Part shown: piece after piece, positions 1 through 64,000 of the stretch
Layout: every line of letters starts with the position of its first letter
How positions within the stretch are numbered: the first letter of the stretch is position 1
DNA from: a virus
Taxonomy: Duplodnaviria > Caudoviricetes
Virus record (IMG/VR): IMGVR_UViG_2886410390_000001
Coordinates: 1 to 64,000 of that record
Length of the DNA stretch: 64,000 nt
Direction: 5' to 3' (one strand)
Notes under the pieces: generated by a model
What the model saw: the letters and a program-made list of their open reading frames with translations, nothing else
The model's database searches: none
Told to the model about the DNA's origin: nothing
Translations under genes and position numbers: made by a program

Positions 1-705
1 GTGACGGCTTGCACCTCGACGTTCGACGTCTGGCCGTGCACCGAGCGTGGGCGGCGCGCCTATCACGAGGACGCGGTGGGGCACCGTCCCGGTCCGGAGA
101 CGGCGGTGTACGCGGTTGCGGACGGGCTGGGCGGGCACTCCGGCGGTGATGTCGCCGCCCAGCGCGCGGTGCAGGCCGTCCTGGACTTCGTGCCGGGGCC
201 CGGGGACCTGGCCGGCATCGCCCGCGCTGCGGTGGGCCTCGCGCACGAGCTCGTCCTCGATGAGCAGCGCCGCACGGGCACCGACTGCCGCACCACGCTG
301 GTGCTACTGCTGGTGCGTGGCGCCCGGGCCGTGGTGGCGCACGTGGGCGACTCCCGAGTGTACCGCCTGCGCTGTGGCGTCCTGGAGCAGCTCACCCAGG
401 ACCACCGGCACCCGGAGTCCCGGCACGTCCTCATGCGCTGCCTGGGCAGCCAGCGGTACGAGGACAACGCGCCGGTACCCGATGTCCGCGAGCTGGAGGT
501 GCAGCCCGGGGACGTCTACGCCCTTACCACGGACGGTGTGCACGACACGCTCGGCACCGAGGGCGTCCGCGGCGTGCTCCGGGAGATGGATTCGGTGCTC
601 GGCGCGCGCTGGGCCGCCGAGGAGCTGGTGGCCCGGGCTCTCGCCCAGGGCAGCACCGACAACTGCACCGCGCTGGTGGTGCGGCTCCCGGGAGGCGCCC
701 TGTGA
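1..705 (+). CDS. PP2C/PPM-family Ser/Thr protein phosphatase (start may lie upstream of the window)
   Basis: Motifs HEDA, VADGLGGH, TT, HVGDSRVY, DH, LTTDGVHD, GSTDNCT. Confidence 0.92.
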   Translation: MTACTSTFDVWPCTERGRRAYHEDAVGHRPGPETAVYAVADGLGGHSGGDVAAQRAVQAVLDFVPGPGDLAGIARAAVGLAHELVLDEQRRTGTDCRTTLVLLLVRGARAVVAHVGDSRVYRLRCGVLEQLTQDHRHPESRHVLMRCLGSQRYEDNAPVPDVRELEVQPGDVYALTTDGVHDTLGTEGVRGVLREMDSVLGARWAAEELVARALAQGSTDNCTALVVRLPGGAL

Positions 706-1301
706 GCGCCCCCACCGTGTGGCAGCACCGCGTGCGCGGAGAGAAGGGCCAGTGGCTGGCGGACGTCGTCCTTCGCTCGGATGGCTTCTTCGCGGCTGTC
801 TCTGGCTGGGGCAGCTACGCCTTCAGATGGACGCACCCGGGCATGCCCTTCCGCGCCTTCGTGGCTCAGCTCGAGGGCCAGGACTCCTACGTGTGCAGCA
901 AGTTGGACCGGCGCGACTGGTTCGACGGTGAGGCCACGCTCAAGAGCATCCGGCAGCACATTCTCGAATACCGGCGCGACGGCAACATGTCGAAGGCGGA
1001 GGCGGCCAAGGAGTGGGACATCCTCACCGACATCGTCGGCGGAGGCGTCAAGGCCGAGGCTCGCGACGCGGGGGAGTTGGACCTCTACCAGTACTTCCAG
1101 TGGCACGACCGGACCGGGCTGGGTGACGCCAGCGAGTTTGGCGTCTACGGGTACCACCCCGACTTGCGCGGCTTCTGTCGCGAGGTGATGCCCCGGCTCG
1201 CCACGCTCCTCCGCGCCGAGCTGGCTGCCGCGGTCCCCAACGGCGAGCGCACGGAGTGCAGCGTCGACCCCGCGCTGGCCGGGAAGGCGGTGGCGCCGTG
1301 A
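702..1301 (+). CDS. Phage hypothetical protein
   Basis: 199-aa ORF with normal composition; GTGA overlap with the PP2C stop. Confidence 0.75.
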   Translation: MSAPTVWQHRVRGEKGQWLADVVLRSDGFFAAVSGWGSYAFRWTHPGMPFRAFVAQLEGQDSYVCSKLDRRDWFDGEATLKSIRQHILEYRRDGNMSKAEAAKEWDILTDIVGGGVKAEARDAGELDLYQYFQWHDRTGLGDASEFGVYGYHPDLRGFCREVMPRLATLLRAELAAAVPNGERTECSVDPALAGKAVAP

Positions 1302-1522
1302 GCATCACCGGCCACTTCAGCAGCATCAGCCAGCGTGGGCCCATCGGCCACATCTGCACCCTGCGCGCTCCCGGCCTTGAGGTGGAGGTGCATGCCCGCA
1401 CTCGCCAGGACGCGGAGGAGAGCGCGGCCCTGGTGCTCACCCAGGAGCTGCGCCGGCGGGAGCTCGCCGCCCGCTACCCGCGCGCCCAGCAACAAACGCT
1501 CAGCACGCGGAGGCCGTCATGA
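1298..1522 (+). CDS. Small hypothetical protein
   Basis: GTGA and ATGA overlaps with both neighbours. Confidence 0.6.
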   Translation: MSITGHFSSISQRGPIGHICTLRAPGLEVEVHARTRQDAEESAALVLTQELRRRELAARYPRAQQQTLSTRRPS

Positions 1523-2133
1523 GAACCACTCAGCGCCCGCTCACCGCCGCGGAGCAGCAGCTCGTGCCCGGGGCCCGCCGAGTCGTCTGGTGGGCTGTCC
1601 ATCGCTTCATCCGGCACCACCCCGTGGCTCGCGGCTACGAGGACGACCTCGCCAGCTACGGGTGGTTGGGCGCCATCTACGCGGCGCAGCGCTGGAGCCC
1701 GGATGGGGGAGCGTCCTTCAGGACGTTCACTCAGCGGCCCGTGAAGCGCTTCGTGGCCAGGGGCTGGCTGGCCCTGGTCGGCGTCGTCCGCGACGAGCAC
1801 GGGGCGTATGTCGAGCGCCAGGAGGTGCCGCTCGACGACGTGCTCAACGTCGTTGTCCCACCCACGCAGGAGCGGGCGGCGGAAGCGCGTCGGCTCGGCG
1901 CCTCCATCGGCGAGCGGCTGTGCGCGCATATGCGGCCCGGCACGACGCAACCCGTCCGCGAGAAGGCCGTGCGCGCCTACCTGCTGCACCTCCAGGGCGA
2001 GACCCTGGAAGCCATCGGCGCGGAGTTCGGCGCTACGCGCCAGCGCGCGCACCAGGTGCTGACCCTAGCCGAGCAGGCCGCGCTGCGCTGGGCCGCGTCC
2101 ATGAAGCCCCACTGGGAGAGGAGCGCGGCATGA
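1519..2133 (+). CDS. Sigma-70-like protein (region 2 plus region 4 HTH)
   Basis: EDDLASYGWLGAIYAAQRWSPDGGASFRTF resembles region 2; ETLEAIGAEFGATRQRAHQV resembles the region 4.2 HTH. Confidence 0.75.
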   Translation: MRTTQRPLTAAEQQLVPGARRVVWWAVHRFIRHHPVARGYEDDLASYGWLGAIYAAQRWSPDGGASFRTFTQRPVKRFVARGWLALVGVVRDEHGAYVERQEVPLDDVLNVVVPPTQERAAEARRLGASIGERLCAHMRPGTTQPVREKAVRAYLLHLQGETLEAIGAEFGATRQRAHQVLTLAEQAALRWAASMKPHWERSAA

Positions 2134-2450
2134 CGTCCTGCAACCGCCGTCCACCGCCTGAGCACGGCCCCGCAGGTGGAGCCCCCACTCAGCGCCAGCA
2201 GGAGGTGCTCGCCTTCATCCACGCCTTCAAGGCGGAGCACGAGGTCGCGCCGAGCATCCGCGACATGTGCGAGCGCTTCGGATGGGCGTCCACCAACGGG
2301 GCTCAGGACTTCCTCCTCCGTCTCCAGAGGCGGCACCTGTTGACGTGGCTCCCTGGCGTCGCGCGCTCGTGGCGCCTCACAGAGTCCGGGAAGGCCGTGG
2401 CCGAGGGCTACCTGCGCCAGCACCCCGAGTTGCTGGAGGTGGCGCCGTGA
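2130..2450 (+). CDS. LexA-type winged-helix DNA-binding protein with no peptidase domain
   Basis: TQRQQEVLAFI...PSIRDMCERFGWASTNGAQDFLLRLQRRHLL...GVARS matches the LexA N-terminal domain. Confidence 0.82.
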   Translation: MTSCNRRPPPEHGPAGGAPTQRQQEVLAFIHAFKAEHEVAPSIRDMCERFGWASTNGAQDFLLRLQRRHLLTWLPGVARSWRLTESGKAVAEGYLRQHPELLEVAP

Positions 2451-2776
2451 GCTGCGGCCTCCTCACCACGCCCGCCACGCGCCGCCTGGCCGTGGCGTAC
2501 CTCGTCGCTACCACGCCCGTCACCCGCGCCGGCCTGCTGCTCCTGCGCCTTCACCGCGACGCGCAGCTCATGCAGCCCGGGGGCTGCCTCGTGTGCTGGA
2601 AGGCGAGGCCGCTCGTCCAGCAGCTGAAGGAGTCGCGCGAGCGGCCCGCCATGACGTGTGGGCACGTCCGCTGCGTCCGGCTGGTGCGCCAGCTCCGCGA
2701 CAAGCAGTCGGGGCTCCACGAGCGCGCGAAGGCCGGCTTCGTCGCTGCGGTGGAGGAGGGCGCCCGTGCTGCGTGA
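2447..2776 (+). CDS. Hypothetical protein with CxxC and CxHxxC
   Basis: GTGA overlap; CLVC and CGHVRC. Confidence 0.6.
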   Translation: MSCGLLTTPATRRLAVAYLVATTPVTRAGLLLLRLHRDAQLMQPGGCLVCWKARPLVQQLKESRERPAMTCGHVRCVRLVRQLRDKQSGLHERAKAGFVAAVEEGARAA

Positions 2777-2939
2777 CGCCTCCAGCCTCCTCGACGTCCT
2801 GGCCTCGCTGCTGCATCTGGCGCTGGCCGCCTCCCTCTGGGCGGAGCGCCGCCGGCTGCGCCGCGAGTACCCGCCCAGGAAGTCCAACCCTCGCCGTACA
2901 CCCACGCTGCGCGTGGTGTCTGGAGGTCGCCGTGGCTGA
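2766..2939 (+). CDS. Small membrane-associated hypothetical protein
   Basis: Hydrophobic N-terminal half and basic tail; overlaps both neighbours. Confidence 0.45.
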   Translation: MLRDASSLLDVLASLLHLALAASLWAERRRLRREYPPRKSNPRRTPTLRVVSGGRRG

Positions 2940-3921
2940 CAAGAGCGCTATCGAGTGGACGGACGCGACGTGGAACCCGGTGCGCGGCTGCTCCCGGGTG
3001 TCTCCCGGGTGTGGTGGCGGGACACCGGGCCCGCTCAAGGGCGGCTGCTATGCCGAGCGCATGGCGGCGCGCTTCTCCGGGCCGGGGCAGGCCTATGAGG
3101 GGCTGGCGACGTTCACGCCTGCGGGCGCGCGGTGGACGGGCGCCGTGCGGGTGGTGGAGGCGATGTTGTTCCAACCGCTCGCGTGGTCGCGCCCGCGCCG
3201 CATCTTCGTGAACAGCATGAGCGACCTGTTCCATGAGAACCTGGCGCTCTCCGACGTCGACCGCATCGTGGCGGTGATGGCGATGTCGCCGCAGCACACG
3301 TTCCAGGTGCTGACGAAGCGCGCCGCGCGGATGCGGGACTACTTCAACGCGCCGGACTTCGCTCACCGCCTGGGCGTGGTCATGGCGAAGATGCTGGCCG
3401 ACAAGCCGCGCCTGCTCCGGAAACGCGCCACCGCGCCCATTCAGCTCCCGCTCCCGAATCTCTGGGGAGGGGTGTCCGTGGAGGACCAGCAGCGCGCGGA
3501 TGAGCGGGTGTCCGCGCTCATCGCCACGCGCCTCGCTGTGCGTTTCCTGTCGTGTGAGCCGCTCCTCGGCCCCGTCCGCATTGGCCTGCACGGGACGATG
3601 CCGAAGACGGTCAGCCCCCGCTACGCACCGGTGGCCGATCGCATCCACTGGGTCATCTGCGGTGGCGAGTCCCAGGACGGAGCGCGGCCGATGCACCCTG
3701 CCTGGGCGCGTGCGCTGCGCGATGAGTGCGTCTCCGTAGGCGTGCCGTTCTTCTTCAAGCAGTGGGGCGAGTGGGTCTCGGTGAGCGAGGTGGCGGGCCC
3801 CGGCGCGCACCACAGCTTCCCGGACGGCAGCACCGTGCGGCGTGTCGGAAAGAAGGCAGCCGGCCGCGAGCTGGACGGGCGCACCTGGGACGAGTTCCCG
3901 GTGGAGGTGTCCCGTGCGTGA
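2932..3921 (+). CDS. DUF5131 / phage Gp37Gp68 family protein (three-Cys motif)
   Basis: IEWTDATWNPVRGCSRVSPGC...CYA, IFVNSMSDLFH, FQVLTKR, FLSCEPLLG, WVICGGES, FFFKQWG. Confidence 0.93.
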   Translation: MADKSAIEWTDATWNPVRGCSRVSPGCGGGTPGPLKGGCYAERMAARFSGPGQAYEGLATFTPAGARWTGAVRVVEAMLFQPLAWSRPRRIFVNSMSDLFHENLALSDVDRIVAVMAMSPQHTFQVLTKRAARMRDYFNAPDFAHRLGVVMAKMLADKPRLLRKRATAPIQLPLPNLWGGVSVEDQQRADERVSALIATRLAVRFLSCEPLLGPVRIGLHGTMPKTVSPRYAPVADRIHWVICGGESQDGARPMHPAWARALRDECVSVGVPFFFKQWGEWVSVSEVAGPGAHHSFPDGSTVRRVGKKAAGRELDGRTWDEFPVEVSRA

Positions 3922-4600
3922 GCGGCCGCTGCTGTTCTTGGCGCCCATGGTGCTGGCCATCCTCGCCGGACGGAAGACGGTGACGCGGCGAGTACTCACC
4001 GCGAGCTTCCCGCCGGTCGGCAAACGCGTCCCGGGGCCTGCCTACGAGCGCGCTTCGATGACCAACGACGCCGCGCTGCTGAAGGGGGACAACGTGGAGC
4101 CGCTCACGGTGGTCTGTCCCTACGGCCAGCCCGGGGACCGGCTATGGGTGAAGGAAACGTGGCGGCCCGCGGCCTCGTCGCTGGGACAGCGCATAGGGTG
4201 GAGAATCACCTACGCCGCTGATGGCGCCGTGCTCTTCTCCGACCTTGCGCGCGTCGATGCGGCGTGGCGCTGCCCGGCTGCGGCAAAGCGCGGGAACGTC
4301 ACCCCGCTCTTCATGCCGCGCTGGGCTTCCCGCCTGACGCTGGAGGTGGTGAGCGTGCGCGTCGAGCGCCTCCACGACATCACCGAGGAGGACGCGCGAG
4401 CGGAGGGGGTTGAGCGGCATCCGACGGAGAACGGCTGGCGGAACTACGAGCCGGAACCGCACTTCGAAGGCGTCGCGTACCACACCACCGCGCGCGAGTC
4501 GTTCGCATCGCTGTGGCGGTTCCTCAACGGCGCTGAGTCCTGGGACGCGAGCCCGTGGGTGTGGCGCGTGGAGTTCAAGCGCGTGGAGGTTGCCCGGTGA
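3914..4600 (+). CDS. Conserved phage ASCH/PUA-like protein
   Basis: PMVLAILAGRKTVTRR, CPYGQPGDRLWVKETW, MPRWASRLTLEV, VERLHDITEEDARAEG, W...PWVWRVEF. Confidence 0.8.
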   Translation: MRERPLLFLAPMVLAILAGRKTVTRRVLTASFPPVGKRVPGPAYERASMTNDAALLKGDNVEPLTVVCPYGQPGDRLWVKETWRPAASSLGQRIGWRITYAADGAVLFSDLARVDAAWRCPAAAKRGNVTPLFMPRWASRLTLEVVSVRVERLHDITEEDARAEGVERHPTENGWRNYEPEPHFEGVAYHTTARESFASLWRFLNGAESWDASPWVWRVEFKRVEVAR

Positions 4601-5148
4601 GCGCGCACTACCTCGACTCCGGGGCGCTCCTCAGCGCATGCGGGACCTACCGCTACAGCCTCTGGCGCGCGTGGGATGCCGTGGCCGTTCCGCGCGTCGC
4701 GCTGTGGCTCATGACGAACCCGTCGGACGCGGACGGCACCCGCGACGACCCGACGCTGACTAGGTGCGTGCGCTTCTCCCAGGCGTGGGGGTGCACGGGG
4801 CTGGTGGTGGGCAACCTCCAGGCATACCGGACCCCGTACCCCGCCGCGCTCGCTGTTGCCGCCGCTTCAGGCGTGGACACGGTCGGCCCTGCCAACACCG
4901 CCGTACTGGCCGCGCTGCTGGCCGCCCCGGAAACGGCGCTCGTCATCGCCGCGTGGGGCGCGCACGAGAACAATGCTCTCAGCGTGCCGCACCTCCTCGA
5001 GTTCGCGCGCGCCGCGGAGCGCCAGCTCCACTGCCTCGGCCGTACCTCGGACGGCAGCCCGCTTCACCCGCTCGCCCGTGGGAAGTCGTTTGTCCCGTAC
5101 ACGCGGCAGCCCGTCCTCTTTCGGGGGCTGGGCGAGGAGGCGCCATGA
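4597..5148 (+). CDS. DUF1643 domain protein
   Basis: YRYSLWRAW, MTNPSDADGTRDDPTLTRC, NL.AYR, AAWG, HPL. Confidence 0.88.
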   Translation: MSAHYLDSGALLSACGTYRYSLWRAWDAVAVPRVALWLMTNPSDADGTRDDPTLTRCVRFSQAWGCTGLVVGNLQAYRTPYPAALAVAAASGVDTVGPANTAVLAALLAAPETALVIAAWGAHENNALSVPHLLEFARAAERQLHCLGRTSDGSPLHPLARGKSFVPYTRQPVLFRGLGEEAP

Positions 5149-5330
5149 GCCGCCGCTCCCGCACCCTCGGGCTCGTCGCCCTGGCGCTGTGCTGCACCTG
5201 CACGGGCGTCTGCTTCGCCCGCGTCGAGCCTCACGCCTCCCATGCCGCCGCGCTCGCGGCTGGCGCCGTCGTCGCCACCCTCGCCGCAGTGCTGCGCGCC
5301 GTGGCCCACCTCACCCGGAGCCGTCCATGA
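5145..5330 (+). CDS. Small two-TM membrane protein
   Basis: Two hydrophobic stretches; ATGA overlaps on both sides. Confidence 0.55.
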   Translation: MSRRSRTLGLVALALCCTCTGVCFARVEPHASHAAALAAGAVVATLAAVLRAVAHLTRSRP

Positions 5331-7438
5331 GCTGCATCCGTCAGCACGAGTTCACCATCGGCTATCTCTTCTCCGGGGCGGGCGTCGGCGCCTTCGGTGC
5401 CGATTGCGCCCAGGTAGAGGTGGACGGCCACCGTGCCATCGTCCGCAACGTCGGCGGCATCGACTTCGAGCAAGAGCGCTGCGACACCTTCACCAAGCTC
5501 ACCGGCGCCCGTGCTCTGTGCGCCGACATCGGTCGCATGCGCCCGCGCGAGCTGCGCGCCTTCTTCGGGCCCCGCGCGCCGTACTTCATGAAGTGGTCGC
5601 CCCCGTGCAAGGGCGCCTCGCGGCTCACCTCGAAGGCCCGGGCCGCGACGAAGAAGTACCAGGACATGAACCGGCTCGCCGTGAAGGCCGCGCGCAAGGT
5701 GCTCGCCGCGTGGAAGGGCGACGAGCGGCCCGTCATGGTGGTCATCGAGAACGTGCCCGCGTACCGGCACCGTTGCCCGGAGAACCTGAAGGAGGTGCTC
5801 CGACTCGGCCGGCGTGCCGGCTACGAGGTGTCGGTGGTGGAGCACGACCTGGGCGAGGAGGCGGGGCTCGCGCAGGTCCGCCAGCGCCTCACCATCACCT
5901 GGAAGGACGTGAAGCGCTGCCCGGTGCCGGTGAGCATGCCCAGCAAGAAGCGCCTGCGCGGCGTGGGGGAGGTGCTCGGACCGCTTCCCTTCCCGGACGA
6001 CCCGCGCGCGGGGAAGCACCACCGCCTGCCGCGCATCGAGTGGCTCAACGCCGTGCGCCTGGCGCTGGTGCCCCCCGGTGGGGACTGGCGCGACTTGCCT
6101 CCGCGCGGTGGTGTGGTTGCGTGGCTGGAGCAGCGCGGGCTGTGGCCCGCCGGCGTGGAGACGGGCCCCTTCCGCGAGCTCATCGAGGAGCAGCTCGGCA
6201 ACCCGGTGCAGCCGGGCCAGCAGCGCCGCGAGGTGTTCCGCCGCGAGCCCGTCCAGGCCTGGGCGGAGCCGGCGCCCACCGTTTCCGGCCCGGGCGGCAT
6301 GGGACTCAAGGCCGTGCAGGACCCGCGCGGGCTGGAGGATGTCGCACTCACGCATGCGCGCGTCGAACGCTTCTCCGACCAGTACCGCGTGCAGGACTGG
6401 GACGTGCCGGGAAAGACGGTGACAGGCACGAAGGACGTGCAGGCGGGCGGCCCAGTCATCGCGGACCCTCAGGCACTGGACGCGTTGCCCCTACGCGCGG
6501 ACGGGCGGAAGGGCACCTGCGGCGTCATCCGGTGGGATGGCCCGGCCGGCACCGTCATCGGCATGCCGTACGTCTCCGGTGGCAGTACGCCTGTCTCCGT
6601 GGCGGACCCGCGCGCCCTCGATGGCATCGCCATGGGCACGGACAACCCCTTGCGGCACCGGAACAAGTACGCGGTGGCGGGGTGGGACCGCGCCGCGGGC
6701 ACAGTGACGGCCGCCACCCGGCCGGGCTCCGGTGCCCCCTCCGTCGCGGACCAGCGTGTCCTCGAGCTGCTAGGGCTCGGGCAGACGGCGAAGGGCTCCG
6801 GCACCTACGCGGGCCGGCCGGGTCTCTTCGGCGTGCTGCGCGAGGAGGAGCCGGCTTCCACGGTGTCGGGCTCCGCAGCGGTGAGCAGTAGCAACACGCC
6901 GGCCGCGCTCGCTGACTCCCGGGCGCGAACCGCGCTGGAGGCGCTCGGCGTGGGCCTCACCTGCCGCAACGGCTTCTATGGCGTGCTGGAATGGGATGCC
7001 GCCGCGCGCACCGTCACCGGCAGCCTCCAGGTGGACAACGGCCCGGCGACGGTGGCCGACCCGCGCCCGCCGCCCCGTCTCGTCATCGACATCCGCCTGG
7101 CCCTGGCGCTGCTCGCCGAGGGCTGGGAGGTGCCGAAGGGCGCGCTGGCTCCCGCCGTCATCTCCCCGCTGTCCGGCTGCTGGCACCGGCCCCTCACCAC
7201 GTTGGAGCTGGCCGTTCTCCAGGGCCTGCCTCCGGTGGTGGACGGCGCGCCGCTGGAGTTCGTCTCCACGTCGGACGCGCGCGTGCGCTCCATGGTGGGC
7301 GACGGCATTCCCGCTGGCGGCGCGCTGGTGTGGACGGAGGAGCAGCTGAAGGCCGCGCTGAAGTCGAAGCTCGGGTACGGCTGGAGCCTCGTGCCGGACC
7401 TCTGGTTCCACCCGGAGTTGGAGGGGTACGCGGCGTGA
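5327..7438 (+). CDS. C5 cytosine DNA methyltransferase with a repeat-expanded variable region (703 aa)
   Basis: Motif I LFSGAG, IV SPPC, VI ENV, VIII QxRxR, IX RPLTTLELAVLQG, X-like VGDGIP; six internal repeats. Confidence 0.88.
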   Translation: MSCIRQHEFTIGYLFSGAGVGAFGADCAQVEVDGHRAIVRNVGGIDFEQERCDTFTKLTGARALCADIGRMRPRELRAFFGPRAPYFMKWSPPCKGASRLTSKARAATKKYQDMNRLAVKAARKVLAAWKGDERPVMVVIENVPAYRHRCPENLKEVLRLGRRAGYEVSVVEHDLGEEAGLAQVRQRLTITWKDVKRCPVPVSMPSKKRLRGVGEVLGPLPFPDDPRAGKHHRLPRIEWLNAVRLALVPPGGDWRDLPPRGGVVAWLEQRGLWPAGVETGPFRELIEEQLGNPVQPGQQRREVFRREPVQAWAEPAPTVSGPGGMGLKAVQDPRGLEDVALTHARVERFSDQYRVQDWDVPGKTVTGTKDVQAGGPVIADPQALDALPLRADGRKGTCGVIRWDGPAGTVIGMPYVSGGSTPVSVADPRALDGIAMGTDNPLRHRNKYAVAGWDRAAGTVTAATRPGSGAPSVADQRVLELLGLGQTAKGSGTYAGRPGLFGVLREEEPASTVSGSAAVSSSNTPAALADSRARTALEALGVGLTCRNGFYGVLEWDAAARTVTGSLQVDNGPATVADPRPPPRLVIDIRLALALLAEGWEVPKGALAPAVISPLSGCWHRPLTTLELAVLQGLPPVVDGAPLEFVSTSDARVRSMVGDGIPAGGALVWTEEQLKAALKSKLGYGWSLVPDLWFHPELEGYAA

Positions 7439-8100
7439 GCGCCTGCGCCAGCCACCCAGGGCGCGCGCCCCTCCTCGCCGTCACCGTGCCCCAGCCCCTC
7501 GCGTGGGCGGCCATGGTCCGCAACGCGCCCGTGCTCAACATGACGGCGCCGCCGCCCGACGCCTTCCTGGGCGGCTACGTGGCCGTCTGCGCGGCTGCCG
7601 AGTATGAGCCCGCGCTCGCCTCGTGGATGTCGACCTGGTGCGCAGTGGGGGCGCCGCCGGCCGCCGAGTTGCCCGCGTGCGCGGTGGTGGCGGTGGCGCG
7701 GCTGGAGGCCGTCTCCCGGTACCCGGACGCGCCGCGCGAGTCGCCCTGGTACGCCGGCCCGGTGGGTCTATGGCTCGCCGATGTGGTGCCCCTGCCGGAG
7801 CCGGTGGCCTGCGAGCCGGACGTGACGGCCCTCTACTGGACGCTGCCGGACGAGGTGCGCGCCCAGGTGCGCGCGGCCTACTCCACGGTGCGGCAGGCCG
7901 ACGACGCCCGGTGGCGCGCGTACGAGGAGCAGGCGGCCGCCGCTCTCCGCGCGCCGCCCGCGCCGGGGCTGAAGGCGCGGGTGCTGCGCCTGTGCTCCTG
8001 TCGCCGGGCGATGACGCCGTGCCCGGTGTGCCGCGCCTTCCGGTGCGGCAACCCGGCGTGCCCGCCCCACGCGTGCGCGCAGGAGGCACGCCGCCCATGA
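7435..8100 (+). CDS. ASCH-domain protein with C-terminal Cys cluster
   Basis: AVTVPQPLAWA, AVVAVARL, PWYAGPVGLWLADV, LPEPV; C-terminal CSC..CPVC..C..C. Confidence 0.72.
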   Translation: MSACASHPGRAPLLAVTVPQPLAWAAMVRNAPVLNMTAPPPDAFLGGYVAVCAAAEYEPALASWMSTWCAVGAPPAAELPACAVVAVARLEAVSRYPDAPRESPWYAGPVGLWLADVVPLPEPVACEPDVTALYWTLPDEVRAQVRAAYSTVRQADDARWRAYEEQAAAALRAPPAPGLKARVLRLCSCRRAMTPCPVCRAFRCGNPACPPHACAQEARRP

Positions 8101-8333
8101 GCTGCCCCGAGGACAAGCAGCAGGGGAGAGGCACCCAGGGCCGCGCCACCTGCGAGCTGCGCCACCTGACGTGCCAGTTCGGCTACCGCGTGCTCGACGG
8201 CACCGGCAGCCGGCCGCAGCGCGTGGAGGTGTCCATCCCCGGGTACCGGGCCACGTGGCGCCGCATCCCCGGGGGCCTCTACGAGCGCGAGCCCGACACC
8301 ACCGAGTCCGACACCCGAGGGGAAGTCCCATGA
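8097..8333 (+). CDS. Hypothetical protein
   Basis: ATGA overlaps on both sides. Confidence 0.55.
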   Translation: MSCPEDKQQGRGTQGRATCELRHLTCQFGYRVLDGTGSRPQRVEVSIPGYRATWRRIPGGLYEREPDTTESDTRGEVP

Positions 8334-9601
8334 CGTCGTGCTCCAGCCGCGAGGACGCGGCTCTCACCGAGGACTCCGACGACGTGCCGCCCGGCCACGT
8401 GCGGCTGCGCTCCGGCCAGGTCGTCACCGCGGAGCTGGCCGCGCAGGTGCTGCCCGCCCCCCGGGGTGGCAAGGCCTCCCAGCGCGTCCGCGAGGAGCGC
8501 TCCGGCGAGCCTGAGGACGTCGCGGTGCGCTCATGCGCGTGTGCCCACGTGGAGGAGGTGCTCGCGGCCCTGGCCGAGGAGCGCGCGTCCCGGGTGCGCA
8601 TGGAGCAGTTGCTCCAGCAGACGTTGGAGATGCTCGCCCAGGCGCTGGAGTCCCGGCCCGCTGGCGTCCCGGCGCAGGTGCCGGTGTCCCCTCCTGCCGC
8701 GTCCCCTCCTGTCCCCTTCGCCGTCCCCCCGTCCCCTGGGGACGCAGGGGGGCATGTCCCCCGGGGACGAGGGGACATGAAGGGGGGTAGGGGGGAAGCA
8801 GCAACAGCGACGACGAAGTCGGAGCGGTTGCGAGAGAGAGACAGGCGCAAGAAGCAGAAGAAGAGAGCAAGACTGAAAGCAGAGAAAGAAGCTGCTGCTG
8901 AAGACGCGCGCGAGGCGTCTCCCGTCCCCCATCCCCCGTCCCCCGGGGACGCGTCCCCCTCCGTCCCCCCGGGGGACATGTCCCCTCCGGCCCGCGCGCC
9001 GGTACCGCCCGCTGTCCGCCGGAAGCGCGCGTGGATGGACGACTCGCCGCTGGGTCCGGAGAAGGCCTTCTTCGCGTGGTGCCAGGAGGCGCGCGTCGCC
9101 CGCTTCCCGGGGGCCGTCCACGAGGCGGCGCCTTCCGGCTGGGGCACCTGGTACGCGGAGGCGCTCGCCGCAGTGGGCGGCGACGAGGAGCGTCTTCGGG
9201 GGGCGTGGCTGGCATGGCTGGAGGACGCGTGGGGCCAGGGCCGTCGCCCTGTGTGCCCGGCGCGGGCCTTCATCGCACCGGAGGTATGGCGCCGGCACGT
9301 GCCCGGGCAGGATGTTCCCGCTGACGGGAGCCTACCGTCCGTGCCCGTCAGCGCCGCTGACGCCCGCCGCCGGGCCGCCCTCGCGGTGGGGCGGGGCGAG
9401 GAGCCGCCGCGCATCGCGTGCGCCACCGGGTGCGGCGGCATCAGCTGCACCGAGGCGTGGGGCCACGCCCTCTGCCCGCGATGCTGCGCGCGGGTGGAGG
9501 CGGAGGTCCGCACCTGGACTGGGGAGAACGTCAATGCGTGGGTGACGTCGCAACAGGCACCGCCGGCTATCCAGCCAGAAACCATGCTCACCGCTTCTTG
9601 A
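8330..9601 (+). CDS. Probable phage replication initiator
   Basis: Central Pro-rich linker with basic ERDRRKKQKKRAR, a folded C-terminal domain and an internal iteron-like array. Function is inferred from position and architecture. Confidence 0.6.
   Translation: MTSCSSREDAALTEDSDDVPPGHVRLRSGQVVTAELAAQVLPAPRGGKASQRVREERSGEPEDVAVRSCACAHVEEVLAALAEERASRVRMEQLLQQTLEMLAQALESRPAGVPAQVPVSPPAASPPVPFAVPPSPGDAGGHVPRGRGDMKGGRGEAATATTKSERLRERDRRKKQKKRARLKAEKEAAAEDAREASPVPHPPSPGDASPSVPPGDMSPPARAPVPPAVRRKRAWMDDSPLGPEKAFFAWCQEARVARFPGAVHEAAPSGWGTWYAEALAAVGGDEERLRGAWLAWLEDAWGQGRRPVCPARAFIAPEVWRRHVPGQDVPADGSLPSVPVSAADARRRAALAVGRGEEPPRIACATGCGGISCTEAWGHALCPRCCARVEAEVRTWTGENVNAWVTSQQAPPAIQPETMLTAS
8686..8985. 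repeat. GTCCCC/GGGGAC iteron-like array (putative replication origin)
   Basis: 11 GTCCCC and 5 GGGGAC in 300 bp; four palindromes at 8731, 8756, 8938 and 8963 flank an A/G-rich tract. Confidence 0.7.
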
Positions 9602-10901
9602 GTTGGTTTATGGCCTTGCGATCAAGTTCCACTTTTGTTCCACCTGGGAGTTCAATAGTCGCACCAGCAGAGGCGCCAAATATGGCAGAGGCGAGCTGAT
9701 CTGCAGGATGGAGTGGCTCGTCTCTCTTGACGTCAACGGCAACAAACAGGCCATCCGAAAGCCGATTGAGCAGCTCATTCGGGATCTCCGTCCCTTTCTC
9801 CTCCTTCCACTCCAGCGCCATCTCCACAACCCAACTTGCCCTGTCGAGGTCTAGATCGAATCGCTTCTGACGAAACTCCTCATCGGCGTGAGATTGGAAC
9901 CAGCGGTTATTCCAGCGAAGAAAGAATACGGAGGTGCTCGCAAAGGCGACCGCAAATGCCAGTTGTTTTGCAGTAGTGGTAATAAGATCAAGTGAAGAGG
10001 TCGGACTCCCCCCGGTAAGTTGTCGGAAACTAATATATGAATAGGCGACAACCCCTCCAAGAGAAATCAGAAGCAACGCAGACGTAAAAATAAGAACTGG
10101 AAGGCGAAGCCCGCGGGTGCCCTGCGTTAACTCAAATTTTTCACTTCTTTTGGCAAGCTCCTTCTTTAGATCCTGCCTAAGTTGCCTTCGAGCATGCGTA
10201 CTCTTGCTGTCGTCGACCTCTTTTAGTTTCTCACTAATAGCCGTCTCTTTCTCTGCGATGCTTGCCCTCTCTTTGGCAATTTCTTCATCGAGCAGCCGCC
10301 TGCGCTGAGCGTGCTCTTCCTGTAGTTGAGTCGCACGAGACTGGTACTCGCTTTCGAGTTGACTGCGTACATTTCGCGCGTCCTGGGTTAATTGGCTCGC
10401 TATGCGGTTGATGGTTGATTCAAGCTGTGAAATTGCGGCCTCGCGGAGTTCATAGTGGCGCTGAAGTTCAGGAGTGATTATTGACCTAAGCCCTTGTGCG
10501 GACAGAAAGTCCGTGGAGCGTAGGTTCTCGCGTAGGCGATGCACTAGGTTTGTAATCTGGATTTTTGTTGCCTGCGCCGGATTGGAACCATAGTTGCCCA
10601 GGTTCAAGGTAAGAGCGTCAGTCGGGCTGCCTGCCTGTCTGCTTATTGTGGCGTACAGGTTCTGGGCAAATGAGAATTGAAAACTTGAAATGGAGAATGC
10701 ATTTAGCGCGAGCGTTTCTGCCAGCTCGCCAGCGGGTGGGCTCCCGTCTCCAGGCATGCGTAGTGAACTGCCAAGCTCGGTTTGCATGCTTGCCTCGCGA
10801 AATGGCAGATCGCAAGCCCGCAGGGCGCTCAGTAGTCTGTTGATTAATTCCTGATCGGTGTGTTTTGATATTTGTATCGTGATATTCGGAAGATTGGACA
10901 T
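9588..10901 (-). CDS. Moron: coiled-coil plus two-TM membrane protein (437 aa)
   Basis: Lower GC, opposite strand; ATG at 10901; long heptad region, two hydrophobic helices, charged C-terminal domain. Confidence 0.82.
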   Translation of the reverse strand: MSNLPNITIQISKHTDQELINRLLSALRACDLPFREASMQTELGSSLRMPGDGSPPAGELAETLALNAFSISSFQFSFAQNLYATISRQAGSPTDALTLNLGNYGSNPAQATKIQITNLVHRLRENLRSTDFLSAQGLRSIITPELQRHYELREAAISQLESTINRIASQLTQDARNVRSQLESEYQSRATQLQEEHAQRRRLLDEEIAKERASIAEKETAISEKLKEVDDSKSTHARRQLRQDLKKELAKRSEKFELTQGTRGLRLPVLIFTSALLLISLGGVVAYSYISFRQLTGGSPTSSLDLITTTAKQLAFAVAFASTSVFFLRWNNRWFQSHADEEFRQKRFDLDLDRASWVVEMALEWKEEKGTEIPNELLNRLSDGLFVAVDVKRDEPLHPADQLASAIFGASAGATIELPGGTKVELDRKAINQLKKR

Positions 10902-11431
10902 GGCCCGCTCGGTCGGAAGTGTACTGGCGCACAGCCTACTGCGATGGTGCATGTTAAGGCGATGTTGGTTTCTGTGCTGCGAGCGACCGCAGCCATGCTT
11001 GACGTCAAGCGCCGAGTCCTCGCCGCCTCTTCTCCACAAATAGACGAGCCCGGCCGGGAAAGACGGCCGATCCCGCACAGGCCAGGGACACCGGGAAAGC
11101 GCCGCTGGGGCCGCCAGTATGGCGCCCCTGCGTCCGCGCGCAGGGATACGGAGCCTCGATGCCCTGCATACGCCCTCAACCTCTATTCTCCAGTGCTCCA
11201 CCGGCCGAGGTGCGCCTCGTCCTGACGTACCCGGCCAGCGACGGAGCGCGCTGAGCGTCCGTCTGTGAGACCGGGGGCGACATGCCCTCCACATCAACTT
11301 GAAGGGCAGTCGGAGTGGCTCCCCGCCGAAGAGTGGAACGTCACCGTGCTTCATGCCATCAGCGCATGCTGCGCTGGCGCGTCGGTGCAGTGGCGCGCTC
11401 GGCTCACGCTTGAGCTGCATGGAGGTGCATC

Positions 11432-11779
11432 GTGACAGCCTGTGCCACCCGGACCTACGGCCAGCCCCGCTTCATCCGCCGCCTGCGCGAATCGGTGGCG
11501 GCGGGGCGGTGTGTGTACTGCAAGGGCCCGCTCAGCCCGCGCCAGCGCTTCGTGTGCGGGAAGAAGGAGTGCCGTGCTGCGTACGGAGCGGACTACCGGC
11601 GTGAGACTGAGGGCCACGGCGTGGTCGGGTGGCACGAGGACAGCCGCGCGACCGTCGTCGAGGCTGAGCTGGTAGCGGAGCTGCGCGCGAGCACCGCCCG
11701 CCTGGCCGTCCAGCTCGACGGCTTCCGGGCCCGCGTCCTCGAGTTCTGCGCACAGGTGTCCTCGGGAGGTGCTCGATGA
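11432..11779 (+). CDS. Hypothetical Zn-ribbon protein
   Basis: CVYC...CGKKEC; ATGA overlap downstream. Confidence 0.65.
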   Translation: MTACATRTYGQPRFIRRLRESVAAGRCVYCKGPLSPRQRFVCGKKECRAAYGADYRRETEGHGVVGWHEDSRATVVEAELVAELRASTARLAVQLDGFRARVLEFCAQVSSGGAR

Positions 11780-12333
11780 GCTGCCGACGAGACGCAGACG
11801 TCCGCCCTGGGCTGGTGGCCCGCCTGCGCGCTGCTCACCCTGGGTCGCAGGTGCTAGAGGAGATGGGACTCCATCACGGGCATGTGCGCGTGGACGTGGC
11901 CGTCATCTCGGCGGACTGCCTGCACGGGTACGAGGTGAAGGCGGACGCGGACACGCTGAAGCGCCTGCCTGTCCAGGTGTGGCGCTACGGTGAGGTGATG
12001 GACCGGTGCACGCTGGTCGTGGGCCTGCGGCACCTGGACGCGGCGCTGCCGCTGCTGCCCGCCTGGTGGGGCATCGTCATCGCCAGCCGGGACGGCTTCC
12101 ATGCAGCCCGGCCCGCTCTCCCCAACCCAGACCCCTGCGCCCACAACACCTGTCGCCTGCTCTGGCGCGAGGAGTCGCTGGCGTTGCTGGACGAGGTTGG
12201 CGCCGCGCGGGGAGTTCGCGGCAAGGCGAAGAACACGCTCTACAGGCGGCTGGTGGAAGTGGTGCCCGCCGCCGAACTGCGCGCCCACGTGCGCCGGCTG
12301 GTGGTGGCCCGGGGCGACTGGAGGCAGCCATGA
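11776..12333 (+). CDS. sce7726-family / MmcB-like PD-(D/E)xK protein
   Basis: EE...RVDVAVI...HGYEVKADADTLKRLPVQ...Y. Confidence 0.82.
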   Translation: MSCRRDADVRPGLVARLRAAHPGSQVLEEMGLHHGHVRVDVAVISADCLHGYEVKADADTLKRLPVQVWRYGEVMDRCTLVVGLRHLDAALPLLPAWWGIVIASRDGFHAARPALPNPDPCAHNTCRLLWREESLALLDEVGAARGVRGKAKNTLYRRLVEVVPAAELRAHVRRLVVARGDWRQP

Positions 12334-12860
12334 CGTGCTCCCGCATCACCTTCGAGGTACCGGTGGTGACGAAGAACCCCACCAACCAGCGCGAGCACCC
12401 CATGGCCCGGCACCGCCGCGCGCAGGGGCAGCGCGACACCACGGGGCTGCTCTGGCCCGGGTGGATGGGGCCGGCCCTCCTGGTGGTCCGCCTCACCCGC
12501 GTCGCGCCCCGTCGGCTGGATCGGGACGACAACCTCCCGTCGGCGCTGAAGTCCGTCCGCGACGAGGTGGCCCGGCAGCTCCGCGTGGACGACGCCTCGC
12601 CTCTCGTCCGGTGGGTGTACGCGCAGCTGCAGGGCGAGCCCCGCGTGCTGGTGGAACTGGCCTGGGGGGACGACGAACTCGCCGTGGCCGTCCGAGCCCA
12701 GGATGCTCTGGCACCGCCTCCGCCACCCGCCCCGCTGGAGCCCCGTGCCGCGCGTCCGACCCGGCCGCGTGCTGCGAAGAAGGCCCCGCAGACTGGCGGG
12801 CTTCCTCGCTCGCTCGCGGACTTGGTGAAGCCTGCCTTCCGGAAGGGCGGTGTGCCATGA
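12330..12860 (+). CDS. RusA-like Holliday junction resolvase
   Basis: LDRDDNLPSALKSVRDEVARQLRVDD; typical position after replication genes. Confidence 0.7.
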   Translation: MTCSRITFEVPVVTKNPTNQREHPMARHRRAQGQRDTTGLLWPGWMGPALLVVRLTRVAPRRLDRDDNLPSALKSVRDEVARQLRVDDASPLVRWVYAQLQGEPRVLVELAWGDDELAVAVRAQDALAPPPPPAPLEPRAARPTRPRAAKKAPQTGGLPRSLADLVKPAFRKGGVP

Positions 12861-13213
12861 CCTCCTGTGCGGGTCAGCCACTGTGCTCGGAGGGCTGCGG
12901 CCGTCCCGCGGCACCACGGCACAAGCGGTGCTGGGGCCACCTCAAACGCGTGACGCGTAAGCAATCCCTAGAGACGCCCCTCGCCGAGGCGTACTCCTCC
13001 CCGTGGGAACGCCTGACGGCTGCTGCCCTGGCGTACGCGGATGCGGATGACGGGGATGATGAGTCCTTCGCGCGGGCAAGGGACAGGCTGCGCAAAGCAG
13101 CTGTGGCCTACGGGCGAGCGCTGCTCCTGCGCCCCGAGTTGGCGCCCGCGCCCCGGGCCCGGAAAGACCGCTCAGGAGCGCAGCTCGAGTTCTGGCCAGA
13201 GGTGTGCCCATAG
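12857..13213 (+). CDS. Hypothetical protein with N-terminal Cys/His cluster
   Basis: CSEGC...CWGH; ATGA overlap. Confidence 0.6.
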   Translation: MTSCAGQPLCSEGCGRPAAPRHKRCWGHLKRVTRKQSLETPLAEAYSSPWERLTAAALAYADADDGDDESFARARDRLRKAAVAYGRALLLRPELAPAPRARKDRSGAQLEFWPEVCP

Positions 13214-13432
13214 GCGACAAGTCAGGCAGAGCATCGACTTGCGAGGGCGAAGAGCGGGCGCTACGGTTATTTCAGCGCGTCCACCCACGCGTAACCCCAG
13301 ACGGCCATCCCATGCGTGGCCATTGCTTGCGGGGCAAAGGGGAGTCTTCTTCTCGGGCTGGGTATTGCGGTGCCTCCTGCGCTGTGAGCGAGGAGCATGG
13401 GTCCGTCGCGCACAGCGTCAAGGACGGCGACC

Positions 13433-14212
13433 ATGACCAAGAAGAAGGACCTCAAGGACCGGATTCGCGCCCACATGGCGAAGACCGGCAAGTTGTATGC
13501 CGCTGCAAGAGCGGATGTTCTGGCCGCGGGGCTCCCCTCGCCCGAGAAGAAGGCTCTGGGCCAGCAGTCGGGTCTTTCAGGCGAATTCAAGGCAGAGCCA
13601 CACGATGAGAGGGTCTGTCGTGGATGCGGGGGCGTTCTCTCCCGCCGAAAGGATGGGGCTCCAGCGAGGCTTCAGGACCTGGTTGGCGACTTCGAAGAGA
13701 TTGCGGAGTCGCTCATTCACGGGACCGTTAACCACGCATGGCACGGTGATGCTGCTGGATGCGAACCGTGGATGATGCGTGCCGCCACGATTGCATGGCG
13801 TGACATCAGCGCCTTCGGATGCCAAGTCGAACGGCGTGGCGCACAGTTTTTCGCATCACGGATTCCGAACAGAGGGGCTCCTGTAACGTGCACCATCTGC
13901 GGTCGGACCGGTCCGACGCCCGGTGGCACGGAGCGGGATGGGGAGAACATTGCCGATGACCTCTCTCAGGTCATCACCATGCTCGTGAACGGGGTCGTCA
14001 AGTACGCCCGCCAAGGACAGGCCGCGAGCGCGGAGAACATGATGGGACAGGCGCTCCGCCAGCTCCATCATTCCTTCGTTGCGTTGGGTACGTCGTCGCG
14101 CCTGAAGCACCACCCGGTTTACCTCTCGGTCGTTGAGGAATGGGAGTGGGAACCCCCATTCAAGCGTCCCTCTGAGCCCGAAGACGACGACGCCAATGAG
14201 GCGCTGGATTGA
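13433..14212 (+). CDS. Hypothetical protein (moron-like) with two CxxC motifs
   Basis: N-terminal KDRIRAHMAKTGKLYAAAR; CRGC and CTIC; lower GC than flanks. Confidence 0.65.
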   Translation: MTKKKDLKDRIRAHMAKTGKLYAAARADVLAAGLPSPEKKALGQQSGLSGEFKAEPHDERVCRGCGGVLSRRKDGAPARLQDLVGDFEEIAESLIHGTVNHAWHGDAAGCEPWMMRAATIAWRDISAFGCQVERRGAQFFASRIPNRGAPVTCTICGRTGPTPGGTERDGENIADDLSQVITMLVNGVVKYARQGQAASAENMMGQALRQLHHSFVALGTSSRLKHHPVYLSVVEEWEWEPPFKRPSEPEDDDANEALD

Positions 14213-14301
14213 GTCTCTAGGGGCGCCGGTAAAAGTCCAAAGCGACTGGGAGGGGCCAGCCCCTCCGGACGCTGTCCACGCTGCCCGGGAGACTGGGCGC
14301 C

Positions 14302-14883
14302 GTGGCACGCGAGCGCACTAGGAAGCCCAGCCCCAGCTCTGACCGGACGGAACCGGCTGAGCCGGCGCGTGGGCTGACGCCGAAGCAGGCGGCCTTCGTC
14401 CGCGAGTACCTGGTCGACTCCAACGGGAAGCAGGCCGCCATCCGCGCGGGCTACACGGAGCTCTCCGCCGAGGTGACGGCCTCGAAGTTGCTAAGGAATC
14501 CCAAGGTCCGAGAGTCCGTCGAGGCTGGAAAGGCGGTGGTTGCGGAGCGGGCCGAAGTCGAGGCCGTGGAGGTGCTCCGCGAGCTGAAGCGCATCGGCTT
14601 CTCGGACCCGGGCCGGGTGCTCGACGCGGACGGCGCCCTCCTGCCGCTCCACAAGATGCCGGAGGACATCCGCCGGGCCATCGCCTCGGTGGAGGTGGAG
14701 GATCTCTTCGCGGGCAAGGGCGAGGAGCGCGTCCAGGTGGGCACCCTCACCAAGGTGAAGTTCTGGGACAAGCCGAAGTCTCTGGAACTGCTCGGCAAGT
14801 ACCTGAAGCTCTTCACCGACAAGGTGGAGCTGGGCGGCGAGCTGAAGCTCACCCATGAGGACGCGCTAGGGGCCCTGGAATGA
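14302..14883 (+). CDS. terS: Terminase small subunit
   Basis: LTPKQAAFVREYLVDSNGKQAAIRAGY...ASKLL, K.KFWDK.KSLELLGKYL. Confidence 0.93.
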   Translation: MARERTRKPSPSSDRTEPAEPARGLTPKQAAFVREYLVDSNGKQAAIRAGYTELSAEVTASKLLRNPKVRESVEAGKAVVAERAEVEAVEVLRELKRIGFSDPGRVLDADGALLPLHKMPEDIRRAIASVEVEDLFAGKGEERVQVGTLTKVKFWDKPKSLELLGKYLKLFTDKVELGGELKLTHEDALGALE

Positions 14884-16457
14884 GCGCCGCCCGTCAGTCC
14901 CGTCCAGGTGGAGTGCGTGCACGCCTGGCCCCGCGCCCTGCGGGTGCCCGTGTCGCGAAAGCCTTGAGCCCGCGCGAGAAGGCCATCCGCCAGCGGCTGA
15001 AGGACGACTTCCCGCACTACGCCTCGCGCTGCCTGCGCATCCGCCCGAAGGAGGTGACGGGCGGGGAGCTGCCGCACCTGCAGCTCAACCGCGCCCAGGC
15101 CTTCATCCACGAGCGGCTGGAGGCGCAGCTGAAGCGCACCGGGCGGGTGCGCGCCATCGTCCTCAAGGGACGGCAGCAGGGGTGCAGCACGTACGTGGAG
15201 GCGCGCTTCTACTGGAAGGTGTCCCACCGCAAGGGCGTGCGTGCCTTCATCCTCACGCACGAGGACCCGGCCACCGCCAACCTCTTCGAGATGGCGAAGC
15301 GGTACCACGACAACTGCCCGGAGCTGGTGCGGCCCTCCATTGGCGCGTCCAACGCGAAGGAGCTCGTCTTCGACAGGCTGTCCTCCGGGTACAAGGTGGG
15401 CACCGCGGGCAGCAAGGGGACGGGGCGCTCCTCGACGATTCAGTACTTCCACGGCAGCGAGGTGGCCTTCTGGCCCAACGCCTCCACCCACATGCGCGGC
15501 GTGCTGGAGGCGGTGCCGAATGCGCCGGGGACGGAAGTCATTCTGGAGTCCACCAGCGACGGGCCCCAGGGCCTCTTCCACCGCCTGTGCAAGGCGGCGC
15601 AGGAGGGCGCCAGCGAGTACGAGCTGATTTTCGTCCCCTGGTTCTGGCAGCCCGAGTACCGGCTGCCGGTGTCGGAGGGCTTCCAGCGCACCTCGGAGGA
15701 GGACAGGTACGCCACCCTCTGCCGTGAGGCGCACGGCTACGCGCTGGAGGACGAGCAACTGGCCTGGCGCCGCTCGAAGATTGCGGCCTTCGAGAAGGGC
15801 GTCCACGACTTCCGGCGCGAGTACCCGGCGACGGTGGAGGAGGCCTTCAAAGCCGCAGCGGTGGGCGCCCTCTGGACGCAGGAGTTGCTGGACAACGCCC
15901 GGGTGCCCGAGCTGCCGAAGGACGCGGAAGGGCGCCCGCTGCCCATGGTGCGCGTGGTGGTGGCGGTGGACCCGGCTGGCGGGGACGGCCCTAGCAACGA
16001 CGAGGTGGGCCTCGTCTGCGCGGGGAAGGCCACCAACGGCCACGCGTACGTGTGGCGCGACGACTCCGGGAAGTACTCCGCGGAGGGGTGGGCCACGAAG
16101 GTACTGGCCGTCTACGAGAAGGAGAGCGCGGACGCGGTGGTGGGGGAGAAGAACTTCGGCGGCGACATGGTGGAAACCACCCTGCGAAGCAAGGCGCGCG
16201 AGGCGAAGAAGCACGTGCGCGTGAAGGTGGTGACGGCCTCGCGCGGCAAGGCGAAGCGCGCGGAGCCGGTGGCCGCCCTCTACGAGCGCGGGCAGGCGCA
16301 CCACGTGGGCCGCCTCATTGCCCTGGAGGACGAGCAGACAACGTGGGTACCGGGCGAGTCCACCTGGAGCCCCAACCGCATGGACGCCGCGGTGTGGGCG
16401 CTGACGGAGCTGATGCTGGGCGGCCCAGACACCTTCCAGGTGGGGAGCTACCGGTGA
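14880..16457 (+). CDS. terL: Terminase large subunit
   Basis: LKGRQQGCST, HGSEVAFW, ILESTS; nuclease domain VAVDPAG, EKNFGGDMV, NRMDAAVW. Confidence 0.95.
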   Translation: MSAARQSRPGGVRARLAPRPAGARVAKALSPREKAIRQRLKDDFPHYASRCLRIRPKEVTGGELPHLQLNRAQAFIHERLEAQLKRTGRVRAIVLKGRQQGCSTYVEARFYWKVSHRKGVRAFILTHEDPATANLFEMAKRYHDNCPELVRPSIGASNAKELVFDRLSSGYKVGTAGSKGTGRSSTIQYFHGSEVAFWPNASTHMRGVLEAVPNAPGTEVILESTSDGPQGLFHRLCKAAQEGASEYELIFVPWFWQPEYRLPVSEGFQRTSEEDRYATLCREAHGYALEDEQLAWRRSKIAAFEKGVHDFRREYPATVEEAFKAAAVGALWTQELLDNARVPELPKDAEGRPLPMVRVVVAVDPAGGDGPSNDEVGLVCAGKATNGHAYVWRDDSGKYSAEGWATKVLAVYEKESADAVVGEKNFGGDMVETTLRSKAREAKKHVRVKVVTASRGKAKRAEPVAALYERGQAHHVGRLIALEDEQTTWVPGESTWSPNRMDAAVWALTELMLGGPDTFQVGSYR

Positions 16458-17917
16458 GTGCCGACGTCAACACGCCCAGCAGCACCTACCGGGACATGCT
16501 TCCCGACTGGGAGTTGGTGCTGGCCCTCCTGGGCGGCACCCGCGCCATGCGCGCGGCCGGCCGCAAGTACCTGCCGCAGTACGCCCGCGAGGAGGACGCG
16601 GCCTACCGGGAGCGCCTCAACCGCACCGTCCTCTTCAACTACTTCGCCAAGGTGCTCTCCTTCCTGGCGACGCGGCCCTTCTCAAAGCCGGTGCGCCTGG
16701 GCGAGTCCGCGCCGGAGGAGCTGAAGGCGCTGGCGGAAGACGTGGACAGGCTGGGCAGTGACGTCACCTCCTGGGCGCGCGCCGTCTTCAAGGACGGCCT
16801 GGCCAAGGGACTCACCCACGTCCTGGTGGATTTCCCCGCGGTGGACCCGGAGGCCGTCCGGACGCTGGAGGACGAGAAGCGCGCGGGCCTGCGCCCGTAC
16901 TTCGTCCACGTGCCCGCCGAGGCCCTCATTGCCGCCTACGTCGAGGTGGTGGACGGCGAGGAGCGCCTCACCCACGCGCGCATTCGGGAGTCCGAGGTGC
17001 GGCGCGAGGGCTTCGAGGAGGTGAAGGTGGAGCGCGTCCGCGTCCTCGAGCCCGACTCCTGGGCCGTGTACGAGCGCTCCGGCACCAGCGAGTGGGCGCA
17101 GGTGGGCGGCGGGCCCAACAAGCTGGGCTTCATCCCCCTCGTCACCTGGTACGCGCACCGCGAGGGCTTCCAGCTCGCCAAGCCCCCGCTGCTCGACTTG
17201 GCGCACAAGAATGTCGAGCACTGGCAGTCGTCCAGCGACCAGCGCAACGTCCTCACGGTGGCGCGCTTCCCCATGCTGGCCGCCTCGGGCGTGGCCCCTC
17301 CGCCGGGGAGCGGGGAGGACGGAGGGCAGGGCGGCGGCCTCAAGGTGGGCCCGCACTCGCTGCTCACCACCGAGTCGCCGCAGGGGAAGTTCTACTACGT
17401 GGAGCACTCCGGGGCGGCCATTGAAGCGGGCCGGAAGGACTTGGAGGACTTGAAGGAGGAGATGGCCGCGCTCGGCGTGGAGCTGCTCGTCCGCAAGTCG
17501 GGCAGCTCCACCGCTACCGAGAAGTCCATCAACACCGCGCAGAGCCACTCCGAGCTGCAGGCCCTGGCCGAGTCCTTCGGCGACGCCCTGGAGCTGGCCT
17601 TCCACTTCGCGGCCCGGTGGCTGGGGCTGGAGGTGGAGGACGGGGCGCTGAAGGTGGAGGTGCACACCGACTTCGGCCTGTCCGAGGGCGACGCGCAGGG
17701 GCTGGACGTCCTCTTCAAGGCGCGCGCGGCCCGGGAGATTTCGCGGCAGGCCTTCCTCACCGAGTTGAAGCGCCGCGGCGTCCTCGCGCCGGACTTCAAC
17801 GCCGAGGTGGACGCGGACCTTCTCCAGGCCGAGGGGCCCGCGCTGGGCACCCTGCGCCCGGCACCTGCCCCGGGCACGTCCGCCGGACAGCAGCCGTCTC
17901 CAGGAGGTGCGTCATGA
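16454..17917 (+). CDS. Portal protein (DUF4055 type)
   Basis: LLGGTRAMRAAGRKYLP, Y..RL.R, FIPLV, PPLLDLA.KN.EHWQSSSD; follows terL. Confidence 0.9.
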   Translation: MSADVNTPSSTYRDMLPDWELVLALLGGTRAMRAAGRKYLPQYAREEDAAYRERLNRTVLFNYFAKVLSFLATRPFSKPVRLGESAPEELKALAEDVDRLGSDVTSWARAVFKDGLAKGLTHVLVDFPAVDPEAVRTLEDEKRAGLRPYFVHVPAEALIAAYVEVVDGEERLTHARIRESEVRREGFEEVKVERVRVLEPDSWAVYERSGTSEWAQVGGGPNKLGFIPLVTWYAHREGFQLAKPPLLDLAHKNVEHWQSSSDQRNVLTVARFPMLAASGVAPPPGSGEDGGQGGGLKVGPHSLLTTESPQGKFYYVEHSGAAIEAGRKDLEDLKEEMAALGVELLVRKSGSSTATEKSINTAQSHSELQALAESFGDALELAFHFAARWLGLEVEDGALKVEVHTDFGLSEGDAQGLDVLFKARAAREISRQAFLTELKRRGVLAPDFNAEVDADLLQAEGPALGTLRPAPAPGTSAGQQPSPGGAS

Positions 17918-18327
17918 CGGGGGCCCTCGTGGTGGCCGTGCTCGCGGCCCTGGTGTGTGCTGCCGGGTGGTGGCGGGCGCACAGGCGCTGGAAGGCGTCG
18001 CCGGAGCGCCCGGACAGGCAGGGCACGGTGGTGCCGGAAGACACCGCACCGGCTGCCGGCGAGCTGGCGCTGCCCGAGCAGGTGAGCGCCCTGGAGCCCT
18101 GGCAGGTGGTGGAGTTCGAGCACTTCGTCGGTGTCCGCCACGCCAACGGCGCCTGGACGCACGTCATCCTCAAGCCCACGGGCGAGACGCTGGACGTCGA
18201 AGCCGCGGGCAAGCGCGTGCAGCTCCACGGCAACGGCATCGAGTTCCTGCCCCCGGCGCCCGGGCCGGCGGCCGTCATCCCCGTCCGCCCGCGTGGGCCG
18301 GACGACTCGCCCCCGGGAGGTGCGTAG
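17914..18327 (+). CDS. Hypothetical protein with N-terminal TM helix
   Basis: ATGA overlap; hydrophobic N-terminus. Confidence 0.6.
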   Translation: MTGALVVAVLAALVCAAGWWRAHRRWKASPERPDRQGTVVPEDTAPAAGELALPEQVSALEPWQVVEFEHFVGVRHANGAWTHVILKPTGETLDVEAAGKRVQLHGNGIEFLPPAPGPAAVIPVRPRGPDDSPPGGA

Positions 18328-19545
18328 GTGGCCGGCGCGCCCCTCACCGCCAACGAGGAGCTCCTCGAGCGCACCCTGGCGCATTCCGTCCAGGTGGAGC
18401 GCTACAAGGCCGGCGTGGTGCACCGGGTGGTGGAGTTGCTCAACGCCACCGAGGACAGCCTCGCCGAGCAGCTCACCGCCCGGCTGGAGCGGATTCTGGA
18501 CGCGGGCGGCTTCGACGCCGGGCCCGTCACCACCGCGCGGCTGGAGGACATGCTGCAGGTGGTGGGTGGCCTGCGCGCAGAGGCGTACGCGGCCGCCGCC
18601 GGCTACCTGCGCGAGGAGCTGTCCGTCTTCGCCGCGTACGAGGCCCAGTGGCAGACGGCCGTCCTGCGCGAGACGCTCATCGTGGAGCTGTCCGTGGCCG
18701 CCCCCACCGCGGAGGTGCTGCACGCGGCCGTCTTCGAGAGGCCCTTCGCCGGCGCCGTCTTCGAGTCGTGGGTGGAGTCCATGCCCGCGGCTGACGTGGA
18801 GCGCATCTCCCGCGCCGTCCAGGTGGGCATGGCCGAGGGACAGACGACGCAGCAAATCGTCCGGCGCGTGGTGGGCACGCGGGCCGCCTCCTACGCCGAC
18901 GGTGTCGCCGAGGTGAGCCGGCGCAGCGCGGAGACGCTGGTGCGCACCGGCCTCAACCACGTGGCCACCCAGGCCCGGGAGGAGGTGTGCCGGGCCAACG
19001 CGGACATCATCGAGGCGGTGCGGTGGGTATCGACGCTGGACGGACGCACCACGCCCGTGTGCATGGCGCGGGACGGGAAGACATTCCCGGTGCGCGAGGG
19101 CCCGCGCCCGCCCGCGCACCCCGGGTGCCGCTCCTCCACGGTGCCCGTCATCGACGGGGTGAAGCTGGTGGGGGACAGGCCCGCCGTCACCGACGTGCGC
19201 ACCCGGCGCCAGCGCGAGGTGGACTTCCGGGCGGAGGCGAAGGCCCAGGCGGGCGACGCGTGGGGGCGCATGTCCGAGAAGGAGAGGCGCGCGGCCATTG
19301 CCCGGCAGCGGGAGACGTGGGCGCAGCAGCACATCGGCCAGGCGCCCAAGGGGCTGTCCTACGAGGACTGGCTGCGCCGTCAGTCCTCGGGCTTCCAGGA
19401 CGAGGTGCTGGGGCCCACGCGCGGGCGGCTCTTCCGCGAGGGCGGCCTGCGCCTGGAGAGGTTTACGGACGCCAGCGGGAAGACGCTGACGTTGGAGCAA
19501 CTGCGCAAGGCGGAGTCCGCCGCCTTCACGCGCGCGGAGTTGTAG
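18328..19545 (+). CDS. Head morphogenesis / minor capsid protein (SPP1 gp7, Mu gpF family)
   Basis: LVRTGLNHVA, WVSTLDGRTTPVC..RDG, PPAHPGCRS. Confidence 0.9.
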   Translation: MAGAPLTANEELLERTLAHSVQVERYKAGVVHRVVELLNATEDSLAEQLTARLERILDAGGFDAGPVTTARLEDMLQVVGGLRAEAYAAAAGYLREELSVFAAYEAQWQTAVLRETLIVELSVAAPTAEVLHAAVFERPFAGAVFESWVESMPAADVERISRAVQVGMAEGQTTQQIVRRVVGTRAASYADGVAEVSRRSAETLVRTGLNHVATQAREEVCRANADIIEAVRWVSTLDGRTTPVCMARDGKTFPVREGPRPPAHPGCRSSTVPVIDGVKLVGDRPAVTDVRTRRQREVDFRAEAKAQAGDAWGRMSEKERRAAIARQRETWAQQHIGQAPKGLSYEDWLRRQSSGFQDEVLGPTRGRLFREGGLRLERFTDASGKTLTLEQLRKAESAAFTRAEL

Positions 19546-19582
19546 GGCTACCGGCCCTCCCGGGCCGAAGGAGACGTGGCAC

Positions 19583-20335
19583 ATGGAGTTCGAGTGGCAG
19601 CCGGAAGTGGACGCGCTGGACATCGTCCCCGAGAAGTTCCGGGGGCTGTACGCGAAGGGGGAGGGCGAGGGCGCGAAGTACACCCTCGACGCGGACATGG
19701 TGAAGCGGCTGGACAACAGCAGCCTCACCACCGCGCTGAAGAAGGAGCGCGACTCCTCGAAGGAGTTGAAGGCGCTGGTGTCCGCCTACCAGAAGCTGGC
19801 GAAGACGCCGGAGGAGGCGGAGAAGCTGGTGGGCGACTTGCGCACGCAGGTGGCCGAAGCCCAGAAGGGGAAGGATGGCGCGGCCACGTGGGAGAAGCAG
19901 CGCACGGAGCTCGAGTCCGGACATGCGAAGGCGCTGGGGGAAAAGGAGGCCGCGCTGGAGTCCATGCGCACCGCCCTCCACAAGCGACTGGTGCACTCGG
20001 AGGCGCTGGCCGCAATCACAGACGCCAAGGGCAGCGCGTCGCTTCTGTTGCCTTACGTCGAGCGTTATGTGAAAGTGGTGGAGGAAGACGGCGACTTCTT
20101 GGTCCGTATTGTCGACGCGAAGGGTGAGCCTCGCGAGCACAAGACGGGCGGCTACGTGACGACGCGAGAGTTCGTCGCGGAGCTCAAGAAAAACCCCGAC
20201 TTCGCTCGGGCCTTCGAGGGCACGGGTTCCTCCGGAAGCGGGATGCGACCGGGGGGCAAAACGGGCGGGACGCCCGGCAGTGACACGCTTTCCCCCTTGC
20301 AGCGCATCGCCCGGGGGCTGGCGGACAGGAAGTAG
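19583..20335 (+). CDS. Capsid scaffold protein
   Basis: Coiled-coil, Gly-rich C-terminus; immediately upstream of the capsid gene. Confidence 0.75.
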   Translation: MEFEWQPEVDALDIVPEKFRGLYAKGEGEGAKYTLDADMVKRLDNSSLTTALKKERDSSKELKALVSAYQKLAKTPEEAEKLVGDLRTQVAEAQKGKDGAATWEKQRTELESGHAKALGEKEAALESMRTALHKRLVHSEALAAITDAKGSASLLLPYVERYVKVVEEDGDFLVRIVDAKGEPREHKTGGYVTTREFVAELKKNPDFARAFEGTGSSGSGMRPGGKTGGTPGSDTLSPLQRIARGLADRK

Positions 20336-20499
20336 CCGTCCCAGGTTCGCGTGACGCGGCCTGAGGCACACCGGGCGTGACGCCCGGAGGCAGCCACTCT
20401 CTCCCAATATCAGACGTGTCTCTCGGGCTTCAGGCAGCCTTTGCCCGTGGCGCGTCCGCACGCCGTCATTTCCCTCTCGCCGAGGAGGAAAGCCTTTCC

Positions 20500-21417
20500 A
20501 TGCCTTCCAATCCGCTCATCGAAGCGGCCAAGCTGAGCCAGGACGACCTGGTCTCCGGCATCATCGCCAATATCGTCACCGTCGACAGGTTCTACGGCCT
20601 CCTCCCCTTTGAGCCGGTGGAGGGGCCTGCTGCCGTCTACAATCGCGAGAATGTCCTCGGCGACGTGCAGATGCTCGGCGTCGGCGGCACCATCACCGCG
20701 AAGGCGCCCACCACCTTCACCCAGGTGACGAGCGCGCTGAAGCGCATCGTCGGCGACGCCGAGGTGGACAACTTCGTCGAGGCGACGCACTCGGACACGA
20801 CGGACCAGCTCGCCGTCCAGGTGGCCGGCAAGGCCAAGGCGGTGGGCCGCAAGTACGCCAACCTCCTCCTCAACGGGACGGGCGCCAATGAGGAGTTCGA
20901 GGGACTGCTGACGCTGGCCAGTGCCGGCCAGACGCTCATCGCCGGGGCCAACGGGGCGACGCTCTCCTTCGAGCTGCTGGACGAGTTGCTCGACAGGGTG
21001 ACGGCGAAGGACGGGAAGGTGGACTTCCTGATGATGCACGGGCGCACCATCCGCTCGCTGAAGGCGCTCCTGCGGGCGCAGGGTGGCGCCGGCATCGTCG
21101 AGACGCTGGAGCTGCCGAGCGGCGAGGAGGTGCTGGAGTACGAGGGCGTGCCCGTCTTCCGCAACGACTGGATGCCGACGAACCAGACGCAGGGCACGTC
21201 CACCAACTGCACCAGCATCATCGCCGGGTGCCTGGACGACGGGAGCCAGCGGGTGGGCATTGCCGGGCTGCACGCGAAGAAGGCGATGGGGATTCAGGTG
21301 AAGGACATCGGCGAGTCGGAGACGAAGGACGAGTCGATTACGCGCGTGAAGTTCTACTGCGGCCTCGCGGTGTACAGCGACCTCGCCCTCGCGGTGGCCC
21401 AGGGCGTGAAGAACTAG
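20500..21417 (+). CDS. Major capsid protein (HK97 fold)
   Basis: GAGGA RBS; LPFEPVEG, YNRE, GDAEVD, FELLDELLD, RVKFYCGLA; 305 aa. Confidence 0.88.
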   Translation: MPSNPLIEAAKLSQDDLVSGIIANIVTVDRFYGLLPFEPVEGPAAVYNRENVLGDVQMLGVGGTITAKAPTTFTQVTSALKRIVGDAEVDNFVEATHSDTTDQLAVQVAGKAKAVGRKYANLLLNGTGANEEFEGLLTLASAGQTLIAGANGATLSFELLDELLDRVTAKDGKVDFLMMHGRTIRSLKALLRAQGGAGIVETLELPSGEEVLEYEGVPVFRNDWMPTNQTQGTSTNCTSIIAGCLDDGSQRVGIAGLHAKKAMGIQVKDIGESETKDESITRVKFYCGLAVYSDLALAVAQGVKN

Positions 21418-21507
21418 CCCGGCCGCAACCACGCCGGGGCGGCAGCCAGGTGCGGGACGAGTCCGCCCTGGCGAGTCCCCCGCGCAGTCCAACCACGCGC
21501 CCAGCGG

Positions 21508-22053
21508 GTGCTGGGCGCCTTCCATGTGGAGCATGACGTGACTTCAACGACTGGAAACCGACGCGCCGTGGACGTGGTGCTGGTGGGCCCCCGAGAGGGG
21601 CAGACGTGCACTCTCGCGGGCTTCGACTTCAAGGACGGAGTGGCACAGGTGCCGACGAATGCGGCCTCAGCCATTCACGTCCTCGGTAAGTACCACTCGG
21701 CGTACCCGCGGGACTCGCGGGAGTACGAGGAGGCCCAGGCACGCTGGGCGCGCACCCGGGCCGTGGGCGCCTCCGGGATGACGGGTGCCGCCCCCTCTGC
21801 GCCGGCCACCAGCGCGGACGGGGCGAAGGCCCAGGCCGTGGAGGAAGAGCGAGCGGCCGCCGAGGCGGAGATGGCACGCCTCCGGGCCGAGCTGCGCGCT
21901 GCCCGGGAGGCGCAGCGCACGGCGGAGGCGAAGCTCGCCGAGTCCGCCAAGGCGCAGGAGGGGAAGCCGGCCGGGACGCCGCCCGCGCCCCAGGAGGAGG
22001 CGCCGAAGGGGGAGAAGGGCGGTAGGGCCAAGGCCAAGGCGCACGGCGAGTAG
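21508..22053 (+). CDS. Hypothetical head-associated protein (start uncertain)
   Basis: FDFKDG domain followed by an Ala/Glu/Lys coiled tail. Confidence 0.6.
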   Translation: MLGAFHVEHDVTSTTGNRRAVDVVLVGPREGQTCTLAGFDFKDGVAQVPTNAASAIHVLGKYHSAYPRDSREYEEAQARWARTRAVGASGMTGAAPSAPATSADGAKAQAVEEERAAAEAEMARLRAELRAAREAQRTAEAKLAESAKAQEGKPAGTPPAPQEEAPKGEKGGRAKAKAHGE

Positions 22054-22081
22054 CACGCGCACTCCACCGGAGGACACCCTC

Positions 22082-22573
22082 ATGCCTCTCGACGCAACCC
22101 CGGGCGGCCCGGCCGCGGACTCGTACTGCACCGTGGCGGAGGCCGACGCCTACCACTCGTCGCGCGGGCACAACACCGCGTGGCGCACCACCGACGTCGC
22201 CGCGAAGGAGCAGCACCTGAAGTGGGCGACGCGTCTCCTCGACGCCCACTTCACCTACGTGGGGGCCCGGGCGAGCGCGGAGCAGGCGCTGGCCTGGCCC
22301 CGGCGTGGCGTGGTGCTGGACGGCTGCCCCGTCTCCTCCGCCAGCGTGCCCCTGCAGCTGAAGGGCGCGGCGGCCGAGTTCGCCTTCCGCCTCCTCCAGG
22401 AGGACTGGACGGCGGGCCTCGGCCCCGTGGTGGACGAGGGCGTCCAGGTGGGGCCGCTGCGGACGTCTCCGGAGAGGCACGTGCCCATTCCGGCCCAGGT
22501 GGCGACGCTGGTGCGCCGGCTGGTGCAGGGCGGCACGGCCGGCCTCGGCAGCGTAGAGGTACAGCGCGGATGA
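22082..22573 (+). CDS. Head-tail adaptor (DnaT-like phage family)
   Basis: ADSYCTVAEADAY, Q.LAWPR, LKGAAAEFA; GGAGG RBS. Confidence 0.85.
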   Translation: MPLDATPGGPAADSYCTVAEADAYHSSRGHNTAWRTTDVAAKEQHLKWATRLLDAHFTYVGARASAEQALAWPRRGVVLDGCPVSSASVPLQLKGAAAEFAFRLLQEDWTAGLGPVVDEGVQVGPLRTSPERHVPIPAQVATLVRRLVQGGTAGLGSVEVQRG

Positions 22574-22950
22574 GCGCCCAGGCGGACAGACTGGCCCGCA
22601 AGGCCCTCGAGCTGCTGAAGCGCTACGGCGAGGAGGCCTCCCTCACGCGCCACGTGGTGGGCACCTACAACCCCGCCGAGTCCGCGCCCTCGGCGAGCAC
22701 CACCTCGCACTCGGTGCAGGTGCTGGTGCAGGCCGACAGCGGGCAGGACGGGGACGCCCTGGCCAAGGGCGCGGCGGTGCAGGTGGGCCTGCGCAAGCTG
22801 CTGGTGGCCGCCAGCGGGCTGGCGGTGGTGCCGGCCCCGGGCGACGAGGTGGGGCCGCTGGAGGGGCGCACCTGGCGGGTGCTGAGGACGGAGCCGCCGG
22901 TGCAACTGCAGGGCACGCCCGTCCTCTACGTGCTTCGGGTGGCCTCATGA
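22570..22950 (+). CDS. Head closure / head-tail attachment protein
   Basis: GTYNP, P.PGD, W.V, LY.LRV; synteny. Confidence 0.72.
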   Translation: MSAQADRLARKALELLKRYGEEASLTRHVVGTYNPAESAPSASTTSHSVQVLVQADSGQDGDALAKGAAVQVGLRKLLVAASGLAVVPAPGDEVGPLEGRTWRVLRTEPPVQLQGTPVLYVLRVAS

Positions 22951-23396
22951 CTCTCAAGCAGACGGACTCCCGCGTGCGGCGCGGGGCCAGCTTCAGCCGG
23001 CAGGTGGAGTCCTTCGTCACGGCGGCGGCGGGGAAGGCGGGCCAGGTGGTGCGCAAGGCCGCCCTCGGCGTGCTGGCCAACGTCGTCACCGCGTCCCCGG
23101 TGGACACCGGCCGCTTCCGGGGCAACTGGCAGGTGGGCGTGGGCGGCCGTCCCTCCGGCGAGGTGGAGGGCGCGGACAAGGACGGCGCTGCCACGCTGGC
23201 CGCGGCGAAAAGCGTGCTGGACGGCGCCGAGGTGGGCGACACCGTGTACCTCACCAACAACCTGCCCTACGCCCGGCGGCTGGAATTCGGCCACAGCCAG
23301 CAGGCCCCGCGCGGCATGGTGCGCACCACCCTCGCCAACCTGCGCGAAATCCTCGAGGAGGCGGTGAAGGACGCGAAGGGAGGGGAGGGCACGTGA
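22947..23396 (+). CDS. HK97 gp10-like tail component
   Basis: SPVDTGRFRGNW, YLTNNLPYARRLEFGHSQQAPRGMVR. Confidence 0.88.
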   Translation: MTLKQTDSRVRRGASFSRQVESFVTAAAGKAGQVVRKAALGVLANVVTASPVDTGRFRGNWQVGVGGRPSGEVEGADKDGAATLAAAKSVLDGAEVGDTVYLTNNLPYARRLEFGHSQQAPRGMVRTTLANLREILEEAVKDAKGGEGT

Positions 23397-23815
23397 GCAC
23401 CGTCCTCCTCGACATTCAGCAGGCGCTGGAGCTGCACGCCCAGGCGGTGCTGGCGCCCGTGGTGGGACAGGCGGTGGCTTACCCCAACGTCCCCTTCACC
23501 CCGGCCGAGGGCACGCCCTGGGCGAAGGTGGACCACCTGCCCGCGCGCACCGCGCCGGCCGGCGCCGGGGTGGACTCGCAGACGCGCCGCCCCGGCGTCT
23601 TCCAGGTGTCCCTCTACTTCCCCTACGGGCAGGGGACGAAGGCGTGCACGGACGCGGCCCAGGCCGTGTGCGACGGCTTCAAGCGCGGCACCTCGCTGAC
23701 TCGCGGCGCCACCACCGTCCGCGTGCAGTCCGTCTCCCCGGGGCCCGGCGGGCGCGAGGACACGTGGTGGGCCGTGCCCGTCTCGGTGTGGTGGTTGGTG
23801 CACTCACAGGATTGA
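23393..23815 (+). CDS. Tail terminator
   Basis: VAYPNVPFTP, GVFQVSLYFPYGQG; directly before the tube gene. Confidence 0.8.
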   Translation: MSTVLLDIQQALELHAQAVLAPVVGQAVAYPNVPFTPAEGTPWAKVDHLPARTAPAGAGVDSQTRRPGVFQVSLYFPYGQGTKACTDAAQAVCDGFKRGTSLTRGATTVRVQSVSPGPGGREDTWWAVPVSVWWLVHSQD

Positions 23816-23846
23816 GCCGCCCGCGTGGCGGACGGAAGGAGAAGTC

Positions 23847-24995
23847 ATGGCTTCAGCTTCAGGGCAGCGCACGGCGGTGCGGTACGTGGCCGAGTCCGCC
23901 TTCGGCGTGGCGGCGGGTACCACCTTCAAGGCGCTCCGCTTCACGGACGTGGGCCTCAACCTCGCGAAGGCGACGTACCAGTCCAACGAGATTCGCGCGG
24001 ACAGGCACCGCGTCGACTTGCGCCACGGCATGCGCAGCGTGGGAGGAGACTTGGGCTTCGAGCTCTCCGTCGCCACCTTCGACGACTTCCTGGAGGCCGC
24101 GCTGGGCGGCACCTGGCAGTCCGTCACCTCCGGCGCGCTGTCGCTGGAGGCCGACGCGGACGGGGACACCTACCTTCGGACGGCGGGCAGCTTCCTCACG
24201 GACGGCTTCCTGCCGGGCGACGAGGTGGCGGCGAGCGGCTTCACGCAGGCGGGCAACAACGGCCGGGCCCGGGTGGTGGCCGTCACCGCCCTGGCCCTCA
24301 CCGTGGATAAGGCCCTCACCGACGAGGCCGCCGGTGCCGGCCGCACGGTGGCCCTGGTGGGCAAGCGGCTGAAGTCCGGCACCGTCCTGCGCACCTTCGC
24401 CGTGGAGCGCGCTTTCACGGACGTCAACCAGTACCTCCTCTACCGCGGGTGCGCGGTGGACGACTTCAAGCTGTCGGTAAAGCCGGAGGAAATCGTCACC
24501 GGCACCTTCACCTTCCTCGGCAAGGACATGGTGCAGGCGGGCGCCTCGCACGCGGCCAGCGTCACCCCGCCCGGCACGCACAGCCCCTTCGACGCCTTCA
24601 CCGGCAGCCTCATGGAGGGCGGGGCCGTGGTGGCCAACGTCACCAGCCTGGAGCTGGACGTCTCCAACGGCCGCAGCGTGAAGGGCGTCATCGGCCACAA
24701 CAGCCCCCAGGAGATTCACGAGGGCGGCTTCGAGGTGTCCGGCAGCCTCTCCGCGTACTTCAGCGACGCGACGCTCCTCAACCGCTTCCTCGACGAGGAG
24801 GAGTCCAGCCTCGAGCTGCTCCTCCTGGACTCGAATGGCACCGACTTCCACCGGCTGCGCGTGCCCCGCCTGAAGTACACGGGCGGCGACTTGGACAACC
24901 CGAAGGAGGGCCCCGTCGTCCAGACGCTGCCCTTCACCGCGCTCCTCGACGCGGCCTCGGGCGCCGCCCTCGTGTACCAGCGCAGCAACCCGTAA
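23847..24995 (+). CDS. Major tail tube protein (382 aa, with internal insertion domain)
   Basis: YQSNEIRADR, VGGDLGFELS, RTFAVERAFTD, VSGSLSAYF. Confidence 0.88.
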   Translation: MASASGQRTAVRYVAESAFGVAAGTTFKALRFTDVGLNLAKATYQSNEIRADRHRVDLRHGMRSVGGDLGFELSVATFDDFLEAALGGTWQSVTSGALSLEADADGDTYLRTAGSFLTDGFLPGDEVAASGFTQAGNNGRARVVAVTALALTVDKALTDEAAGAGRTVALVGKRLKSGTVLRTFAVERAFTDVNQYLLYRGCAVDDFKLSVKPEEIVTGTFTFLGKDMVQAGASHAASVTPPGTHSPFDAFTGSLMEGGAVVANVTSLELDVSNGRSVKGVIGHNSPQEIHEGGFEVSGSLSAYFSDATLLNRFLDEEESSLELLLLDSNGTDFHRLRVPRLKYTGGDLDNPKEGPVVQTLPFTALLDAASGAALVYQRSNP

Positions 24996-25046
24996 CCCCT
25001 CCCGCGCGGGCAGCCGCGCACCCCTCGCAGCCCCTGAAGGAGCACC

Positions 25047-25487
25047 ATGGACACCCCCGGTTTCGACTTGAGCAGCCTCCAGCAGCGCGACACCGTCACC
25101 CTCGACATCCTCCACCCGCTGACGGGCGAGGCCACCGGCACGCGCGTCGAGGTGGCGAGCACCGACTCCACCACCTACCGTGTGGCGGAGCGCGAGCAGC
25201 GCAACCGCCGCCTCCAGCAGCTGCAGCTCGGCAACCGACGCGTGGCCCTCACCGCCGAGGAGTCGGAGTCGGACGCGCTGGAGATGCTGGTGCGCTGCAC
25301 GGTGTCCTGGAGCGGCGTGCGCGAGGGCGGGGTGGCGGTGCCCTTCACGCCGGAGAATGTCCGCCGGGTGTACACGGCCTACCCGTGGCTGCGCCGCCAG
25401 GTGGACGAGGCCATGGCGGACCGCGCCCGTTTTTTCGAGAGCTCGCCGACGAGCTCCTCGGCTTCGCACGCCACCACTTCCGCCTGA
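25047..25487 (+). CDS. Tail assembly chaperone (G-like)
   Basis: Between tube and tape measure; FTPENVRRVYTAYPWLRRQVD. Confidence 0.85.
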   Translation: MDTPGFDLSSLQQRDTVTLDILHPLTGEATGTRVEVASTDSTTYRVAEREQRNRRLQQLQLGNRRVALTAEESESDALEMLVRCTVSWSGVREGGVAVPFTPENVRRVYTAYPWLRRQVDEAMADRARFFESSPTSSSASHATTSA

Positions 25488-25789
25488 GCCGGGAGGACGC
25501 GTCTGGCGTCTCGCTACGCGCGCACCTGCAGCAGCTCGCGAAGTCGACGGGGCAGGTGCCGCCCGCGCTGGTGGGTGAGCACTCCCTGCCGGAGCCGCTG
25601 GCCCACGTCTGGGCGTGGTTCTGCGAGCTGAGCAACGCCCGGACTCCGGGTGCCTTCGCGGTGGCCTCCATCTCCTACCAGGACATGGAGGCGTGGGCCC
25701 GGCTCACCGGCCACCGGCCCACCGCGGCGGAGGTGGCGTTGCTGCGGGAGTTGGACGCCGCATTCATTGCGTCCCTGCGAAAAGAGTGA
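25430..25789 (+). CDS. -1 frameshift extension of the tail chaperone (GT-like, about 247 aa fusion)
   Basis: T TTT TTC at 25430-25436 in the zero frame; the -1 frame is open to 25789 (WAWFCELSNAR, ISYQDMEAW, LLRELD). Confidence 0.85.
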   Translation, partial: FFRELADELLGFARHHFRLSREDASGVSLRAHLQQLAKSTGQVPPALVGEHSLPEPLAHVWAWFCELSNARTPGAFAVASISYQDMEAWARLTGHRPTAAEVALLRELDAAFIASLRKE

Positions 25790-25807
25790 CGGGTGGAGGT
25801 GGCGACG

Positions 25808-26218
25808 TCAGGGGGCGGCGGGGACGAGAGCATCCAGCTCAGCTTCGCTGCACTGCTCGCGGCGTCGAAACTCCGTCACCGGCTTGACGACTTCTTCCCC
25901 CGTGTCGATGTCGCGCACGGCGATATGCGTGTAGCCATCGTCGATGCGCGTCTGGATCGCGCAGTCGAAGAGGGAGAACTGCATCTTCAGCTCCGCCGCG
26001 TGTGCCGCAACATCACCGTGCGGGAGGCGCACGACCCGGACGAAGGTGGTGTTGTACCGGCCGGCCGTCTCCATGCGGAAGTCGGGGCCTGCGGACGTCT
26101 TGTTGTTCTCGCGGACCTCCTCCACCCGCATCTTCTCCTTCGCCTTCTCCTCGTCGGAACGCAGGTCACACCCAGCCACGGCGACGAGCAGGAGCGAGGA
26201 CACACATAGCGCACGCAT
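25808..26218 (-). CDS. Moron lipoprotein
   Basis: MRALCVSSLLLVAVAG-C lipobox; opposite strand, between GT and tape measure. Confidence 0.75.
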   Translation of the reverse strand: MRALCVSSLLLVAVAGCDLRSDEEKAKEKMRVEEVRENNKTSAGPDFRMETAGRYNTTFVRVVRLPHGDVAAHAAELKMQFSLFDCAIQTRIDDGYTHIAVRDIDTGEEVVKPVTEFRRREQCSEAELDALVPAAP

Positions 26219-26324
26219 GGGGCGAAGCCACCACATGCCCGGCGCCTCGTGCCACTACTCATGCTTTCAGTGCTTGGCCGGCTGTCTGCTTTCGCCGCGC
26301 CGCATCTCGTGAAGGGACTCGTCC

Positions 26325-29300
26325 ATGTCCGAAGGCGTTGACCTCGCCACGCTGTCCATCCGCATCGACTCGTCTGACGCGAAGGCGGGCGTGGAGTCCC
26401 TCACGAAGCTCAGCGGCGCCGCGGAGAAGACGGAGACGGCGACGAAGAAGGTGGAGACGGCCACCGAGCAATACCTGAAGGGGCTGGAGCGGATGGTGCG
26501 GGAGGTCGAGGAGACCAACCGAGCCCTGGAGCGTATGCGCACCGTCAGCAAGGACCTGGAGCTGGTGACGGCTGCGGCTGGAGGGCTTCAGGCCGCGCTC
26601 GGCGACACGGCGGGGCTCCAGCGCTTCAACACGCAGCTCGGCGCCAGCGACGTCGCCATGGAGCGCTTCCAGAAGTCCCTCATGGACACGGCTGCCGTGG
26701 GCCGCTTCATGGGGGATTTGGAGCGGGCGTCCCTGAAGCTGAGGGACATGCACGCGGCGCAGGAGAAGGCGGCCGCCGCCGTCCGGGACGTCCAGCAAGT
26801 CACCGAGGCCGCCGAGCCGCCCGTCACGCGCCTCGCGCGCGGCCTCGGCGGGCTGGTGAGCCAATTCGTGGGCGTGGCCGCTGCCGGCGCGGCCCTTCGC
26901 AGTGCCACCACCGAGGCCCTCGGCTTCGGGACGGCCATGGCGCAGGTGAGCACGCTGCTGGACGGGGAGCAGCTGAAGATGATGGGCACCCTGGCCGAGC
27001 GCGCGAAGGCCCTGGGCGCCGAGTTCGGCCGCATGCCCACGGACCAAGCGAAGGCCCTCTACGACATCATGAGCGCCGGCGCGTCGGACGCCGCGCAGGC
27101 CACCGAGATGCTCCGCGTCGCCAACCAGCTCGCCATCGGTGGCGTCACCGACGTGGGCACCGCGGCGGACGGCCTGACGAGCATCATGGCCACGTACGGC
27201 AGCAGCCTCCGAAGTGCCACCGAGGCGGCGGATGCCATGTTCGTCTCGGCGGCGGACGGGAAGACGTCCATCGAGGCCATCGCCCGCCACATCGGAAAGG
27301 TGGCTCCCATCGCGTCCCAGACGGGCGTCTCGCTGCAGGAGTTGTTGGCGGCCAACGCGGCGCTGACGAAGTCCGGCATCAAGACGGAGACGGCCATGGA
27401 GGGCGTGCGCAGCATCCTCGCACAGGTGGCCAAACCCTCGGAGGACGCGGCGAAGCTGGCACGTGCCCTCGGCGTCGACTTCACCACGGCCGGGCTGCGT
27501 GCCCGTGGCTTCGCTGGCTTCATGGAGCACGTCCGGGAGCGGACGCATGGCAACACGGAGCAGCTCGCCGTCCTCGTGGGAGGCGTCGAGGCGCTGCTCC
27601 CCGCCATGGCCCTCACCGGCACCGCTGCGGCGGACTTCGCCGCGTCGCTGGAGCACATGAAGGACTCCGCGGGCCGCACCGAAGTGGCCTTCAACAAGAT
27701 GGCCGAGACGCCGCAGTTCAAGTTGGACCAGCTCCGCGCGCGCTTTGCCTCTCTCCAGGTGGACGTGGGGGACGGCTTGCTGTCCGCCATGGGCCCCTCC
27801 ATGGACGGCCTCCTGCGCCACTTCAACGAGGTGACGACGGCCGCGCGCTACCTCGGCGAGGGGCTCGCGGTGCTGGCCACCGTGCGCGCGGCGGGGTGGG
27901 CCCAGGACTGGACGAAGGCCCTGGCAGACAAGGCGGGTGCCGCGCGCCAAGCGCGCGACGCCATGACGAATGCTGCGCTCGCGGATGCGGCGTACTCCCG
28001 CCGGGTGACGGAGAGCCGGGCGGCGGCACTGCGCAATGCGCTGGCCATGCTCCAGCAGCGCCAGGCCGCCCTCGAAACGGCAGCCGCGCTGGAGGGCCCC
28101 TTCACGGTGGCGCACACGCGCGCGGCCATCGCCTCCAACGCGCTGGCGCAGGCGAAGGTGAAGGAGGCGCTGGCCATCGAGGGGGCGTCCTTCGCGGCGC
28201 GGGCGGGCTCCGCCGCGCTCAGCGCGCTGGGAGGCCCCATCGGCATCATCACCACGGCCCTGGGGCTGGCGGCGTCGGCCTACTTCGAGTTCGGCCGGGC
28301 GGCGGAAGAGGCCAGCGAGAAGGCGAAGCAGGCCATCCGAGAGAGCGGGGCCGCTGCAGACCGGGCCAGCCAAATCATCACTGACCTCCAGGCCCGGCTG
28401 AAGGTGGAGAAGGACCTGACGAAGCAGCAGGAGGCCTACAACCTCGCCCGGCTGGAGTTCATCAACCTGGGCCCGAAGTACGAGAAGGCCCTCAGCGCTG
28501 GGACGGGCACCATGGAGGGCCTGCGCGCCGACTTCGAGCGCATGGTGAAGGCCGACCTCGTGGACGCGCGCTTGGAGCAGGAGCGCCTCAAGAAGTACTG
28601 GGCCAACATGGAGAAGGCGATTTCCGTTGATGCCAAGGGTGACACGCTCCACCAAACCCGGGAGGAAATTGTTGGCACCAAGAAGTACAAGATGCGCTCC
28701 GAGAAGGACCTGAAGCCTATCGAGGAGGAACTCCGGGCTCAGCGCGAGCGGGAGGTGCAGCTTCTCAAGGCGCAGCAGCGACTCGACGACGCGGCGAAGG
28801 CGTCCAACACGCTGACGGCGGAGGAGGAGAAGCGCGCGGCCGCCACGACGAAGGTGAATGCCGCCACGTCGCAGTCCGCCCAGTCCCTCCTGGACGACGT
28901 GAAGGCGAAGGAGGCGGCGGAGAAGAAGGCCACGGCGTGGCTGGCTCGGCTGGAGGAAGAGGCGCGCGCGCTCGGGAAGACGAAGGGCGAGGCGTTGGAG
29001 TTGAGCGACGAGTACGCGGCCCTCACCGCCGAGCAGAAGCGGCAGGCGGACGTGGCCATCGCCAAAATCAAGGCAGCGGAGGAAGCCAAGGCCGCGGAGA
29101 AGGCGGCAGCCAAGGCCGAAGAGGAGCGCACGCGCATCCTCCAGGAGTTGAACCGCGAGCTGGGCAACCCCGGGGCGGAGAAGTACGCGCAGGCCCAGCG
29201 CATCCTCCGTGAGGAGCTGGACCAGGGGCGCGTGTCCCTCTCGGCCTACCAGGCGCAGATGGCCAAGGCGCGCAGCCTCTGGACGGAGGAGGGGAAGGCG

Positions 29301-30044
29301 GAGGCCCAGCTGGCGAAGGAACTGGAGCAGCTCGAGCGCCAGCTCAACCCGCTCCTCGAAGCCCAGAAGCGCATGGACATGGTCAACCGCCTTTTCAACG
29401 AGGGCAGGCTGGGGGCCGTGGCCTACCGGAAGGAGGTGGAGCGCCTCCAGGAGCAGCTCTCCACCGGCTTCGCGCTGGCGAAGGACTCCATGGTGGCGGC
29501 CACCCAGCACATGGAGGACGCCTTCGTCACCTTCGCCACCACCGGCAAGCTGGAGTTCGGCACCATGGTGGACGGCATCCTGAAGGACATCGCCCGGCTC
29601 ATGGCCCAGCGCGCCTTCGTCGCGCTCCTGGACTCGGCGACGTCAGCGCTGGCGGGTGCGTGGGGTAGTGGAGGCGGTGCGGTGGTGGGCGGCGCGGACC
29701 TGTCCGGCATGTTCGGCGCCATGGTGGGCGGTGCGCGTGCAGCCGGCGGGCCGGTGCGGGCCGGCCATGCCCACGTGGTGGGCGAGCTGGGGCCGGAGCT
29801 GTTCGTCCCCAGCAGCTCCGGCACCATCGTCCCCAACAAGGCGCTGGGCGGTGGCGACGTCCACATGTCCGTGCAGGTGGTAGTCAACGCGGACGGCTCC
29901 TCGTCCGTCGACGTCCAGTCGCAGGGCGGCCGCGAGGACGCACAGCGCATGGGCCGGCACCTGGCGGACACCATCCGCAAGGTGGTGGGCGAGGAGCTGC
30001 AGCCCGGCGGCAGCATCTACAACTTTACGTGGAGGCGGCGATAG
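26325..30044 (+). CDS. Tape measure protein (TP901-type core, lambda-type C-terminus)
   Basis: 1239 aa, Ala-rich helical; C-terminal GARAAGGPV...VGELGPELFVP. Confidence 0.95.
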   Translation: MSEGVDLATLSIRIDSSDAKAGVESLTKLSGAAEKTETATKKVETATEQYLKGLERMVREVEETNRALERMRTVSKDLELVTAAAGGLQAALGDTAGLQRFNTQLGASDVAMERFQKSLMDTAAVGRFMGDLERASLKLRDMHAAQEKAAAAVRDVQQVTEAAEPPVTRLARGLGGLVSQFVGVAAAGAALRSATTEALGFGTAMAQVSTLLDGEQLKMMGTLAERAKALGAEFGRMPTDQAKALYDIMSAGASDAAQATEMLRVANQLAIGGVTDVGTAADGLTSIMATYGSSLRSATEAADAMFVSAADGKTSIEAIARHIGKVAPIASQTGVSLQELLAANAALTKSGIKTETAMEGVRSILAQVAKPSEDAAKLARALGVDFTTAGLRARGFAGFMEHVRERTHGNTEQLAVLVGGVEALLPAMALTGTAAADFAASLEHMKDSAGRTEVAFNKMAETPQFKLDQLRARFASLQVDVGDGLLSAMGPSMDGLLRHFNEVTTAARYLGEGLAVLATVRAAGWAQDWTKALADKAGAARQARDAMTNAALADAAYSRRVTESRAAALRNALAMLQQRQAALETAAALEGPFTVAHTRAAIASNALAQAKVKEALAIEGASFAARAGSAALSALGGPIGIITTALGLAASAYFEFGRAAEEASEKAKQAIRESGAAADRASQIITDLQARLKVEKDLTKQQEAYNLARLEFINLGPKYEKALSAGTGTMEGLRADFERMVKADLVDARLEQERLKKYWANMEKAISVDAKGDTLHQTREEIVGTKKYKMRSEKDLKPIEEELRAQREREVQLLKAQQRLDDAAKASNTLTAEEEKRAAATTKVNAATSQSAQSLLDDVKAKEAAEKKATAWLARLEEEARALGKTKGEALELSDEYAALTAEQKRQADVAIAKIKAAEEAKAAEKAAAKAEEERTRILQELNRELGNPGAEKYAQAQRILREELDQGRVSLSAYQAQMAKARSLWTEEGKAEAQLAKELEQLERQLNPLLEAQKRMDMVNRLFNEGRLGAVAYRKEVERLQEQLSTGFALAKDSMVAATQHMEDAFVTFATTGKLEFGTMVDGILKDIARLMAQRAFVALLDSATSALAGAWGSGGGAVVGGADLSGMFGAMVGGARAAGGPVRAGHAHVVGELGPELFVPSSSGTIVPNKALGGGDVHMSVQVVVNADGSSSVDVQSQGGREDAQRMGRHLADTIRKVVGEELQPGGSIYNFTWRRR

Positions 30045-30377
30045 GGGCTGGCAGCGTGTTGTCACGTCCAAGTCCTGACGACAGAACCGGGCCAAGGCCA
30101 ACGAGGCGCGCTTGCGCGGTGAGGGCCTCAGGCGCTTCCTGCGGCGCGCTGCGCGCGCCATCATCGAGAATTCGGGAACCGCCACGCTCTCGAAGAGACA
30201 GGACTGACGTCTGCTTCATCCGTGCGGCTGGAGCGGGCCAACCCAAGGCCGGGACGGAGCAGGACGCCCTTTACGATGATCTGATGGGCGTGTAGCGGCT
30301 CCGCCGGTTGACCCATGCCTGCTCACGGGGCGAGCATTCCAGGGGAAGACGCGTGTACCCGCCCCTGGAGGATGCCA

Positions 30378-31601
30378 ATGCCGCTCCATGTGTCAAACCG
30401 GACGCGCCTGTCCCAGTCTCACGTAATCAGTAGAGTGCTGTGGCTCATGGCTGGCTGCCTCTGGGGAACAGAAGCAGCAGCGCAGGCTTCTGGCAGCAAC
30501 AATCCCACTCCGCTCACTACGCCGTGGTGGATTGCGCTGTTGCTAGGGCCGGTAGTCGTCTCGGCCATCGTCAGCGGCATCATCGGATATTTCACCAGCC
30601 GCCATATCGAGCAGGTGCGGGGGAAACTGCAGAGGGAAGTCGAGCAGGTGCGTGGGGTTTTGCAGCAGGAAGTCGAGGCTCGCAAGGCCGACTTGGTGGA
30701 TCGCAACAGCGACCGCGCTGCCCGCCGAGACTACGAGTATGAAGCGCGTAAGCGGCTCTATGCGGAAATCGAGCCCTTGGTCTTCCAGCTACATGACGCG
30801 GTGGAGGAAGCCTACTACCGGGTAATCAGCCTTGCCCGAAGCTCGCGCTCGGGGAACCTTGGCGTCGGCGCGCAGAGTTGGATCAACACCGAAGACTACT
30901 ACCTCTACTCTACGTGCCACCGGCTAACTCAGCCGGTGGTTATGTACCGCCTCTTGCAGCGGCGCATGACCTTCGTCGACCTCACGCTCGATGCGTCGAT
31001 TCGTGTCCGGTATTACCTGCTCAAGTATTACGCCTACTCCTTCACGGATGACTTTGTTCTCGCACGTGCCGAGCCGGGTCTGCGGTACGACCCCAATGCC
31101 AATGACCCCTCCAGTCGGCGAGAGGAAGAGATCGCCGTCTACAAGCACCAGGGCCTTATGGTGGGAGAGGTCGACAAAATGCTCGATGCGATGCTCGTCA
31201 AGGACGACGAAGCGGGGCTACGCCCGATGACTCTGGGTGAGTTCGAGTCGGCTGCAATCCCCAGTGGAAAGCATCGTGCGTCGCTCGAGCCGCTCCTCGA
31301 TCTCCTCATCGCCTTCTCGTCGGAGACCCAGCCTGTCCTCGCACGCATTCTCCTGGTCCAGGCTTGCTACTGCAGGCTCATCCTTGCCACCTACAGTGGG
31401 GCTATCACTGCGGAATCGCTCGGTAAGGGACTCGATGAGTTCCTCGCTGATCCGGAAACGGCTAGGCAGTTCGCTTGGCGCGCCGGTGAGCCCGTCGAGG
31501 CAGAACTCGCCGTCGCCGGCCGCTATGTAAGGGAGCGGCTCGGATGGATTTCGAAGCTCCTCGAGCAGACCTCGGGTCCGACCGCATCCGTTCAGCAGTA
31601 A
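30378..31601 (+). CDS. Moron: signal-like N-terminus, TM helix, coiled coil and large soluble domain
   Basis: Lower GC; GGAGG 6 nt before ATG 30378; TM WWIALLLGPVVVSAIVSGIIGYF; 33-bp tandem duplication at 30607-30672. Confidence 0.8.
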   Translation: MPLHVSNRTRLSQSHVISRVLWLMAGCLWGTEAAAQASGSNNPTPLTTPWWIALLLGPVVVSAIVSGIIGYFTSRHIEQVRGKLQREVEQVRGVLQQEVEARKADLVDRNSDRAARRDYEYEARKRLYAEIEPLVFQLHDAVEEAYYRVISLARSSRSGNLGVGAQSWINTEDYYLYSTCHRLTQPVVMYRLLQRRMTFVDLTLDASIRVRYYLLKYYAYSFTDDFVLARAEPGLRYDPNANDPSSRREEEIAVYKHQGLMVGEVDKMLDAMLVKDDEAGLRPMTLGEFESAAIPSGKHRASLEPLLDLLIAFSSETQPVLARILLVQACYCRLILATYSGAITAESLGKGLDEFLADPETARQFAWRAGEPVEAELAVAGRYVRERLGWISKLLEQTSGPTASVQQ

Positions 31602-31773
31602 GGGCGCGCCCAGCGTGGCCGAGCGTGGGAGGGTAGATAGCCCGCGCGGAGCTGACTGTTCGGCTAATCGGCGTCCACGGTGCGGGAGAGCGACCCCGCA
31701 CAGAAAGCAATGCCACAACGTAGTGGTGGGGCGTGGGCGACAGAGTCGGACGGCGTCCACGGCTCCGTAGACG

Positions 31774-32364
31774 ATGTCGAACATGGAGCGCTTCCCCTTC
31801 ACCCCCGACTACGGCGCGCAGCTGGAGAGCCAGCTCCGCGTGCGCAAGGCCCAGTTCGGCGACGGGTACTCGCAGCGCTCGGAGGATGGCGCGCGCGGGC
31901 TCCTGCAGCGCTGGTCCGTGCAGTTCACCGCGAGGAAGAAGACGGAGGCGGACGCGCTGGACGCCTTCCTGCGCACGCACCGTGGGGTGGCCGCCTTCGA
32001 GTTCGTCGTGCCGGACAGCGCGTGGGCCGTCACCGGCTTCCGCTTCGGCACGGGGGACGGCGCGCGCACGCAGTACCTCCTGCAGCGGCCATTGTCCCCC
32101 GACGTCCCCGGGGAGCTGGTGCCCGCGACGGGGTGGGGCGCGGCCCCGCTGGTGTACCGCGACGGCGTCCTGGTGGCGGGGACAGGCTACGCGCTCTCCA
32201 GCTCCGGGCTCATCACCTTCACCGCCGCGCCTGGCGCCGGCGCCATCCTCACCTTCACCGCGTCGGGCGCGCAGGTGCTGCGCGTCGTCTGCGAGAGGTG
32301 GACGTCCGTGGTGAAGGGCTTCAACGCGTACGACGTGTCCGTCGAGTTTGAGGAGGTGGCGTAG
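31774..32364 (+). CDS. Distal tail protein (lambda gpM-like) with an ~84-aa insertion
   Basis: V.KAQFGDGYSQR...G, W.VQF, FL..H.G..AFEF; C-terminal V.C..W...S..FEEV. Confidence 0.88.
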   Translation: MSNMERFPFTPDYGAQLESQLRVRKAQFGDGYSQRSEDGARGLLQRWSVQFTARKKTEADALDAFLRTHRGVAAFEFVVPDSAWAVTGFRFGTGDGARTQYLLQRPLSPDVPGELVPATGWGAAPLVYRDGVLVAGTGYALSSSGLITFTAAPGAGAILTFTASGAQVLRVVCERWTSVVKGFNAYDVSVEFEEVA

Positions 32365-33060
32365 GTGAGCATTGCAGAGGACATCCAGAAGCTGGAGCCG
32401 GGTGCGCTCGTGGAGTTGTTTGTCCTCGACGCTAGCGCGCTGCCGGGAGGCGGCATCAACTACTTCCACGCGGGCACCAACGGGCTTGGAGGGCCGGTGG
32501 TGTGGCAGGGCGCGGAGTACCAGCCGTGGCCCGTGCAGGCCCGGGGCTTCGACAAGTCCGGCACCGGGCGGCTGCCACGGCCCACCCTCACCCTGGCCAA
32601 CGTGCTGGGCACCGTGGGCGCCCTCGCGCGGGACTTCAATGACTTGCTCGGCGCGCGCGTCATCCGCAAGCGCACCTTCGTCCGCTACCTCGACGCGGTG
32701 AACTTCCCCGGCGGCACCAACCCCTCCGCGAGCCCGGTGGACGCCTTCCCGGACGACGAGTTCGTCGTCGACCAGAAGACGACGGAGAACAAGCACCTCA
32801 TCGAGTTCACCCTTGCGGCACGGTGCGACCTGGACGGCGTCCGCATCCCCTTGCGCGTCATCACCCAGATGTGCGGCTGGGAGTACCGGGGCGAGGGCTG
32901 CGGCTACGCGGGCCCGCCCGTCGCGAAGGTGGACGACACCCCGACGGCCACCCCGGCCGAGGACCGGTGTGGGAAGCGCCTCGCGAGCTGCAAGCTGCGC
33001 TTCGGGGCCACCGCAGTGCTTCCCTACGGGGGATTCCCGGGAGTGGGGCTGTTGATGTAA
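32365..33060 (+). CDS. Minor tail protein L (lambda gpL-like)
   Basis: VELFVLD, WQGAEYQPWP, RKRTFVRYLDAVNF, C.WEYRGEGCGY, C.K....C..RFG, GGFPG. Confidence 0.95.
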   Translation: MSIAEDIQKLEPGALVELFVLDASALPGGGINYFHAGTNGLGGPVVWQGAEYQPWPVQARGFDKSGTGRLPRPTLTLANVLGTVGALARDFNDLLGARVIRKRTFVRYLDAVNFPGGTNPSASPVDAFPDDEFVVDQKTTENKHLIEFTLAARCDLDGVRIPLRVITQMCGWEYRGEGCGYAGPPVAKVDDTPTATPAEDRCGKRLASCKLRFGATAVLPYGGFPGVGLLM

Positions 33061-33090
33061 CCGCGACTTCTCCGTGTGCGTCGCAGGACG

Positions 33091-34788
33091 TCATCGCGGC
33101 TCCGCATCGGCAGTTGGAGTGAGTGGCTTCCCTGCACGGGCAAACTCACGCACGACAATGCCTGCAAGGCGAGACTTCGGCTCCTTCGCTACAATCCGCT
33201 GGCACGCCTCTCTGAATGTTCTCGAAATTGCATGAAGCGAATGCGATGGATCGTCATTCCAGAGATGCCGCGAGAGTACGTCAAAAGCGGCTTGGCGAGC
33301 CTCCGAGCTGCATGTGCGAATGAAGCCTTCAATCTCTTCGACGGACGCTCCACCGAGTCGCGTGATGTGCCCGTACTCCATGCCCTTATTCGTTTCGAGA
33401 AAGTCAAATGATTGATCGAGAGTCGGGATGGGAAACGCCGCGTGTCTCTCGGTCTCGATGGCGGACAGGATTAGCTCGTGAAATCCATCGATGTTGTGTC
33501 GATAGTGGAAGCTGTCCAGGCGTGCGAATGCTGATATTTCTCTCGCGTGACTGGAGATCCATTTGCTTGCAATGGAGGCCCCCATCGCCTTCGATGCGTA
33601 TTCGTCGGCGAGTTTGATTGCTGCATTGGCAGTCCCGCTGTGGATGATTTCTGCATTTTCAAGAATAGATGACAGTACATTGTTCACAGTCGCGTGCGGA
33701 TGATTTGCTTCCCATCGAATTCTCTGGTGGGCCAGTCGAAGAAGTTCTTCCATCTCGAAGTTGCGCTGCCTGCTGTCGAGGAGTTCGCGGTAGTTTGCTA
33801 GGGCGGTTCGGTCGAGGAAGCCACGCTCAAGGTATGGTACTAGCACTTGGGTCTCAAACTCGTCAGGATGGCCGAGTTTGTACTCGTCCAGCAGTTGCTT
33901 GGCCGCCTTCTGGTCGTCGGTTAGTTTCTCGGGATTCTCAAATTTGATCAAGAATGGGTTAAGCGCTTGCTCGAGCGTGAGCGGATTCTTGTGTGTTCCT
34001 TGATGAATCGCAACAAACAGCACGATGCTTGGAATGAGATAAGGCCAATGGTGCGGCAGAATGACTCCTGCGTCATCAAGGGCCTTATATGTGCGGCGCA
34101 TTCGTTGTATTGTTCTGATGTTAGTGATCTTGAGTTTGTTGATGCATGATTTGAACGTCTCGAAGTGCTTCTCGGGCATTTTGCCTAGGCCGATTGAGAT
34201 GGATTCGTCCGTCGTTATTGCCAGAGAAATCTCCATGCTTATCGTTTTCTCTCTCAGTTCGTTCCATTTGGGGTCTTTCTCCAATCTTTCTTTGTTTGCA
34301 ATTAAGAGTATTCGTGTTTCGGAGAGTGTCGCGAGGTGGGTGATGAATCCTAGTATTTCCGTTGCGTCAATCTTATCGGCGGCACGCTCGATATCGTCGA
34401 ACGCGATCACTGATTTTTTAGGGAGCACGTCCCGTAAGGCGGGAAGGAACGACTGAAGATCAGCGAGAGTTGCGGTAATCTTCAGTTCATCTGGGAGTTG
34501 GCTGTTGGCGACGGCAACCACTGCCCGGGTAGCTTTTGCTGCGATTTTTGACTTCGTTGATTGCCCAATTAGTAGTGCGCCGAATGTGGCTGACTTTAGC
34601 GCATCAATTGAGCTGTGATTCAGGCATGAGATGTAGATCGGAGAAAAGCCTAGTGGCTTCAAGTCGGGCAGGATGTCGTTCCAAAGATGCGTCTTCCCTG
34701 TTCCCCAGTCGCCGTGAAGGGCAATTACCGGGGTTTCGGGTAAGCGAAGGGCGTCAAGGAGGGCGGTTCTGGCCTGGGCGAAACTCAT
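33091..34788 (-). CDS. KAP-family P-loop NTPase (moron, 565 aa)
   Basis: Walker A GDWGTGKT, Walker B IAFDDIER, EKTI, N.RTIQR; low GC; opposite strand between L and K. Confidence 0.88.
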   Translation of the reverse strand: MSFAQARTALLDALRLPETPVIALHGDWGTGKTHLWNDILPDLKPLGFSPIYISCLNHSSIDALKSATFGALLIGQSTKSKIAAKATRAVVAVANSQLPDELKITATLADLQSFLPALRDVLPKKSVIAFDDIERAADKIDATEILGFITHLATLSETRILLIANKERLEKDPKWNELREKTISMEISLAITTDESISIGLGKMPEKHFETFKSCINKLKITNIRTIQRMRRTYKALDDAGVILPHHWPYLIPSIVLFVAIHQGTHKNPLTLEQALNPFLIKFENPEKLTDDQKAAKQLLDEYKLGHPDEFETQVLVPYLERGFLDRTALANYRELLDSRQRNFEMEELLRLAHQRIRWEANHPHATVNNVLSSILENAEIIHSGTANAAIKLADEYASKAMGASIASKWISSHAREISAFARLDSFHYRHNIDGFHELILSAIETERHAAFPIPTLDQSFDFLETNKGMEYGHITRLGGASVEEIEGFIRTCSSEARQAAFDVLSRHLWNDDPSHSLHAISRTFREACQRIVAKEPKSRLAGIVVREFARAGKPLTPTADAEPR

Positions 34789-35100
34789 GTGGTCCTCTTT
34801 CTTGAGATGCTGTCGGAAGGCCATCGAAGGCTTGCAGGAGAGTGTAAATTTACTTCGGCGCCGCGCTTGTGAACTGAGCGCCATGGAGCATCATTTGGGG
34901 TCCCGATTGCGAATCCTAGAGTTTGAGTTCCGGTGCGTGACTTGTTCGGTCTAAAGCCGTTTGCGCGTGAGAACATCGAGCTTCGATAGGTCGTGTCGCT
35001 GGCTCCGTCGACCTACTCATGTAGAGGTCGGACGGCGTCCACTCTTGCAGGCATTCGTGCAGATGGCATGGAACTGCATGATACCTCTTGGGAGGTAGTG

Positions 35101-35832
35101 ATGGCCCCAGGCGACGTGGCGGCGTTCTCTCAAGATGTCATTTCCGCGTCGCTCGAGCACGCGCAGGACGAGTACCCGCGCGAGGCGTGCGGTCTCGTCG
35201 TGCTGGTGGCTGGCGCTCAGCGGTACGTGTCGTGCCGGAACCAGGCGGAGGGGCAGTCCCACTTCGTCCTGCATCCGGAGGACTACGCCCAGGCTGAGGC
35301 GGAGGGCGAGGTGCTCGCCGTCGTTCACTCGCACCCCAACGCCGCGCCGGAGCCGAGCGAGGCGGACCGCGTCATGATGGAGCGCTGGGGCCTGCCCTGG
35401 CTCATCATCAACGTCCCCGTGGGGCACTGGCGTCTCTGGTACCCCACCGGGTACCGGCCCCCGCTCATCGGACGGCCCTTCAGTCACGGCGTGCTGGACT
35501 GCTTCTCGCTGGTCCGCGACTACTACGCGGAGCGGCTGGGCCTGGAGTTGCCGGACTTCCACCGCCCTGACGCGTGGTGGGAGAAGGGCGGCAACCTCTA
35601 CCTGGAGGGGTACGCCGAGGCCGGCTTCGTCGACGTCACCGGCAGCGCGCTGCGCGAGCACGACGTCCTCCTCATGCAGCTGCGCTCGCCGGTGCCCAAC
35701 CACGCGGGCGTGTACCTGGGCGCGGACGTTGTCCTCCACCACCTCCAGAATCGGCTCTCCGGAAGGGAGACGTACAGCGGCTTCTGGGAGCGAATCACCC
35801 GGAAGGTTGTGCGGCACCGCAGCCTATGCTGA
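35101..35832 (+). CDS. Tail assembly protein K (JAB/MPN plus NlpC/P60)
   Basis: EACG, VHSHP...PSEAD; GRPFSHGVLDCFSLVRDYY, NHAGVYLG, LHH. Confidence 0.95.
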   Translation: MAPGDVAAFSQDVISASLEHAQDEYPREACGLVVLVAGAQRYVSCRNQAEGQSHFVLHPEDYAQAEAEGEVLAVVHSHPNAAPEPSEADRVMMERWGLPWLIINVPVGHWRLWYPTGYRPPLIGRPFSHGVLDCFSLVRDYYAERLGLELPDFHRPDAWWEKGGNLYLEGYAEAGFVDVTGSALREHDVLLMQLRSPVPNHAGVYLGADVVLHHLQNRLSGRETYSGFWERITRKVVRHRSLC

Positions 35833-36893
35833 CGACGGTGGTACTGGGCGGCCCGCTGGGCCGGCGCTTCGGGCGGGTGTGGCGGCTGGACTTGGGCGTG
35901 CCTTCCCCGGCGGAGGCGGTGCGCGCCCTGTCCGCGGTGTGCGAGGGCTTCGCCCGGTACCTGGTGGACAACAGCGAGCCGGGCTTCCACGTTTTCATCG
36001 GCAAGCAGGACGTCGGGGCTGAGGAGCTGGCGACGCCGGCCAGCGGCTCGCGCGTCATCACCGTCATGCCGGCCTTGGCCGGGGCCAAGTCGGGCTGGTT
36101 CCAGGTGGTGCTGGGCGCGGTGCTCATTGCCGGTGGCGCGGTGCTCTCCGTCTACGGCTTCGGTGCCGGCACGCCGCTCATCACCATGGGCGCCTCCCTC
36201 GTGGTGGGTGGCGTCTCGCAGCTGCTCTTCGCTCCGCCCACGCCCCTGGCACCCGTGGAGCGGCCGGAGAATCAGCCCTCGTACACCTTCAACGGGCCCG
36301 TCAACACGCTGGGCCAGGGCCACCCGGTGCCCCTCTGCTACGGGGAGCTGGAGGTGGGCAGCTGCGTCATCTCCGCCGGCATCGTCACCGAGTGGAATGC
36401 CGGGGGCGGCTTCGGCGGCGCTGGCGGCAGCGGACAGAGCGGACCGAGGGGCGAGCCGGCGGGTGGTGGCGGCTGCCCCGCGCCGTGGGTGCCCGTCCTC
36501 CTGGCAGACGGCCGCGAGGTGCCCGCGGGCGAGCTGCAGGTGGGCGACTGGGTGCGCACCCAGCACGATGCGACGCTGGCGTGGGGCGACTTCCCCGTCA
36601 CCGGCGTGGCCCACCTCGAGGCCGACTGCTGGCGCGTCGAGCTGGACGACGGGAGGGCCTTCGTGGGCACGTACAACCACCGCGTGCGCACGGAAGAGGC
36701 CTGGGTGGAGGTGCGGCACCTGGTGCCCGGCGCGCGCCTCGTCGGTGCATGCGCGGGCGTGGTGCGGCAGGTGGCGCCGTGCGGCCGCGGGCCTGTGGTG
36801 CGCGTCACAGTGGAGGACGCGCACACGTACCAGACGGCCGGCTTCCTCTCGCACAACGTGAAGCAGGCGGACCCGGAGGCGCCGGATGTCTGA
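35826..36893 (+). CDS. Tail assembly protein I (lambda gpI-like) fused to a C-terminal Hint domain
   Basis: LGGPLGRRFG, AEAVRAL, SYTFNGPVNT..QG.PVP.CYG...VGS.VISAG; then a Gly linker and C...TYNH...LSHN (36474-36857). Confidence 0.92.
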   Translation: MLTTVVLGGPLGRRFGRVWRLDLGVPSPAEAVRALSAVCEGFARYLVDNSEPGFHVFIGKQDVGAEELATPASGSRVITVMPALAGAKSGWFQVVLGAVLIAGGAVLSVYGFGAGTPLITMGASLVVGGVSQLLFAPPTPLAPVERPENQPSYTFNGPVNTLGQGHPVPLCYGELEVGSCVISAGIVTEWNAGGGFGGAGGSGQSGPRGEPAGGGGCPAPWVPVLLADGREVPAGELQVGDWVRTQHDATLAWGDFPVTGVAHLEADCWRVELDDGRAFVGTYNHRVRTEEAWVEVRHLVPGARLVGACAGVVRQVAPCGRGPVVRVTVEDAHTYQTAGFLSHNVKQADPEAPDV

Positions 36894-39393
36894 GAAGGGC
36901 CCCCTCATCGGCTACGGCGGCAACAGCGGCGGCAAGGGCGGCAGCGAGGCCCAGCGCTCGCCGGTGGAGCGCCCAGACACGCTGAAGTCGTCCGCGCACG
37001 CGCGTGTCCTCGACTTGCTGTGCGAGGGCGAAATCGAAGGACTCGTGGACGGGCTGAAGTCCGTCTACCTCGACGGCGTGCCGGTGCAGAACCCGGACGG
37101 CAGCTTCAACTTCCGCGACGTCACCCTCTACGACGTGAAGGGCACGCAGTCGCAGGAGTACATCCCCGGGTTTCCTTCGGCGGAGGCTGAGTACGTCGTC
37201 AACACCGAGGTGAAGAAGGACACGCCGGTGGTGCGCACCGTCACCGACGCCAGTGTGGACGCGGTGCGCGTCACCGTGCAGGTGCCGCAGCTGTCCCAGC
37301 AGCAGCCCGTCACGGGGGACCTCGGCCCTGACCTCGTCGCCATCGCCATTGACGTGCAGAGCAACGGCGGCGGCTACGTTGCCCAGGACTTGAAGGGGGC
37401 GGGCACCATTTCTGGCAAGTGCACCAGCCCCTACGAGAGGACGTACCGCGTGGAGCTCACCGGCAGCCCGCCGTGGGACATCCGCGTGCGGCGCCTCACC
37501 GCGGACAGCAGCTCCGCCACGCGGCAGAACAAGACGTACTGGAAGTCCTACGCCACGCTGGTGGACGAGAAGCTCAGCTTCCCCAACAGCGCGCTGTGTG
37601 CGCTGCAGGTGTCCGCGCACCAATTCCAGTCCATTCCCACGCGCAGCTACCGCATTCGCGGGCTGAAGGTGCGGGTGCCCTCCAACTACAACCCCACCAC
37701 GCGGGCGTACACCGGCACGTGGGACGGCACCTTTCAGGTGGCGTGGACGGACAACCCGGCCTGGTGCTTCTACGACTTGCTGACGACGAAGCGCTACGGC
37801 CTGGGCCGCTTCCTCAACCCGGCCCACGTGGACAAGTGGGGGCTGTACACCATTGCCCGCTACTGCGACGAGTTGGTGCCGGACGGGAAGGGCGGCATGG
37901 AGCCGCGCTTCCGCTGCAACCTCTACCTCCAGACGCAGGCGGACGCGTACCAGGTCGTCAACAACCTCGCCTCCGTCTTCCGCGGCATGACGTACTGGGC
38001 GAGCGGCGCGGTGTACGTCGCCCAGGACGCGCCCCGGGACGCCGAGTACCTCTTCACCCCGGCCAACGTGGTGGACGGCCTCTTCACCTACTCCAGTAGC
38101 GGCCGGCGCGCGCGCCACACCGTGGCGCTGGTGACGTGGAACGACCCGGCCAACCACTACCAGTCCGCGAAGGAGTACGTGGCCGACGAGGAGGGCCTCG
38201 CCACCTACGGCTACAACCCCACCGAGGTGGTGGCCCTGGGCTGTACCTCGCGCAGCCAGGCGCAGCGGGTGGGCCGGTGGTTGCTGTACACCGAGAGGCT
38301 GGAGACGGAGACGGTGGTATTCCGCACTGGCCTCGAGGGGGCGCTGCGCAACCCCGGCGCCGTGGTGAAGGTGCTGGACTCGCACCGGGCCGGCCGCCGC
38401 TGGGGCGGGCGCGTGGTGGCCGCCACCGCCTCCCTCGTCGAGCTCGACTCGGACGTCACCGTGGAGGTGGGCAAGGCGTACACCCTCTTCGTGGTGCTGC
38501 CGGACGGGAAGGTGGAGGAGCGGCCCCTGGCGACGCTGCCCCCGGCGCCGTACCGGGCCCTTACCGTCGCCACGCCCTTCTCCGCGGCGCCGACGCCTCA
38601 GGCCGTCTGGGTGCTCGCCGCGTCCGACTTGGCGCCCACCACGTGGCGCATTCTCAGCGTCAGCGAGGTGGAGCCGCACCTGTATGAAGTCACCGCGCTG
38701 CGCCACCACCCCGGCAAGTACGCGGAAGTGGAGTACGGGGTGAAGGTGCAGCCGGTGCCCACCTCGGTGCTTCCATCCTCCGCGCCGCCCGCGGGGCTGG
38801 TGCTGGGGGAGAGCCTCTACAAGACGACCAACGGAGGGCTGAAGGTGTCCCTCAACGCGCGGTGGACGCAGCACCCGGGCGCCACTGAGTACGTGGTGCG
38901 CTGGCGGCAGGCCGGGGGCAACTGGGCCACGGAGAGGGGCGTGCAGGTGCACTTCTGGGAGCTGCGGGACATTGCCCCCGGCCCGTACAGCGTGCAGGTG
39001 GCCGCCGTCCTCAACGGCCTCGTCACCGCCTTCTCCGAGGCCTCGTACACGGTGCTGGGCAAGGCCGCGCCTCCGTCGGACGTCACCGGTTTCGCCTACA
39101 GCCTCAACGGCAACACGGCCACGCTGCGCTGGGCGGAAATCGCCGACTTGGACAGGGACATGTACGAGCTGCGCTACGGCGGACTCGCCTGGGAGAGCGC
39201 CACCTTCATCGCCAAGGTGCGCGCCACCGCGCACGAGTGGCCGCTGCCGTCGCCCGCCAACTACACGGTGTGGCTGAAGGCCGTGGACACCTCGGGCAAC
39301 CCCAGCGCCAACGCGGCGTCCGTCACCGTGCTGGCCGCGCCCACCACGCCGGCCTCCGTCACCATGACGGTGTCCTCCACCCCGCCAGCCTGA
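36886..39393 (+). CDS. Baseplate hub / central tail fibre (lambda gpJ-like, short, 835 aa)
   Basis: GGKGG, DLLCEGEIEGL, WTDNPAW.FYD, CN, FRGM, GCTSRSQAQR.GRW; FnIII-like C-terminal domains. Confidence 0.95.
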   Translation: MSEKGPLIGYGGNSGGKGGSEAQRSPVERPDTLKSSAHARVLDLLCEGEIEGLVDGLKSVYLDGVPVQNPDGSFNFRDVTLYDVKGTQSQEYIPGFPSAEAEYVVNTEVKKDTPVVRTVTDASVDAVRVTVQVPQLSQQQPVTGDLGPDLVAIAIDVQSNGGGYVAQDLKGAGTISGKCTSPYERTYRVELTGSPPWDIRVRRLTADSSSATRQNKTYWKSYATLVDEKLSFPNSALCALQVSAHQFQSIPTRSYRIRGLKVRVPSNYNPTTRAYTGTWDGTFQVAWTDNPAWCFYDLLTTKRYGLGRFLNPAHVDKWGLYTIARYCDELVPDGKGGMEPRFRCNLYLQTQADAYQVVNNLASVFRGMTYWASGAVYVAQDAPRDAEYLFTPANVVDGLFTYSSSGRRARHTVALVTWNDPANHYQSAKEYVADEEGLATYGYNPTEVVALGCTSRSQAQRVGRWLLYTERLETETVVFRTGLEGALRNPGAVVKVLDSHRAGRRWGGRVVAATASLVELDSDVTVEVGKAYTLFVVLPDGKVEERPLATLPPAPYRALTVATPFSAAPTPQAVWVLAASDLAPTTWRILSVSEVEPHLYEVTALRHHPGKYAEVEYGVKVQPVPTSVLPSSAPPAGLVLGESLYKTTNGGLKVSLNARWTQHPGATEYVVRWRQAGGNWATERGVQVHFWELRDIAPGPYSVQVAAVLNGLVTAFSEASYTVLGKAAPPSDVTGFAYSLNGNTATLRWAEIADLDRDMYELRYGGLAWESATFIAKVRATAHEWPLPSPANYTVWLKAVDTSGNPSANAASVTVLAAPTTPASVTMTVSSTPPA

Positions 39394-39406
39394 GGAAGAA
39401 GACGTC

Positions 39407-41521
39407 ATGCGAGCTCGCGAGAGAGAAGGCGTCGGCGGCGTCATCGAGGACGGCACCCCCACCAACCGGACGCCCCGCATCCTCAAGCCGAAGTACCTCG
39501 ACATCCGCTGGGCGCACACCGAGGTGCTGCCGGCCCACCTGCTGGTGGGCTTCCAGGTGGCCGTCTTCACCGGCAATGACCCGAACAACACCGACGCCTA
39601 CCTCGTGGAGCCGGTGCGGGTGGGGCCTTCCGAGAGGCGCGCGGTGGTGTCGCTGCGGGTGGCCACCACGCAGAATGTCCGCTGTGCCGTCCAGGCCCTC
39701 TACTCCAACGGCAACCAGAGTAGCTGGCGCGTCCTTGGCGGGGCGGTGGCGACGGACCCGGACACCGTCACCATGGCGGTGCAAGACTTGTCCAACGTCA
39801 CGGCCGGCGCGGTGAAGCCGGCGCACCTGGCCGCCGCGGCCGTCACCAGTGACAAGGTGGCTGCCAGCGCCATCGCCACCCAGCACCTGCTGCTGCCGCC
39901 GTCGGACAACCTCGTGCCCAATGGCTACAGCGAGGCGGGGACGGCGGCGCTGGGTAAGTCGCCAGAGGGTAGCTACCTCGTCAATGACCCGGCCAACGCG
40001 CGCGAGGGCAATTGGTGTCGAAAGCTCCCCCTCGTCGCGGGGGCATACTCGGCCATCGCCTTCGCTGGAGAAATTCCGTGCGCCAGCGGGGACCAGTTCT
40101 ACGCCGAGGCGTGGGTGAAGCTTTCCGCGGCGCCCTCCGCGCCGCCTCCGTGGAACCTGTACCTGCGCTTCTTGGACAGGACGGGCGCCCTTGTCGGGTT
40201 GCCGCTGACGACGCTGAGTACCGTCACCGCCACCTACCAACGCTTTAAGGTGACGGGCACTGCTCCGGCGGGTGCGGTGTCCGTCTCGCTCATCCTCGAC
40301 ACCTCAGGCACCCCGAATTCGGTGCCGGCGGCGGACGGAGGGAAGTCCCTCTTCATCGACGCCGTCTCCATGCGGAAAATGGTGACGTTCGACTTGCTGT
40401 CGGCCAACACCCTCAAGACGAGCAACTACGCGGAGGACGGCAACGGCATCCCGACGGCGGGTGCGAAGCTGGACAACGTGGGCACGGCGCTGAAGGTGGC
40501 GTCGGGCAACCTCCAGGTGGGCCGCTACCCGCTGGAGGCCATGTTCTACAAGAGCCTCGTCACGCTCGATGGCCCGGGCCCCGGCAACCGCTGCTTCTAC
40601 CGGGGCAACAACAACGGGGCGGTGCGGGGTGGGGCGCCCAATATCGACAGGGTGCGCGTGGAGTGCGCGGACAACATCTCCGGCGCGTCGCTGTCCTGGG
40701 CGAAGTGGCAGCTCTTCCTGGAGCCGCAGTCGCTGGACGACAACTTCGACGGCATGCGCCACGCGCGCGTGGAGTTGTGGGTGCGGCAGACGGCCAACCT
40801 GGGCTTTCGCCACCAGGTGCTCTACGCCCCGCTGGCGGACAGGGTGTACCGGGACGCCGTCGACGCCACGGCCAACAACGCCGGGGCCACTTCCTTCGAG
40901 TACATGTACGCCGGCAACATCTCCGGGCTGGCCGCCTCCAACGTGTACAACTGGTACCTGCTGGTGTCCGTCGTCAACGTGTATGGGGCGAGCGCCAGCA
41001 AGTGGTTCCTCCCGAGTGCCAGCCGCAACACGGCCTTCGCCTCGCAGTACGCGGCGCCTTTCTCCGGGGCAACGGCCGGTGGAGGTGGAGGTGGAGGAAG
41101 CGACGGGGACGGGTACTGCCCGGCGCCGTGGGAGCCGATTCTCCTCGCGGAAGGCGGCGAGGTGCCGGCGGACCTGGTGCGCCCCGGCATGCGCGTCCTC
41201 ACGTGGCACGAGGCCTCCCTGAAGCCGGACGTGTACGAGGTGGCCGGTGTCTCCAGTGCGCGGGCGCAGCGCTACCGGCTCGTGCTGGAGGACGGACGCA
41301 CGGTGGTGGCCTCGCGGCCGCACCCGCTGTACGCGGAAGGCCGTGGCTGGACGGCACTCGCTGACTTGCGGCCCGGCGACGTCCTCCTGGGCACGCGCCC
41401 GGGCCGCGTCCGGCGGGTGGAGCCGGAAGGGGAGGGCGACGTCGTGAAGCTCTCCGTCCACGGGGCCCGCACCTACCAGGTGAAGGGCCTCCTTTCCCAC
41501 AACGCCAAGCAGCGCGAGTAG
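39407..41521 (+). CDS. Tail fibre / receptor-binding protein with a CBM-like domain and C-terminal Hint domain
   Basis: AVT..K.A..AI.T fibre motif; NLVPNG...FIDAV jelly-roll-like segment; GGGGGGSDGDGY-C...SRPH...LSHN (41117-41503). Confidence 0.85.
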   Translation: MRAREREGVGGVIEDGTPTNRTPRILKPKYLDIRWAHTEVLPAHLLVGFQVAVFTGNDPNNTDAYLVEPVRVGPSERRAVVSLRVATTQNVRCAVQALYSNGNQSSWRVLGGAVATDPDTVTMAVQDLSNVTAGAVKPAHLAAAAVTSDKVAASAIATQHLLLPPSDNLVPNGYSEAGTAALGKSPEGSYLVNDPANAREGNWCRKLPLVAGAYSAIAFAGEIPCASGDQFYAEAWVKLSAAPSAPPPWNLYLRFLDRTGALVGLPLTTLSTVTATYQRFKVTGTAPAGAVSVSLILDTSGTPNSVPAADGGKSLFIDAVSMRKMVTFDLLSANTLKTSNYAEDGNGIPTAGAKLDNVGTALKVASGNLQVGRYPLEAMFYKSLVTLDGPGPGNRCFYRGNNNGAVRGGAPNIDRVRVECADNISGASLSWAKWQLFLEPQSLDDNFDGMRHARVELWVRQTANLGFRHQVLYAPLADRVYRDAVDATANNAGATSFEYMYAGNISGLAASNVYNWYLLVSVVNVYGASASKWFLPSASRNTAFASQYAAPFSGATAGGGGGGGSDGDGYCPAPWEPILLAEGGEVPADLVRPGMRVLTWHEASLKPDVYEVAGVSSARAQRYRLVLEDGRTVVASRPHPLYAEGRGWTALADLRPGDVLLGTRPGRVRRVEPEGEGDVVKLSVHGARTYQVKGLLSHNAKQRE

Positions 41522-41541
41522 CCCGCGCCAGGAGTCGCCGC

Positions 41542-42075
41542 ATGCCTCTCACCGCTGAAGAGGTGTACCAGCGCAACGCCATGGAGGCCCGGAGGCGCGA
41601 GCTGATGACGCAGTTGGCCCGAGTTCGCGGTTACCTCGACGCCTCGGCCGCGTCGTCGAAGTACTTCGCGCGCATCAACCAGGACACCCAGGTGCAGCGC
41701 GACGAGCTGGAGCGGCAGTTGCGCGAGCTGGACGCCGGCGGCACCGCGGGCCTCACCGACGACTGGGGGAAGTACTCCGCCCTCGAGCTGGCCGCCCAGG
41801 AGGATCGCTACGCCGCGAAGGCGGGGTGCTACGACTGGCTGGTGGCGCACCCCATGGCCACGCTGGCGGAGGCCGCCGCGGAGCTGGAGCGCCTCATGCT
41901 GGAGGCCCGCAGTGCGGCGGGCCGGCCCTGGCTGCTCTTGCGTGGCGAGGGCCTCGTGCGTGAGTGGCAGGCCAACGCCTTCGCGCGCGGGCTCATCCCA
42001 GAGGACGACTGGGCCGTCTTCCGGGACTGGCTCCTCGTCATCGGCAAGGACGCGGCGCTCGGCCGCGCGCTGTGA
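41542..42075 (+). CDS. Hypothetical protein after the tail fibre (possible chaperone)
   Basis: GGAG RBS; helical; function inferred from position only. Confidence 0.75.
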   Translation: MPLTAEEVYQRNAMEARRRELMTQLARVRGYLDASAASSKYFARINQDTQVQRDELERQLRELDAGGTAGLTDDWGKYSALELAAQEDRYAAKAGCYDWLVAHPMATLAEAAAELERLMLEARSAAGRPWLLLRGEGLVREWQANAFARGLIPEDDWAVFRDWLLVIGKDAALGRAL

Positions 42076-42370
42076 GGCTCCATAGGCTGAATTGGGGCCC
42101 GATGAACGGGGGCAGATCAATGCACCGAGTTGCTGGGGCCGACAGGAGGGCCATTGGCCCAGCACCCTCCATGGGTACCACCAGGACAACATCCGCTGAG
42201 ATGCCGCGCGTCACTCGATCCACGCGGCAACCAGGAAGGGCATAGGGTGTTTTCGTTCCAGGGTGTATTAGCCTGCTGGCTATCTGCCGCGTCTGCCCAC
42301 TTTTCCAGAGGAAAAACCACAAAGTGCGGGAGAGTCACGGAAGCAGGGGACTCTCGCTACGGGGAAAGAA

Positions 42371-43885
42371 TTACTTTGTGGACATACCCTGTGCCCCAGC
42401 CTTGTTCGAACCCTTGGTCTTGTCGGTAACTGCCTTTCGCAACTCAACAGGCATGAACATGCCCCTTGGCCATGCCGCAGCGTTCGCGCCCCATCCGATG
42501 TATTGATATTGATAATAAGGCCCCAGTGGGTGGTCTGGATCAGAACGCAAAAGAAGCAATGGTTTTCGGTTCTCACCAACCTTGATAGTTTCTGATTTAC
42601 CATCAGTTGCGACGATGAGGTCACCGCTCACATCTCGCGGAATATTGAACTCGAAAGTATTCCCGAGCGAGACAGGCCAAATCCTGGCCTGTTGGGGTGG
42701 CTTTGGCACTGTTCCCGTGACGTTGATGGTCCCGCACAAGGCAACAGAAACACTGCGAGAACCTAGTTGCTGACAAGCTCGGACATGTTGAGGTTGTGAT
42801 ACCTCCCATGTGAGGCGACCGGGGTCGCCCACGGCGTTCCAACCGCATGAACCATCGTTGTCCCGCGCGCACGTATACTGGGGATTGGTGATAGTCTCGC
42901 TGGCGTTGGTGGTTCTTAACTCAGCACAGACTCTATAGCGCAACCACCTATTATCAACGCAGTCATAGCCTGGTTCTTTTGCTCGGTTGACGGGAAACGT
43001 GAACTTGCCTCCAGTGGACACCTGTTTTATGCAGCGCTCATTGTGAAGATTGAGTGAGTCGACTATTGGCCCGCATGCTCGGTACTGGTTTGTTACACCG
43101 GTGGTGGTGGCGACAACATTGAGAACAACGGTTCCCTCAGGCTTGGGGTTCGGCCGGGTCGCAGATACGACGGAAGTCCCACGACTGTGGTTGATAGCCA
43201 CAGTGCCAACTCTTGATTCGGCATTCCAACTGCAGACGACGGCATTGCCCTCTCCCTCGAAGGATATGGCCGAATTCTGTGGAATTGGGGCCTTCGGGCA
43301 CGCAAGTCCCGTGGCATCAATGCTTTGGAAGTTCGGTGCACCTGCATCTGGATTGACGTTCCTATCCCATCTAAATGTCACAGTAACTGTCTCAAGCGTA
43401 CTGGCCTTTACGTTGGCCTTGACAGGCGCTGGGGCTGCGGAATTGTGAGTGGTGGAATAGAGATTCATACACGCCTGCCATGCCTGAAGCGCCTCAGGTG
43501 TGGTATAGCGTTGGAAGATAGAGAGCGAACTGCGCGACGAGACGTAAAGGCCTACATCGCTGCAATACGCCTTATTAGTCACCTGTCGTGCTGTGGATTT
43601 CCCGTTTGCAGCGACATCAATGACCCATACTGACAAGTCTCCATTGCCTTCAACAGCACTAGTCTCGTCGTGAAAATAGTTTTCGCAGGCGATCTTGCGA
43701 AAAGCAGTGTCTGCGTTCTCATTGCTCGTTGCACGAAGTTCATTCGGGAGCAAACTTAGAGCGCAGGCTCTTCCAAATGCCTCTATGTCATCAGCCTCTG
43801 CCTCGGCCACTATAGGCAGTAGTGTTAAAGTCATAGCCATAAGCAGAGGAAGAAGAACGCCACTTCTCACCACTAAAGTCGGCAT
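42371..43885 (-). CDS. Moron: secreted Cys-containing beta-rich protein (504 aa)
   Basis: Low GC; signal peptide ending AEA; many spaced Cys. Confidence 0.8.
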   Translation of the reverse strand: MPTLVVRSGVLLPLLMAMTLTLLPIVAEAEADDIEAFGRACALSLLPNELRATSNENADTAFRKIACENYFHDETSAVEGNGDLSVWVIDVAANGKSTARQVTNKAYCSDVGLYVSSRSSLSIFQRYTTPEALQAWQACMNLYSTTHNSAAPAPVKANVKASTLETVTVTFRWDRNVNPDAGAPNFQSIDATGLACPKAPIPQNSAISFEGEGNAVVCSWNAESRVGTVAINHSRGTSVVSATRPNPKPEGTVVLNVVATTTGVTNQYRACGPIVDSLNLHNERCIKQVSTGGKFTFPVNRAKEPGYDCVDNRWLRYRVCAELRTTNASETITNPQYTCARDNDGSCGWNAVGDPGRLTWEVSQPQHVRACQQLGSRSVSVALCGTINVTGTVPKPPQQARIWPVSLGNTFEFNIPRDVSGDLIVATDGKSETIKVGENRKPLLLLRSDPDHPLGPYYQYQYIGWGANAAAWPRGMFMPVELRKAVTDKTKGSNKAGAQGMSTK

Positions 43886-44325
43886 GGATACGCCTCCGTG
43901 GGCAGCGAAAAGACCGCGAACTGCAGTAAGACGCTTCCCTACTCGAAGCGAAAAGTAAAGCCCCCCAAATAGCAGCCAGTGGTTTCCGAGCCAGCAAGCG
44001 CATGATGGTAGAGATCTGAACTCGCGTTCGTCCTCGCCCCGCCCGCGAATAGAGGCGCTCTCTCGGTTCTCATGGCGCCTCCGCGCCGTGCAGCCCGACC
44101 AGGAGCCGGCCGGGGAACCCCAGCACTGATTTTCCCAGTAAGTCTCTGGAACGCCGCCGGGTGAACGCGGGAGAGCGCATCCGGCTCCGACATGTGATCT
44201 CAGGACGAGGGGCGGGAGTAGCTTCAGAAGTGGAGCGATAACAGGGTCCTTGCGGCAGTGACGCATGAAGAGTCGGTGCGGCAGGCGGAGGCGTTGGGCT
44301 GGCATGCCAGGAGCGGGGCCCAGGC

Positions 44326-44463
44326 ATGAAGGGCATGGCGGACCTGCTGCGCCTCTACTGGCTTGCCCTGCACCACGGCTTGGTGGTGCAGGGCGACAAC
44401 CACGCCCTGCGCATCAACGTGGACGCGGGCTCGGTGGTGCTGGAAAAGAAGCCGGTCGCGTAG
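44326..44463 (+). CDS. Small ORF (45 aa) or remnant
   Basis: MKGMADLLRLYWLALHHG...; high GC3. Confidence 0.35.
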   Translation: MKGMADLLRLYWLALHHGLVVQGDNHALRINVDAGSVVLEKKPVA

Positions 44464-44541
44464 GCTCCCCGGCTGAGGCCACCGGAGGTTTCCTCACGGT
44501 TTGGGGTTGCATCCTCAAAGTTCGAGGTTACTATCTCCGGC

Positions 44542-44859
44542 ATGGACTCTCCAGTGACGGCGAAGGCGGCCATCTTGTCCGTGCTGATGAGCGGCAAGAG
44601 CTTCGGCCTGGAAATCATCGACAAGGTGAAGGAGCGCACGGGCGGGAGCGTCGTGCTCAACGAGGGCAGCGTGTACCCGGCCCTCAAGGCGATGGAACGA
44701 GAGGGACTCCTGCGCAGCTTCGACGGCGAGCCCATGCCAGAACGGGGGGGGCGCCCGCGGCGCTACTACGAACTGACGGGCGAGGGGCGACGCGCAGCGA
44801 CGGCGCAGCAGAGGGCCGTGTCGGGGCTCTGGGGGCTGCGGCCGGCGGAGGGGGGCTAG
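44542..44859 (+). CDS. PadR-family transcriptional regulator
   Basis: AILSVL, GLEII, GSVYPALKAMEREGLL, RRYYELTGEG. Confidence 0.93.
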   Translation: MDSPVTAKAAILSVLMSGKSFGLEIIDKVKERTGGSVVLNEGSVYPALKAMEREGLLRSFDGEPMPERGGRPRRYYELTGEGRRAATAQQRAVSGLWGLRPAEGG

Positions 44860-44862
44860 GCA

Positions 44863-45336
44863 ATGACGCAAAGGTCAATAGTGTTGGTTCGGAACCTCGC
44901 TGCGCCCTCCGTGTTTGTCGCGGTGACCGTATTGAGCTACGCCATCACCAGTACGGTGGAAGACCAGGACCTCGTGCGGTCCATCCTCGCGGGGCTCGTG
45001 CTCCTTTGTGGGGCGGTCTTCTCCGTGGTGCAATTGTGGAAGTTCATCGGGCGGGCTCGCTCCATTTCTACCCGAGCAGCAGGCCCACAGACCATCAAGC
45101 TGGCAACGAATGCTCTCGACGCGCTGGCGGCGATTGTCCCCAGCCGCATCGCCAACGAAGAAATCGGAGATGCTCTGGAATTCATGCTCCGCATGAAGAA
45201 GGCAAAGCGACCGAAGAGCCTCATCTACGCGAAGGTTGCCACGACGTACGCATATGTCCTCGTTCACACGGGGCTCCACTACGCCGAGCGCATCGCCGGC
45301 ATCATCGGCAAGGCGACGGGCGGCAAGGGCGACTGA
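44863..45336 (+). CDS. Two-TM membrane protein, PadR operon partner
   Basis: Two TM helices, EEIGDALE; starts 3 nt after the PadR stop. Confidence 0.75.
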   Translation: MTQRSIVLVRNLAAPSVFVAVTVLSYAITSTVEDQDLVRSILAGLVLLCGAVFSVVQLWKFIGRARSISTRAAGPQTIKLATNALDALAAIVPSRIANEEIGDALEFMLRMKKAKRPKSLIYAKVATTYAYVLVHTGLHYAERIAGIIGKATGGKGD

Positions 45337-45362
45337 GTAGCCCCGCGCCGTGAGCAACTCCT

Positions 45363-45394
45363 GCGGCCCGCTACCAACTCCGGTGGCGGGCCGC
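45363..45394. terminator. GC-rich hairpin between convergent genes
   Basis: GCGGCCCGCTACC...GGTGGCGGGCCGC. Confidence 0.6.
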
Positions 45395-45413
45395 TGCGTT
45401 TCAGGGCGTCCCG

Positions 45414-45623
45414 TCACGCCGCAGCCTGCTGGGCCTCCGCAGGCGCGTCCCGGGCGCCCAGCACCTTGAGGACGAGTTCGTCCATCTCGAGGTGCGCGGC
45501 GCGGGCCTGCTGGTACCTGGTCCGCGCGGCCGGGCTGCCGTCCAGGTTCTGCACGGCCTGCTGCATATCCTCCTCCACCTCTTCCAGGCGCTTCGCGAGC
45601 GCCAACCTCTGCTGGATGTCCAT
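45414..45623 (-). CDS. Small helical hypothetical protein
   Basis: 69 aa, amphipathic, high GC3. Confidence 0.6.
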   Translation of the reverse strand: MDIQQRLALAKRLEEVEEDMQQAVQNLDGSPAARTRYQQARAAHLEMDELVLKVLGARDAPAEAQQAAA

Positions 45624-45711
45624 GCCTGCGGCGTAGAGCAGGAGGCGTGCCGCAGGCTTCAGTCCTCACCCGCCGCGTCGAGGTCCATCAGCCCGGACTT
45701 GTCCACCGCGC

Positions 45712-46056
45712 TCAGCGGTCGCCACAGGGCGGGCGGTACCGGAGGCGCAGCGCACGTTCGAGACGCAGCCGCAGCGTTTGCGGCAGGGCCGACGTCGGGG
45801 TGTAGTGGATGGCCACCCATAGGTTGCCGGTGACGGATACCCGCTCCCAATCCTGCCGCCTGTCATGGTGAGCGTGCCGAGTCCTGGCCTGCCCTGACTC
45901 GCCAACGTCCAGCACGGGCGGCATGGCGAATTGGAACAGGCGCGGCTCTCCATCTAGCACCAGGTACACGCACGCCTCGTCCCGGCAGGCCACATGGTCA
46001 AGGGGGAAGCAGTCGTAGGTCAGCCCGTCCATGGGCACAGTCACAGGACACGTCAT
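45712..46056 (-). CDS. Minimal GIY-YIG-like nuclease
   Basis: AAAGGAG RBS; VYLVL...VLDVGES...RTR..HH...W...R.RLE..L..RY.PPC. Confidence 0.6.
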   Translation of the reverse strand: MTCPVTVPMDGLTYDCFPLDHVACRDEACVYLVLDGEPRLFQFAMPPVLDVGESGQARTRHAHHDRRQDWERVSVTGNLWVAIHYTPTSALPQTLRLRLERALRLRYRPPCGDR

Positions 46057-46264
46057 CTCGTTCTCCTTTGAGGCGCCCACCATGGGCGCGACTGCGGCCA
46101 TCCTCCGGCGTGCCGTGGACATTGTTCAGTGGAGCGCCGGAATCCAACGCAACCATGTGGAAGGACGTCGGTTTCCCCCGTGGAGTCCGTGGACAATTTT
46201 CAGCGGGCCCGCCAGTGACGGCCGTACGGGACTCGTACCCCACCCGTCCCACAGCCCCACCTGC

Positions 46265-46480
46265 CTATTCTTCCAGGGGCTCCCGGTCTGCCAGGCAACT
46301 GCGGCACCGCCCTCGCGTGCCGAGGTAGCGCTCAGGCGTCACCCGGCTGCCGCAGTGCGGGCAGGGCCCTGGCGTGTGCGGGTGCCATGGGTTGAGGCAG
46401 CGGATGTGGCTGCCTCCGCCCAGGTAGCGCGTCTCCTCCAACGGGAATCCATCCTCCGGACATCGGCCAGCTCGGCTCAT
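46265..46480 (-). CDS. Small Cys/His-rich Zn-finger-like protein
   Basis: C..C.NPWH, CPHC, CRSC. Confidence 0.5.
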   Translation of the reverse strand: MSRAGRCPEDGFPLEETRYLGGGSHIRCLNPWHPHTPGPCPHCGSRVTPERYLGTRGRCRSCLADREPLEE

Positions 46481-46711
46481 CGTCGTCTCCTTGCCCAGAT
46501 TGGGCTGCGGTTTCAGAAGAGAAGGAGCGGCCACGGGCCGGCACCGCTCCATGCTCAGGACGGTGTTGGAGTGCGCTGAAATGAGTCAAGGCGGGGCCGT
46601 CCCAGCGGTGACAATGGCACTGGAGGCCCCGTAAAGCGGGCCCGGACGCCGTCCTCGCCTGCCGTGACGATGCGGCGGCATGAGCGCCCCCATCCATGCG
46701 CGGTGCGTCCC

Positions 46712-47098
46712 GTGACGCCCACCCCCGAAGTCGCCATCCTCTTCTTGGCGGTGAGCCAGCTCATCGTGCCGCTGCTGAACGGGCTCCTGGCCCGCCGAGC
46801 GACGAAGCACGAGAGCGCGGTGGACCAGGTGCCCCTGCTGGTGGAGCGCATCGGGACCGTCGCGGCGGACGTGAAGGACATCAAGGCGGACCTGCGGCGC
46901 GTAGCCGAGCACGAACTGCTGCTGCGCGAGGTGGACCTGCGCCTGAAGGCCTTGGAGTCGTGGCAGATGGAGGCCCGTCCTCAGCTCGCCCGGGCCGCGA
47001 GCGATGCACATCTGCTGATGGGCGAGCGCAGCGCCCGGCAGATGCAGCACGCCGCCAACGTAGTGGCCGCGCGCGACACCGGCCGCGACGGCACCTGA
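46712..47098 (+). CDS. Putative holin (N-terminal TM plus coiled coil)
   Basis: One TM followed by heptads; first gene of the cassette containing the endolysin. Confidence 0.55.
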   Translation: MTPTPEVAILFLAVSQLIVPLLNGLLARRATKHESAVDQVPLLVERIGTVAADVKDIKADLRRVAEHELLLREVDLRLKALESWQMEARPQLARAASDAHLLMGERSARQMQHAANVVAARDTGRDGT

Positions 47099-47154
47099 GC
47101 TTCACCGCCGTGCGCTCGGCGCCGGCTCCACCCGCAGCACCCTACGAGGCACCC

Positions 47155-47811
47155 GTGCCGAAGACGATGTCCCGAGACGAGTTGCTGGCGAAGTTCCGTG
47201 TTCAGGTCCGAGAGGAGATGGCCCACGGCCATACGCACAAGGCCAACGTCGCCATTGCCCTGCGCCATTACGTCCACCCCAGCGGGTACGACCTCGCCTT
47301 CGACCTCATGCGCATCTGCGCGGAAGAGACGGGCGACGTGCTGACGCCGGACGGCGTCTGGGAGTACGGCGCCCGCAGCGAGCTGTGGCTGCCCAAGGCG
47401 TTGCAGCTCCGCCAGCAGGCGTCCGCGCCCCTTCTCCCGGGCGCTGTCACCTCGAAGCACCAGGAGAACCCGATGAGCGGACCTCGGGACCCGAAGCGCG
47501 CAGGCTTCCTCGGCTTCACGAAATACAACGACGTGCCCGGGCCGCATGGCCCCTGGAAGACGTTCGACGGGCGGGACGTGCCCGGCTGGGACGCGGTGGG
47601 GCCGCTGACGCAGGCGCGCTGGGTGGCGGCCGGCGAGGCCGAGCGGGACGTGGCCTTCAGCATCGCCGGGCACGCCGCGGTGCAGGCGCTGGAGATGGCC
47701 GGCATCACCGACGAGGAGACGCTCAACCGGGTGCAGGTGGCCATCCTCCGGCACCAGTCGACCAGCATCTCCCCGCCGGACCCGCTGCCCCCTGGCGCCG
47801 TCATCGGCTGA
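47155..47811 (+). CDS. Hypothetical phage protein
   Basis: GAGG RBS; 218 aa inside the lysis region. Confidence 0.65.
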   Translation: MPKTMSRDELLAKFRVQVREEMAHGHTHKANVAIALRHYVHPSGYDLAFDLMRICAEETGDVLTPDGVWEYGARSELWLPKALQLRQQASAPLLPGAVTSKHQENPMSGPRDPKRAGFLGFTKYNDVPGPHGPWKTFDGRDVPGWDAVGPLTQARWVAAGEAERDVAFSIAGHAAVQALEMAGITDEETLNRVQVAILRHQSTSISPPDPLPPGAVIG

Positions 47812-47851
47812 GTCGGCCGCTCTCCACGACAACCGTCAGTCCGGAGTCCCC

Positions 47852-48307
47852 ATGCCCAGCTCGCAGCGCGCCGCCTTCCTCGCCCTCGTCCTCCAGCAGA
47901 TGCACTCCCCCTACCGGTGGAATGCGAAGGGCACCCGGGACGCCACCACCGGGCAGCGCGTCTTCGACTGCTCCGGGCTGGTGACGTGGACGCTGCACCA
48001 GGTGGGCGGGCCGGACTGGCGCGCCACCCACAACACGGACCGACTCTGGGCGGCGTGCGCCCCGGTGGACTTCGCCGCGCTGCTGCCCGGGGACCTGGTG
48101 CTGTACCACCGCGCGGGCGCGCCCGCCGACGCCGAGCACGTCATGGTGCACGTGGGCGGGGGCGTCGTGGTGGGCGCGTCAGGTGGCGGCCGGGCCACCC
48201 TCACGCTCGCCGACGCCGCAGCCCATGACGCCCGCGTGAAGGCCCTCCCTCACCTCGGCTACCGGCCGGACCTCATGGGCTTCCGCCGGCTGCCCTTCGC
48301 CTCGTAG
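47852..48307 (+). CDS. NlpC/P60 cysteine endopeptidase, probable endolysin
   Basis: PYRW...FDCSGLV, PGDLVLY, HV.VHVG. Confidence 0.9.
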   Translation: MPSSQRAAFLALVLQQMHSPYRWNAKGTRDATTGQRVFDCSGLVTWTLHQVGGPDWRATHNTDRLWAACAPVDFAALLPGDLVLYHRAGAPADAEHVMVHVGGGVVVGASGGGRATLTLADAAAHDARVKALPHLGYRPDLMGFRRLPFAS

Positions 48308-48338
48308 CTGTCCCCTCGCAGTCCCCCAGGAGTACTCC

Positions 48339-48956
48339 ATGAAGAAGCGCTTCGCCCTCGCCGCCGTGCTCGCGGCCGTCCTCACCGCGCCGGTGGCTCT
48401 GGCCCAGGACGGCACCTCGCCGCCGGAGCCCACGCTGAAGTCCATCATCCTGTCCGCCGCCGTCACGGCCACGCCCGTGCTGGCCACCGCGCTCGCCGGC
48501 CTTGTGGCGGCCGCGCTCGTCGCCCTCACGAAGAAGCTCCATGCCCAGGCCGGAGAGTCGAAGCTCGCGCAGGTGGCCACGCGCGCCAGCATGCTGGCCG
48601 AGGGCGTCGTCCGGGACATTGAGGTGACGCTGAAGCCGAAGCTCGAGGCAGCGTCTGCCGACGGCACCCTCTCCGACGCGGAGCTGCAGAGCATCAAGGC
48701 CGCCGCGCTGGAGCAGCTCAAGGCGAGCCTGGGCCAGCGCGGCCTGGCCGAGTTGCAGCAGGTGCTCCAGCTCACCGCCGGCAGCGTGGGCACCTTCCTC
48801 TCCGGGCTCATCGAGGCGGCCCTGGACCGCATGAAGGCGAGCCGTGCGCCCGCGCTGGCGGACGAGGTGGTGTCGGCGGCGCTGTCGCTGGGCGCCCTCG
48901 GCAGCCAGGCGGCGCTCGCCCCGGTGACGGCCTCCCCTCAGATGCCCCGCGGTTAG
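48339..48956 (+). CDS. Membrane protein with signal peptide, holin/spanin-like
   Basis: Signal ending ALA, one TM, then DGTLS..E...IK..A; follows the endolysin. Confidence 0.7.
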   Translation: MKKRFALAAVLAAVLTAPVALAQDGTSPPEPTLKSIILSAAVTATPVLATALAGLVAAALVALTKKLHAQAGESKLAQVATRASMLAEGVVRDIEVTLKPKLEAASADGTLSDAELQSIKAAALEQLKASLGQRGLAELQQVLQLTAGSVGTFLSGLIEAALDRMKASRAPALADEVVSAALSLGALGSQAALAPVTASPQMPRG

Positions 48957-48979
48957 CTGTCGCCGCGGGGCTCTCCCGA

Positions 48980-49171
48980 GTGCTGTCTGACGTACCGGTG
49001 CGGACCGGCTACGTGGAGGCCCAGGCCGGCGTGTCCTCCCTCACGGGCGCCTACGCGCGCCTGGAGGCGGGGGCGCGGCTGCGCAGCAACCTGGGGCTCT
49101 TCGCCTTCGCCGAGGCCAACCAGCGCGAGCGCATGGCCGGCGCCGGCATGCGGTGGACGTTCGGCTGGTGA
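48980..49171 (+). CDS. Small beta-strand-rich protein ending WTFGW
   Basis: Alternating hydrophobic pattern; last gene before a hairpin. Confidence 0.65.
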   Translation: MLSDVPVRTGYVEAQAGVSSLTGAYARLEAGARLRSNLGLFAFAEANQRERMAGAGMRWTFGW

Positions 49172-49191
49172 CACGCCAGCGGTGACGGGCG

Positions 49192-49219
49192 GCCCGCCCC
49201 GGAGATCTTCAGGGCGGGC
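49192..49219 (+). terminator. Putative terminator after the lysis cassette
   Basis: GCCCGCCC...GGGCGGGC followed by a pyrimidine-rich tract. Confidence 0.55.
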
Positions 49220-49363
49220 TGCTTCCTCTGCGTGGGACGAGTCTTCAGGCAGGAACGTGCAGGCGCTGGCGCTGACGCAGTCCTGGGACTCATTGCATCG
49301 AATGCCAGGACCGCTGGGGACGCGTCTAGGATGAGCGCCCATTGGGCGGCAGGGCAATGCCAG

Positions 49364-50079
49364 CTAGGAGCGTGTTGGGGGTAACCGCAAGAACCTACTC
49401 AAAGCGTAGGCAAGGACATGATGCGCTTTGCCTATCTATGAGCAAGGTCTTCCGCCCCTACGCCCCTGAACAGTCGGAGTTGCTGCCGCCCTCGCCCCGA
49501 GACTGGCTGCCGGCCGGGCACCTGGCGTACTTCATCCTGGACGCGGTGGCGGAGCTGGACCTCAGGCCGCTGCTGGCCCGCGATGCCTGCCGCTACTGGA
49601 GCAGGTGGTGGAGAACTGCGGCGGGGTGCCCGGGGCGGTGACAGCCGACAGCGGCTACTTCTCGGAACAGAACGTGGCACGTGCAGCGAGCATTGGCATC
49701 CACGCGTACATCGCCACCGGCAGACTCAAGCATGGGGAGCAGCCGCCACCGGTGCGAGGGCGGATGCCACGAGACTTGAGCCTCAAGGAGTGGATGGCGC
49801 GCAGGCTCAAAACGAAGAAGGGACGCGAGGTGTACGCCCGACGCAAGGTGGCAGCCGAGCCGCCCTTCGGCCAAATCAAACAGGCGCGAGGCTTCCGGCA
49901 ACTGCTGCTGCGCGGGCTGCAGAAGGCGAAGGGGGAGTGGGCGCTCACCTGCCTCACCCATAACCCGCGCAAGCTCTTCCACGTGGCGGCCGCATAGCGG
50001 TCTGCCGCAGCAAAGCAGGGGGCGGCAATCATGCCGTCCGGTACCTGCTCCTGAGCCCGTTACCACGCCAGGCTCCTAG
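49364..50079 (+). mobile_element. Internally deleted IS1182-like element (716 bp including CTAG flanks)
   Basis: N-terminal FRPY...LLPPS.RDWLP.GHLAYFI joined out of frame (near 49586) to C-terminal ADSGY, Y.RRK..AEP.FG.IK; imperfect inverted ends; CTAG on both sides. Confidence 0.85.
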
Positions 50080-51968
50080 TTGACCACCCAGACCAGCTCC
50101 TGCTTTGCGCGCGTAATCGCAACATACTCGATATTGCATTCTTCCGTTCCGGTTCGGCTGAACGTGGCCTTGAGGAGGAACACCCTCTCGCGCTCCAACC
50201 CCTTGGCCTTGTGGACGGAACTGCAAATGATGAGAGGCTGGGCGCTTTCGGCGGCATCGTCGAAGAGGTTCTCGATGCGGGCCTCCAGCTCCTTCGTCGT
50301 GAGGAGGTCCTCGCAGAGTGCCACGAGCATTCCGGCCTGGTCTGCGATGCGCTCGATGACCGGCTCTGGGTCCTTCGCCACCAGGCGAGCGCGCTGCGTC
50401 TCGCGCCCTTCCCAGGCTGCGAGCTTGGAGAGGAAGCTCTCGATGGTCGTCCCGCCGAGCTTCTTGACGATGGTCAGGAGGCTGCGCCCGATGTCCTTCC
50501 CCTCGACCTTCGCCCTCTTGCCCCGCTTGAGGAGCTTGATGCACGTCGAGACAAGCGGCGCGTTCTTGCGGCTGAGGATGAAGCAGCCGGGCGTGGCTAC
50601 CTCGACCAGCTTAGATTCCGACACGTCGCGAATGATGCCCGCGGGGGCGGTGTCTGCTGCCTTGTAATCGGGCACAAGCTGCTGGGCGAGGGCCACTACT
50701 TTCTTCGGGCAGCGGTAGGTCGTCGTGAGGGGAAACTCGACCGCGCTCAACTCGCTCTTGAGCCGGTCAAGGCTCTTCGAGTCGGCGCCGCGGAACCCGT
50801 AGATGGCCTGTCGGTCATCGCCCACGACCACCGTGCGCCCACCCTTGCGGACCAGCTTCTGGGCAAGCAGGAGCTGGGTCAGGTTCATGTCCTGCGCCTC
50901 GTCGATCACCACGAGGTCGTACCTCGGGTGGACCATCTTCATCGCCACGGGGACGAAAATCATGTCGTCGAAATCCACGGTGCCGTCGCGCTGCGTGGCA
51001 AGCCTCATGGCTTCGTGGGCGCACCGGGCGACCGTCTCGGTGTCCCAACCGCTCTCGCTCCATTCCGCGTCGGGTTCGACTTCGAACTGGATCGCCAACT
51101 CGACCAGGTCGGCTACGGAGCCGAACGGAGCGACGTTCTTGCCGAACGCAGCGAGCTTCCTGACGAGCTTGACCATCGGGTCGGGACTCTCGTGCCCGGC
51201 TGCCCGGCGGGCGAGAGTCAACCCCCGGTCCTTATCGAGCGCAGTGCCCTTCCAGTACGTCTTCACCGCAGCGAAGCCGAGCGCATGCAGGGTCTTCGCC
51301 GTGGCGGCGGGGTTCTTCAGCTTCGTCACTAACTCGTCCGCGATTCGCTTGTTGAACGCCGCAAGCACGATGTCCTTCTCGGGTGCGTAGGTGATGCCCT
51401 CCAGGATGGTGGTGGTCTTGCCCGTGCCCGCCCTCGCGCGAACGACCGCGTTGCCCTTCCCCGTGGCAAAGAAGTCGAAGATGGCGTTCTGCTGAACCGA
51501 CCATCGTGTCCCCGCCGGAGCTCCCGAGAGGGGGGCCTGTCCTGGCTGCTGTTCGCCCGCCGGGGACGCAGGCACCCCTGGCACTACGGCTGGCGGAGGA
51601 GCCAGAGGAGGTACGGGGGCGGCGGTGGGGGCTGCCTTCACGGGGCTCTTGTCGCGCTGTCCCTGGGCGGGACCCTGGGGAGTCACACCGTGGACGCCGG
51701 CGGCGCCGATACCGAGGTCGATAGTTTGGGGCTTGCGCTTGATGGGGACGGCCGCCTTGGGGGGCTCTGGCGGAGGGTTGGAGCGCTTGAGCCCGCCGTA
51801 AGTGACCCAGATGACGAGCAGCTGCACGGCGATGAGCGGCGGCCAGAACAGGTTGATGACCGTCAACGCCGTCCAGACCAGCGCGGCCCCTTGCAAGTGC
51901 CTTGGTGAGATGAGGCGAACCAGGACCAACGTGACCACGATCGCCAACTGGTACCCGAGCACCGCCAT
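50076..51968 (-). CDS. UvrD/Rep-like SF1 helicase with an N-terminal membrane domain
   Basis: ARAGTGKTT, IDEAQD, VGDDRQAIYGFRGA, YRCP, SVHKAKGLE, YVAITRAK; hydrophobic first ~60 aa and Pro-rich linker. Confidence 0.93.
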   Translation of the reverse strand: MAVLGYQLAIVVTLVLVRLISPRHLQGAALVWTALTVINLFWPPLIAVQLLVIWVTYGGLKRSNPPPEPPKAAVPIKRKPQTIDLGIGAAGVHGVTPQGPAQGQRDKSPVKAAPTAAPVPPLAPPPAVVPGVPASPAGEQQPGQAPLSGAPAGTRWSVQQNAIFDFFATGKGNAVVRARAGTGKTTTILEGITYAPEKDIVLAAFNKRIADELVTKLKNPAATAKTLHALGFAAVKTYWKGTALDKDRGLTLARRAAGHESPDPMVKLVRKLAAFGKNVAPFGSVADLVELAIQFEVEPDAEWSESGWDTETVARCAHEAMRLATQRDGTVDFDDMIFVPVAMKMVHPRYDLVVIDEAQDMNLTQLLLAQKLVRKGGRTVVVGDDRQAIYGFRGADSKSLDRLKSELSAVEFPLTTTYRCPKKVVALAQQLVPDYKAADTAPAGIIRDVSESKLVEVATPGCFILSRKNAPLVSTCIKLLKRGKRAKVEGKDIGRSLLTIVKKLGGTTIESFLSKLAAWEGRETQRARLVAKDPEPVIERIADQAGMLVALCEDLLTTKELEARIENLFDDAAESAQPLIICSSVHKAKGLERERVFLLKATFSRTGTEECNIEYVAITRAKQELVWVVN

Positions 51969-52064
51969 CGGTCACTCCCGTTTCGCCCGCCAACGTGGGT
52001 GCGGGGAGGGTAGCACCGCAGGCGCCCGCATCGGCGCAGCGCGGGGCGAGTGAGGCCGCCTGTC

Positions 52065-52319
52065 TTGAGCACGGGGCCGGCCCAACAGCGCACGCACCCC
52101 ACCGAGAAGCCGGTGCCGCTGCTCGCGCACCTGGTGGAGAAGTCCTGCCCCGTGAGCGGGCTCGTGCTGGACCCCTTCGCGGGCACGGGCGCCACGCTGG
52201 TGGCGGCGCAGCAGCTCGGCCGCCGCGCGGTGGGCGTCGATCTCGAAGAGCGCTACTGCGAGGTGGCGGCCCATCGGCTGCAGCAGGCGCTGCGCGAGGG
52301 CTCGCAGTCTGCGGCGTGA
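52065..52319 (+). pseudogene. C-terminal fragment of an N4/N6 DNA methyltransferase
   Basis: HPTEKPV.L, VLDPFAGTGATL.AA...GR..VG.DLEERYC; the catalytic DPPY half is absent. Confidence 0.85.
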
Positions 52320-52461
52320 TGCCAGGGCGGCACGTGGTGCAGTGCCGCTGCTCGCGCCAAGCCGCCCCTCCTGGCGCTGGCATCGCTGCCAGCGTCCTTT
52401 GTCTTCTGTGCAACCCAGCTCTGCACTTCCGTCTATAGGGCGGTTTGATCGTCTTGGCGCA

Positions 52462-53217
52462 ATGTCCGGGACTATGCCGGTCATCATCCGCGCAGGTGGG
52501 CGAGTCCGATTCGAGAAGTCGGGGCCTGGAGACGGGCCGAAGCCTCCGAAGAGGCCACCGTGCGAGTACTGCGGGAGGCCCGAGCACCCCTTTGCGGCAG
52601 AGTGGGGCAGCCACATCGGCAGCTCTTCGGTGCTGCGCGACAACATTCTCAATGGAGCCGAGGCGGACGCTCACCCCTGGTACACCGGGCGCTGGTCCAT
52701 CGCCGCGCACCATCTCATCTGCTCCGAGGCAATGGCGGACGATGAGGTCTGGGCGCGGTTCTGTCGCAAGTTCGGCTACGACATCAACCGGGCGCGGAAT
52801 GGCGTTATCCTCCCCATGGTGCTGGCCGTCGCATGCGAGCTGCACGTACCCGTCCACGTCGGGCCCCACGCCGGGGGCTGGGCATTCGACATGGACCTGT
52901 CGTACCCGGAGGCGGTGAAGGCCCGCCTTGTGAAGGTGGCTCGCGCAGTCGGAGCGGGCGGTTATTGCTCCAACCCATCAGCGCTGACGGACGAGCTGGA
53001 CAGACTCAGCGCAGAGATTCTGGGGCGCATCGTGGCCGGCCGCTGGACGCTTACCGCTGATGGGCTGGACTACTTGCCGGGGGGCGTCGGCTGCGCCGGC
53101 GCGAGGAGCCTTGAGGGCAAGCCGCGCCATCCCTGCCCGCAAGGCCGGCGTCACGGAGCCCGGCACGCGCGCACCGGGGCGGCGCTTCATCGTCGAGCGC
53201 CCCAGGTGGGGACGTAG
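52462..53217 (+). CDS. AHH-domain (HNH-fold) nuclease toxin
   Basis: AAHHLI, YDIN...NG..LP, H.G.H. Confidence 0.85.
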   Translation: MSGTMPVIIRAGGRVRFEKSGPGDGPKPPKRPPCEYCGRPEHPFAAEWGSHIGSSSVLRDNILNGAEADAHPWYTGRWSIAAHHLICSEAMADDEVWARFCRKFGYDINRARNGVILPMVLAVACELHVPVHVGPHAGGWAFDMDLSYPEAVKARLVKVARAVGAGGYCSNPSALTDELDRLSAEILGRIVAGRWTLTADGLDYLPGGVGCAGARSLEGKPRHPCPQGRRHGARHARTGAALHRRAPQVGT

Positions 53218-53220
53218 GCC

Positions 53221-53802
53221 ATGCAACGCGACTACTTCGTCCTCATGCGCGCGCGCTCCCAGCAGCATCCGCTGCTGGCATGGGACCAGGACTACCTTTC
53301 GTTCCTGAAGCCCATGCCCGTGGACACGTGCGAGCCGGTGAAGCTGAAACTCGGGGAGCCGGTGCCCCCCAGGCCCGTCATGGTGGACCACCACAGCCTG
53401 CCTGCACCGGTCGTCTCGCCTCGGCTGAAGGATGCGCTCGCACCACTGGAGCTTCACGGCGTGCAGTGGGTTCCGGCAGACGTCCGTGTGAGTGACGGGG
53501 ACGTGCGTCGATACTGGCTCATGCACATGTGGCGGCAGATTCGCTGCATGGACAGGGAGCGCTCCGACTTCACGGCCCCGCCGAGCGGGCTGTTCCTGTT
53601 GAGCCTCGACCGCCTCGTACTCGACGAGGCGGTGTTGGACGCGATACCCCTCCAGGAGCGACTCGCCTTCCTGCTTGAGGAGGACACGGTGCACCTCTTC
53701 CACCGCATCGTGGTGGACCGGGTGATGGGCCTCACCCCTTCGCCAGAGGGACTGCGCTTCATCCCCGTGCCGGACTGGAGCGACTCGTCCGGCTTCCGCT
53801 GA
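53221..53802 (+). CDS. Imm11-like (DUF1629) immunity protein
   Basis: VVSPRLKDAL, YWLMH, C.D.ERS; 3 nt downstream of the AHH gene. Confidence 0.8.
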   Translation: MQRDYFVLMRARSQQHPLLAWDQDYLSFLKPMPVDTCEPVKLKLGEPVPPRPVMVDHHSLPAPVVSPRLKDALAPLELHGVQWVPADVRVSDGDVRRYWLMHMWRQIRCMDRERSDFTAPPSGLFLLSLDRLVLDEAVLDAIPLQERLAFLLEEDTVHLFHRIVVDRVMGLTPSPEGLRFIPVPDWSDSSGFR

Positions 53803-53999
53803 GCCGACCGCGGCGTCAGTTCGGCGACGAGCTTCTGCACGCGGGCGCTCACTGCGGGTTCGGACGTCCAGGGGAGCGCTGGCGCGTACCACGTGGGCGC
53901 CTCACCGCCAGGCCCGTCGAAGACCTCCAACCGGGAGGCTGGGGGGCCTGATACACCACGCGGAGCCGCCCGGACTGCGGCCGCACCACAGCGCCGCCG

Positions 54000-54457
54000 A
54001 CGTCCTGGTCCATGCGCAGCCAGAGGAACGTCTCGCCCGCGAGGTCCAGGTGCAGTTGCGCCAGCTTGCGCACCTCGCGCCCGGGGAACTCGGGGTGCGA
54101 GGACTCCAAGAGGCACAGCACCTCGTGCGCCGGCAACTCCACCAGTTCGCCGGCCTGGGTGGCGTCCTCCAGCGCCTTGCGCCGCTCGAGCCTATCGAGG
54201 GACTTCCAGCGCGGGTCCATCCACAGCTTCGCGCCGCCGCTCACGCGCTTGTAGGCCGTCCACCGGGGCGTAGCCACGGCGTCCGCAACCGTGTCCACCA
54301 CGGCGCGGAGCCAGCCATGCTTCCGATATGCAGCGAGAACCTCGCGCGTGCCTCGACGCGGGGAGAAGGACGCGACGGGCATGGCATGGACGAGAGGGCC
54401 CCGGATGGTGGGCAATAGGCCCAGGGCTTTCAGGGTACGGCGGACGAGAGAGGCCAT
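54000..54457 (-). pseudogene. Truncated N-terminal fragment of a second phage portal protein
   Basis: AYRKHGWLRAVVDTVADAVA, LDLAGETF; similarity appears to end after about 150 aa. Confidence 0.6.
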
Positions 54458-54526
54458 GCCCCGGAGAAGGGGCGCCTGTACATCGAGGCGCTCCGTCGCC
54501 AGCAAAGCGATTACCGCACCATCAGT

Positions 54527-55519
54527 TCATTTCTGATCGAGAAACCCTAGCGCGCGAATAGACGAACCATACGTGGTCTTTTCGTACTCGCATGCAGCCT
54601 CCAGCTCTCGCTGGAGCGCATTATTCGACACCAGATCTGGGCGAAGAGGAATGGCAGCTTCGCCAACAAGCCTCAACCCATGGGTGACTGGGTCGGCGAC
54701 AATCTCCCCTAGCGATACGGTTATGGATGCATGCAGGTGATCCTCGGCACTCCTTTGGCCCGGACTGCCCACCAATGCGGCGTACGCCGAGTTATGGGCA
54801 ACCAACCCGCGGCCTTTCATGCCATGGAGATCAAGCCCCAATGTATATCTTGTTGATAGATCGATGGCGAAATACTGAGCCATCCTGACCAAGAAGTGCG
54901 TTGTGGCGAGTGCGATGGTGAGCAAAGAGGAAATATGAAGGTTCCCTCCCGTAGCCCCGGTAGGGTCTGCCTCCCAGCATTTCTCGCGGGAGAGGAATTC
55001 GCCGCTCCATCGCAGTGTCCAGATGTACCCTGGTGGGTGGTCCAGCGACGTTGGAACCATGCCGGTCCATCCCGATGGGCCGATGCTGTGGACGGGGCCA
55101 CTCACGTCGACAATCGGGAACCCGTGCGTGACCTGGCGTGCAGGTATCGAGAGCGAAGGGAACGCGTTGGCAAACTTGGTACGCTCCAACTGAAGGGGCC
55201 TCTCAGCGACGGCAGTGACTTGTCGCCACATGGTGTATTTCTGCCCAGCCCGCTCCCAGATTAGATCAATATCTCTCGTGAGCGCTGCTATGTCCATGCT
55301 CACTGAGTCATCCCCCAACAGCCGGAGAACGAGCTCAGCGGCAGGTCCTTCGCATTTGGAACTACCATTCTCCCAGGCTGAAATGGTCGCTTCCCCGCCA
55401 CGAACTCCAATTCGGTGTGCGAGTTGGCCCTGCGTGAGGTGGTGTTTCTGCCGCAGGTCGCGAATGAGTGAGCCCGGGAGCGGGTCACCAGGCTGCCGCG
55501 TTGGTGTGTTCTTCATCAA
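54527..55519 (-). CDS. XRE-family HTH fused to a large C-terminal domain
   Basis: IRDLRQKHHLTQGQLAHRIGV...TISAWENG; lower GC. Confidence 0.85.
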   Translation of the reverse strand: MMKNTPTRQPGDPLPGSLIRDLRQKHHLTQGQLAHRIGVRGGEATISAWENGSSKCEGPAAELVLRLLGDDSVSMDIAALTRDIDLIWERAGQKYTMWRQVTAVAERPLQLERTKFANAFPSLSIPARQVTHGFPIVDVSGPVHSIGPSGWTGMVPTSLDHPPGYIWTLRWSGEFLSREKCWEADPTGATGGNLHISSLLTIALATTHFLVRMAQYFAIDLSTRYTLGLDLHGMKGRGLVAHNSAYAALVGSPGQRSAEDHLHASITVSLGEIVADPVTHGLRLVGEAAIPLRPDLVSNNALQRELEAACEYEKTTYGSSIRALGFLDQK

Positions 55520-55983
55520 GATCCCCCAGTTAACCTCGACCGATTCAAGTCACCCTAGATCAAATTTCCATAGTTCAAAAGCCAGTCGATCATGCCCCAC
55601 ACGCGCGTGACAGCCTGTCAGTCCTCGTTGTCGCTATCTGCCGCAGCCTCCGCTCGCTAGGCCGCGTCGGCGTTCTGCCGCTTCTTGACCACGTACTTGT
55701 AGATGGGCTAGGCGAAGGCGTCCGCGAGGGCTGATACCGGGGCAGCGCGCTCGCCCTTTGACTGGCGTGCGGGCTTCGTCTTCACCTTCACCTTCGCGAC
55801 GCCGCAGATGGTGGGCTTCACCATGCTGCGGCCCGTGTTCGTCTCGGCGAACGCCCACGCGCGCGTGCGTCCGCGGCTGTCCTCCTTCCCGAAGGTCTTC
55901 CACGCGCGGAGAACCTCCACCGACTTCTTCGCCAGGCGCAGGGCTCCGGGGGACTGGAGCGAGAGGGTCGCAAGCACGGACGC

Positions 55984-56229
55984 GTGGTCCAGCCCGTCCG
56001 CGCAGATTCGCCGTCCGCCCAAGAGCAGCAGCGCGACGCCGCATCTGCAGCGCTCATCGGGCGCGAGCTTGCGCGGAGGCGCGAGCTGCTCCTCGGGCTC
56101 ACTGCGCAGCATGCGCAGGTCGCGGGCGAAGTCCTCGCGGACGCGTCGACGGCGCAGTTGCTCCGGCGTCTGGGCTGGGGGACGGGCTCTCCGCACGTGG
56201 ACACCTCCACGCAGGAGAAGGGGCGGTGA
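55984..56229 (+). CDS. Small hypothetical protein
   Basis: 81 aa, helical. Confidence 0.45.
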   Translation: MVQPVRADSPSAQEQQRDAASAALIGRELARRRELLLGLTAQHAQVAGEVLADASTAQLLRRLGWGTGSPHVDTSTQEKGR

Positions 56230-56293
56230 TTTTGCTGGGACGCGCCGGGGACGAGCGGCCGCCACACTCAGAAACAAGAAAGAGAGGGGGCCA

Positions 56294-56542
56294 ATGATGC
56301 TCTCCAGAGGGATACAAGCCATGAACACCAAAGAAGAAATTACGATTGGATTTACATTGCAGCACACCGTTTCAACGGACACGGGCGACGGCTTCATCCG
56401 AGGCGTCGAACGTTGGTTGAACCCGTCCACCTTCGAGTGGCTGGAGTTCGACCTGAGCAAGCGACGCCGCTTCCGACGAATCATCGCGGACGCAACGACA
56501 CTTGGTCCGTGGGAGAGACTTGTTTCTCTTGAACAGGAGTGA
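56294..56542 (+). CDS. Small hypothetical protein
   Basis: AGAGGGGG RBS; 82 aa. Confidence 0.55.
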   Translation: MMLSRGIQAMNTKEEITIGFTLQHTVSTDTGDGFIRGVERWLNPSTFEWLEFDLSKRRRFRRIIADATTLGPWERLVSLEQE

Positions 56543-56832
56543 TGCGTTAGCACGGTGAGACCGCGAAGCCCTGCACCTCGTGCTCGGGGTGGGCGTCCTG
56601 GTAGGCCATTGCGCTGGCGGAATTCCCAGCCCGGCCTCCACAGGTGGCGCAGCGGCAGACGTAGCAGCCGCCGGCGCTGAGTGGCTCGGCGAAGTCCGGC
56701 TGGAGGACCATCAGGTCCAGCGGACCGGAGTGATGAGCGGCGGGGCAGGCCGGACCCGCTGCCCGACACGTGGCCTCACGCGCTACCATCAGGTGGTGCC
56801 GTGCCGGAAGCGGCACGTGGAGGGGGAGTCCC

Positions 56833-57480
56833 ATGTTCTTCAGGAAGCGTGAGCAGCAGCCTGAGCCTGTGGCCACGCGTACCGGGCGCCGTCCGGGCCA
56901 GAGCGCACGGGAGAAGCAGCAGGAGCTGGCGGACGCTGCGCCCATCAAGACGTTCTTCACGCGCCTCTTCGACATCCACACCGACGAGCGGGCGTGGCGG
57001 CTCGGCGCGGACGGTGAGGAGCGCGTGGGGGGGCTGCTTGAGCAGCTCCGGCCCCACGGCTGGCACGTCGAGCATGACGTCCGAGTTGGGCGCCGTGGCG
57101 CGAACTTGGACCACCTGGTCATCGGCCCGCCCGGCGTCTTCGTCGTCAACACGAAGGCGTTGACCGGGAAGGTGTGGGTGGGCGGGGACAACGTCATGGT
57201 GGACGGGCGCCGCAGAGACTACGTGGAGAAGCTGGAGGCGGAGGCCCAGCGCGTCCGCGAATGCCTCCTGGGGGCCACGCGTCGACGGACGTTGTGGGTG
57301 CAGGGGCTGCTCGTCCTCGCCCACCGACAGCCCGTCGTGAAGCAGCAACCCCGCCACGTGGCCGTCCTCCACCACTGCGAGGTGGTGCCCGGCCTTCTGC
57401 AGCAGCCGGTGAAGCTCGGCCTGGAGGAGGTGGCCGAGCTCGTCGAGGCTACGCGGCGCGAAGCGACGTGGGCCGAGTGA
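56833..57480 (+). CDS. NERD (nuclease-related domain) protein
   Basis: GADGEERV, HDV, NLDHLVIGPPGVFVVNTK. Confidence 0.9.
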   Translation: MFFRKREQQPEPVATRTGRRPGQSAREKQQELADAAPIKTFFTRLFDIHTDERAWRLGADGEERVGGLLEQLRPHGWHVEHDVRVGRRGANLDHLVIGPPGVFVVNTKALTGKVWVGGDNVMVDGRRRDYVEKLEAEAQRVRECLLGATRRRTLWVQGLLVLAHRQPVVKQQPRHVAVLHHCEVVPGLLQQPVKLGLEEVAELVEATRREATWAE

Positions 57481-57513
57481 CGCAGGGGAAGGGGCGCCCC
57501 GGCTCAGCGGAAA

Positions 57514-58368
57514 CTACCAGCTATTGCGCATCGCCTCCCGTCGGGCTTCGTCGCGACGGGCGTCCTCGCGCTGCTGCCGGCGCCGCTCCTCCTGGCGAGC
57601 CTCCTCGCGTCGCGCGTCCTCGCGCTGCTGGCGACGGGCCTCTTCCTGGCGCTGTGCCTCCTTGCCCCAATTGACTTCACGCCAGATGGCAGCTTCGCCG
57701 CGCTCCTTCGTCGGGGAGGGCGGCGAGGCGGGGGACTCGCTGGTGTCCTCCGCGGAAGCTGCGCGCTGCCGCGAGGCCGCCTCGTGGAGGGTGACGTTGT
57801 CGATGCAGACGCCGCTCACGCAGGTGTTGCCGATGTAGCAGGGCGCCTGCGGGCCGCACGCCTCGCCCACGTCGCGGTAGTGGGTGACGGGAGCCGCGCA
57901 CCGGCCCGCGGTGCAGGTGAGGCCGAGGCAGCATGCCTCCGAGCCTCCGCACGCGGCGCCGGCAGAGCCGCACGTGCGAGCACCGGCGGCGGAAGGATGG
58001 ACGCACGCGCCTTCACGGCACACGAGTCCCTCGCAGCAGGACGCGCCGGCACCGCATGGCGAGTCCATGGGGACGCACGAGGAGGAGGCAGTGCAGACCC
58101 CCGTGGGGAAAGGGGAGTTGGGGTTTCCACCCGCGCAGGTGAAGCCCGGACAGCAGGTGGCGGAGGTGTCGCAACGTCCACCTCCACGGCTGCAGAAGAG
58201 GCCAGTGCCAGGTGCGGAGCGGCACACGCCCTGAGAACAGGCATTCGCCGATGAGCAGCAGTCTGCGTTGGTGGAGCACGGCCCGGAGCTGTTGCTGCAC
58301 TGGGGTGGATTGGCGAAGGCTGGGAGGGAGGAGAGGAGAAGGGCGAGAAGGATGGCAGGGCGGGACAT
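57514..58368 (-). CDS. Secreted protein with knottin-like Cys repeats and a charged E/R tail
   Basis: Signal ending AFA; four C-x6-C-x5-CC-x4/5-C-..C units plus a fifth lacking the CC; C-terminal EARR repeats. Confidence 0.85.
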   Translation of the reverse strand: MSRPAILLALLLSSLPAFANPPQCSNSSGPCSTNADCCSSANACSQGVCRSAPGTGLFCSRGGGRCDTSATCCPGFTCAGGNPNSPFPTGVCTASSSCVPMDSPCGAGASCCEGLVCREGACVHPSAAGARTCGSAGAACGGSEACCLGLTCTAGRCAAPVTHYRDVGEACGPQAPCYIGNTCVSGVCIDNVTLHEAASRQRAASAEDTSESPASPPSPTKERGEAAIWREVNWGKEAQRQEEARRQQREDARREEARQEERRRQQREDARRDEARREAMRNSW

Positions 58369-58513
58369 GGTGACTCCGTGCAAGAGATGCCCGTGAGGGG
58401 CAGAGAGAGGCCAGAGGCGGGTGGGTAGACCGGCGGCCTGCGTGCCCCTGGATGAAGGATGCGAGTCTCGGGAGTGGACGGCGCCGCGCAGGCGCAGCCC
58501 CGCCGCAAACTCC

Positions 58514-59665
58514 TCAGAACCCGCAGGTGTGCGTGTTGGAAGCCGCGTAGTACCGGCAGTCGCTCGGCCTCGCGCAGAGCGGCGAGCACTGGTTGTTGCT
58601 GCCGGCAGGCAGGGAGCAGGTGTTGCAGAAGCACCCCGTCTGGTGGCCGAACGAGGTGACAAAGGTAGAGCAGAGGCCCGCCGACGAGCCGGTGCTGGCG
58701 ACGCAGTTGTTGGCCAGCAGGATGCCCAGGCTTTCAGCGCACGCGAAGTGCACTTTGGGCGTGGGGACGCTCGCGCCGTCGGCGGACGCACACACGCCGT
58801 TGGCGTCGATGCTCCCGCAGGTGCAGGCACCGTTGCCCGCGGAGTCGATGGTGCGGCACTTCCCCGCGCCACAGGCCATGGCGACGATGCCCTGCTGCGC
58901 GTCGCACCTCACCCAGGTGTCACTGGCGCAGTAGCCGTACTGGCTCACCCCTTGGCAGGCGCCACCGATTTTGATGCACGTCTCGCCGGCTTGGTCCGGC
59001 ACGTAGCCCGGGTTGCAGCCGCAGGTGTCAGCCTTGGCGGTGCACGTGGAGTTGGACGGGCACGTGCCACAGGTGCCACCGCAGCTGTCCGGGCCGCACA
59101 CCTTGCCCTGGCACTGAGGGACACAGACGCACGCGCCGGCGGCGTTGCAAGTGGTGCCCGAGCGGCACGTGCCACAGGTGCCACCGCACCCGTCCAAGCC
59201 GCACTGGCGGCCGTCGCAGCGAGGCACGCACACGCACCGCCCGGACTGGCAGGCCTGCCCCGAGCCGCAGGTGCCGCACGAACCGCCGCACCCGTCATCT
59301 CCGCACGTCTTGCCGGTGCAGGAGGGCGTGCACGTGGCCATGCACTGCCCCGTAGACGTGCACACGCTGCCACCGGAGCAGGAGCCGCAGGTGCCCCCGC
59401 AGCCGTCCGCACCGCACTGCCGGCCCGCGCAGTTGGGCGTACAGGTGCTGGCGTCGCCCGGCCCGGTGCCGGCATCCGCGCGAGTGCCGGCGTCCCCAGG
59501 GCTGCCTCCGTCCACGGTGGAGGTGCCCCCGTCCCGGGCCACCGCGGGCCGCTGCTCCTCCTCGTCGACTTCGCCGTCCGTCGGGCCGCACCCCACCACG
59601 GCCGAGGCGGCGAGCAGCGTCAATAGGAAGAAGCGGAGGCGGGCGCTACGAGGGCGGGGCGGCAT
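58514..59665 (-). CDS. Cys-rich repeat lipoprotein (myxobacterial type)
   Basis: Lipobox VVG-C; four C.P.C.G..CG.D.CGG.CG.C repeats. Confidence 0.88.
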   Translation of the reverse strand: MPPRPRSARLRFFLLTLLAASAVVGCGPTDGEVDEEEQRPAVARDGGTSTVDGGSPGDAGTRADAGTGPGDASTCTPNCAGRQCGADGCGGTCGSCSGGSVCTSTGQCMATCTPSCTGKTCGDDGCGGSCGTCGSGQACQSGRCVCVPRCDGRQCGLDGCGGTCGTCRSGTTCNAAGACVCVPQCQGKVCGPDSCGGTCGTCPSNSTCTAKADTCGCNPGYVPDQAGETCIKIGGACQGVSQYGYCASDTWVRCDAQQGIVAMACGAGKCRTIDSAGNGACTCGSIDANGVCASADGASVPTPKVHFACAESLGILLANNCVASTGSSAGLCSTFVTSFGHQTGCFCNTCSLPAGSNNQCSPLCARPSDCRYYAASNTHTCGF

Positions 59666-60113
59666 GGGCGTGTCCTTTCAGGGCCGCAGGCGCGGCCGGG
59701 CGGGGAGATATCGGACGCCGCCCGTAGCAAGCAGGAGGCCGTGGGCGCTGGACATGTCGCCAGAGGATGGCGGCCCTGCCATGGCGGCCGAGCCCGTCCA
59801 CCACCCGGGACGGGCGTCCTGGCCCGAGATGCCGCTCTGGAAGCAGGAGGGGCGGGTGCGCAGCAAAGCACGCCGATGACTCGTGCCTATGGCGACCCGT
59901 AGCCGAGCTGTGTTAGCCCCTCGCCGACGCAGCCAGTGACGAGCTTGCTGAGGCCGCTCGCCAGAGTCCACGCGGTCTCATCGCTGTTGCGCGCGGTGCC
60001 ACGGCCGCGATCGTGGTACCGCGCGCGAGACTGCGGAGAGCGTCACCCACTGCAATTCCGGGTTGCGTTTGACCTAGCGGACAACTCCTTCACGGAGAGG
60101 GTATCGTTCCGAC

Positions 60114-60377
60114 ATGGTCATATGTTGCGCTGAACCGACGGGGGCGCTTTCGTACAAAGGCGCATATTGCCGATGCTGTGGTGAGAAGTTTAAGGATGAA
60201 TCCATCGCCTATTGCGACCGTGGTGAAGGCAACCCGTGCTCGTTTTGCGGCCGCCGTAGCTGCGGTCCGCACTACTGCCCAGGTCGTGAAGGACCGACCC
60301 GTCGCTTCTGCGAAACCTGTGGTTCAAGATGCGCCTCTGGCGGGAAATGCCCGCAGGGGCACGGGTGCATTCCCTAG
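60114..60377 (+). CDS. Small, very Cys-rich putative metal-binding protein
   Basis: GGAGAGG upstream; CRCC, CSFC, CETC. Confidence 0.5.
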   Translation: MVICCAEPTGALSYKGAYCRCCGEKFKDESIAYCDRGEGNPCSFCGRRSCGPHYCPGREGPTRRFCETCGSRCASGGKCPQGHGCIP

Positions 60378-60451
60378 TCTGACTGCACTCAAAAGCCCAA
60401 AGGGCTTTCGGAATGGGCAGCAACCCACAATATTGATCCGCAGGGGACGCC

Positions 60452-61063
60452 ATGCCTCAGGACTATTTGAAGGGCCGCAACTACCTGAAGTGGATACGAG
60501 ACGGCGCAAAGAAGGCTGGCGAGAATGCATCTTCGGAGTCTGAGCGAATATTCTGCATGTCGCTTGATGCGAGCCTTGGTGAGCGGCTGAAGAATGCGAT
60601 TGCCCCAGGCGACAGGCGTGTGATTGAGCAATCAATATCGACGGCGGTTGTCGATGGACTCAAGGCCATTGGAAGGAGCTGGGTGGTAAGAAAGTCGTAT
60701 TCCCTTGAGCTTCCCCAGCTCTCCTTGGGAAAGAAGGAGATAGATATTGCGATCGAAAGCAACGGCAGGCTCTATCTGATCGAGCAAAAGACAATTCTTA
60801 ACTTCAACTCCCTTGGGGAGGTGGCATTTGAGGGGTGGTGCATAAAGAGGGGACTCCGTTGGCAGCGTGGCCCATACCGATTTGTGGGCCTCTTTCATCA
60901 CATGTACAGCGTGAATGAGCAGAAGATCCTCGACTTGGCTGAGGAGGCGCGGCAAGACGGATTGTTGGATGCGGTGTTCGTGCTTAGAGCGGAAGAGGGC
61001 CGTCAAGGTGCGGTTTTTAAGTCTCTGATCACAGACATCAAGACGTTTTTCCAGCAGGGCTAG
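60452..61063 (+). CDS. PD-(D/E)xK nuclease / restriction endonuclease-like protein
   Basis: EIDIAI...LIEQK; low GC. Confidence 0.7.
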   Translation: MPQDYLKGRNYLKWIRDGAKKAGENASSESERIFCMSLDASLGERLKNAIAPGDRRVIEQSISTAVVDGLKAIGRSWVVRKSYSLELPQLSLGKKEIDIAIESNGRLYLIEQKTILNFNSLGEVAFEGWCIKRGLRWQRGPYRFVGLFHHMYSVNEQKILDLAEEARQDGLLDAVFVLRAEEGRQGAVFKSLITDIKTFFQQG

Positions 61064-61295
61064 CGCGGCGATGCATAATACAGAACCCCGTGCTCTTGCG
61101 GCATGTGAATCCGGTGTTACCGGTCACGGCCGATACCTCCTTCTTGGGAATGACTCTGACGTCCGGGCCGTCCGGCAGGCGAGACGGGGGTTCAATCTTC
61201 GGACGATGGCGCTGGTGTAACCTACTGATCAGAAACGTCCAGGCGTTGGCGGTCCGCCTGCAGCGCCTCCCGGAAACCTCAACCGGGAGCACCCC

Positions 61296-62168
61296 GTGGA
61301 CCCCATTCGCAGCACCACGCAGACGCCGGCCTGTTTCCCTGAAGGCACCACCTCCCTGGAGGGCTCGACGGCCACGTCGTCGGTGATGCCCGCCAGCTCC
61401 GCCACCACCAGCCGTCCGGAGACGGGCGGCGGTAACCAGGTGGAGGAGTACGTTTGCCGCTTCCCGGTGTCGTACGCCCCGCCGCCCCCGGCCGCTTCCT
61501 CCGGGCCGAGCTTCTCCGCAGCGACGCTGGCCCTGCTGGGCGGCACTCCGCCAGCGGCCGCTCCGGCCGGGAGCTTTGCCCGCGCGGACGGCACGCCCTT
61601 CCCGACGTCCATGGACGGGACGCCCATGTACAAGCAGTCGGACGCGGAGTGGGGAGAGTCCCGCCTGGGCGCCTCCGCCACGGCGCCCACCCTGGCCAGC
61701 CGCGGGTGTGCCGTCACCTCCATGGCCATGGCGCTGTCGAAGCTGTCCGGGGAGACGCTCACCCCGGGAGCGCTGGATGCGCACCTGGATGCGAGCGCAG
61801 GGTACGTGGGCAGCGCTCTCGTGTGGGGCACCGCAGGGACTGCCACCGAGAAACCCGTCGCCGTGGAGAAGACGACGACCTGGAGCCTCGACAAGGTGAC
61901 GAAGGAGCTGGAGTCGGGCCGGCCCGTAGTCCTGGGCGTCGACTACAAGGAGGGCGGCAGCGGCGGCACACTCGGGACGGACCACTGGGTCTGCCTGACG
62001 AGGAAGGAGGGCAACCTCTTCTTCGCGAACGACCCGGCCACGGGGGACGAGGTTCGCTTCAAGGTGGAGGGCGGCGCCCTCAAGCAGGTGCCGAAGTCGA
62101 CGGAGTCCATTCAGGGCTACAAGTCCTCGGGCGAGTTCACCACCTTCCAGCCAGTGGGTGCGGCGTGA
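61296..62168 (+). CDS. C39-like papain-fold peptidase with a low-complexity N-terminus
   Basis: YKQSD.EW, GCAVTSMAMAL, PVVLGV, DHWV, NDP. Confidence 0.85.
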   Translation: MDPIRSTTQTPACFPEGTTSLEGSTATSSVMPASSATTSRPETGGGNQVEEYVCRFPVSYAPPPPAASSGPSFSAATLALLGGTPPAAAPAGSFARADGTPFPTSMDGTPMYKQSDAEWGESRLGASATAPTLASRGCAVTSMAMALSKLSGETLTPGALDAHLDASAGYVGSALVWGTAGTATEKPVAVEKTTTWSLDKVTKELESGRPVVLGVDYKEGGSGGTLGTDHWVCLTRKEGNLFFANDPATGDEVRFKVEGGALKQVPKSTESIQGYKSSGEFTTFQPVGAA

Positions 62169-63112
62169 GACCCGCGTCCATGCTGCTCCCGGCGCGACGG
62201 TGGGCGGTGCTCGCGGCGGCGGTGTGCCTGCTTGCGGCCACGCGTGCCGGCGCGCAGCCGGTGCGGTGCAATGCCGAGGTGGACCAGGCTCTCGCACGCG
62301 CTAATGGCGCGCCGCAGAAGGACGTCGCCGCCGAGTTGGACAAGGCCCTGGCCGTGCTCGACAAGGCTGTGGGTGACGATGAGTCCGCCGAATGCCACCG
62401 ACTCCTGGGATTCGCGCTCAAGTGGCGAGCGCACGTGGGAAGGCTGCCGGAAGGCGCCCAGCGAGGCCTCCTCCGCTTCGCGCTCACCCAGCTCGAGCTG
62501 GCCATCGAGAAGGACCCGGGCGACGTGCGCGCGTGGGAGCTCAAGGCGGAGGTCGAGGAGGAACTCGGGCTCTACCTGGAGGGTGCGGGCACCTACAACG
62601 CGCTGGCATGGGCGCGGCCGAAGCACCCCTTCGCCCGCGGCGCGCGCGTGCGGCTGCTGGTGAAGGCCGGGAAGTTGGAAGAGGCCCTCGCTGCCGCGCG
62701 CGAGTGGGTGGCCGCGCAGCCGAACGACTGGGAGGCGCACCTCGGGCTCGGACTTCGCCTGGAGGCCCTCGGTCAGACGGAGGAGGCGATTGCCGCGTAC
62801 TCGCGCGCCACCGCGCTCGACGAGGGCATCGACACCGCGCCTCTCGCCTTGGGCGCGCTGCTCGCGCGGCTGGGCCGGTGGAAGGAAGCCGAGGCGGCCT
62901 TCGAGAAGGTGGCCGCCGTCGAGTACCTCCTCGGCTGGTACAGCCAGGGCGTGTGCCGGGTGAAGCAGGGGGACGCGAAGGGTGCACGCGCCTGGGTGAC
63001 GAAGCTGGGGAGCGAGGATGGTGGTGGGGCGCTCGCCCGTCGACTGAAAGCGCTCATCAAGTCACCGGGCACCTCGCCCGTGCTGGGACTGCCCGCGTAT
63101 GCGGAGCCGTGA
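62165..63112 (+). CDS. Exported TPR-repeat protein
   Basis: GTGA overlap with the peptidase; signal ending AGA; several TPR helix pairs. Confidence 0.85.
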   Translation: MRPASMLLPARRWAVLAAAVCLLAATRAGAQPVRCNAEVDQALARANGAPQKDVAAELDKALAVLDKAVGDDESAECHRLLGFALKWRAHVGRLPEGAQRGLLRFALTQLELAIEKDPGDVRAWELKAEVEEELGLYLEGAGTYNALAWARPKHPFARGARVRLLVKAGKLEEALAAAREWVAAQPNDWEAHLGLGLRLEALGQTEEAIAAYSRATALDEGIDTAPLALGALLARLGRWKEAEAAFEKVAAVEYLLGWYSQGVCRVKQGDAKGARAWVTKLGSEDGGGALARRLKALIKSPGTSPVLGLPAYAEP

Positions 63113-63296
63113 TGCCCCGACTACGGCTATCGCTTCGGCACCACCAGTTGCGTGACGCCCGGGCCCACCCAGCGCCACCCGCTCCGTGTTGGTCATGCGA
63201 CCGGCGCAGGGCAGGAGGCGTGCCGAGCATCCATCAACGCCGGGCCCTCTGGCGGCGCCACGCACCTCCGCGTACGCTTCTGGGATAACGCGGGGG

Positions 63297-63836
63297 ATGT
63301 CAATTATGGCAGTGTCGAAGCAGGGTATTTGCGGAACGCACATCGCTGTCGCGCTGATGGTGCTCTTCTTTCCGAGGATTTCGCGAGGGGATGAGCCTCG
63401 GCGACCTGACTTTTACATCGTGTTCCGCGACTGCCAGTCTATTGGTGTGGGGCCAAGCGGCGGCAGCGTGAAGACCATGGATGCTCCAGAGAGCTCCCTT
63501 GCATGCTGGCGACGCTCTGAAAAAGTCCCCTGCATCATGACGAGCGGCGAGGAGCAAAAGGAAATCATATTCACTGTAGATGCTGACATTCCGCCGCTCT
63601 TGACGCTAGTTCAGGGCGAGCATGCGGGAGATTTTGTAGCTGTCGATACTGTGCAGCACACTGCGACCCTTCTTACTCGGGTACTTCTGGGGGGCAGTGG
63701 CGTCGTTGCAAAGGTTTGCTCTGGCGTGTTCGCCACGGCATTCGAGGTTGACCAGATAAAGTTCGAGCAGGAGACGCCAGCGCCGAAGAGTGAGAAGCGT
63801 ACCAAGTCCACTGTTCGACGGACGCAGGCCCAGTGA
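63297..63836 (+). CDS. Secreted hypothetical protein
   Basis: Signal-like N-terminus; lower GC; four Cys in the predicted mature part. Confidence 0.65.
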   Translation: MSIMAVSKQGICGTHIAVALMVLFFPRISRGDEPRRPDFYIVFRDCQSIGVGPSGGSVKTMDAPESSLACWRRSEKVPCIMTSGEEQKEIIFTVDADIPPLLTLVQGEHAGDFVAVDTVQHTATLLTRVLLGGSGVVAKVCSGVFATAFEVDQIKFEQETPAPKSEKRTKSTVRRTQAQ

Positions 63837-64000
63837 GGCTTGGAGGGGCGGGTCACACAGCGCCCAGGGGGCGGAAGTCCGCTCAGGGGCCGCCGGTCTG
63901 AGAAGAGGCATTTCTCGGGCTCATCCCCCCGGCCACGCGGCGTACCAGCAGCTGCCCTGGCCATCACCGCGGAGCGCGACGGGCACCTGGTGGGCGTCCG

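Follow-up and report, generated by a model that had tools for sequence, protein, structure and literature searches.

Hint domains at the C-termini of two tail-tip proteins of a myxobacterial prophage as candidate self-processing modules

Two tail-tip proteins of a myxobacterial prophage, the homologue of the plug protein gpI and the terminal fibre, carry a Hint domain at their C-terminus. We propose, in a judgement that is about evenly poised, that each is synthesised as a precursor ending in a catalytically competent Hint of the bacterial intein-like (BIL) type, ~130 residues long, which would act independently of the other copy, form a thioester, transfer it to a Lys-bearing tail and be released. 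The DNA analysed here is a stretch of 64,000 nucleotides (hereafter the window), and its relevant features are collected in Table 1. In both proteins, a Gly-rich linker is followed by a domain running from the Cys of CPAPW to LSHN and then by a short tail with Lys at +2. BLASTP aligns the two ends with 59/134 identities (44%, E 8e-33), where the earlier note, whose coordinates and sequences for both domains proved accurate, had estimated 57/129 by hand. These are the only two copies in the window's genome.

Table 1. Positions in the window of the Hint-bearing tail-tip proteins, their parts and their neighbours
Feature	Coordinates	Strand	Evidence
gpK homologue (JAB/MPN + NlpC/P60)	34993..35832	+	Pfam Prok-JAB 5e-18, NLPC_P60 6e-13
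gpI homologue (tail-tip plug / tail assembly protein I), 355 aa, with appended Hint	35826..36893	+	phrog_32, K-I-J synteny
Gly-rich linker of gpI, residues 190-216, GGGG directly before Cys1	36393..36473	+	translation
gpI Hint domain, 128 aa: Cys217 (at 36474), block B TYNH (Thr282/His285), His343-Asn344 (Asn ending at 36857)	36474..36857	+	sequence, AlphaFold, Foldseek
gpI C-extein VKQADPEAPDV, 11 aa, Lys346 at +2	36858..36890	+	translation
gpJ homologue, 835 aa, hub + FN3 part only	36886..39393	+	Pfam FNIII-A_GpJ 1e-40, Phage-tail_3 8e-25
Distal central-fibre protein (terminal fibre), 704 aa	39407..41521	+	RBS-like GGAAGAAG of its own; phmmer matches to fused gpJ proteins
Conserved fibre-tip domain, ~225 aa, residues 331-555	40397..41071	+	phmmer
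Fibre Hint domain, 129 aa: Cys571 (at 41117), block B SRPH (Ser636/His639), His698-Asn699 (Asn ending at 41503)	41117..41503	+	sequence comparison
Fibre C-extein AKQRE, 5 aa, Lys701 at +2	41504..41518	+	translation

Residues 2-189 of the gpI homologue match the tail assembly protein family phrog_32 (E 7e-54), and Pfam Lambda_tail_I (PF06805) scores 21.2 bits, under its cut-off of 23.8. The gene is flanked by those for gpK and gpJ in the order K-I-J, its ATG at 35826 overlapping the stop of gpK, and alignment with Hint-less gpI homologues breaks off at about residue 189. A functional tie between the JAB/NlpC protein gpK and the Hint was rejected, given that gpK adjoins gpI with or without a Hint; the tie is further weakened by the position of the Hint after the entire gpI and not after its Ubl-like head. 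The gpJ and fibre parts are fused in the related phages L003, L012 and L013, and sequence comparison indicates that the terminal fibre is the counterpart of the C-terminal half of such fused gpJ proteins. Homologues of the fibre are named 'Hint domain-containing protein' by NCBI. The conserved fibre-tip domain precedes the Hint in 60+ other carriers, with phmmer matches ending just upstream of the Hint; searches of this domain against Pfam and PHROG gave no hit, and a protein-atlas lead points weakly (score 0.86) to the receptor-binding domain at the C-terminus of gpJ.

Structure prediction and structure comparison identify both domains as genuine Hint folds, as the earlier note had read them. 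The gpI Hint, modelled by AlphaFold from a 51-sequence alignment, gives a clear Hint fold (pLDDT 91.7) whose confidently modelled part includes V+1 and K+2 of the tail (block 131-140, pLDDT 92); a single-sequence model of the whole gpI was not usable (pLDDT 33.6). Foldseek returned 64 PDB matches to the Hint model at E<=0.001, and the best 50 of the 64 are all intein, BIL or Hedgehog. Tetrahymena BIL2 (6y75/6tmm) is the best solved match, with E 9e-11 and TM 0.79, followed by mini-inteins, the Clostridium thermocellum domain CthBIL (2lwy) and Hedgehog (1at0). Searched against PDB sequences, the family profile recovers inteins and BIL at E 1e-9 to 1e-6, its match to 2lwy (E 1.2e-6) being not better than those to true inteins, and the fibre Hint sequence finds weak intein and BIL matches. 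The libraries searched returned no model specific to type-A BILs. Pfam PT-HINT (PF07591) matches the fibre Hint at E 0.0023, with 18.6 bits against a cut-off of 27.7, and has no match on the gpI Hint.

The two domains belong to a large Hint family of 584 clusters (E<1e-10), most of which stand at the very C-terminal end of a phage gpJ or fibre protein; carriers contain domains such as Phage-tail_3 (16/40) and Rcc01698_C (5/40). Of 187 complete copies, 186 retain Cys1, 185 the penultimate His and 186 the terminal Asn, and the block-B His is invariant in the family alignments A2 and A3. Random loss of Cys1 or of the His-Asn pair, which the earlier note had named as evidence that would refute its reading, is thus not seen in the family. 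Lys stands at +1 to +3 in 184/187 (+2 in 150, +1 in 30, +3 in 4), a count with a small bias, as these domains are the best matches of a profile that itself held the Lys column. The +1 residue is mostly V/A/I/L/M and almost never Cys, Ser or Thr, and position -1 varies (G 57, T 51, S 21, Y 17, A 16). The C-extein is never absent (minimum 2-3 residues); its median length is 10 aa in gpI-type Hints, all of which have Lys at +2 (20/20), and 5 aa in tip-type carriers, where it usually reads x-K-[PQ]-R-[DE]. Given that the Lys is retained for C-exteins of 3 to about 1500 residues, whatever the host protein, it behaves like a catalytic extein residue. Tandem Hints with tiny exteins also occur in the family. 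Judged by their residues, both domains of the window are apparently catalytically active. Class-1 inteins have a block-F Asp that is not retained here, its place being taken by Arg in the gpI Hint and by Lys in the fibre Hint, and the chemistry may therefore differ from that of the models. The Hints evolve about as fast as the host-protein cores (amino acid identity 0.57-0.74, dN/dS 0.3-0.6); codon bias at a GC content of 70% probably lowers dS, and dN/dS is therefore used only between segments.

The earlier note had joined the two Hints in one shared maturation system, a view that their distribution does not bear out: related phages carry a Hint on both proteins, on either or on neither. Both Hints are present in the window, L003, L006/7, L010 and L011, whereas L009 has a gpI Hint without a fibre Hint, L012 and L013 combine a fibre Hint with a plain gpI, and L004/5 have a fibre Hint and no gpI. 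An obligate two-component Hint system fails on co-occurrence in L009, L012, L013 and L004/5. The L009 fibre has another C-terminus, and the C-terminal swap removed the Hint too; the idea of the Hint as a 3' recombination handle was considered alongside this swap and set aside. In the tree, gpI and fibre copies fall into separate, well-supported (starred) clades, which indicates that the two copies of the window are paralogues of long standing, each following the protein that carries it, and that gpI and fibre Hints are independent modules and not a two-part system. About 13 of the best 120 of 409 matched gpI-length homologues carry a Hint, and a search for related loci with alignment A1 returned 3 loci. 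The fold of these domains, the family, its residue conservation, its distribution and its independent assortment are matters of observation.

On the chemistry, we infer that the Hint most likely removes itself by way of a Cys1 thioester, with the acyl group passing to the Lys-bearing tail. An N-S acyl shift by Cys1 would convert the last linker residue (Gly216 in gpI, Tyr570 in the fibre) to a thioester, from which the acyl group would move onto an amine offered by the very short C-extein. The likeliest acceptor would be the epsilon-amine of the near-invariant Lys+2, as in Tetrahymena BIL2, which reportedly joins a Lys epsilon-amine to the C-terminus of the N-extein by an isopeptide bond, without ATP (PMC8616854 section 2.4); alternatively, Asn cyclisation might free an alpha-amine that takes this role, as has been put forward for type-A BILs. 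The Hint would be released when the terminal Asn cyclises, and the mature gpI plug or fibre tip would end in the Gly-rich linker capped by a peptide of 5-11 residues. The Hint itself would be a transient module, e.g. an aid to folding or assembly or a block on premature interactions. The absence of Cys, Ser or Thr at +1 makes BIL-type cleavage or transfer, which the earlier note had preferred to canonical splicing, the right frame for these steps. Type-A BILs cleave and do not ligate (review PMC7765530), which counts against the ligation step. The use of a spliced-on pentapeptide is also hard to see, and the conserved Lys could have a structural or electrostatic role and not be a nucleophile. 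A broader and more tentative possibility is that the family as a whole constitutes a Lys-directed ligase module of tail tips, in which the Cys1 thioester and the Lys epsilon-amine would yield a branched isopeptide C-terminus. If so, further tail proteins or the host surface might in some contexts become covalently linked as well, and ATP-independent protein ligation would be a step of virion assembly or adsorption.

Self-cleaving chaperone domains occupy the extreme C-terminus of trimeric fibre proteins in other phages. The Hint sits at the same place and might do nothing but cleave, a possibility we place on the unlikely side: water would hydrolyse the thioester, the Hint would be shed in the manner of the C-terminal intramolecular chaperone of endosialidase-type tailspikes and T5 pb1 fibres, and the tail with its Lys would merely help folding or the Asn step. 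BIL domains are described mainly as auto-cleaving (PMC7765530), and the variable -1 residue would suit a mature end without a fixed sequence requirement. However, this model leaves unexplained the near-invariant terminal Asn (186/187) and the obligatory short C-extein, neither of which N-terminal cleavage alone would need, as well as the Lys at +1 to +3 (184/187). The thioester might instead be kept for an outside nucleophile, so that gpI or the fibre tip is joined, free of ATP, to a tail protein or a host-surface amine. This corresponds to the cross-link or adduct idea of the earlier note and can be likened to BIL2-mediated ubiquitin-like conjugation. BIL2, the best structural match, indeed conjugates its N-extein to Lys of other proteins (PMC8616854). 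In lambda, C-terminal strands of gpI pair with HDII and FNIII-A of gpJ (PMC10721106), and a tethered reactive gpI end would therefore adjoin gpJ; at the fibre end, it is the receptor that is met. We nevertheless regard ligation in trans as improbable, since neither a partner gene nor a conserved acceptor varies together with the Hints, either Hint is found without the other, an internal acceptor fits the conserved cis Lys and Asn better, and the family includes the tandem Hints with tiny exteins.

That the Hint assorts independently of its host protein, and that the L009 fibre works with a different C-terminus and no Hint, would also suit a selfish or neutral passenger, i.e. an intein-like element on exchangeable fibre-tip cassettes that removes itself without benefit to the phage; inteins and BILs are widely seen as selfish or variability-generating (PMC7765530). 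Yet a homing endonuclease is absent, the Hint is terminal and not inside a conserved site, its association with tail-tip domains (Phage-tail_3, Rcc01698_C and the fibre-tip domain) is strong and specific, and both the gpI lineage and the fibre lineage have long been retained, all of which makes a passenger very improbable. A pretoxin-type HINT releasing a C-terminal cargo, as in polymorphic toxins, might be read from the weak PT-HINT match on the fibre domain and from the long C-exteins of some family members. Given that this match lies below the gathering threshold and is lacking on gpI, that the C-exteins comprise 11 and 5 residues and that no domain follows the Hint, cargo release is effectively ruled out.

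Inteins, Hedgehog, polymorphic toxins and a ciliate ubiquitin-like system are known to use Hint or BIL chemistry. We found no paper on this chemistry as part of phage tail building and no cultured phage with the Hint module, and the domain is not covered by any PHROG. A search of 50,697 deposited phage genomes gave no good match to the family, tblastn against deposited phages recovering terminase inteins and one unannotated faecal phage only. The statement of the earlier note that fibres normally lack Hints has to be limited: the family is common on the fibre tips of uncultured phages and prophages. A family-level search of 81 genomes, with 50 candidates scored per genome and absence therefore not implied, gave no close copies beyond the window's genome and four distant Hints in ORFs >2000 aa. 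If Hint self-processing with transfer to the Lys tail holds true, the thioester-forming cap with its conserved Lys, which occurs on hundreds of fibre-tip families and here on the gpI plug as well, would give siphovirus tail assembly a new step of maturation or perhaps of ligation. Self-processing tags of very small size, with an amine as an unusual acceptor, might be derived from the module too. In annotation, gpI-like or fibre genes that seem 130 residues too long should be read as a precursor plus Hint.

Several known systems share parts of this arrangement. Lambda gpI resembles the homologue described here in its first 189 residues, the K-I-J order, two hydrophobic helices and a conserved C-terminal strand region, but ends at residue 223 without a Hint. 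The Hint shares with the Peptidase_S74 self-cleaving chaperones a location at the C-terminal end of trimeric fibres in phages and, presumably, release once folding is complete; fold and chemistry are unrelated, however, with a Ser-Lys dyad in Peptidase_S74 versus Cys thioester and Asn cyclisation here, and Pfam gives no hit to that family. Mini-inteins (Npu DnaB, gp41-1, Mtu RecA) have the same fold and blocks A, B and G, whereas the phage domains lack a +1 Cys/Ser/Thr, a conserved block-F Asp and insertion in a conserved housekeeping site. A canonical intein was rejected on the +1 Val or Ala and the C-exteins of only 11 and 5 aa. The Hog domain of Hedgehog was rejected as well, as the phage Hints have His-Asn and just 5-11 residues after it, versus a sterol-recognition region and no Asn cleavage. 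Type-A BIL domains were reportedly described by Amitai in 2003 and by Dassa in 2004. The phage Hints share with them a domain of ~130 aa without endonuclease, a C-terminal His-Asn without a C-flanking nucleophile and a variable, non-housekeeping host (PMC7765530); in the window, His-Asn is followed by Val (gpI) or Ala (fibre), the domains measure 128 and 129 aa, and both are carried by tail-tip proteins. In the sources consulted, type-A BILs are not described as starting with CP[AV]P, ending with SHN-x-K, being strictly terminal or being restricted to phage tail tips. With BIL2 of the Tetrahymena thermophila BUBL1 polyubiquitin-like locus (6Y75, 6TMM), the phage Hints share Cys1, the terminal Asn and the absence of a +1 Cys/Ser/Thr. 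BIL2 is eukaryotic, lies between two ubiquitin-like domains and is about 21% identical in sequence, whereas the phage Hints have a tail protein as N-extein, and the one on gpI is not placed directly after the Ubl-like head. The acceptor Lys lies inside the folded ubl5 domain in BIL2, and its candidate counterpart in the phage Hints is found at +2 of a tail of 5-11 aa.

Both the tail-tip plug protein gpI and the distal central-fibre protein end in a Gly-rich linker, a Hint (Hedgehog/intein) domain and a short tail, exactly as the earlier note had described them. In gpI, a 27-residue linker leads into Cys217-Asn344 and the tail VKQADPEAPDV; in the fibre, a Gly run leads into Cys571-Asn699 and the tail AKQRE. 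The two domains share 44% identity across 134 columns (E 8e-33), and no third Hint copy is present in the surrounding 13.4-Mb genome. Pfam yields sub-threshold matches of PT-HINT and Intein_splicing to the fibre Hint and no match to the gpI Hint, NCBIfam weak matches to intein-containing models, and PHROGs no match to the Hint domain. The AlphaFold model, based on a 51-sequence alignment of the family (A3), reached a pLDDT of 91.7 and a pTM of 0.84. Foldseek retrieved exclusively Hint folds from the PDB: the BIL2 (bacterial intein-like) domain from the BUBL1 locus of Tetrahymena ranked first (E 9e-11, TM 0.79), then the Npu/Ssp DnaB, gp41-1 and RecA mini-inteins, the C. thermocellum BIL 2lwy and Hedgehog 1at0. 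The family profile reaches inteins and 2lwy from sequence alone (E 1e-9 to 1e-6). Model, structural matches and profile matches therefore make the fold check suggested in the earlier note positive, and its assignment of both domains to the Hint fold was right.

The region constitutes a lambda-type tail-tip module, with closest homologues of the tail genes in Myxococcus and Corallococcus, in a window of ~70% GC. The fibre gene has its own start, preceded by the RBS-like GGAAGAAG, and its product is the counterpart of the C-terminal half of the fused gpJ of 1380-1500 aa found in related phages. The window and the Myxococcus/Corallococcus prophages encode the central fibre in two genes (835 + 704 aa); more distant relatives have one gpJ of 1380-1500 aa instead (L003 11086-15489; L012 6001-10143; L013 1006-5508). 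Several further genes accompany the module. Between gpL and gpK, the KAP-family NTPase gene runs antisense, with a local GC of ~0.60-0.63 compared with ~0.70 around it, and is probably a moron or defence-type cargo within the tail operon; the gene between those for the tape measure and gpM-like proteins (GC 0.64, lower) is likely another moron. A 177-aa ORF directly follows the fibre gene, and the stretch encoding the 644-aa protein beyond it has the lowest GC in the window (0.547).

Features of the tail-tip region and flanking genes in the window
Feature	Position	Strand	Matches
Tape measure protein	26325-30044
428-aa protein, N-terminal hydrophobic segment	30315-31601	+	no significant Pfam family
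gpM-like gene	31774-32364		Phage_min_tail
gpL	32365-33060		Phage_tail_L, 2e-70
597-aa KAP-family P-loop NTPase	33091-34884	-	Pfam KAP_NTPase, 7e-11
gpK	34993-35832		JAB + NlpC/P60
gpI	35826-36893		phrog_32 "tail assembly protein", residues 1-189, E 7e-54
gpI Hint domain	36474-36857
gpJ (835 aa)	36886-39393		FNIII-A_GpJ + Phage-tail_3
Fibre gene (704 aa)	39407-41521
~225-aa fibre-tip domain	40397-41071		neither Pfam nor PHROG
Fibre Hint domain	41117-41503
177-aa ORF	41542-42075	+	no family
644-aa protein	42371-44305	-	no Pfam match

A profile built from the two window domains and searched against 1.84 billion cluster representatives matched 4080 proteins at E<=1e-3, and 584 at E<=1e-10. In a large share of these, the Hint domain forms the very C-terminus of a protein of 600-1800 aa. 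Among 40 carriers with a terminal Hint, 16 contain Phage-tail_3 and five Rcc01698_C; PB4_spike, FNIII-A_GpJ, Phage_Tail_Tip, collagen repeats and carbohydrate-binding modules also occur. Moreover, the window fibre and more than 60 carriers have in common a conserved domain of ~225 aa directly N-terminal of the Hint. Given this domain content and the shared ~225-aa domain, the Hint caps the C-terminus of central-fibre or host-specificity proteins of phages. The ~225-aa domain, which carries motifs such as YRGN, GGAPNI and DNLD in the consensus of alignment A2, recurs in 60+ unrelated fibre proteins (P0215, P0248, P0256, P0264 and others).

The domain call itself is already known, since NCBI names the fibre homologues "Hint domain-containing protein". 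A literature search gave no account of phage tail proteins bearing Hint or BIL domains, and no good match to the Hint module was found among 50,697 deposited phage genomes, the lone non-intein match being one unannotated faecal-phage record at ~32% identity. The best matches in BFVD were uncultured viruses and terminase inteins.

The earlier note had further proposed that the two Hints act as a paired system, and this claim is not supported. Both domains occur in the window, in L003 (a metagenomic phage in which gpJ and fibre are fused), in L006/L007, and in the Myxococcus eversor (L010) and Corallococcus carmarthensis (L011) loci. Myxococcus sp. Y35 (L009) has the gpI Hint only; its 634-aa fibre shares just the first ~175 residues with the window fibre and differs at the C-terminus. 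L012 and L013 combine a fibre Hint with a plain gpI of 227 or 241 aa, and the Myxococcus xanthus prophage L004/5, which has a different tail type, carries a fibre Hint and lacks a gpI gene. In a careful maximum-likelihood tree of 62 Hint domains, the nine myxobacterial gpI Hints group together as a clade (support 99/94), and the window fibre Hint belongs to a different clade, made up of 13 tip-type Hints (100/95). Each window copy is nearest to its orthologue in another prophage (73-74% identity, compared with 44% between the two copies). The window copies are thus old paralogues inherited with their host proteins, rather than products of a recent duplication. Nor do they form an obligate two-part system, given the tree and the independent assortment of the domains across loci. 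More distant gpI Hints (P0011, P0014, P0177, P0202) are placed elsewhere on the tree, so gpI may have acquired the module more than once; at least two changes are required by the starred branches. Compared with L009-L011 and L003, the window Hints show 57-74% identity and a dN/dS of 0.3-0.6, similar to the gpI and fibre cores; as judged from these comparisons, both are under constraint. Two neighbouring observations concern the loci themselves: L009 12931-14835, with an unrelated fibre C-terminal part, the Hint gone and the gpI Hint kept, is a clean fibre-tip cassette exchange, and the Hint-capped fibre of L004 is followed, a few kb downstream, by an AHH nuclease toxin gene with an Imm11 immunity gene (20183-22090).

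[quoted passage not shown] By analogy, the window gpI Hint would hang off this cone region on its flexible linker. Homologues of gpI that have no Hint either stop near the start of the window's linker or bear a Gly-run tail of their own, so a Gly-rich extension also occurs in proteins that lack the Hint. Many of these proteins (P0020-P0025) end in a Gly run and a short Trp-containing peptide, such as GGGG-APPW...

Residues were tallied in 187 complete domains taken from the search matches and loci. The catalytic residues, which the earlier note had seen in the two window domains, are kept across the family: Cys1 is present in 186, the penultimate His in 185 and the terminal Asn in 186. The N-S acyl shift depends on Cys1 and the block-B His, succinimide formation on His-Asn. 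Conservation of the residues for both junction reactions argues that the Hint domain is still self-processing, and its predicted catalytic competence is well supported by this conservation. A C-extein, the tail after the terminal Asn, is present in every case, the shortest having 2-3 residues; gpI tails have a median length of 10 aa, and those of tip-type carriers, usually x-K-P/Q-R-D/E, a median of 5 aa. V, A, I, L or M occupies position +1 in most cases, a nucleophile almost never. Lys is retained regardless of the length or nature of the C-extein: at +2 in 150/187 domains, at +1 in 30, at +3 in four and, within a 6-residue inter-Hint linker, at +4 in two; one domain lacks the terminal Asn and was hence not scored. 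The Lys+1 sub-family (SHN-K...; P0121, P0126, P0129, P0138, P0146, P0153, P0165) occurs within longer proteins as tandem arrays of at least two Hints, after which Pro-rich or basic segments often come. In the fibre Hint of metagenomic phage L006 (14595-17201), which ends QSN-IKP, the penultimate His is replaced by Ser, and Cys1, Asn and Lys+2 are retained.

How might such a domain act? The Hint could simply be shed by hydrolysis, but hydrolytic shedding needs neither the Asn, an obligatory tail nor the Lys. Alternatively, the carrier could be ligated in trans to a different protein or the host surface, or the module could be a selfish passenger. C-exteins of 5 and 11 residues exclude a pretoxin-HINT-like release of cargo here. 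We favour acyl transfer: the last linker residue would become a thioester, its acyl group would pass to the Lys of the tail or to the alpha-amine that Asn cyclisation liberates, and the Hint would be released. While present, it could aid folding or trimerisation, or block premature plug and tip interactions. A3 shows no conservation of the block-F Asp known from class-1 inteins (Arg or Lys in the window copies, variable elsewhere), which fits a non-canonical route, yet adds uncertainty. A lone extein residue conserved at the junction across unrelated hosts is, by analogy with the +1 Cys/Ser/Thr of inteins, the signature expected of a catalytic participant. Acyl transfer is favoured because the best structural match, BIL2, has been reported to splice independently of ATP by linking a Lys epsilon-amine to the C-terminus of the N-extein through an isopeptide bond (PMC8616854).

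What the first reader, a model, noticed from the sequence alone, without database searches (positions are those of the whole stretch)
36474..36893. gpI homologue (ubiquitin-like family) fused to a Hint, next to a JAB plus NlpC/P60 gpK
Seen: 216 aa of gpI-like sequence and linker, then C...GTYNH...VVRVTV...LSHN-VKQADPEAPDV, overlapping the gpJ start. The block-F position that is usually Asp appears to be Arg here. Established: gpI has a beta-grasp (Ub-like) N-terminus and gpK carries a JAB peptidase domain. Inference: a Ubl-Hint next to a JAB resembles an E1-independent conjugation and deconjugation pair, in which the Hint activates the gpI C-terminus and gpK trims it.
Basis: partly seen in the sequence, partly recalled or inferred. 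Interest (0 to 1): 0.72.

Follow-up and report, generated by a model that had tools for sequence, protein, structure and literature searches.

The report
Self-cutting intein-like cap on gpI
A myxobacterial prophage makes its tail-tip plug protein (gpI) with an intact intein-like Hint domain on its end; the same domain caps many other phage tail proteins, including the fibre gene 4.6 kb downstream, so it most likely cuts itself off during tail maturation and is not a partner of gpI's ubiquitin-like domain.

Summary
ORF 35826-36893 (355 aa) has three parts: a lambda gpI homologue (residues 1-195), a Gly-rich linker ending GGGG, and a 128-aa Hint domain (Cys217 to His-Asn344) with an 11-aa tail. 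It overlaps the gpJ start by 8 nt. gpK upstream has intact JAB and NlpC/P60 domains. The block F:4 position is Arg, and Lys/Arg across the family, never Asp.

The Hint is a type-A BIL / PT-HINT-like domain. It has Cys1, the block-B His and His-Asn, but no +1 nucleophile and no endonuclease. It is under purifying selection (dN/dS 0.15-0.53).

This Hint subfamily (684 hits) mostly sits at the extreme C-terminus of unrelated phage tail proteins. A second copy ends the fibre protein at 39407-41521 in this same prophage. Most gpI homologues next to a JAB gpK have no Hint. About 130 residues separate the Hint from the ubiquitin-like domain.

The best reading is a generic self-removing C-terminal cap. 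A Lys at +1 or +2 after His-Asn is nearly invariant, and the closest solved fold is Tetrahymena BUBL BIL2. This keeps a ligation or isopeptide reading open.

This scan has already noted the same fusion on other genomes. I found no published description.

The parts
34993..35832 (+). gpK homologue (P0001): JAB/JAMM peptidase (residues 47-149) plus NlpC/P60 (160-274). The start codon is uncertain.
   Evidence: Pfam Prok-JAB E 5e-18 and NLPC_P60 E 6e-13; phrog_30 E 3e-116. JAMM motif HSHPNAAPEPSEAD at residue 112, E64 and Cys170.
35826..36893 (+). Whole gpI-Hint ORF (P0003, 355 aa). Its ATG overlaps the gpK stop, and its stop overlaps the gpJ start.
   Evidence: GC3 is 0.83 in this frame.
35826..36086 (+). 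gpI N-terminal ubiquitin-like (beta-grasp) domain, residues 1-87, ending ...MPALAGA.
   Evidence: Pfam Lambda_tail_I 5-87, E 4e-4, below the cut-off. phrog_32 and PDB gpI matches. AF2 strand/helix pattern with pLDDT about 80. The Ubl assignment comes from Iyer 2006, PMC1779556.
36093..36227 (+). Two Gly-rich hydrophobic helices, residues 90-134, equivalent to lambda gpI H1/H2.
   Evidence: AF2 helices 90-109 and 115-134. Alignment to 8iyk_I. H1/H2 are described in PMC11101478.
36228..36410 (+). gpI C-terminal plug region (TAPI-C), residues 135-195.
   Evidence: PDB 9e7m and 8iyk gpI matches reach residue 195. Disordered in the monomer model, as expected for a part that folds by beta-augmentation on gpJ (PMC10721106).
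36411..36473 (+). Gly-rich linker, residues 196-216, ending GGGG immediately before Cys1.
   Evidence: Family-wide, positions -1 to -3 before Cys1 are mostly Gly.
36474..36857 (+). Hint domain, type-A BIL-like, residues 217-344. Key residues: Cys217 (block A), T282-Y-N-H285 (block B), Arg326 at F:4, His333 (AHTY), His343-Asn344 (block G).
36858..36893 (+). C-flank VKQADPEAPDV plus stop. Val at +1 is not a nucleophile. Lys346 at +2 is invariant in 12 gpI-Hint fusions.
36886..39393 (+). gpJ homologue (P0002): hub domains and FNIII, 835 aa.
   Evidence: Pfam FNIII-A_GpJ E 1e-40 and Phage-tail_3 E 9e-25; phrog_31 E 3e-291.
39407..41521 (+). Distal fibre or tip protein (P0169, 704 aa) that ends in a second Hint of the same subfamily.
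   Evidence: The Atlas features point to Phage_Tail_Tip, FN3 and CBM families, but only as a lead because scores are below 0.9. No Pfam or PHROG hit.
41117..41503 (+). Second Hint domain, residues 571-699 of P0169. It follows a poly-Gly linker ...GGGGGGGSDGDGY|CPAPW, has block B SRPH and Lys at F:4, and ends LSHN followed by AKQRE and the stop.
   Evidence: the genome search 'own' gives E 1e-28 and 45% identity to the gpI Hint. Translation; coordinates.

Best explanation
The gene encodes a pro-form of the tail-tip plug protein gpI. An active, non-splicing Hint domain (type-A BIL / PT-HINT-like) hangs from the gpI C-terminus on a flexible Gly-rich linker.

Proposed mechanism (inferred, not shown):
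1. Cys217 performs an N-to-S acyl shift on the Gly216-Cys217 bond.
2. The resulting thioester is resolved, and Asn344 cyclises.
3. The Hint thereby leaves the protein during or after assembly of the gpL-gpI-gpJ hub.
4. What remains is a gpI about the size of ordinary Hint-less gpI. It may carry the short Lys-containing tail, re-joined by aminolysis.

The module is a generic, mobile C-terminal cap of phage tail proteins. It plays a role analogous to the self-cleaving C-terminal chaperone domains of tail fibres and spikes. It acts independently of the ubiquitin-like domain and of gpK's JAB peptidase. By the published prediction, the JAB acts at the other end of gpI, after the Ubl.
For: Shown here:
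- Hint fold and profile membership.
- Invariant Cys1 (151/151), block-B His (151/151) and His-Asn (150/150 full-length matches). The block-F His is kept in 127/151.
- +1 is never Cys and is Ser/Thr in only 7 of 149.
- The domain is 128 aa with no endonuclease insert.
- dN/dS is 0.15-0.53 for the Hint and 0.11-0.52 for gpI in five Myxococcus prophages.
- In 80 of 149 domains at most 16 residues follow His-Asn, so the domain is usually terminal.
- The N-terminal partners are tail proteins: Phage-tail_3, central fibre J, tail fibres, pb4 and baseplate spike.
- A second copy ends the fibre gene of the same prophage and of related prophages in G122 and G126.
- Close Hint-less gpI relatives end 15-20 residues after the ISAG motif, about where the linker lies here.

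Established in the literature:
- Type-A BILs lack the +1 nucleophile, give mainly cleavage products and can splice by aminolysis (PMC4031507).
- gpI residues 135-223 form the plug in the lambda tip (PMC10721106).
Against: - No biochemical data exist for any member of this subfamily.
- If only self-removal mattered, the invariant His-Asn and the near-invariant Lys at +1/+2 would be hard to explain. Hedgehog-type and B-type domains cleave N-terminally without them. The chemistry at the C-junction probably matters, and the product may not be a simple hydrolysed end.
- F:4 is Arg/Lys instead of Asp, so the catalytic set is not the canonical one and its activity is untested.
- The Hint could be retained in the virion.
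Confidence: 0.62

Rival explanations
1. Hint-driven ligation. The Cys217 thioester is captured by an amine instead of water. One version is in cis: Lys346 or the new alpha-amine after Asn cyclisation attacks, giving BIL-type splicing that leaves the short tail on gpI through a peptide or isopeptide bond. The other is in trans: a Lys of gpJ, gpL or the fibre attacks, stapling the plug's C-terminal anchor covalently into the hub. The twin Hint on the fibre would work the same way.
For: - Lys at +2 in 103 of 151 domains and at +1 in 46, and invariant in 12 gpI-Hint fusions, although it lies outside the fold.
- The full Asn-cyclisation set is conserved even where only 2-6 residues follow.
- The best solved structural match is Tetrahymena BUBL BIL2. 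That domain forms Lys-epsilon isopeptide bonds to the N-extein carboxyl and conjugates it to other proteins without ATP (PMC8616854).
- The C-terminal strands of lambda gpI stay bound in gpJ after opening (PMC11101478), so a covalent anchor there would be compatible with function.
Against: - No acceptor has been identified.
- The structural match to BIL2 is no better than to many inteins (E 3e-10 against 5e-9).
- Lys could have an electrostatic or structural role.
- Hint-less gpI relatives function without any such link.
Confidence: 0.22
2. One reading: a Ubl-Hint plus JAB pair forms an E1-independent conjugation and deconjugation system. The Hint activates gpI as a ubiquitin-like modifier and gpK's JAB trims or reverses the conjugate.
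For: - gpI has a beta-grasp N-terminus and gpK an intact JAMM site.
- BUBL loci show that BIL domains can conjugate Ubls.
- Earlier scan notes report other phages where a Hint sits directly after the Ubl of gpI (untested here).
Against: - Residues 88-216 separate the Ubl from the Hint.
- The same Hint caps proteins without a Ubl, including the fibre in this prophage.
- A JAB-bearing gpK accompanies gpI generally, and most gpI have no Hint.
- The published prediction is that the JAB cuts after the Ubl, not at the C-terminus.
Confidence: 0.06
3. The Hint is catalytically silent and is kept as a structural or receptor-contacting domain on the outside of the tail tip.
For: - F:4 Asp is missing.
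- No Pfam Hint model matches this copy directly.
Against: Cys1, the block-B His and His-Asn are absolutely conserved over 150 diverged copies, and the linker before Cys1 is flexible and Gly-rich. This is the pattern expected for catalysis, not for a binding surface.
Confidence: 0.08

Closest known systems
Type-A bacterial intein-like (BIL) domains / Pfam PT-HINT (PF07591), e.g. Clostridium thermocellum BIL (PDB 2lwy)
   Same: Both have the Hint fold, Cys1, block-B TxxH and a C-terminal His-Asn. Both lack a +1 nucleophile and an endonuclease. The profile gives E 2e-10 to 2lwy, and 24 of 59 family members match PF07591.
   Different: The context is the C-terminal end of phage tail proteins, not secreted polymorphic toxins with a toxin after the Hint. 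F:4 is Lys/Arg. Lys at +1/+2 is near-invariant. This copy does not reach PF07591 on its own.
Tetrahymena thermophila BUBL1 BIL2 (PDB 6y75/6tmm), a BIL that conjugates ubiquitin-like domains through Lys isopeptide bonds
   Same: It is the best Foldseek match (E 3e-10, TM 0.82). Both are BIL domains in a protein that also has a ubiquitin-like domain, and both have a Lys available C-terminal to the domain.
   Different: In BUBL the Ubl's C-terminal Gly abuts Cys1. Here about 130 residues of other domains intervene. Sequence identity is 20%. No conjugation has been shown here.
Lambda gpI / TAPI with gpK (JAB + NlpC/P60) (Iyer 2006; PDB 8iyk chain I)
   Same: Residues 1-195 align over the whole of gpI. 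The L-K-I-J gene order is kept. The domain order is Ubl, hydrophobic helices, then plug.
   Different: Ordinary gpI is 195-266 aa and stops where the linker lies here. This one carries 160 extra residues: linker, Hint and tail.
C-terminal self-cleaving intramolecular chaperone domains (peptidase S74) of phage tail fibres and spikes
   Same: Both sit at the extreme C-terminus of tail proteins and are presumed to remove themselves after assembly. This is an analogy from general knowledge, and PMC10579305 discusses transient caps.
   Different: The fold and chemistry are unrelated: Ser-Lys dyad proteolysis against thioester formation and Asn cyclisation.
Hedgehog C-terminal autoprocessing domain (PDB 1at0)
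   Same: Both are C-terminal Hints whose Cys1 thioester releases the N-terminal protein (Foldseek E 1e-7).
   Different: Hedgehog has a sterol-recognition region and no His-Asn. This domain has His-Asn and only 11 residues after it.

Membership tests
Lambda gpI / tail assembly protein I (TAPI) | Sequence homology across the Ubl, the hydrophobic linker and the TAPI-C plug | tested here: met
   phrog_32 E 7e-54 (2-189); 8iyk_I E 3e-22 (7-195); 25vf_9 E 2e-37. Pfam PF06805 alone is below its cut-off at 21.2 against 23.8 bits.
Lambda gpI / tail assembly protein I (TAPI) | Gene lies between gpK (JAB + NlpC/P60) and gpJ in a lambda-like tail module | tested here: met
   Order is TMP, gpM, gpL, [KAP NTPase insert], gpK, gpI-Hint, gpJ.
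Lambda gpI / tail assembly protein I (TAPI) | N-terminal beta-grasp (ubiquitin-like) fold | tested here: inconclusive
   The AF2 secondary-structure pattern for residues 1-85 with pLDDT about 80 is compatible. No separate fold search of this domain was run; the assignment rests on Iyer 2006.
Hint (Hedgehog/intein) superfamily | Hint fold | tested here: met
   AF2 pLDDT 94.7. Foldseek probability 1.00 and TM 0.75-0.85 to BIL2, inteins, HhC and 2lwy.
Hint (Hedgehog/intein) superfamily | Block A nucleophile (Cys/Ser1) and block B TxxH | tested here: met
   Cys217 and T282-Y-N-H285. Cys and His are invariant in 151 relatives.
Type-A BIL / PT-HINT | C-terminal His-Asn with no Cys/Ser/Thr at +1 | tested here: met
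   H343-N344 followed by Val. Family +1 residues: K46, V28, I24, A23, with S/T only 7 and no Cys.
Type-A BIL / PT-HINT | Match to Pfam PF07591 above the gathering threshold | tested here: not met
   No hit for P0004 at E up to 10. A genome scan with PF07591 does not pick up either copy. Relatives do match: 24 of 59, best E 2.5e-8. The domain is best treated as a sister subfamily, not a curated member.
Type-A BIL / PT-HINT | Autocatalytic N- and/or C-terminal cleavage | not testable with these tools
   Needs expression of wild type against C217A and N344A.
Canonical class 1 intein | +1 Cys/Ser/Thr, F:4 Asp, and insertion in a conserved site of a host protein restored by splicing | tested here: not met
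   +1 is Val and F:4 is Arg. The domain is terminal, and Hint-less gpI simply ends there.
BUBL-type Ubl-BIL conjugation module | The Ubl C-terminal Gly directly precedes Cys1 of the BIL | tested here: not met
   The Ubl ends near residue 87 and Cys1 is residue 217.
BUBL-type Ubl-BIL conjugation module | Isopeptide formation to a Lys | not testable with these tools
   A conserved Lys346 is present, but its role is unknown.

The most novel reading that the evidence does not exclude
This Hint subfamily may be a protein-ligating module of phage tails, not only a self-cleaving one. The Cys1 thioester at the end of the Gly linker would be captured by the conserved Lys after His-Asn, or by a Lys of a neighbouring tail protein. 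That would create ATP-independent peptide or isopeptide links, in effect covalent staples in the tail tip and fibre. The chemistry would match Tetrahymena BUBL BIL2 but serve virion assembly.
Probability: 0.2. Interest if true: 0.8.

Novelty: new variant of a known kind. Interest (0 to 1): 0.55.

Why it matters
Hint/BIL domains are known from inteins, Hedgehog, polymorphic toxins and ciliate BUBL loci. I found no open-access paper describing them as a recurrent C-terminal cap of phage tail proteins.

If the cap only removes itself, it is a second, chemically distinct answer to the problem that S74 chaperone domains solve for fibres. It would also add a maturation step to the well-studied lambda-type tip. 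If it ligates, phage tails would hold a new kind of covalent cross-link.

The small, endonuclease-free domain with its conserved HN-x-K could also interest people who build protein-ligation tools.

Tried and rejected
- Pfam on the Hint alone gave nothing useful: only DUF7454 at E 0.02.
- tblastn against 50,697 phage records gave 2 weak hits, one in a terminase intein. The fusion is therefore not in cultured phages at that sensitivity.
- The genome-contig scan with P0003 returned only a Hint-less Burkholderiales gpI.
The gene contexts of the metagenomic gpI-Hint and other Hint-bearing proteins could not be read.
- The listing of cluster members gave no names for 10 metagenomic relatives.
- The roughly 1080-aa Myxococcus proteins with a terminal Hint (G096 and others) have no Pfam match and remain unidentified.
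- PF07591 hits in the own genome (contig C100) are a different, non-HN Hint type and are no use as a control for the Lys.
- The Dassa 2004 JBC paper on BIL splicing is not held.
- I considered a frameshift that would fuse gpI-Hint to gpJ and make a true intein. I rejected it because +1 is Val, tail lengths vary among orthologues, and the overlap looks like ordinary translational coupling.
- The FastTree of Hint domains places gpI-attached Hints in at least three positions and the fibre Hint elsewhere. I did not assess branch support, so this is only a hint of domain mobility.

Full report
**1. What is there**

The window is high-GC DNA from a Myxococcus-group genome. The closest named relatives of the protein are from Myxococcus and Corallococcus. 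It carries a complete siphovirus-type prophage. Its genes include terminase, portal, head morphogenesis protein, major head protein, tail tube and tape measure. These are followed by gpM-like (31774-32364), gpL (32365-33060), gpK (34993-35832), the ORF in question (35826-36893), gpJ (36886-39393) and a 704-aa distal protein (39407-41521). A low-GC3 gene on the opposite strand (33091-34884) interrupts the L-K junction.

**2.

The ORF translates to 355 residues.

- Residues 2-189 match PHROG 32 'tail assembly protein' (E 7e-54).
- Residues 7-195 align with the solved lambda gpI (8iyk chain I, E 3e-22) and with two other solved tail assembly proteins.
- Pfam's own Lambda_tail_I model scores just below its threshold.
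- A full-length AlphaFold model (12-sequence alignment, mean pLDDT 69.9) gives four regions:
  - a compact strand/helix domain at 1-85;
  - two long helices at 90-109 and 115-134;
  - no confident structure for 136-214;
  - a confident beta-rich domain at 217-344.

This layout matches the published one: Ubl, Gly-rich hydrophobic helices H1/H2, then a plug that only folds against gpJ.

After the linker ...GEPAGGGG comes Cys217, encoded at exactly 36474. It is followed by GTYNH, VVRVTVEDAHTY and GFLSHN, then VKQADPEAPDV and the stop, 8 nt past the gpJ ATG.

**3. The C-terminal domain is a Hint**

No Pfam family recognises this copy directly, but relatives carry PF07591 PT-HINT. Three further lines agree.

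- A profile of 44 relatives finds a PT-HINT-bearing chain 8w20 (E 3e-14), the gp41-1 and NpuDnaB inteins (E 1e-10) and the C. thermocellum BIL 2lwy (E 2e-10).
- The domain model has pLDDT 94.7.
- Foldseek returns BIL2 of the Tetrahymena BUBL1 locus, many inteins, the Hedgehog C-domain and 2lwy, all at probability 1.00 and TM 0.75-0.85.

In the HMM alignments Arg326 sits where gp41-1, NpuDnaB and 8w20 have Asp and 2lwy has Asn. In 151 family domains the position is K70, R38, H10, L8 and never Asp.

**4. Which kind of Hint**

The domain has Cys1, TxxH and His-Asn, Val at +1, and 128 residues with no endonuclease. This is the definition of a type-A BIL. Such domains mostly cleave at one or both junctions. 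They can splice when the amine freed by Asn cyclisation attacks the N-terminal thioester (PMC4031507). The domain fails the tests for a canonical intein: no +1 nucleophile, no F:4 Asp, and no insertion in a conserved host site.

**5. The family context changes the reading**

An exhaustive search of 1.84 billion representatives found 684 relatives of the Hint at E up to 1e-3. I analysed the best 150.

- Cys1 is present in 149/149 domains.
- His-Asn is present in 150/150 full-length matches.
- +1 is never Cys and is Ser/Thr only 7 times.
- The residues before Cys1 are mostly Gly.
- In 80 of 149 domains at most 16 residues follow His-Asn, and often only 2-6.
- The N-terminal parts range from 32 to 2888 residues. 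Where recognisable, they are phage tail proteins: Phage-tail_3/gpJ-like, central fibre J, tail fibres, pb4, baseplate spike and tail assembly proteins. About 13 of them are gpI.

A search of the window's own genome then found a second copy 4.6 kb downstream. It forms the last 134 residues of the 704-aa protein after gpJ. That copy reads GGGGGGGSDGDGY|CPAPW...SRPH...DVVKLSV...LLSHN-AKQRE-stop and is 45% identical to the gpI Hint. The protein looks like the distal fibre or tip, but that is a lead only.

The Hint is therefore a general cap of tail proteins, not an accessory of the ubiquitin-like domain.

**6. Distribution and selection**

- Among 32 species genomes of the genus, full-length gpI-Hint occurs in four others (70-80% identity). 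In two of these (G122, and both copies in G126) the downstream second Hint is there too.
- In 120 further genomes of the family it was not found with this query.
- Metagenomic gpI-Hint fusions at 45-58% identity also exist.
- In an alignment of 12 fusions, C217, H285, H343, N344 and K346 are invariant.
- Nei-Gojobori dN/dS among five Myxococcus prophages is 0.15-0.53 for the Hint and 0.11-0.52 for the gpI part. Both parts are maintained by selection.
- Of the 120 best gpI relatives, about 107 are 195-266 aa with no Hint. These include close ones such as P0172 (63% identity, 207 aa), which ends 15-20 residues after the ISAG motif. The Hint is an optional addition, and the expected mature gpI ends about where the linker lies.

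**7. Mechanism**

Shown: a conserved, apparently competent Hint active site lies on a flexible linker at the C-terminus of the plug protein.

Inferred: an N-S acyl shift at Gly216-Cys217, resolution of the thioester and cyclisation of Asn344 take the Hint off gpI. I rate simple self-removal, a maturation cap analogous to S74 chaperone domains, as most likely (0.62).

One feature is not explained by simple removal. The whole Asn-cyclisation apparatus is invariant, and so nearly is a Lys at +2 (103/151) or +1 (46/151), even where only a few residues follow. Type-A BIL aminolysis and the Lys-isopeptide chemistry of BUBL BIL2 offer a precedent for ligation. I keep that as the main rival (0.22).

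**8.

A Ubl-Hint/JAB conjugation pair is not supported as stated, for three reasons.

1. The Ubl and the Hint are about 130 residues apart.
2. The Hint occurs on Ubl-less tail proteins in this very prophage.
3. gpK with JAB is the standard neighbour of Hint-less gpI. It is predicted to cut after the Ubl, at the other end of the protein.

gpK's JAMM and NlpC/P60 sites are intact, but nothing connects them to the Hint.

**9. Novelty**

Full-text searches found no paper that combines Hint, BIL or PT-HINT with gpI or with tail fibre or tip proteins in this sense. Database annotators have labelled some uncultured phage proteins 'Hint domain'.

This scan has already noted the same fusion and the twin Hints on other genomes and on this window, with similar readings. 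I reached the second Hint and the family picture independently.

I class it as a new variant of a known kind.

Noticed in passing
window 33091-34884 (- strand): A 597-aa KAP-family P-loop NTPase (P0005) with low GC3 (0.58 against about 0.9 for its neighbours) is inserted antisense between tail genes L and K. It matches the PADLOC candidate defence family PDC-S49 (E 7e-23) and is likely a prophage-borne anti-phage moron.
   Followed up: partly
window 9588-11420 (- strand): A second low-GC3 (0.57) antisense ORF of 610 aa lies inside the prophage. It has no Pfam, PHROG or PADLOC match and may be another cargo gene.
   Followed up: partly
window 39393-39407 and P0169 N-terminus: gpJ here is only 835 aa: hub domains and FNIII, with no recognisable tip or receptor-binding domains. 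The next ORF (704 aa) seems to supply the distal fibre, so the central fibre appears split into two genes.
   Followed up: partly
L005/L010 (G096:C1:3880692-3884000), L004, L006, L017, L018: Several Myxococcus-family genomes carry 1-3 copies of a roughly 1075-1200-aa protein that ends in the same Hint subfamily (38-45% identity). It has no Pfam match. One copy lies near a DUF2381 gene and a Ser/Thr kinase, so it is not obviously a prophage tail gene.
   Followed up: partly
P0024, P0041, P0055, P0060, P0082 (metagenomic relatives): Some relatives contain two or more tandem Hint domains. Each is followed directly by Lys at +1 and a Pro- or Arg-rich spacer (SHN-KSPLPP, SHN-KRRRP). This is a different architecture from the terminal cap.
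   Followed up: no
window 30315-31601 (+) and 42371-44305 (-): ORFs of 428 and 644 aa lie within or beside the tail module and match no family in Pfam or PHROGs.
   Followed up: no
L015 (G126:C21), the gpI-Hint orthologue: One orthologue has Leu at F:4 (GPVVLLTV) instead of Arg or Lys, so a basic residue there is not obligatory.
   Followed up: no
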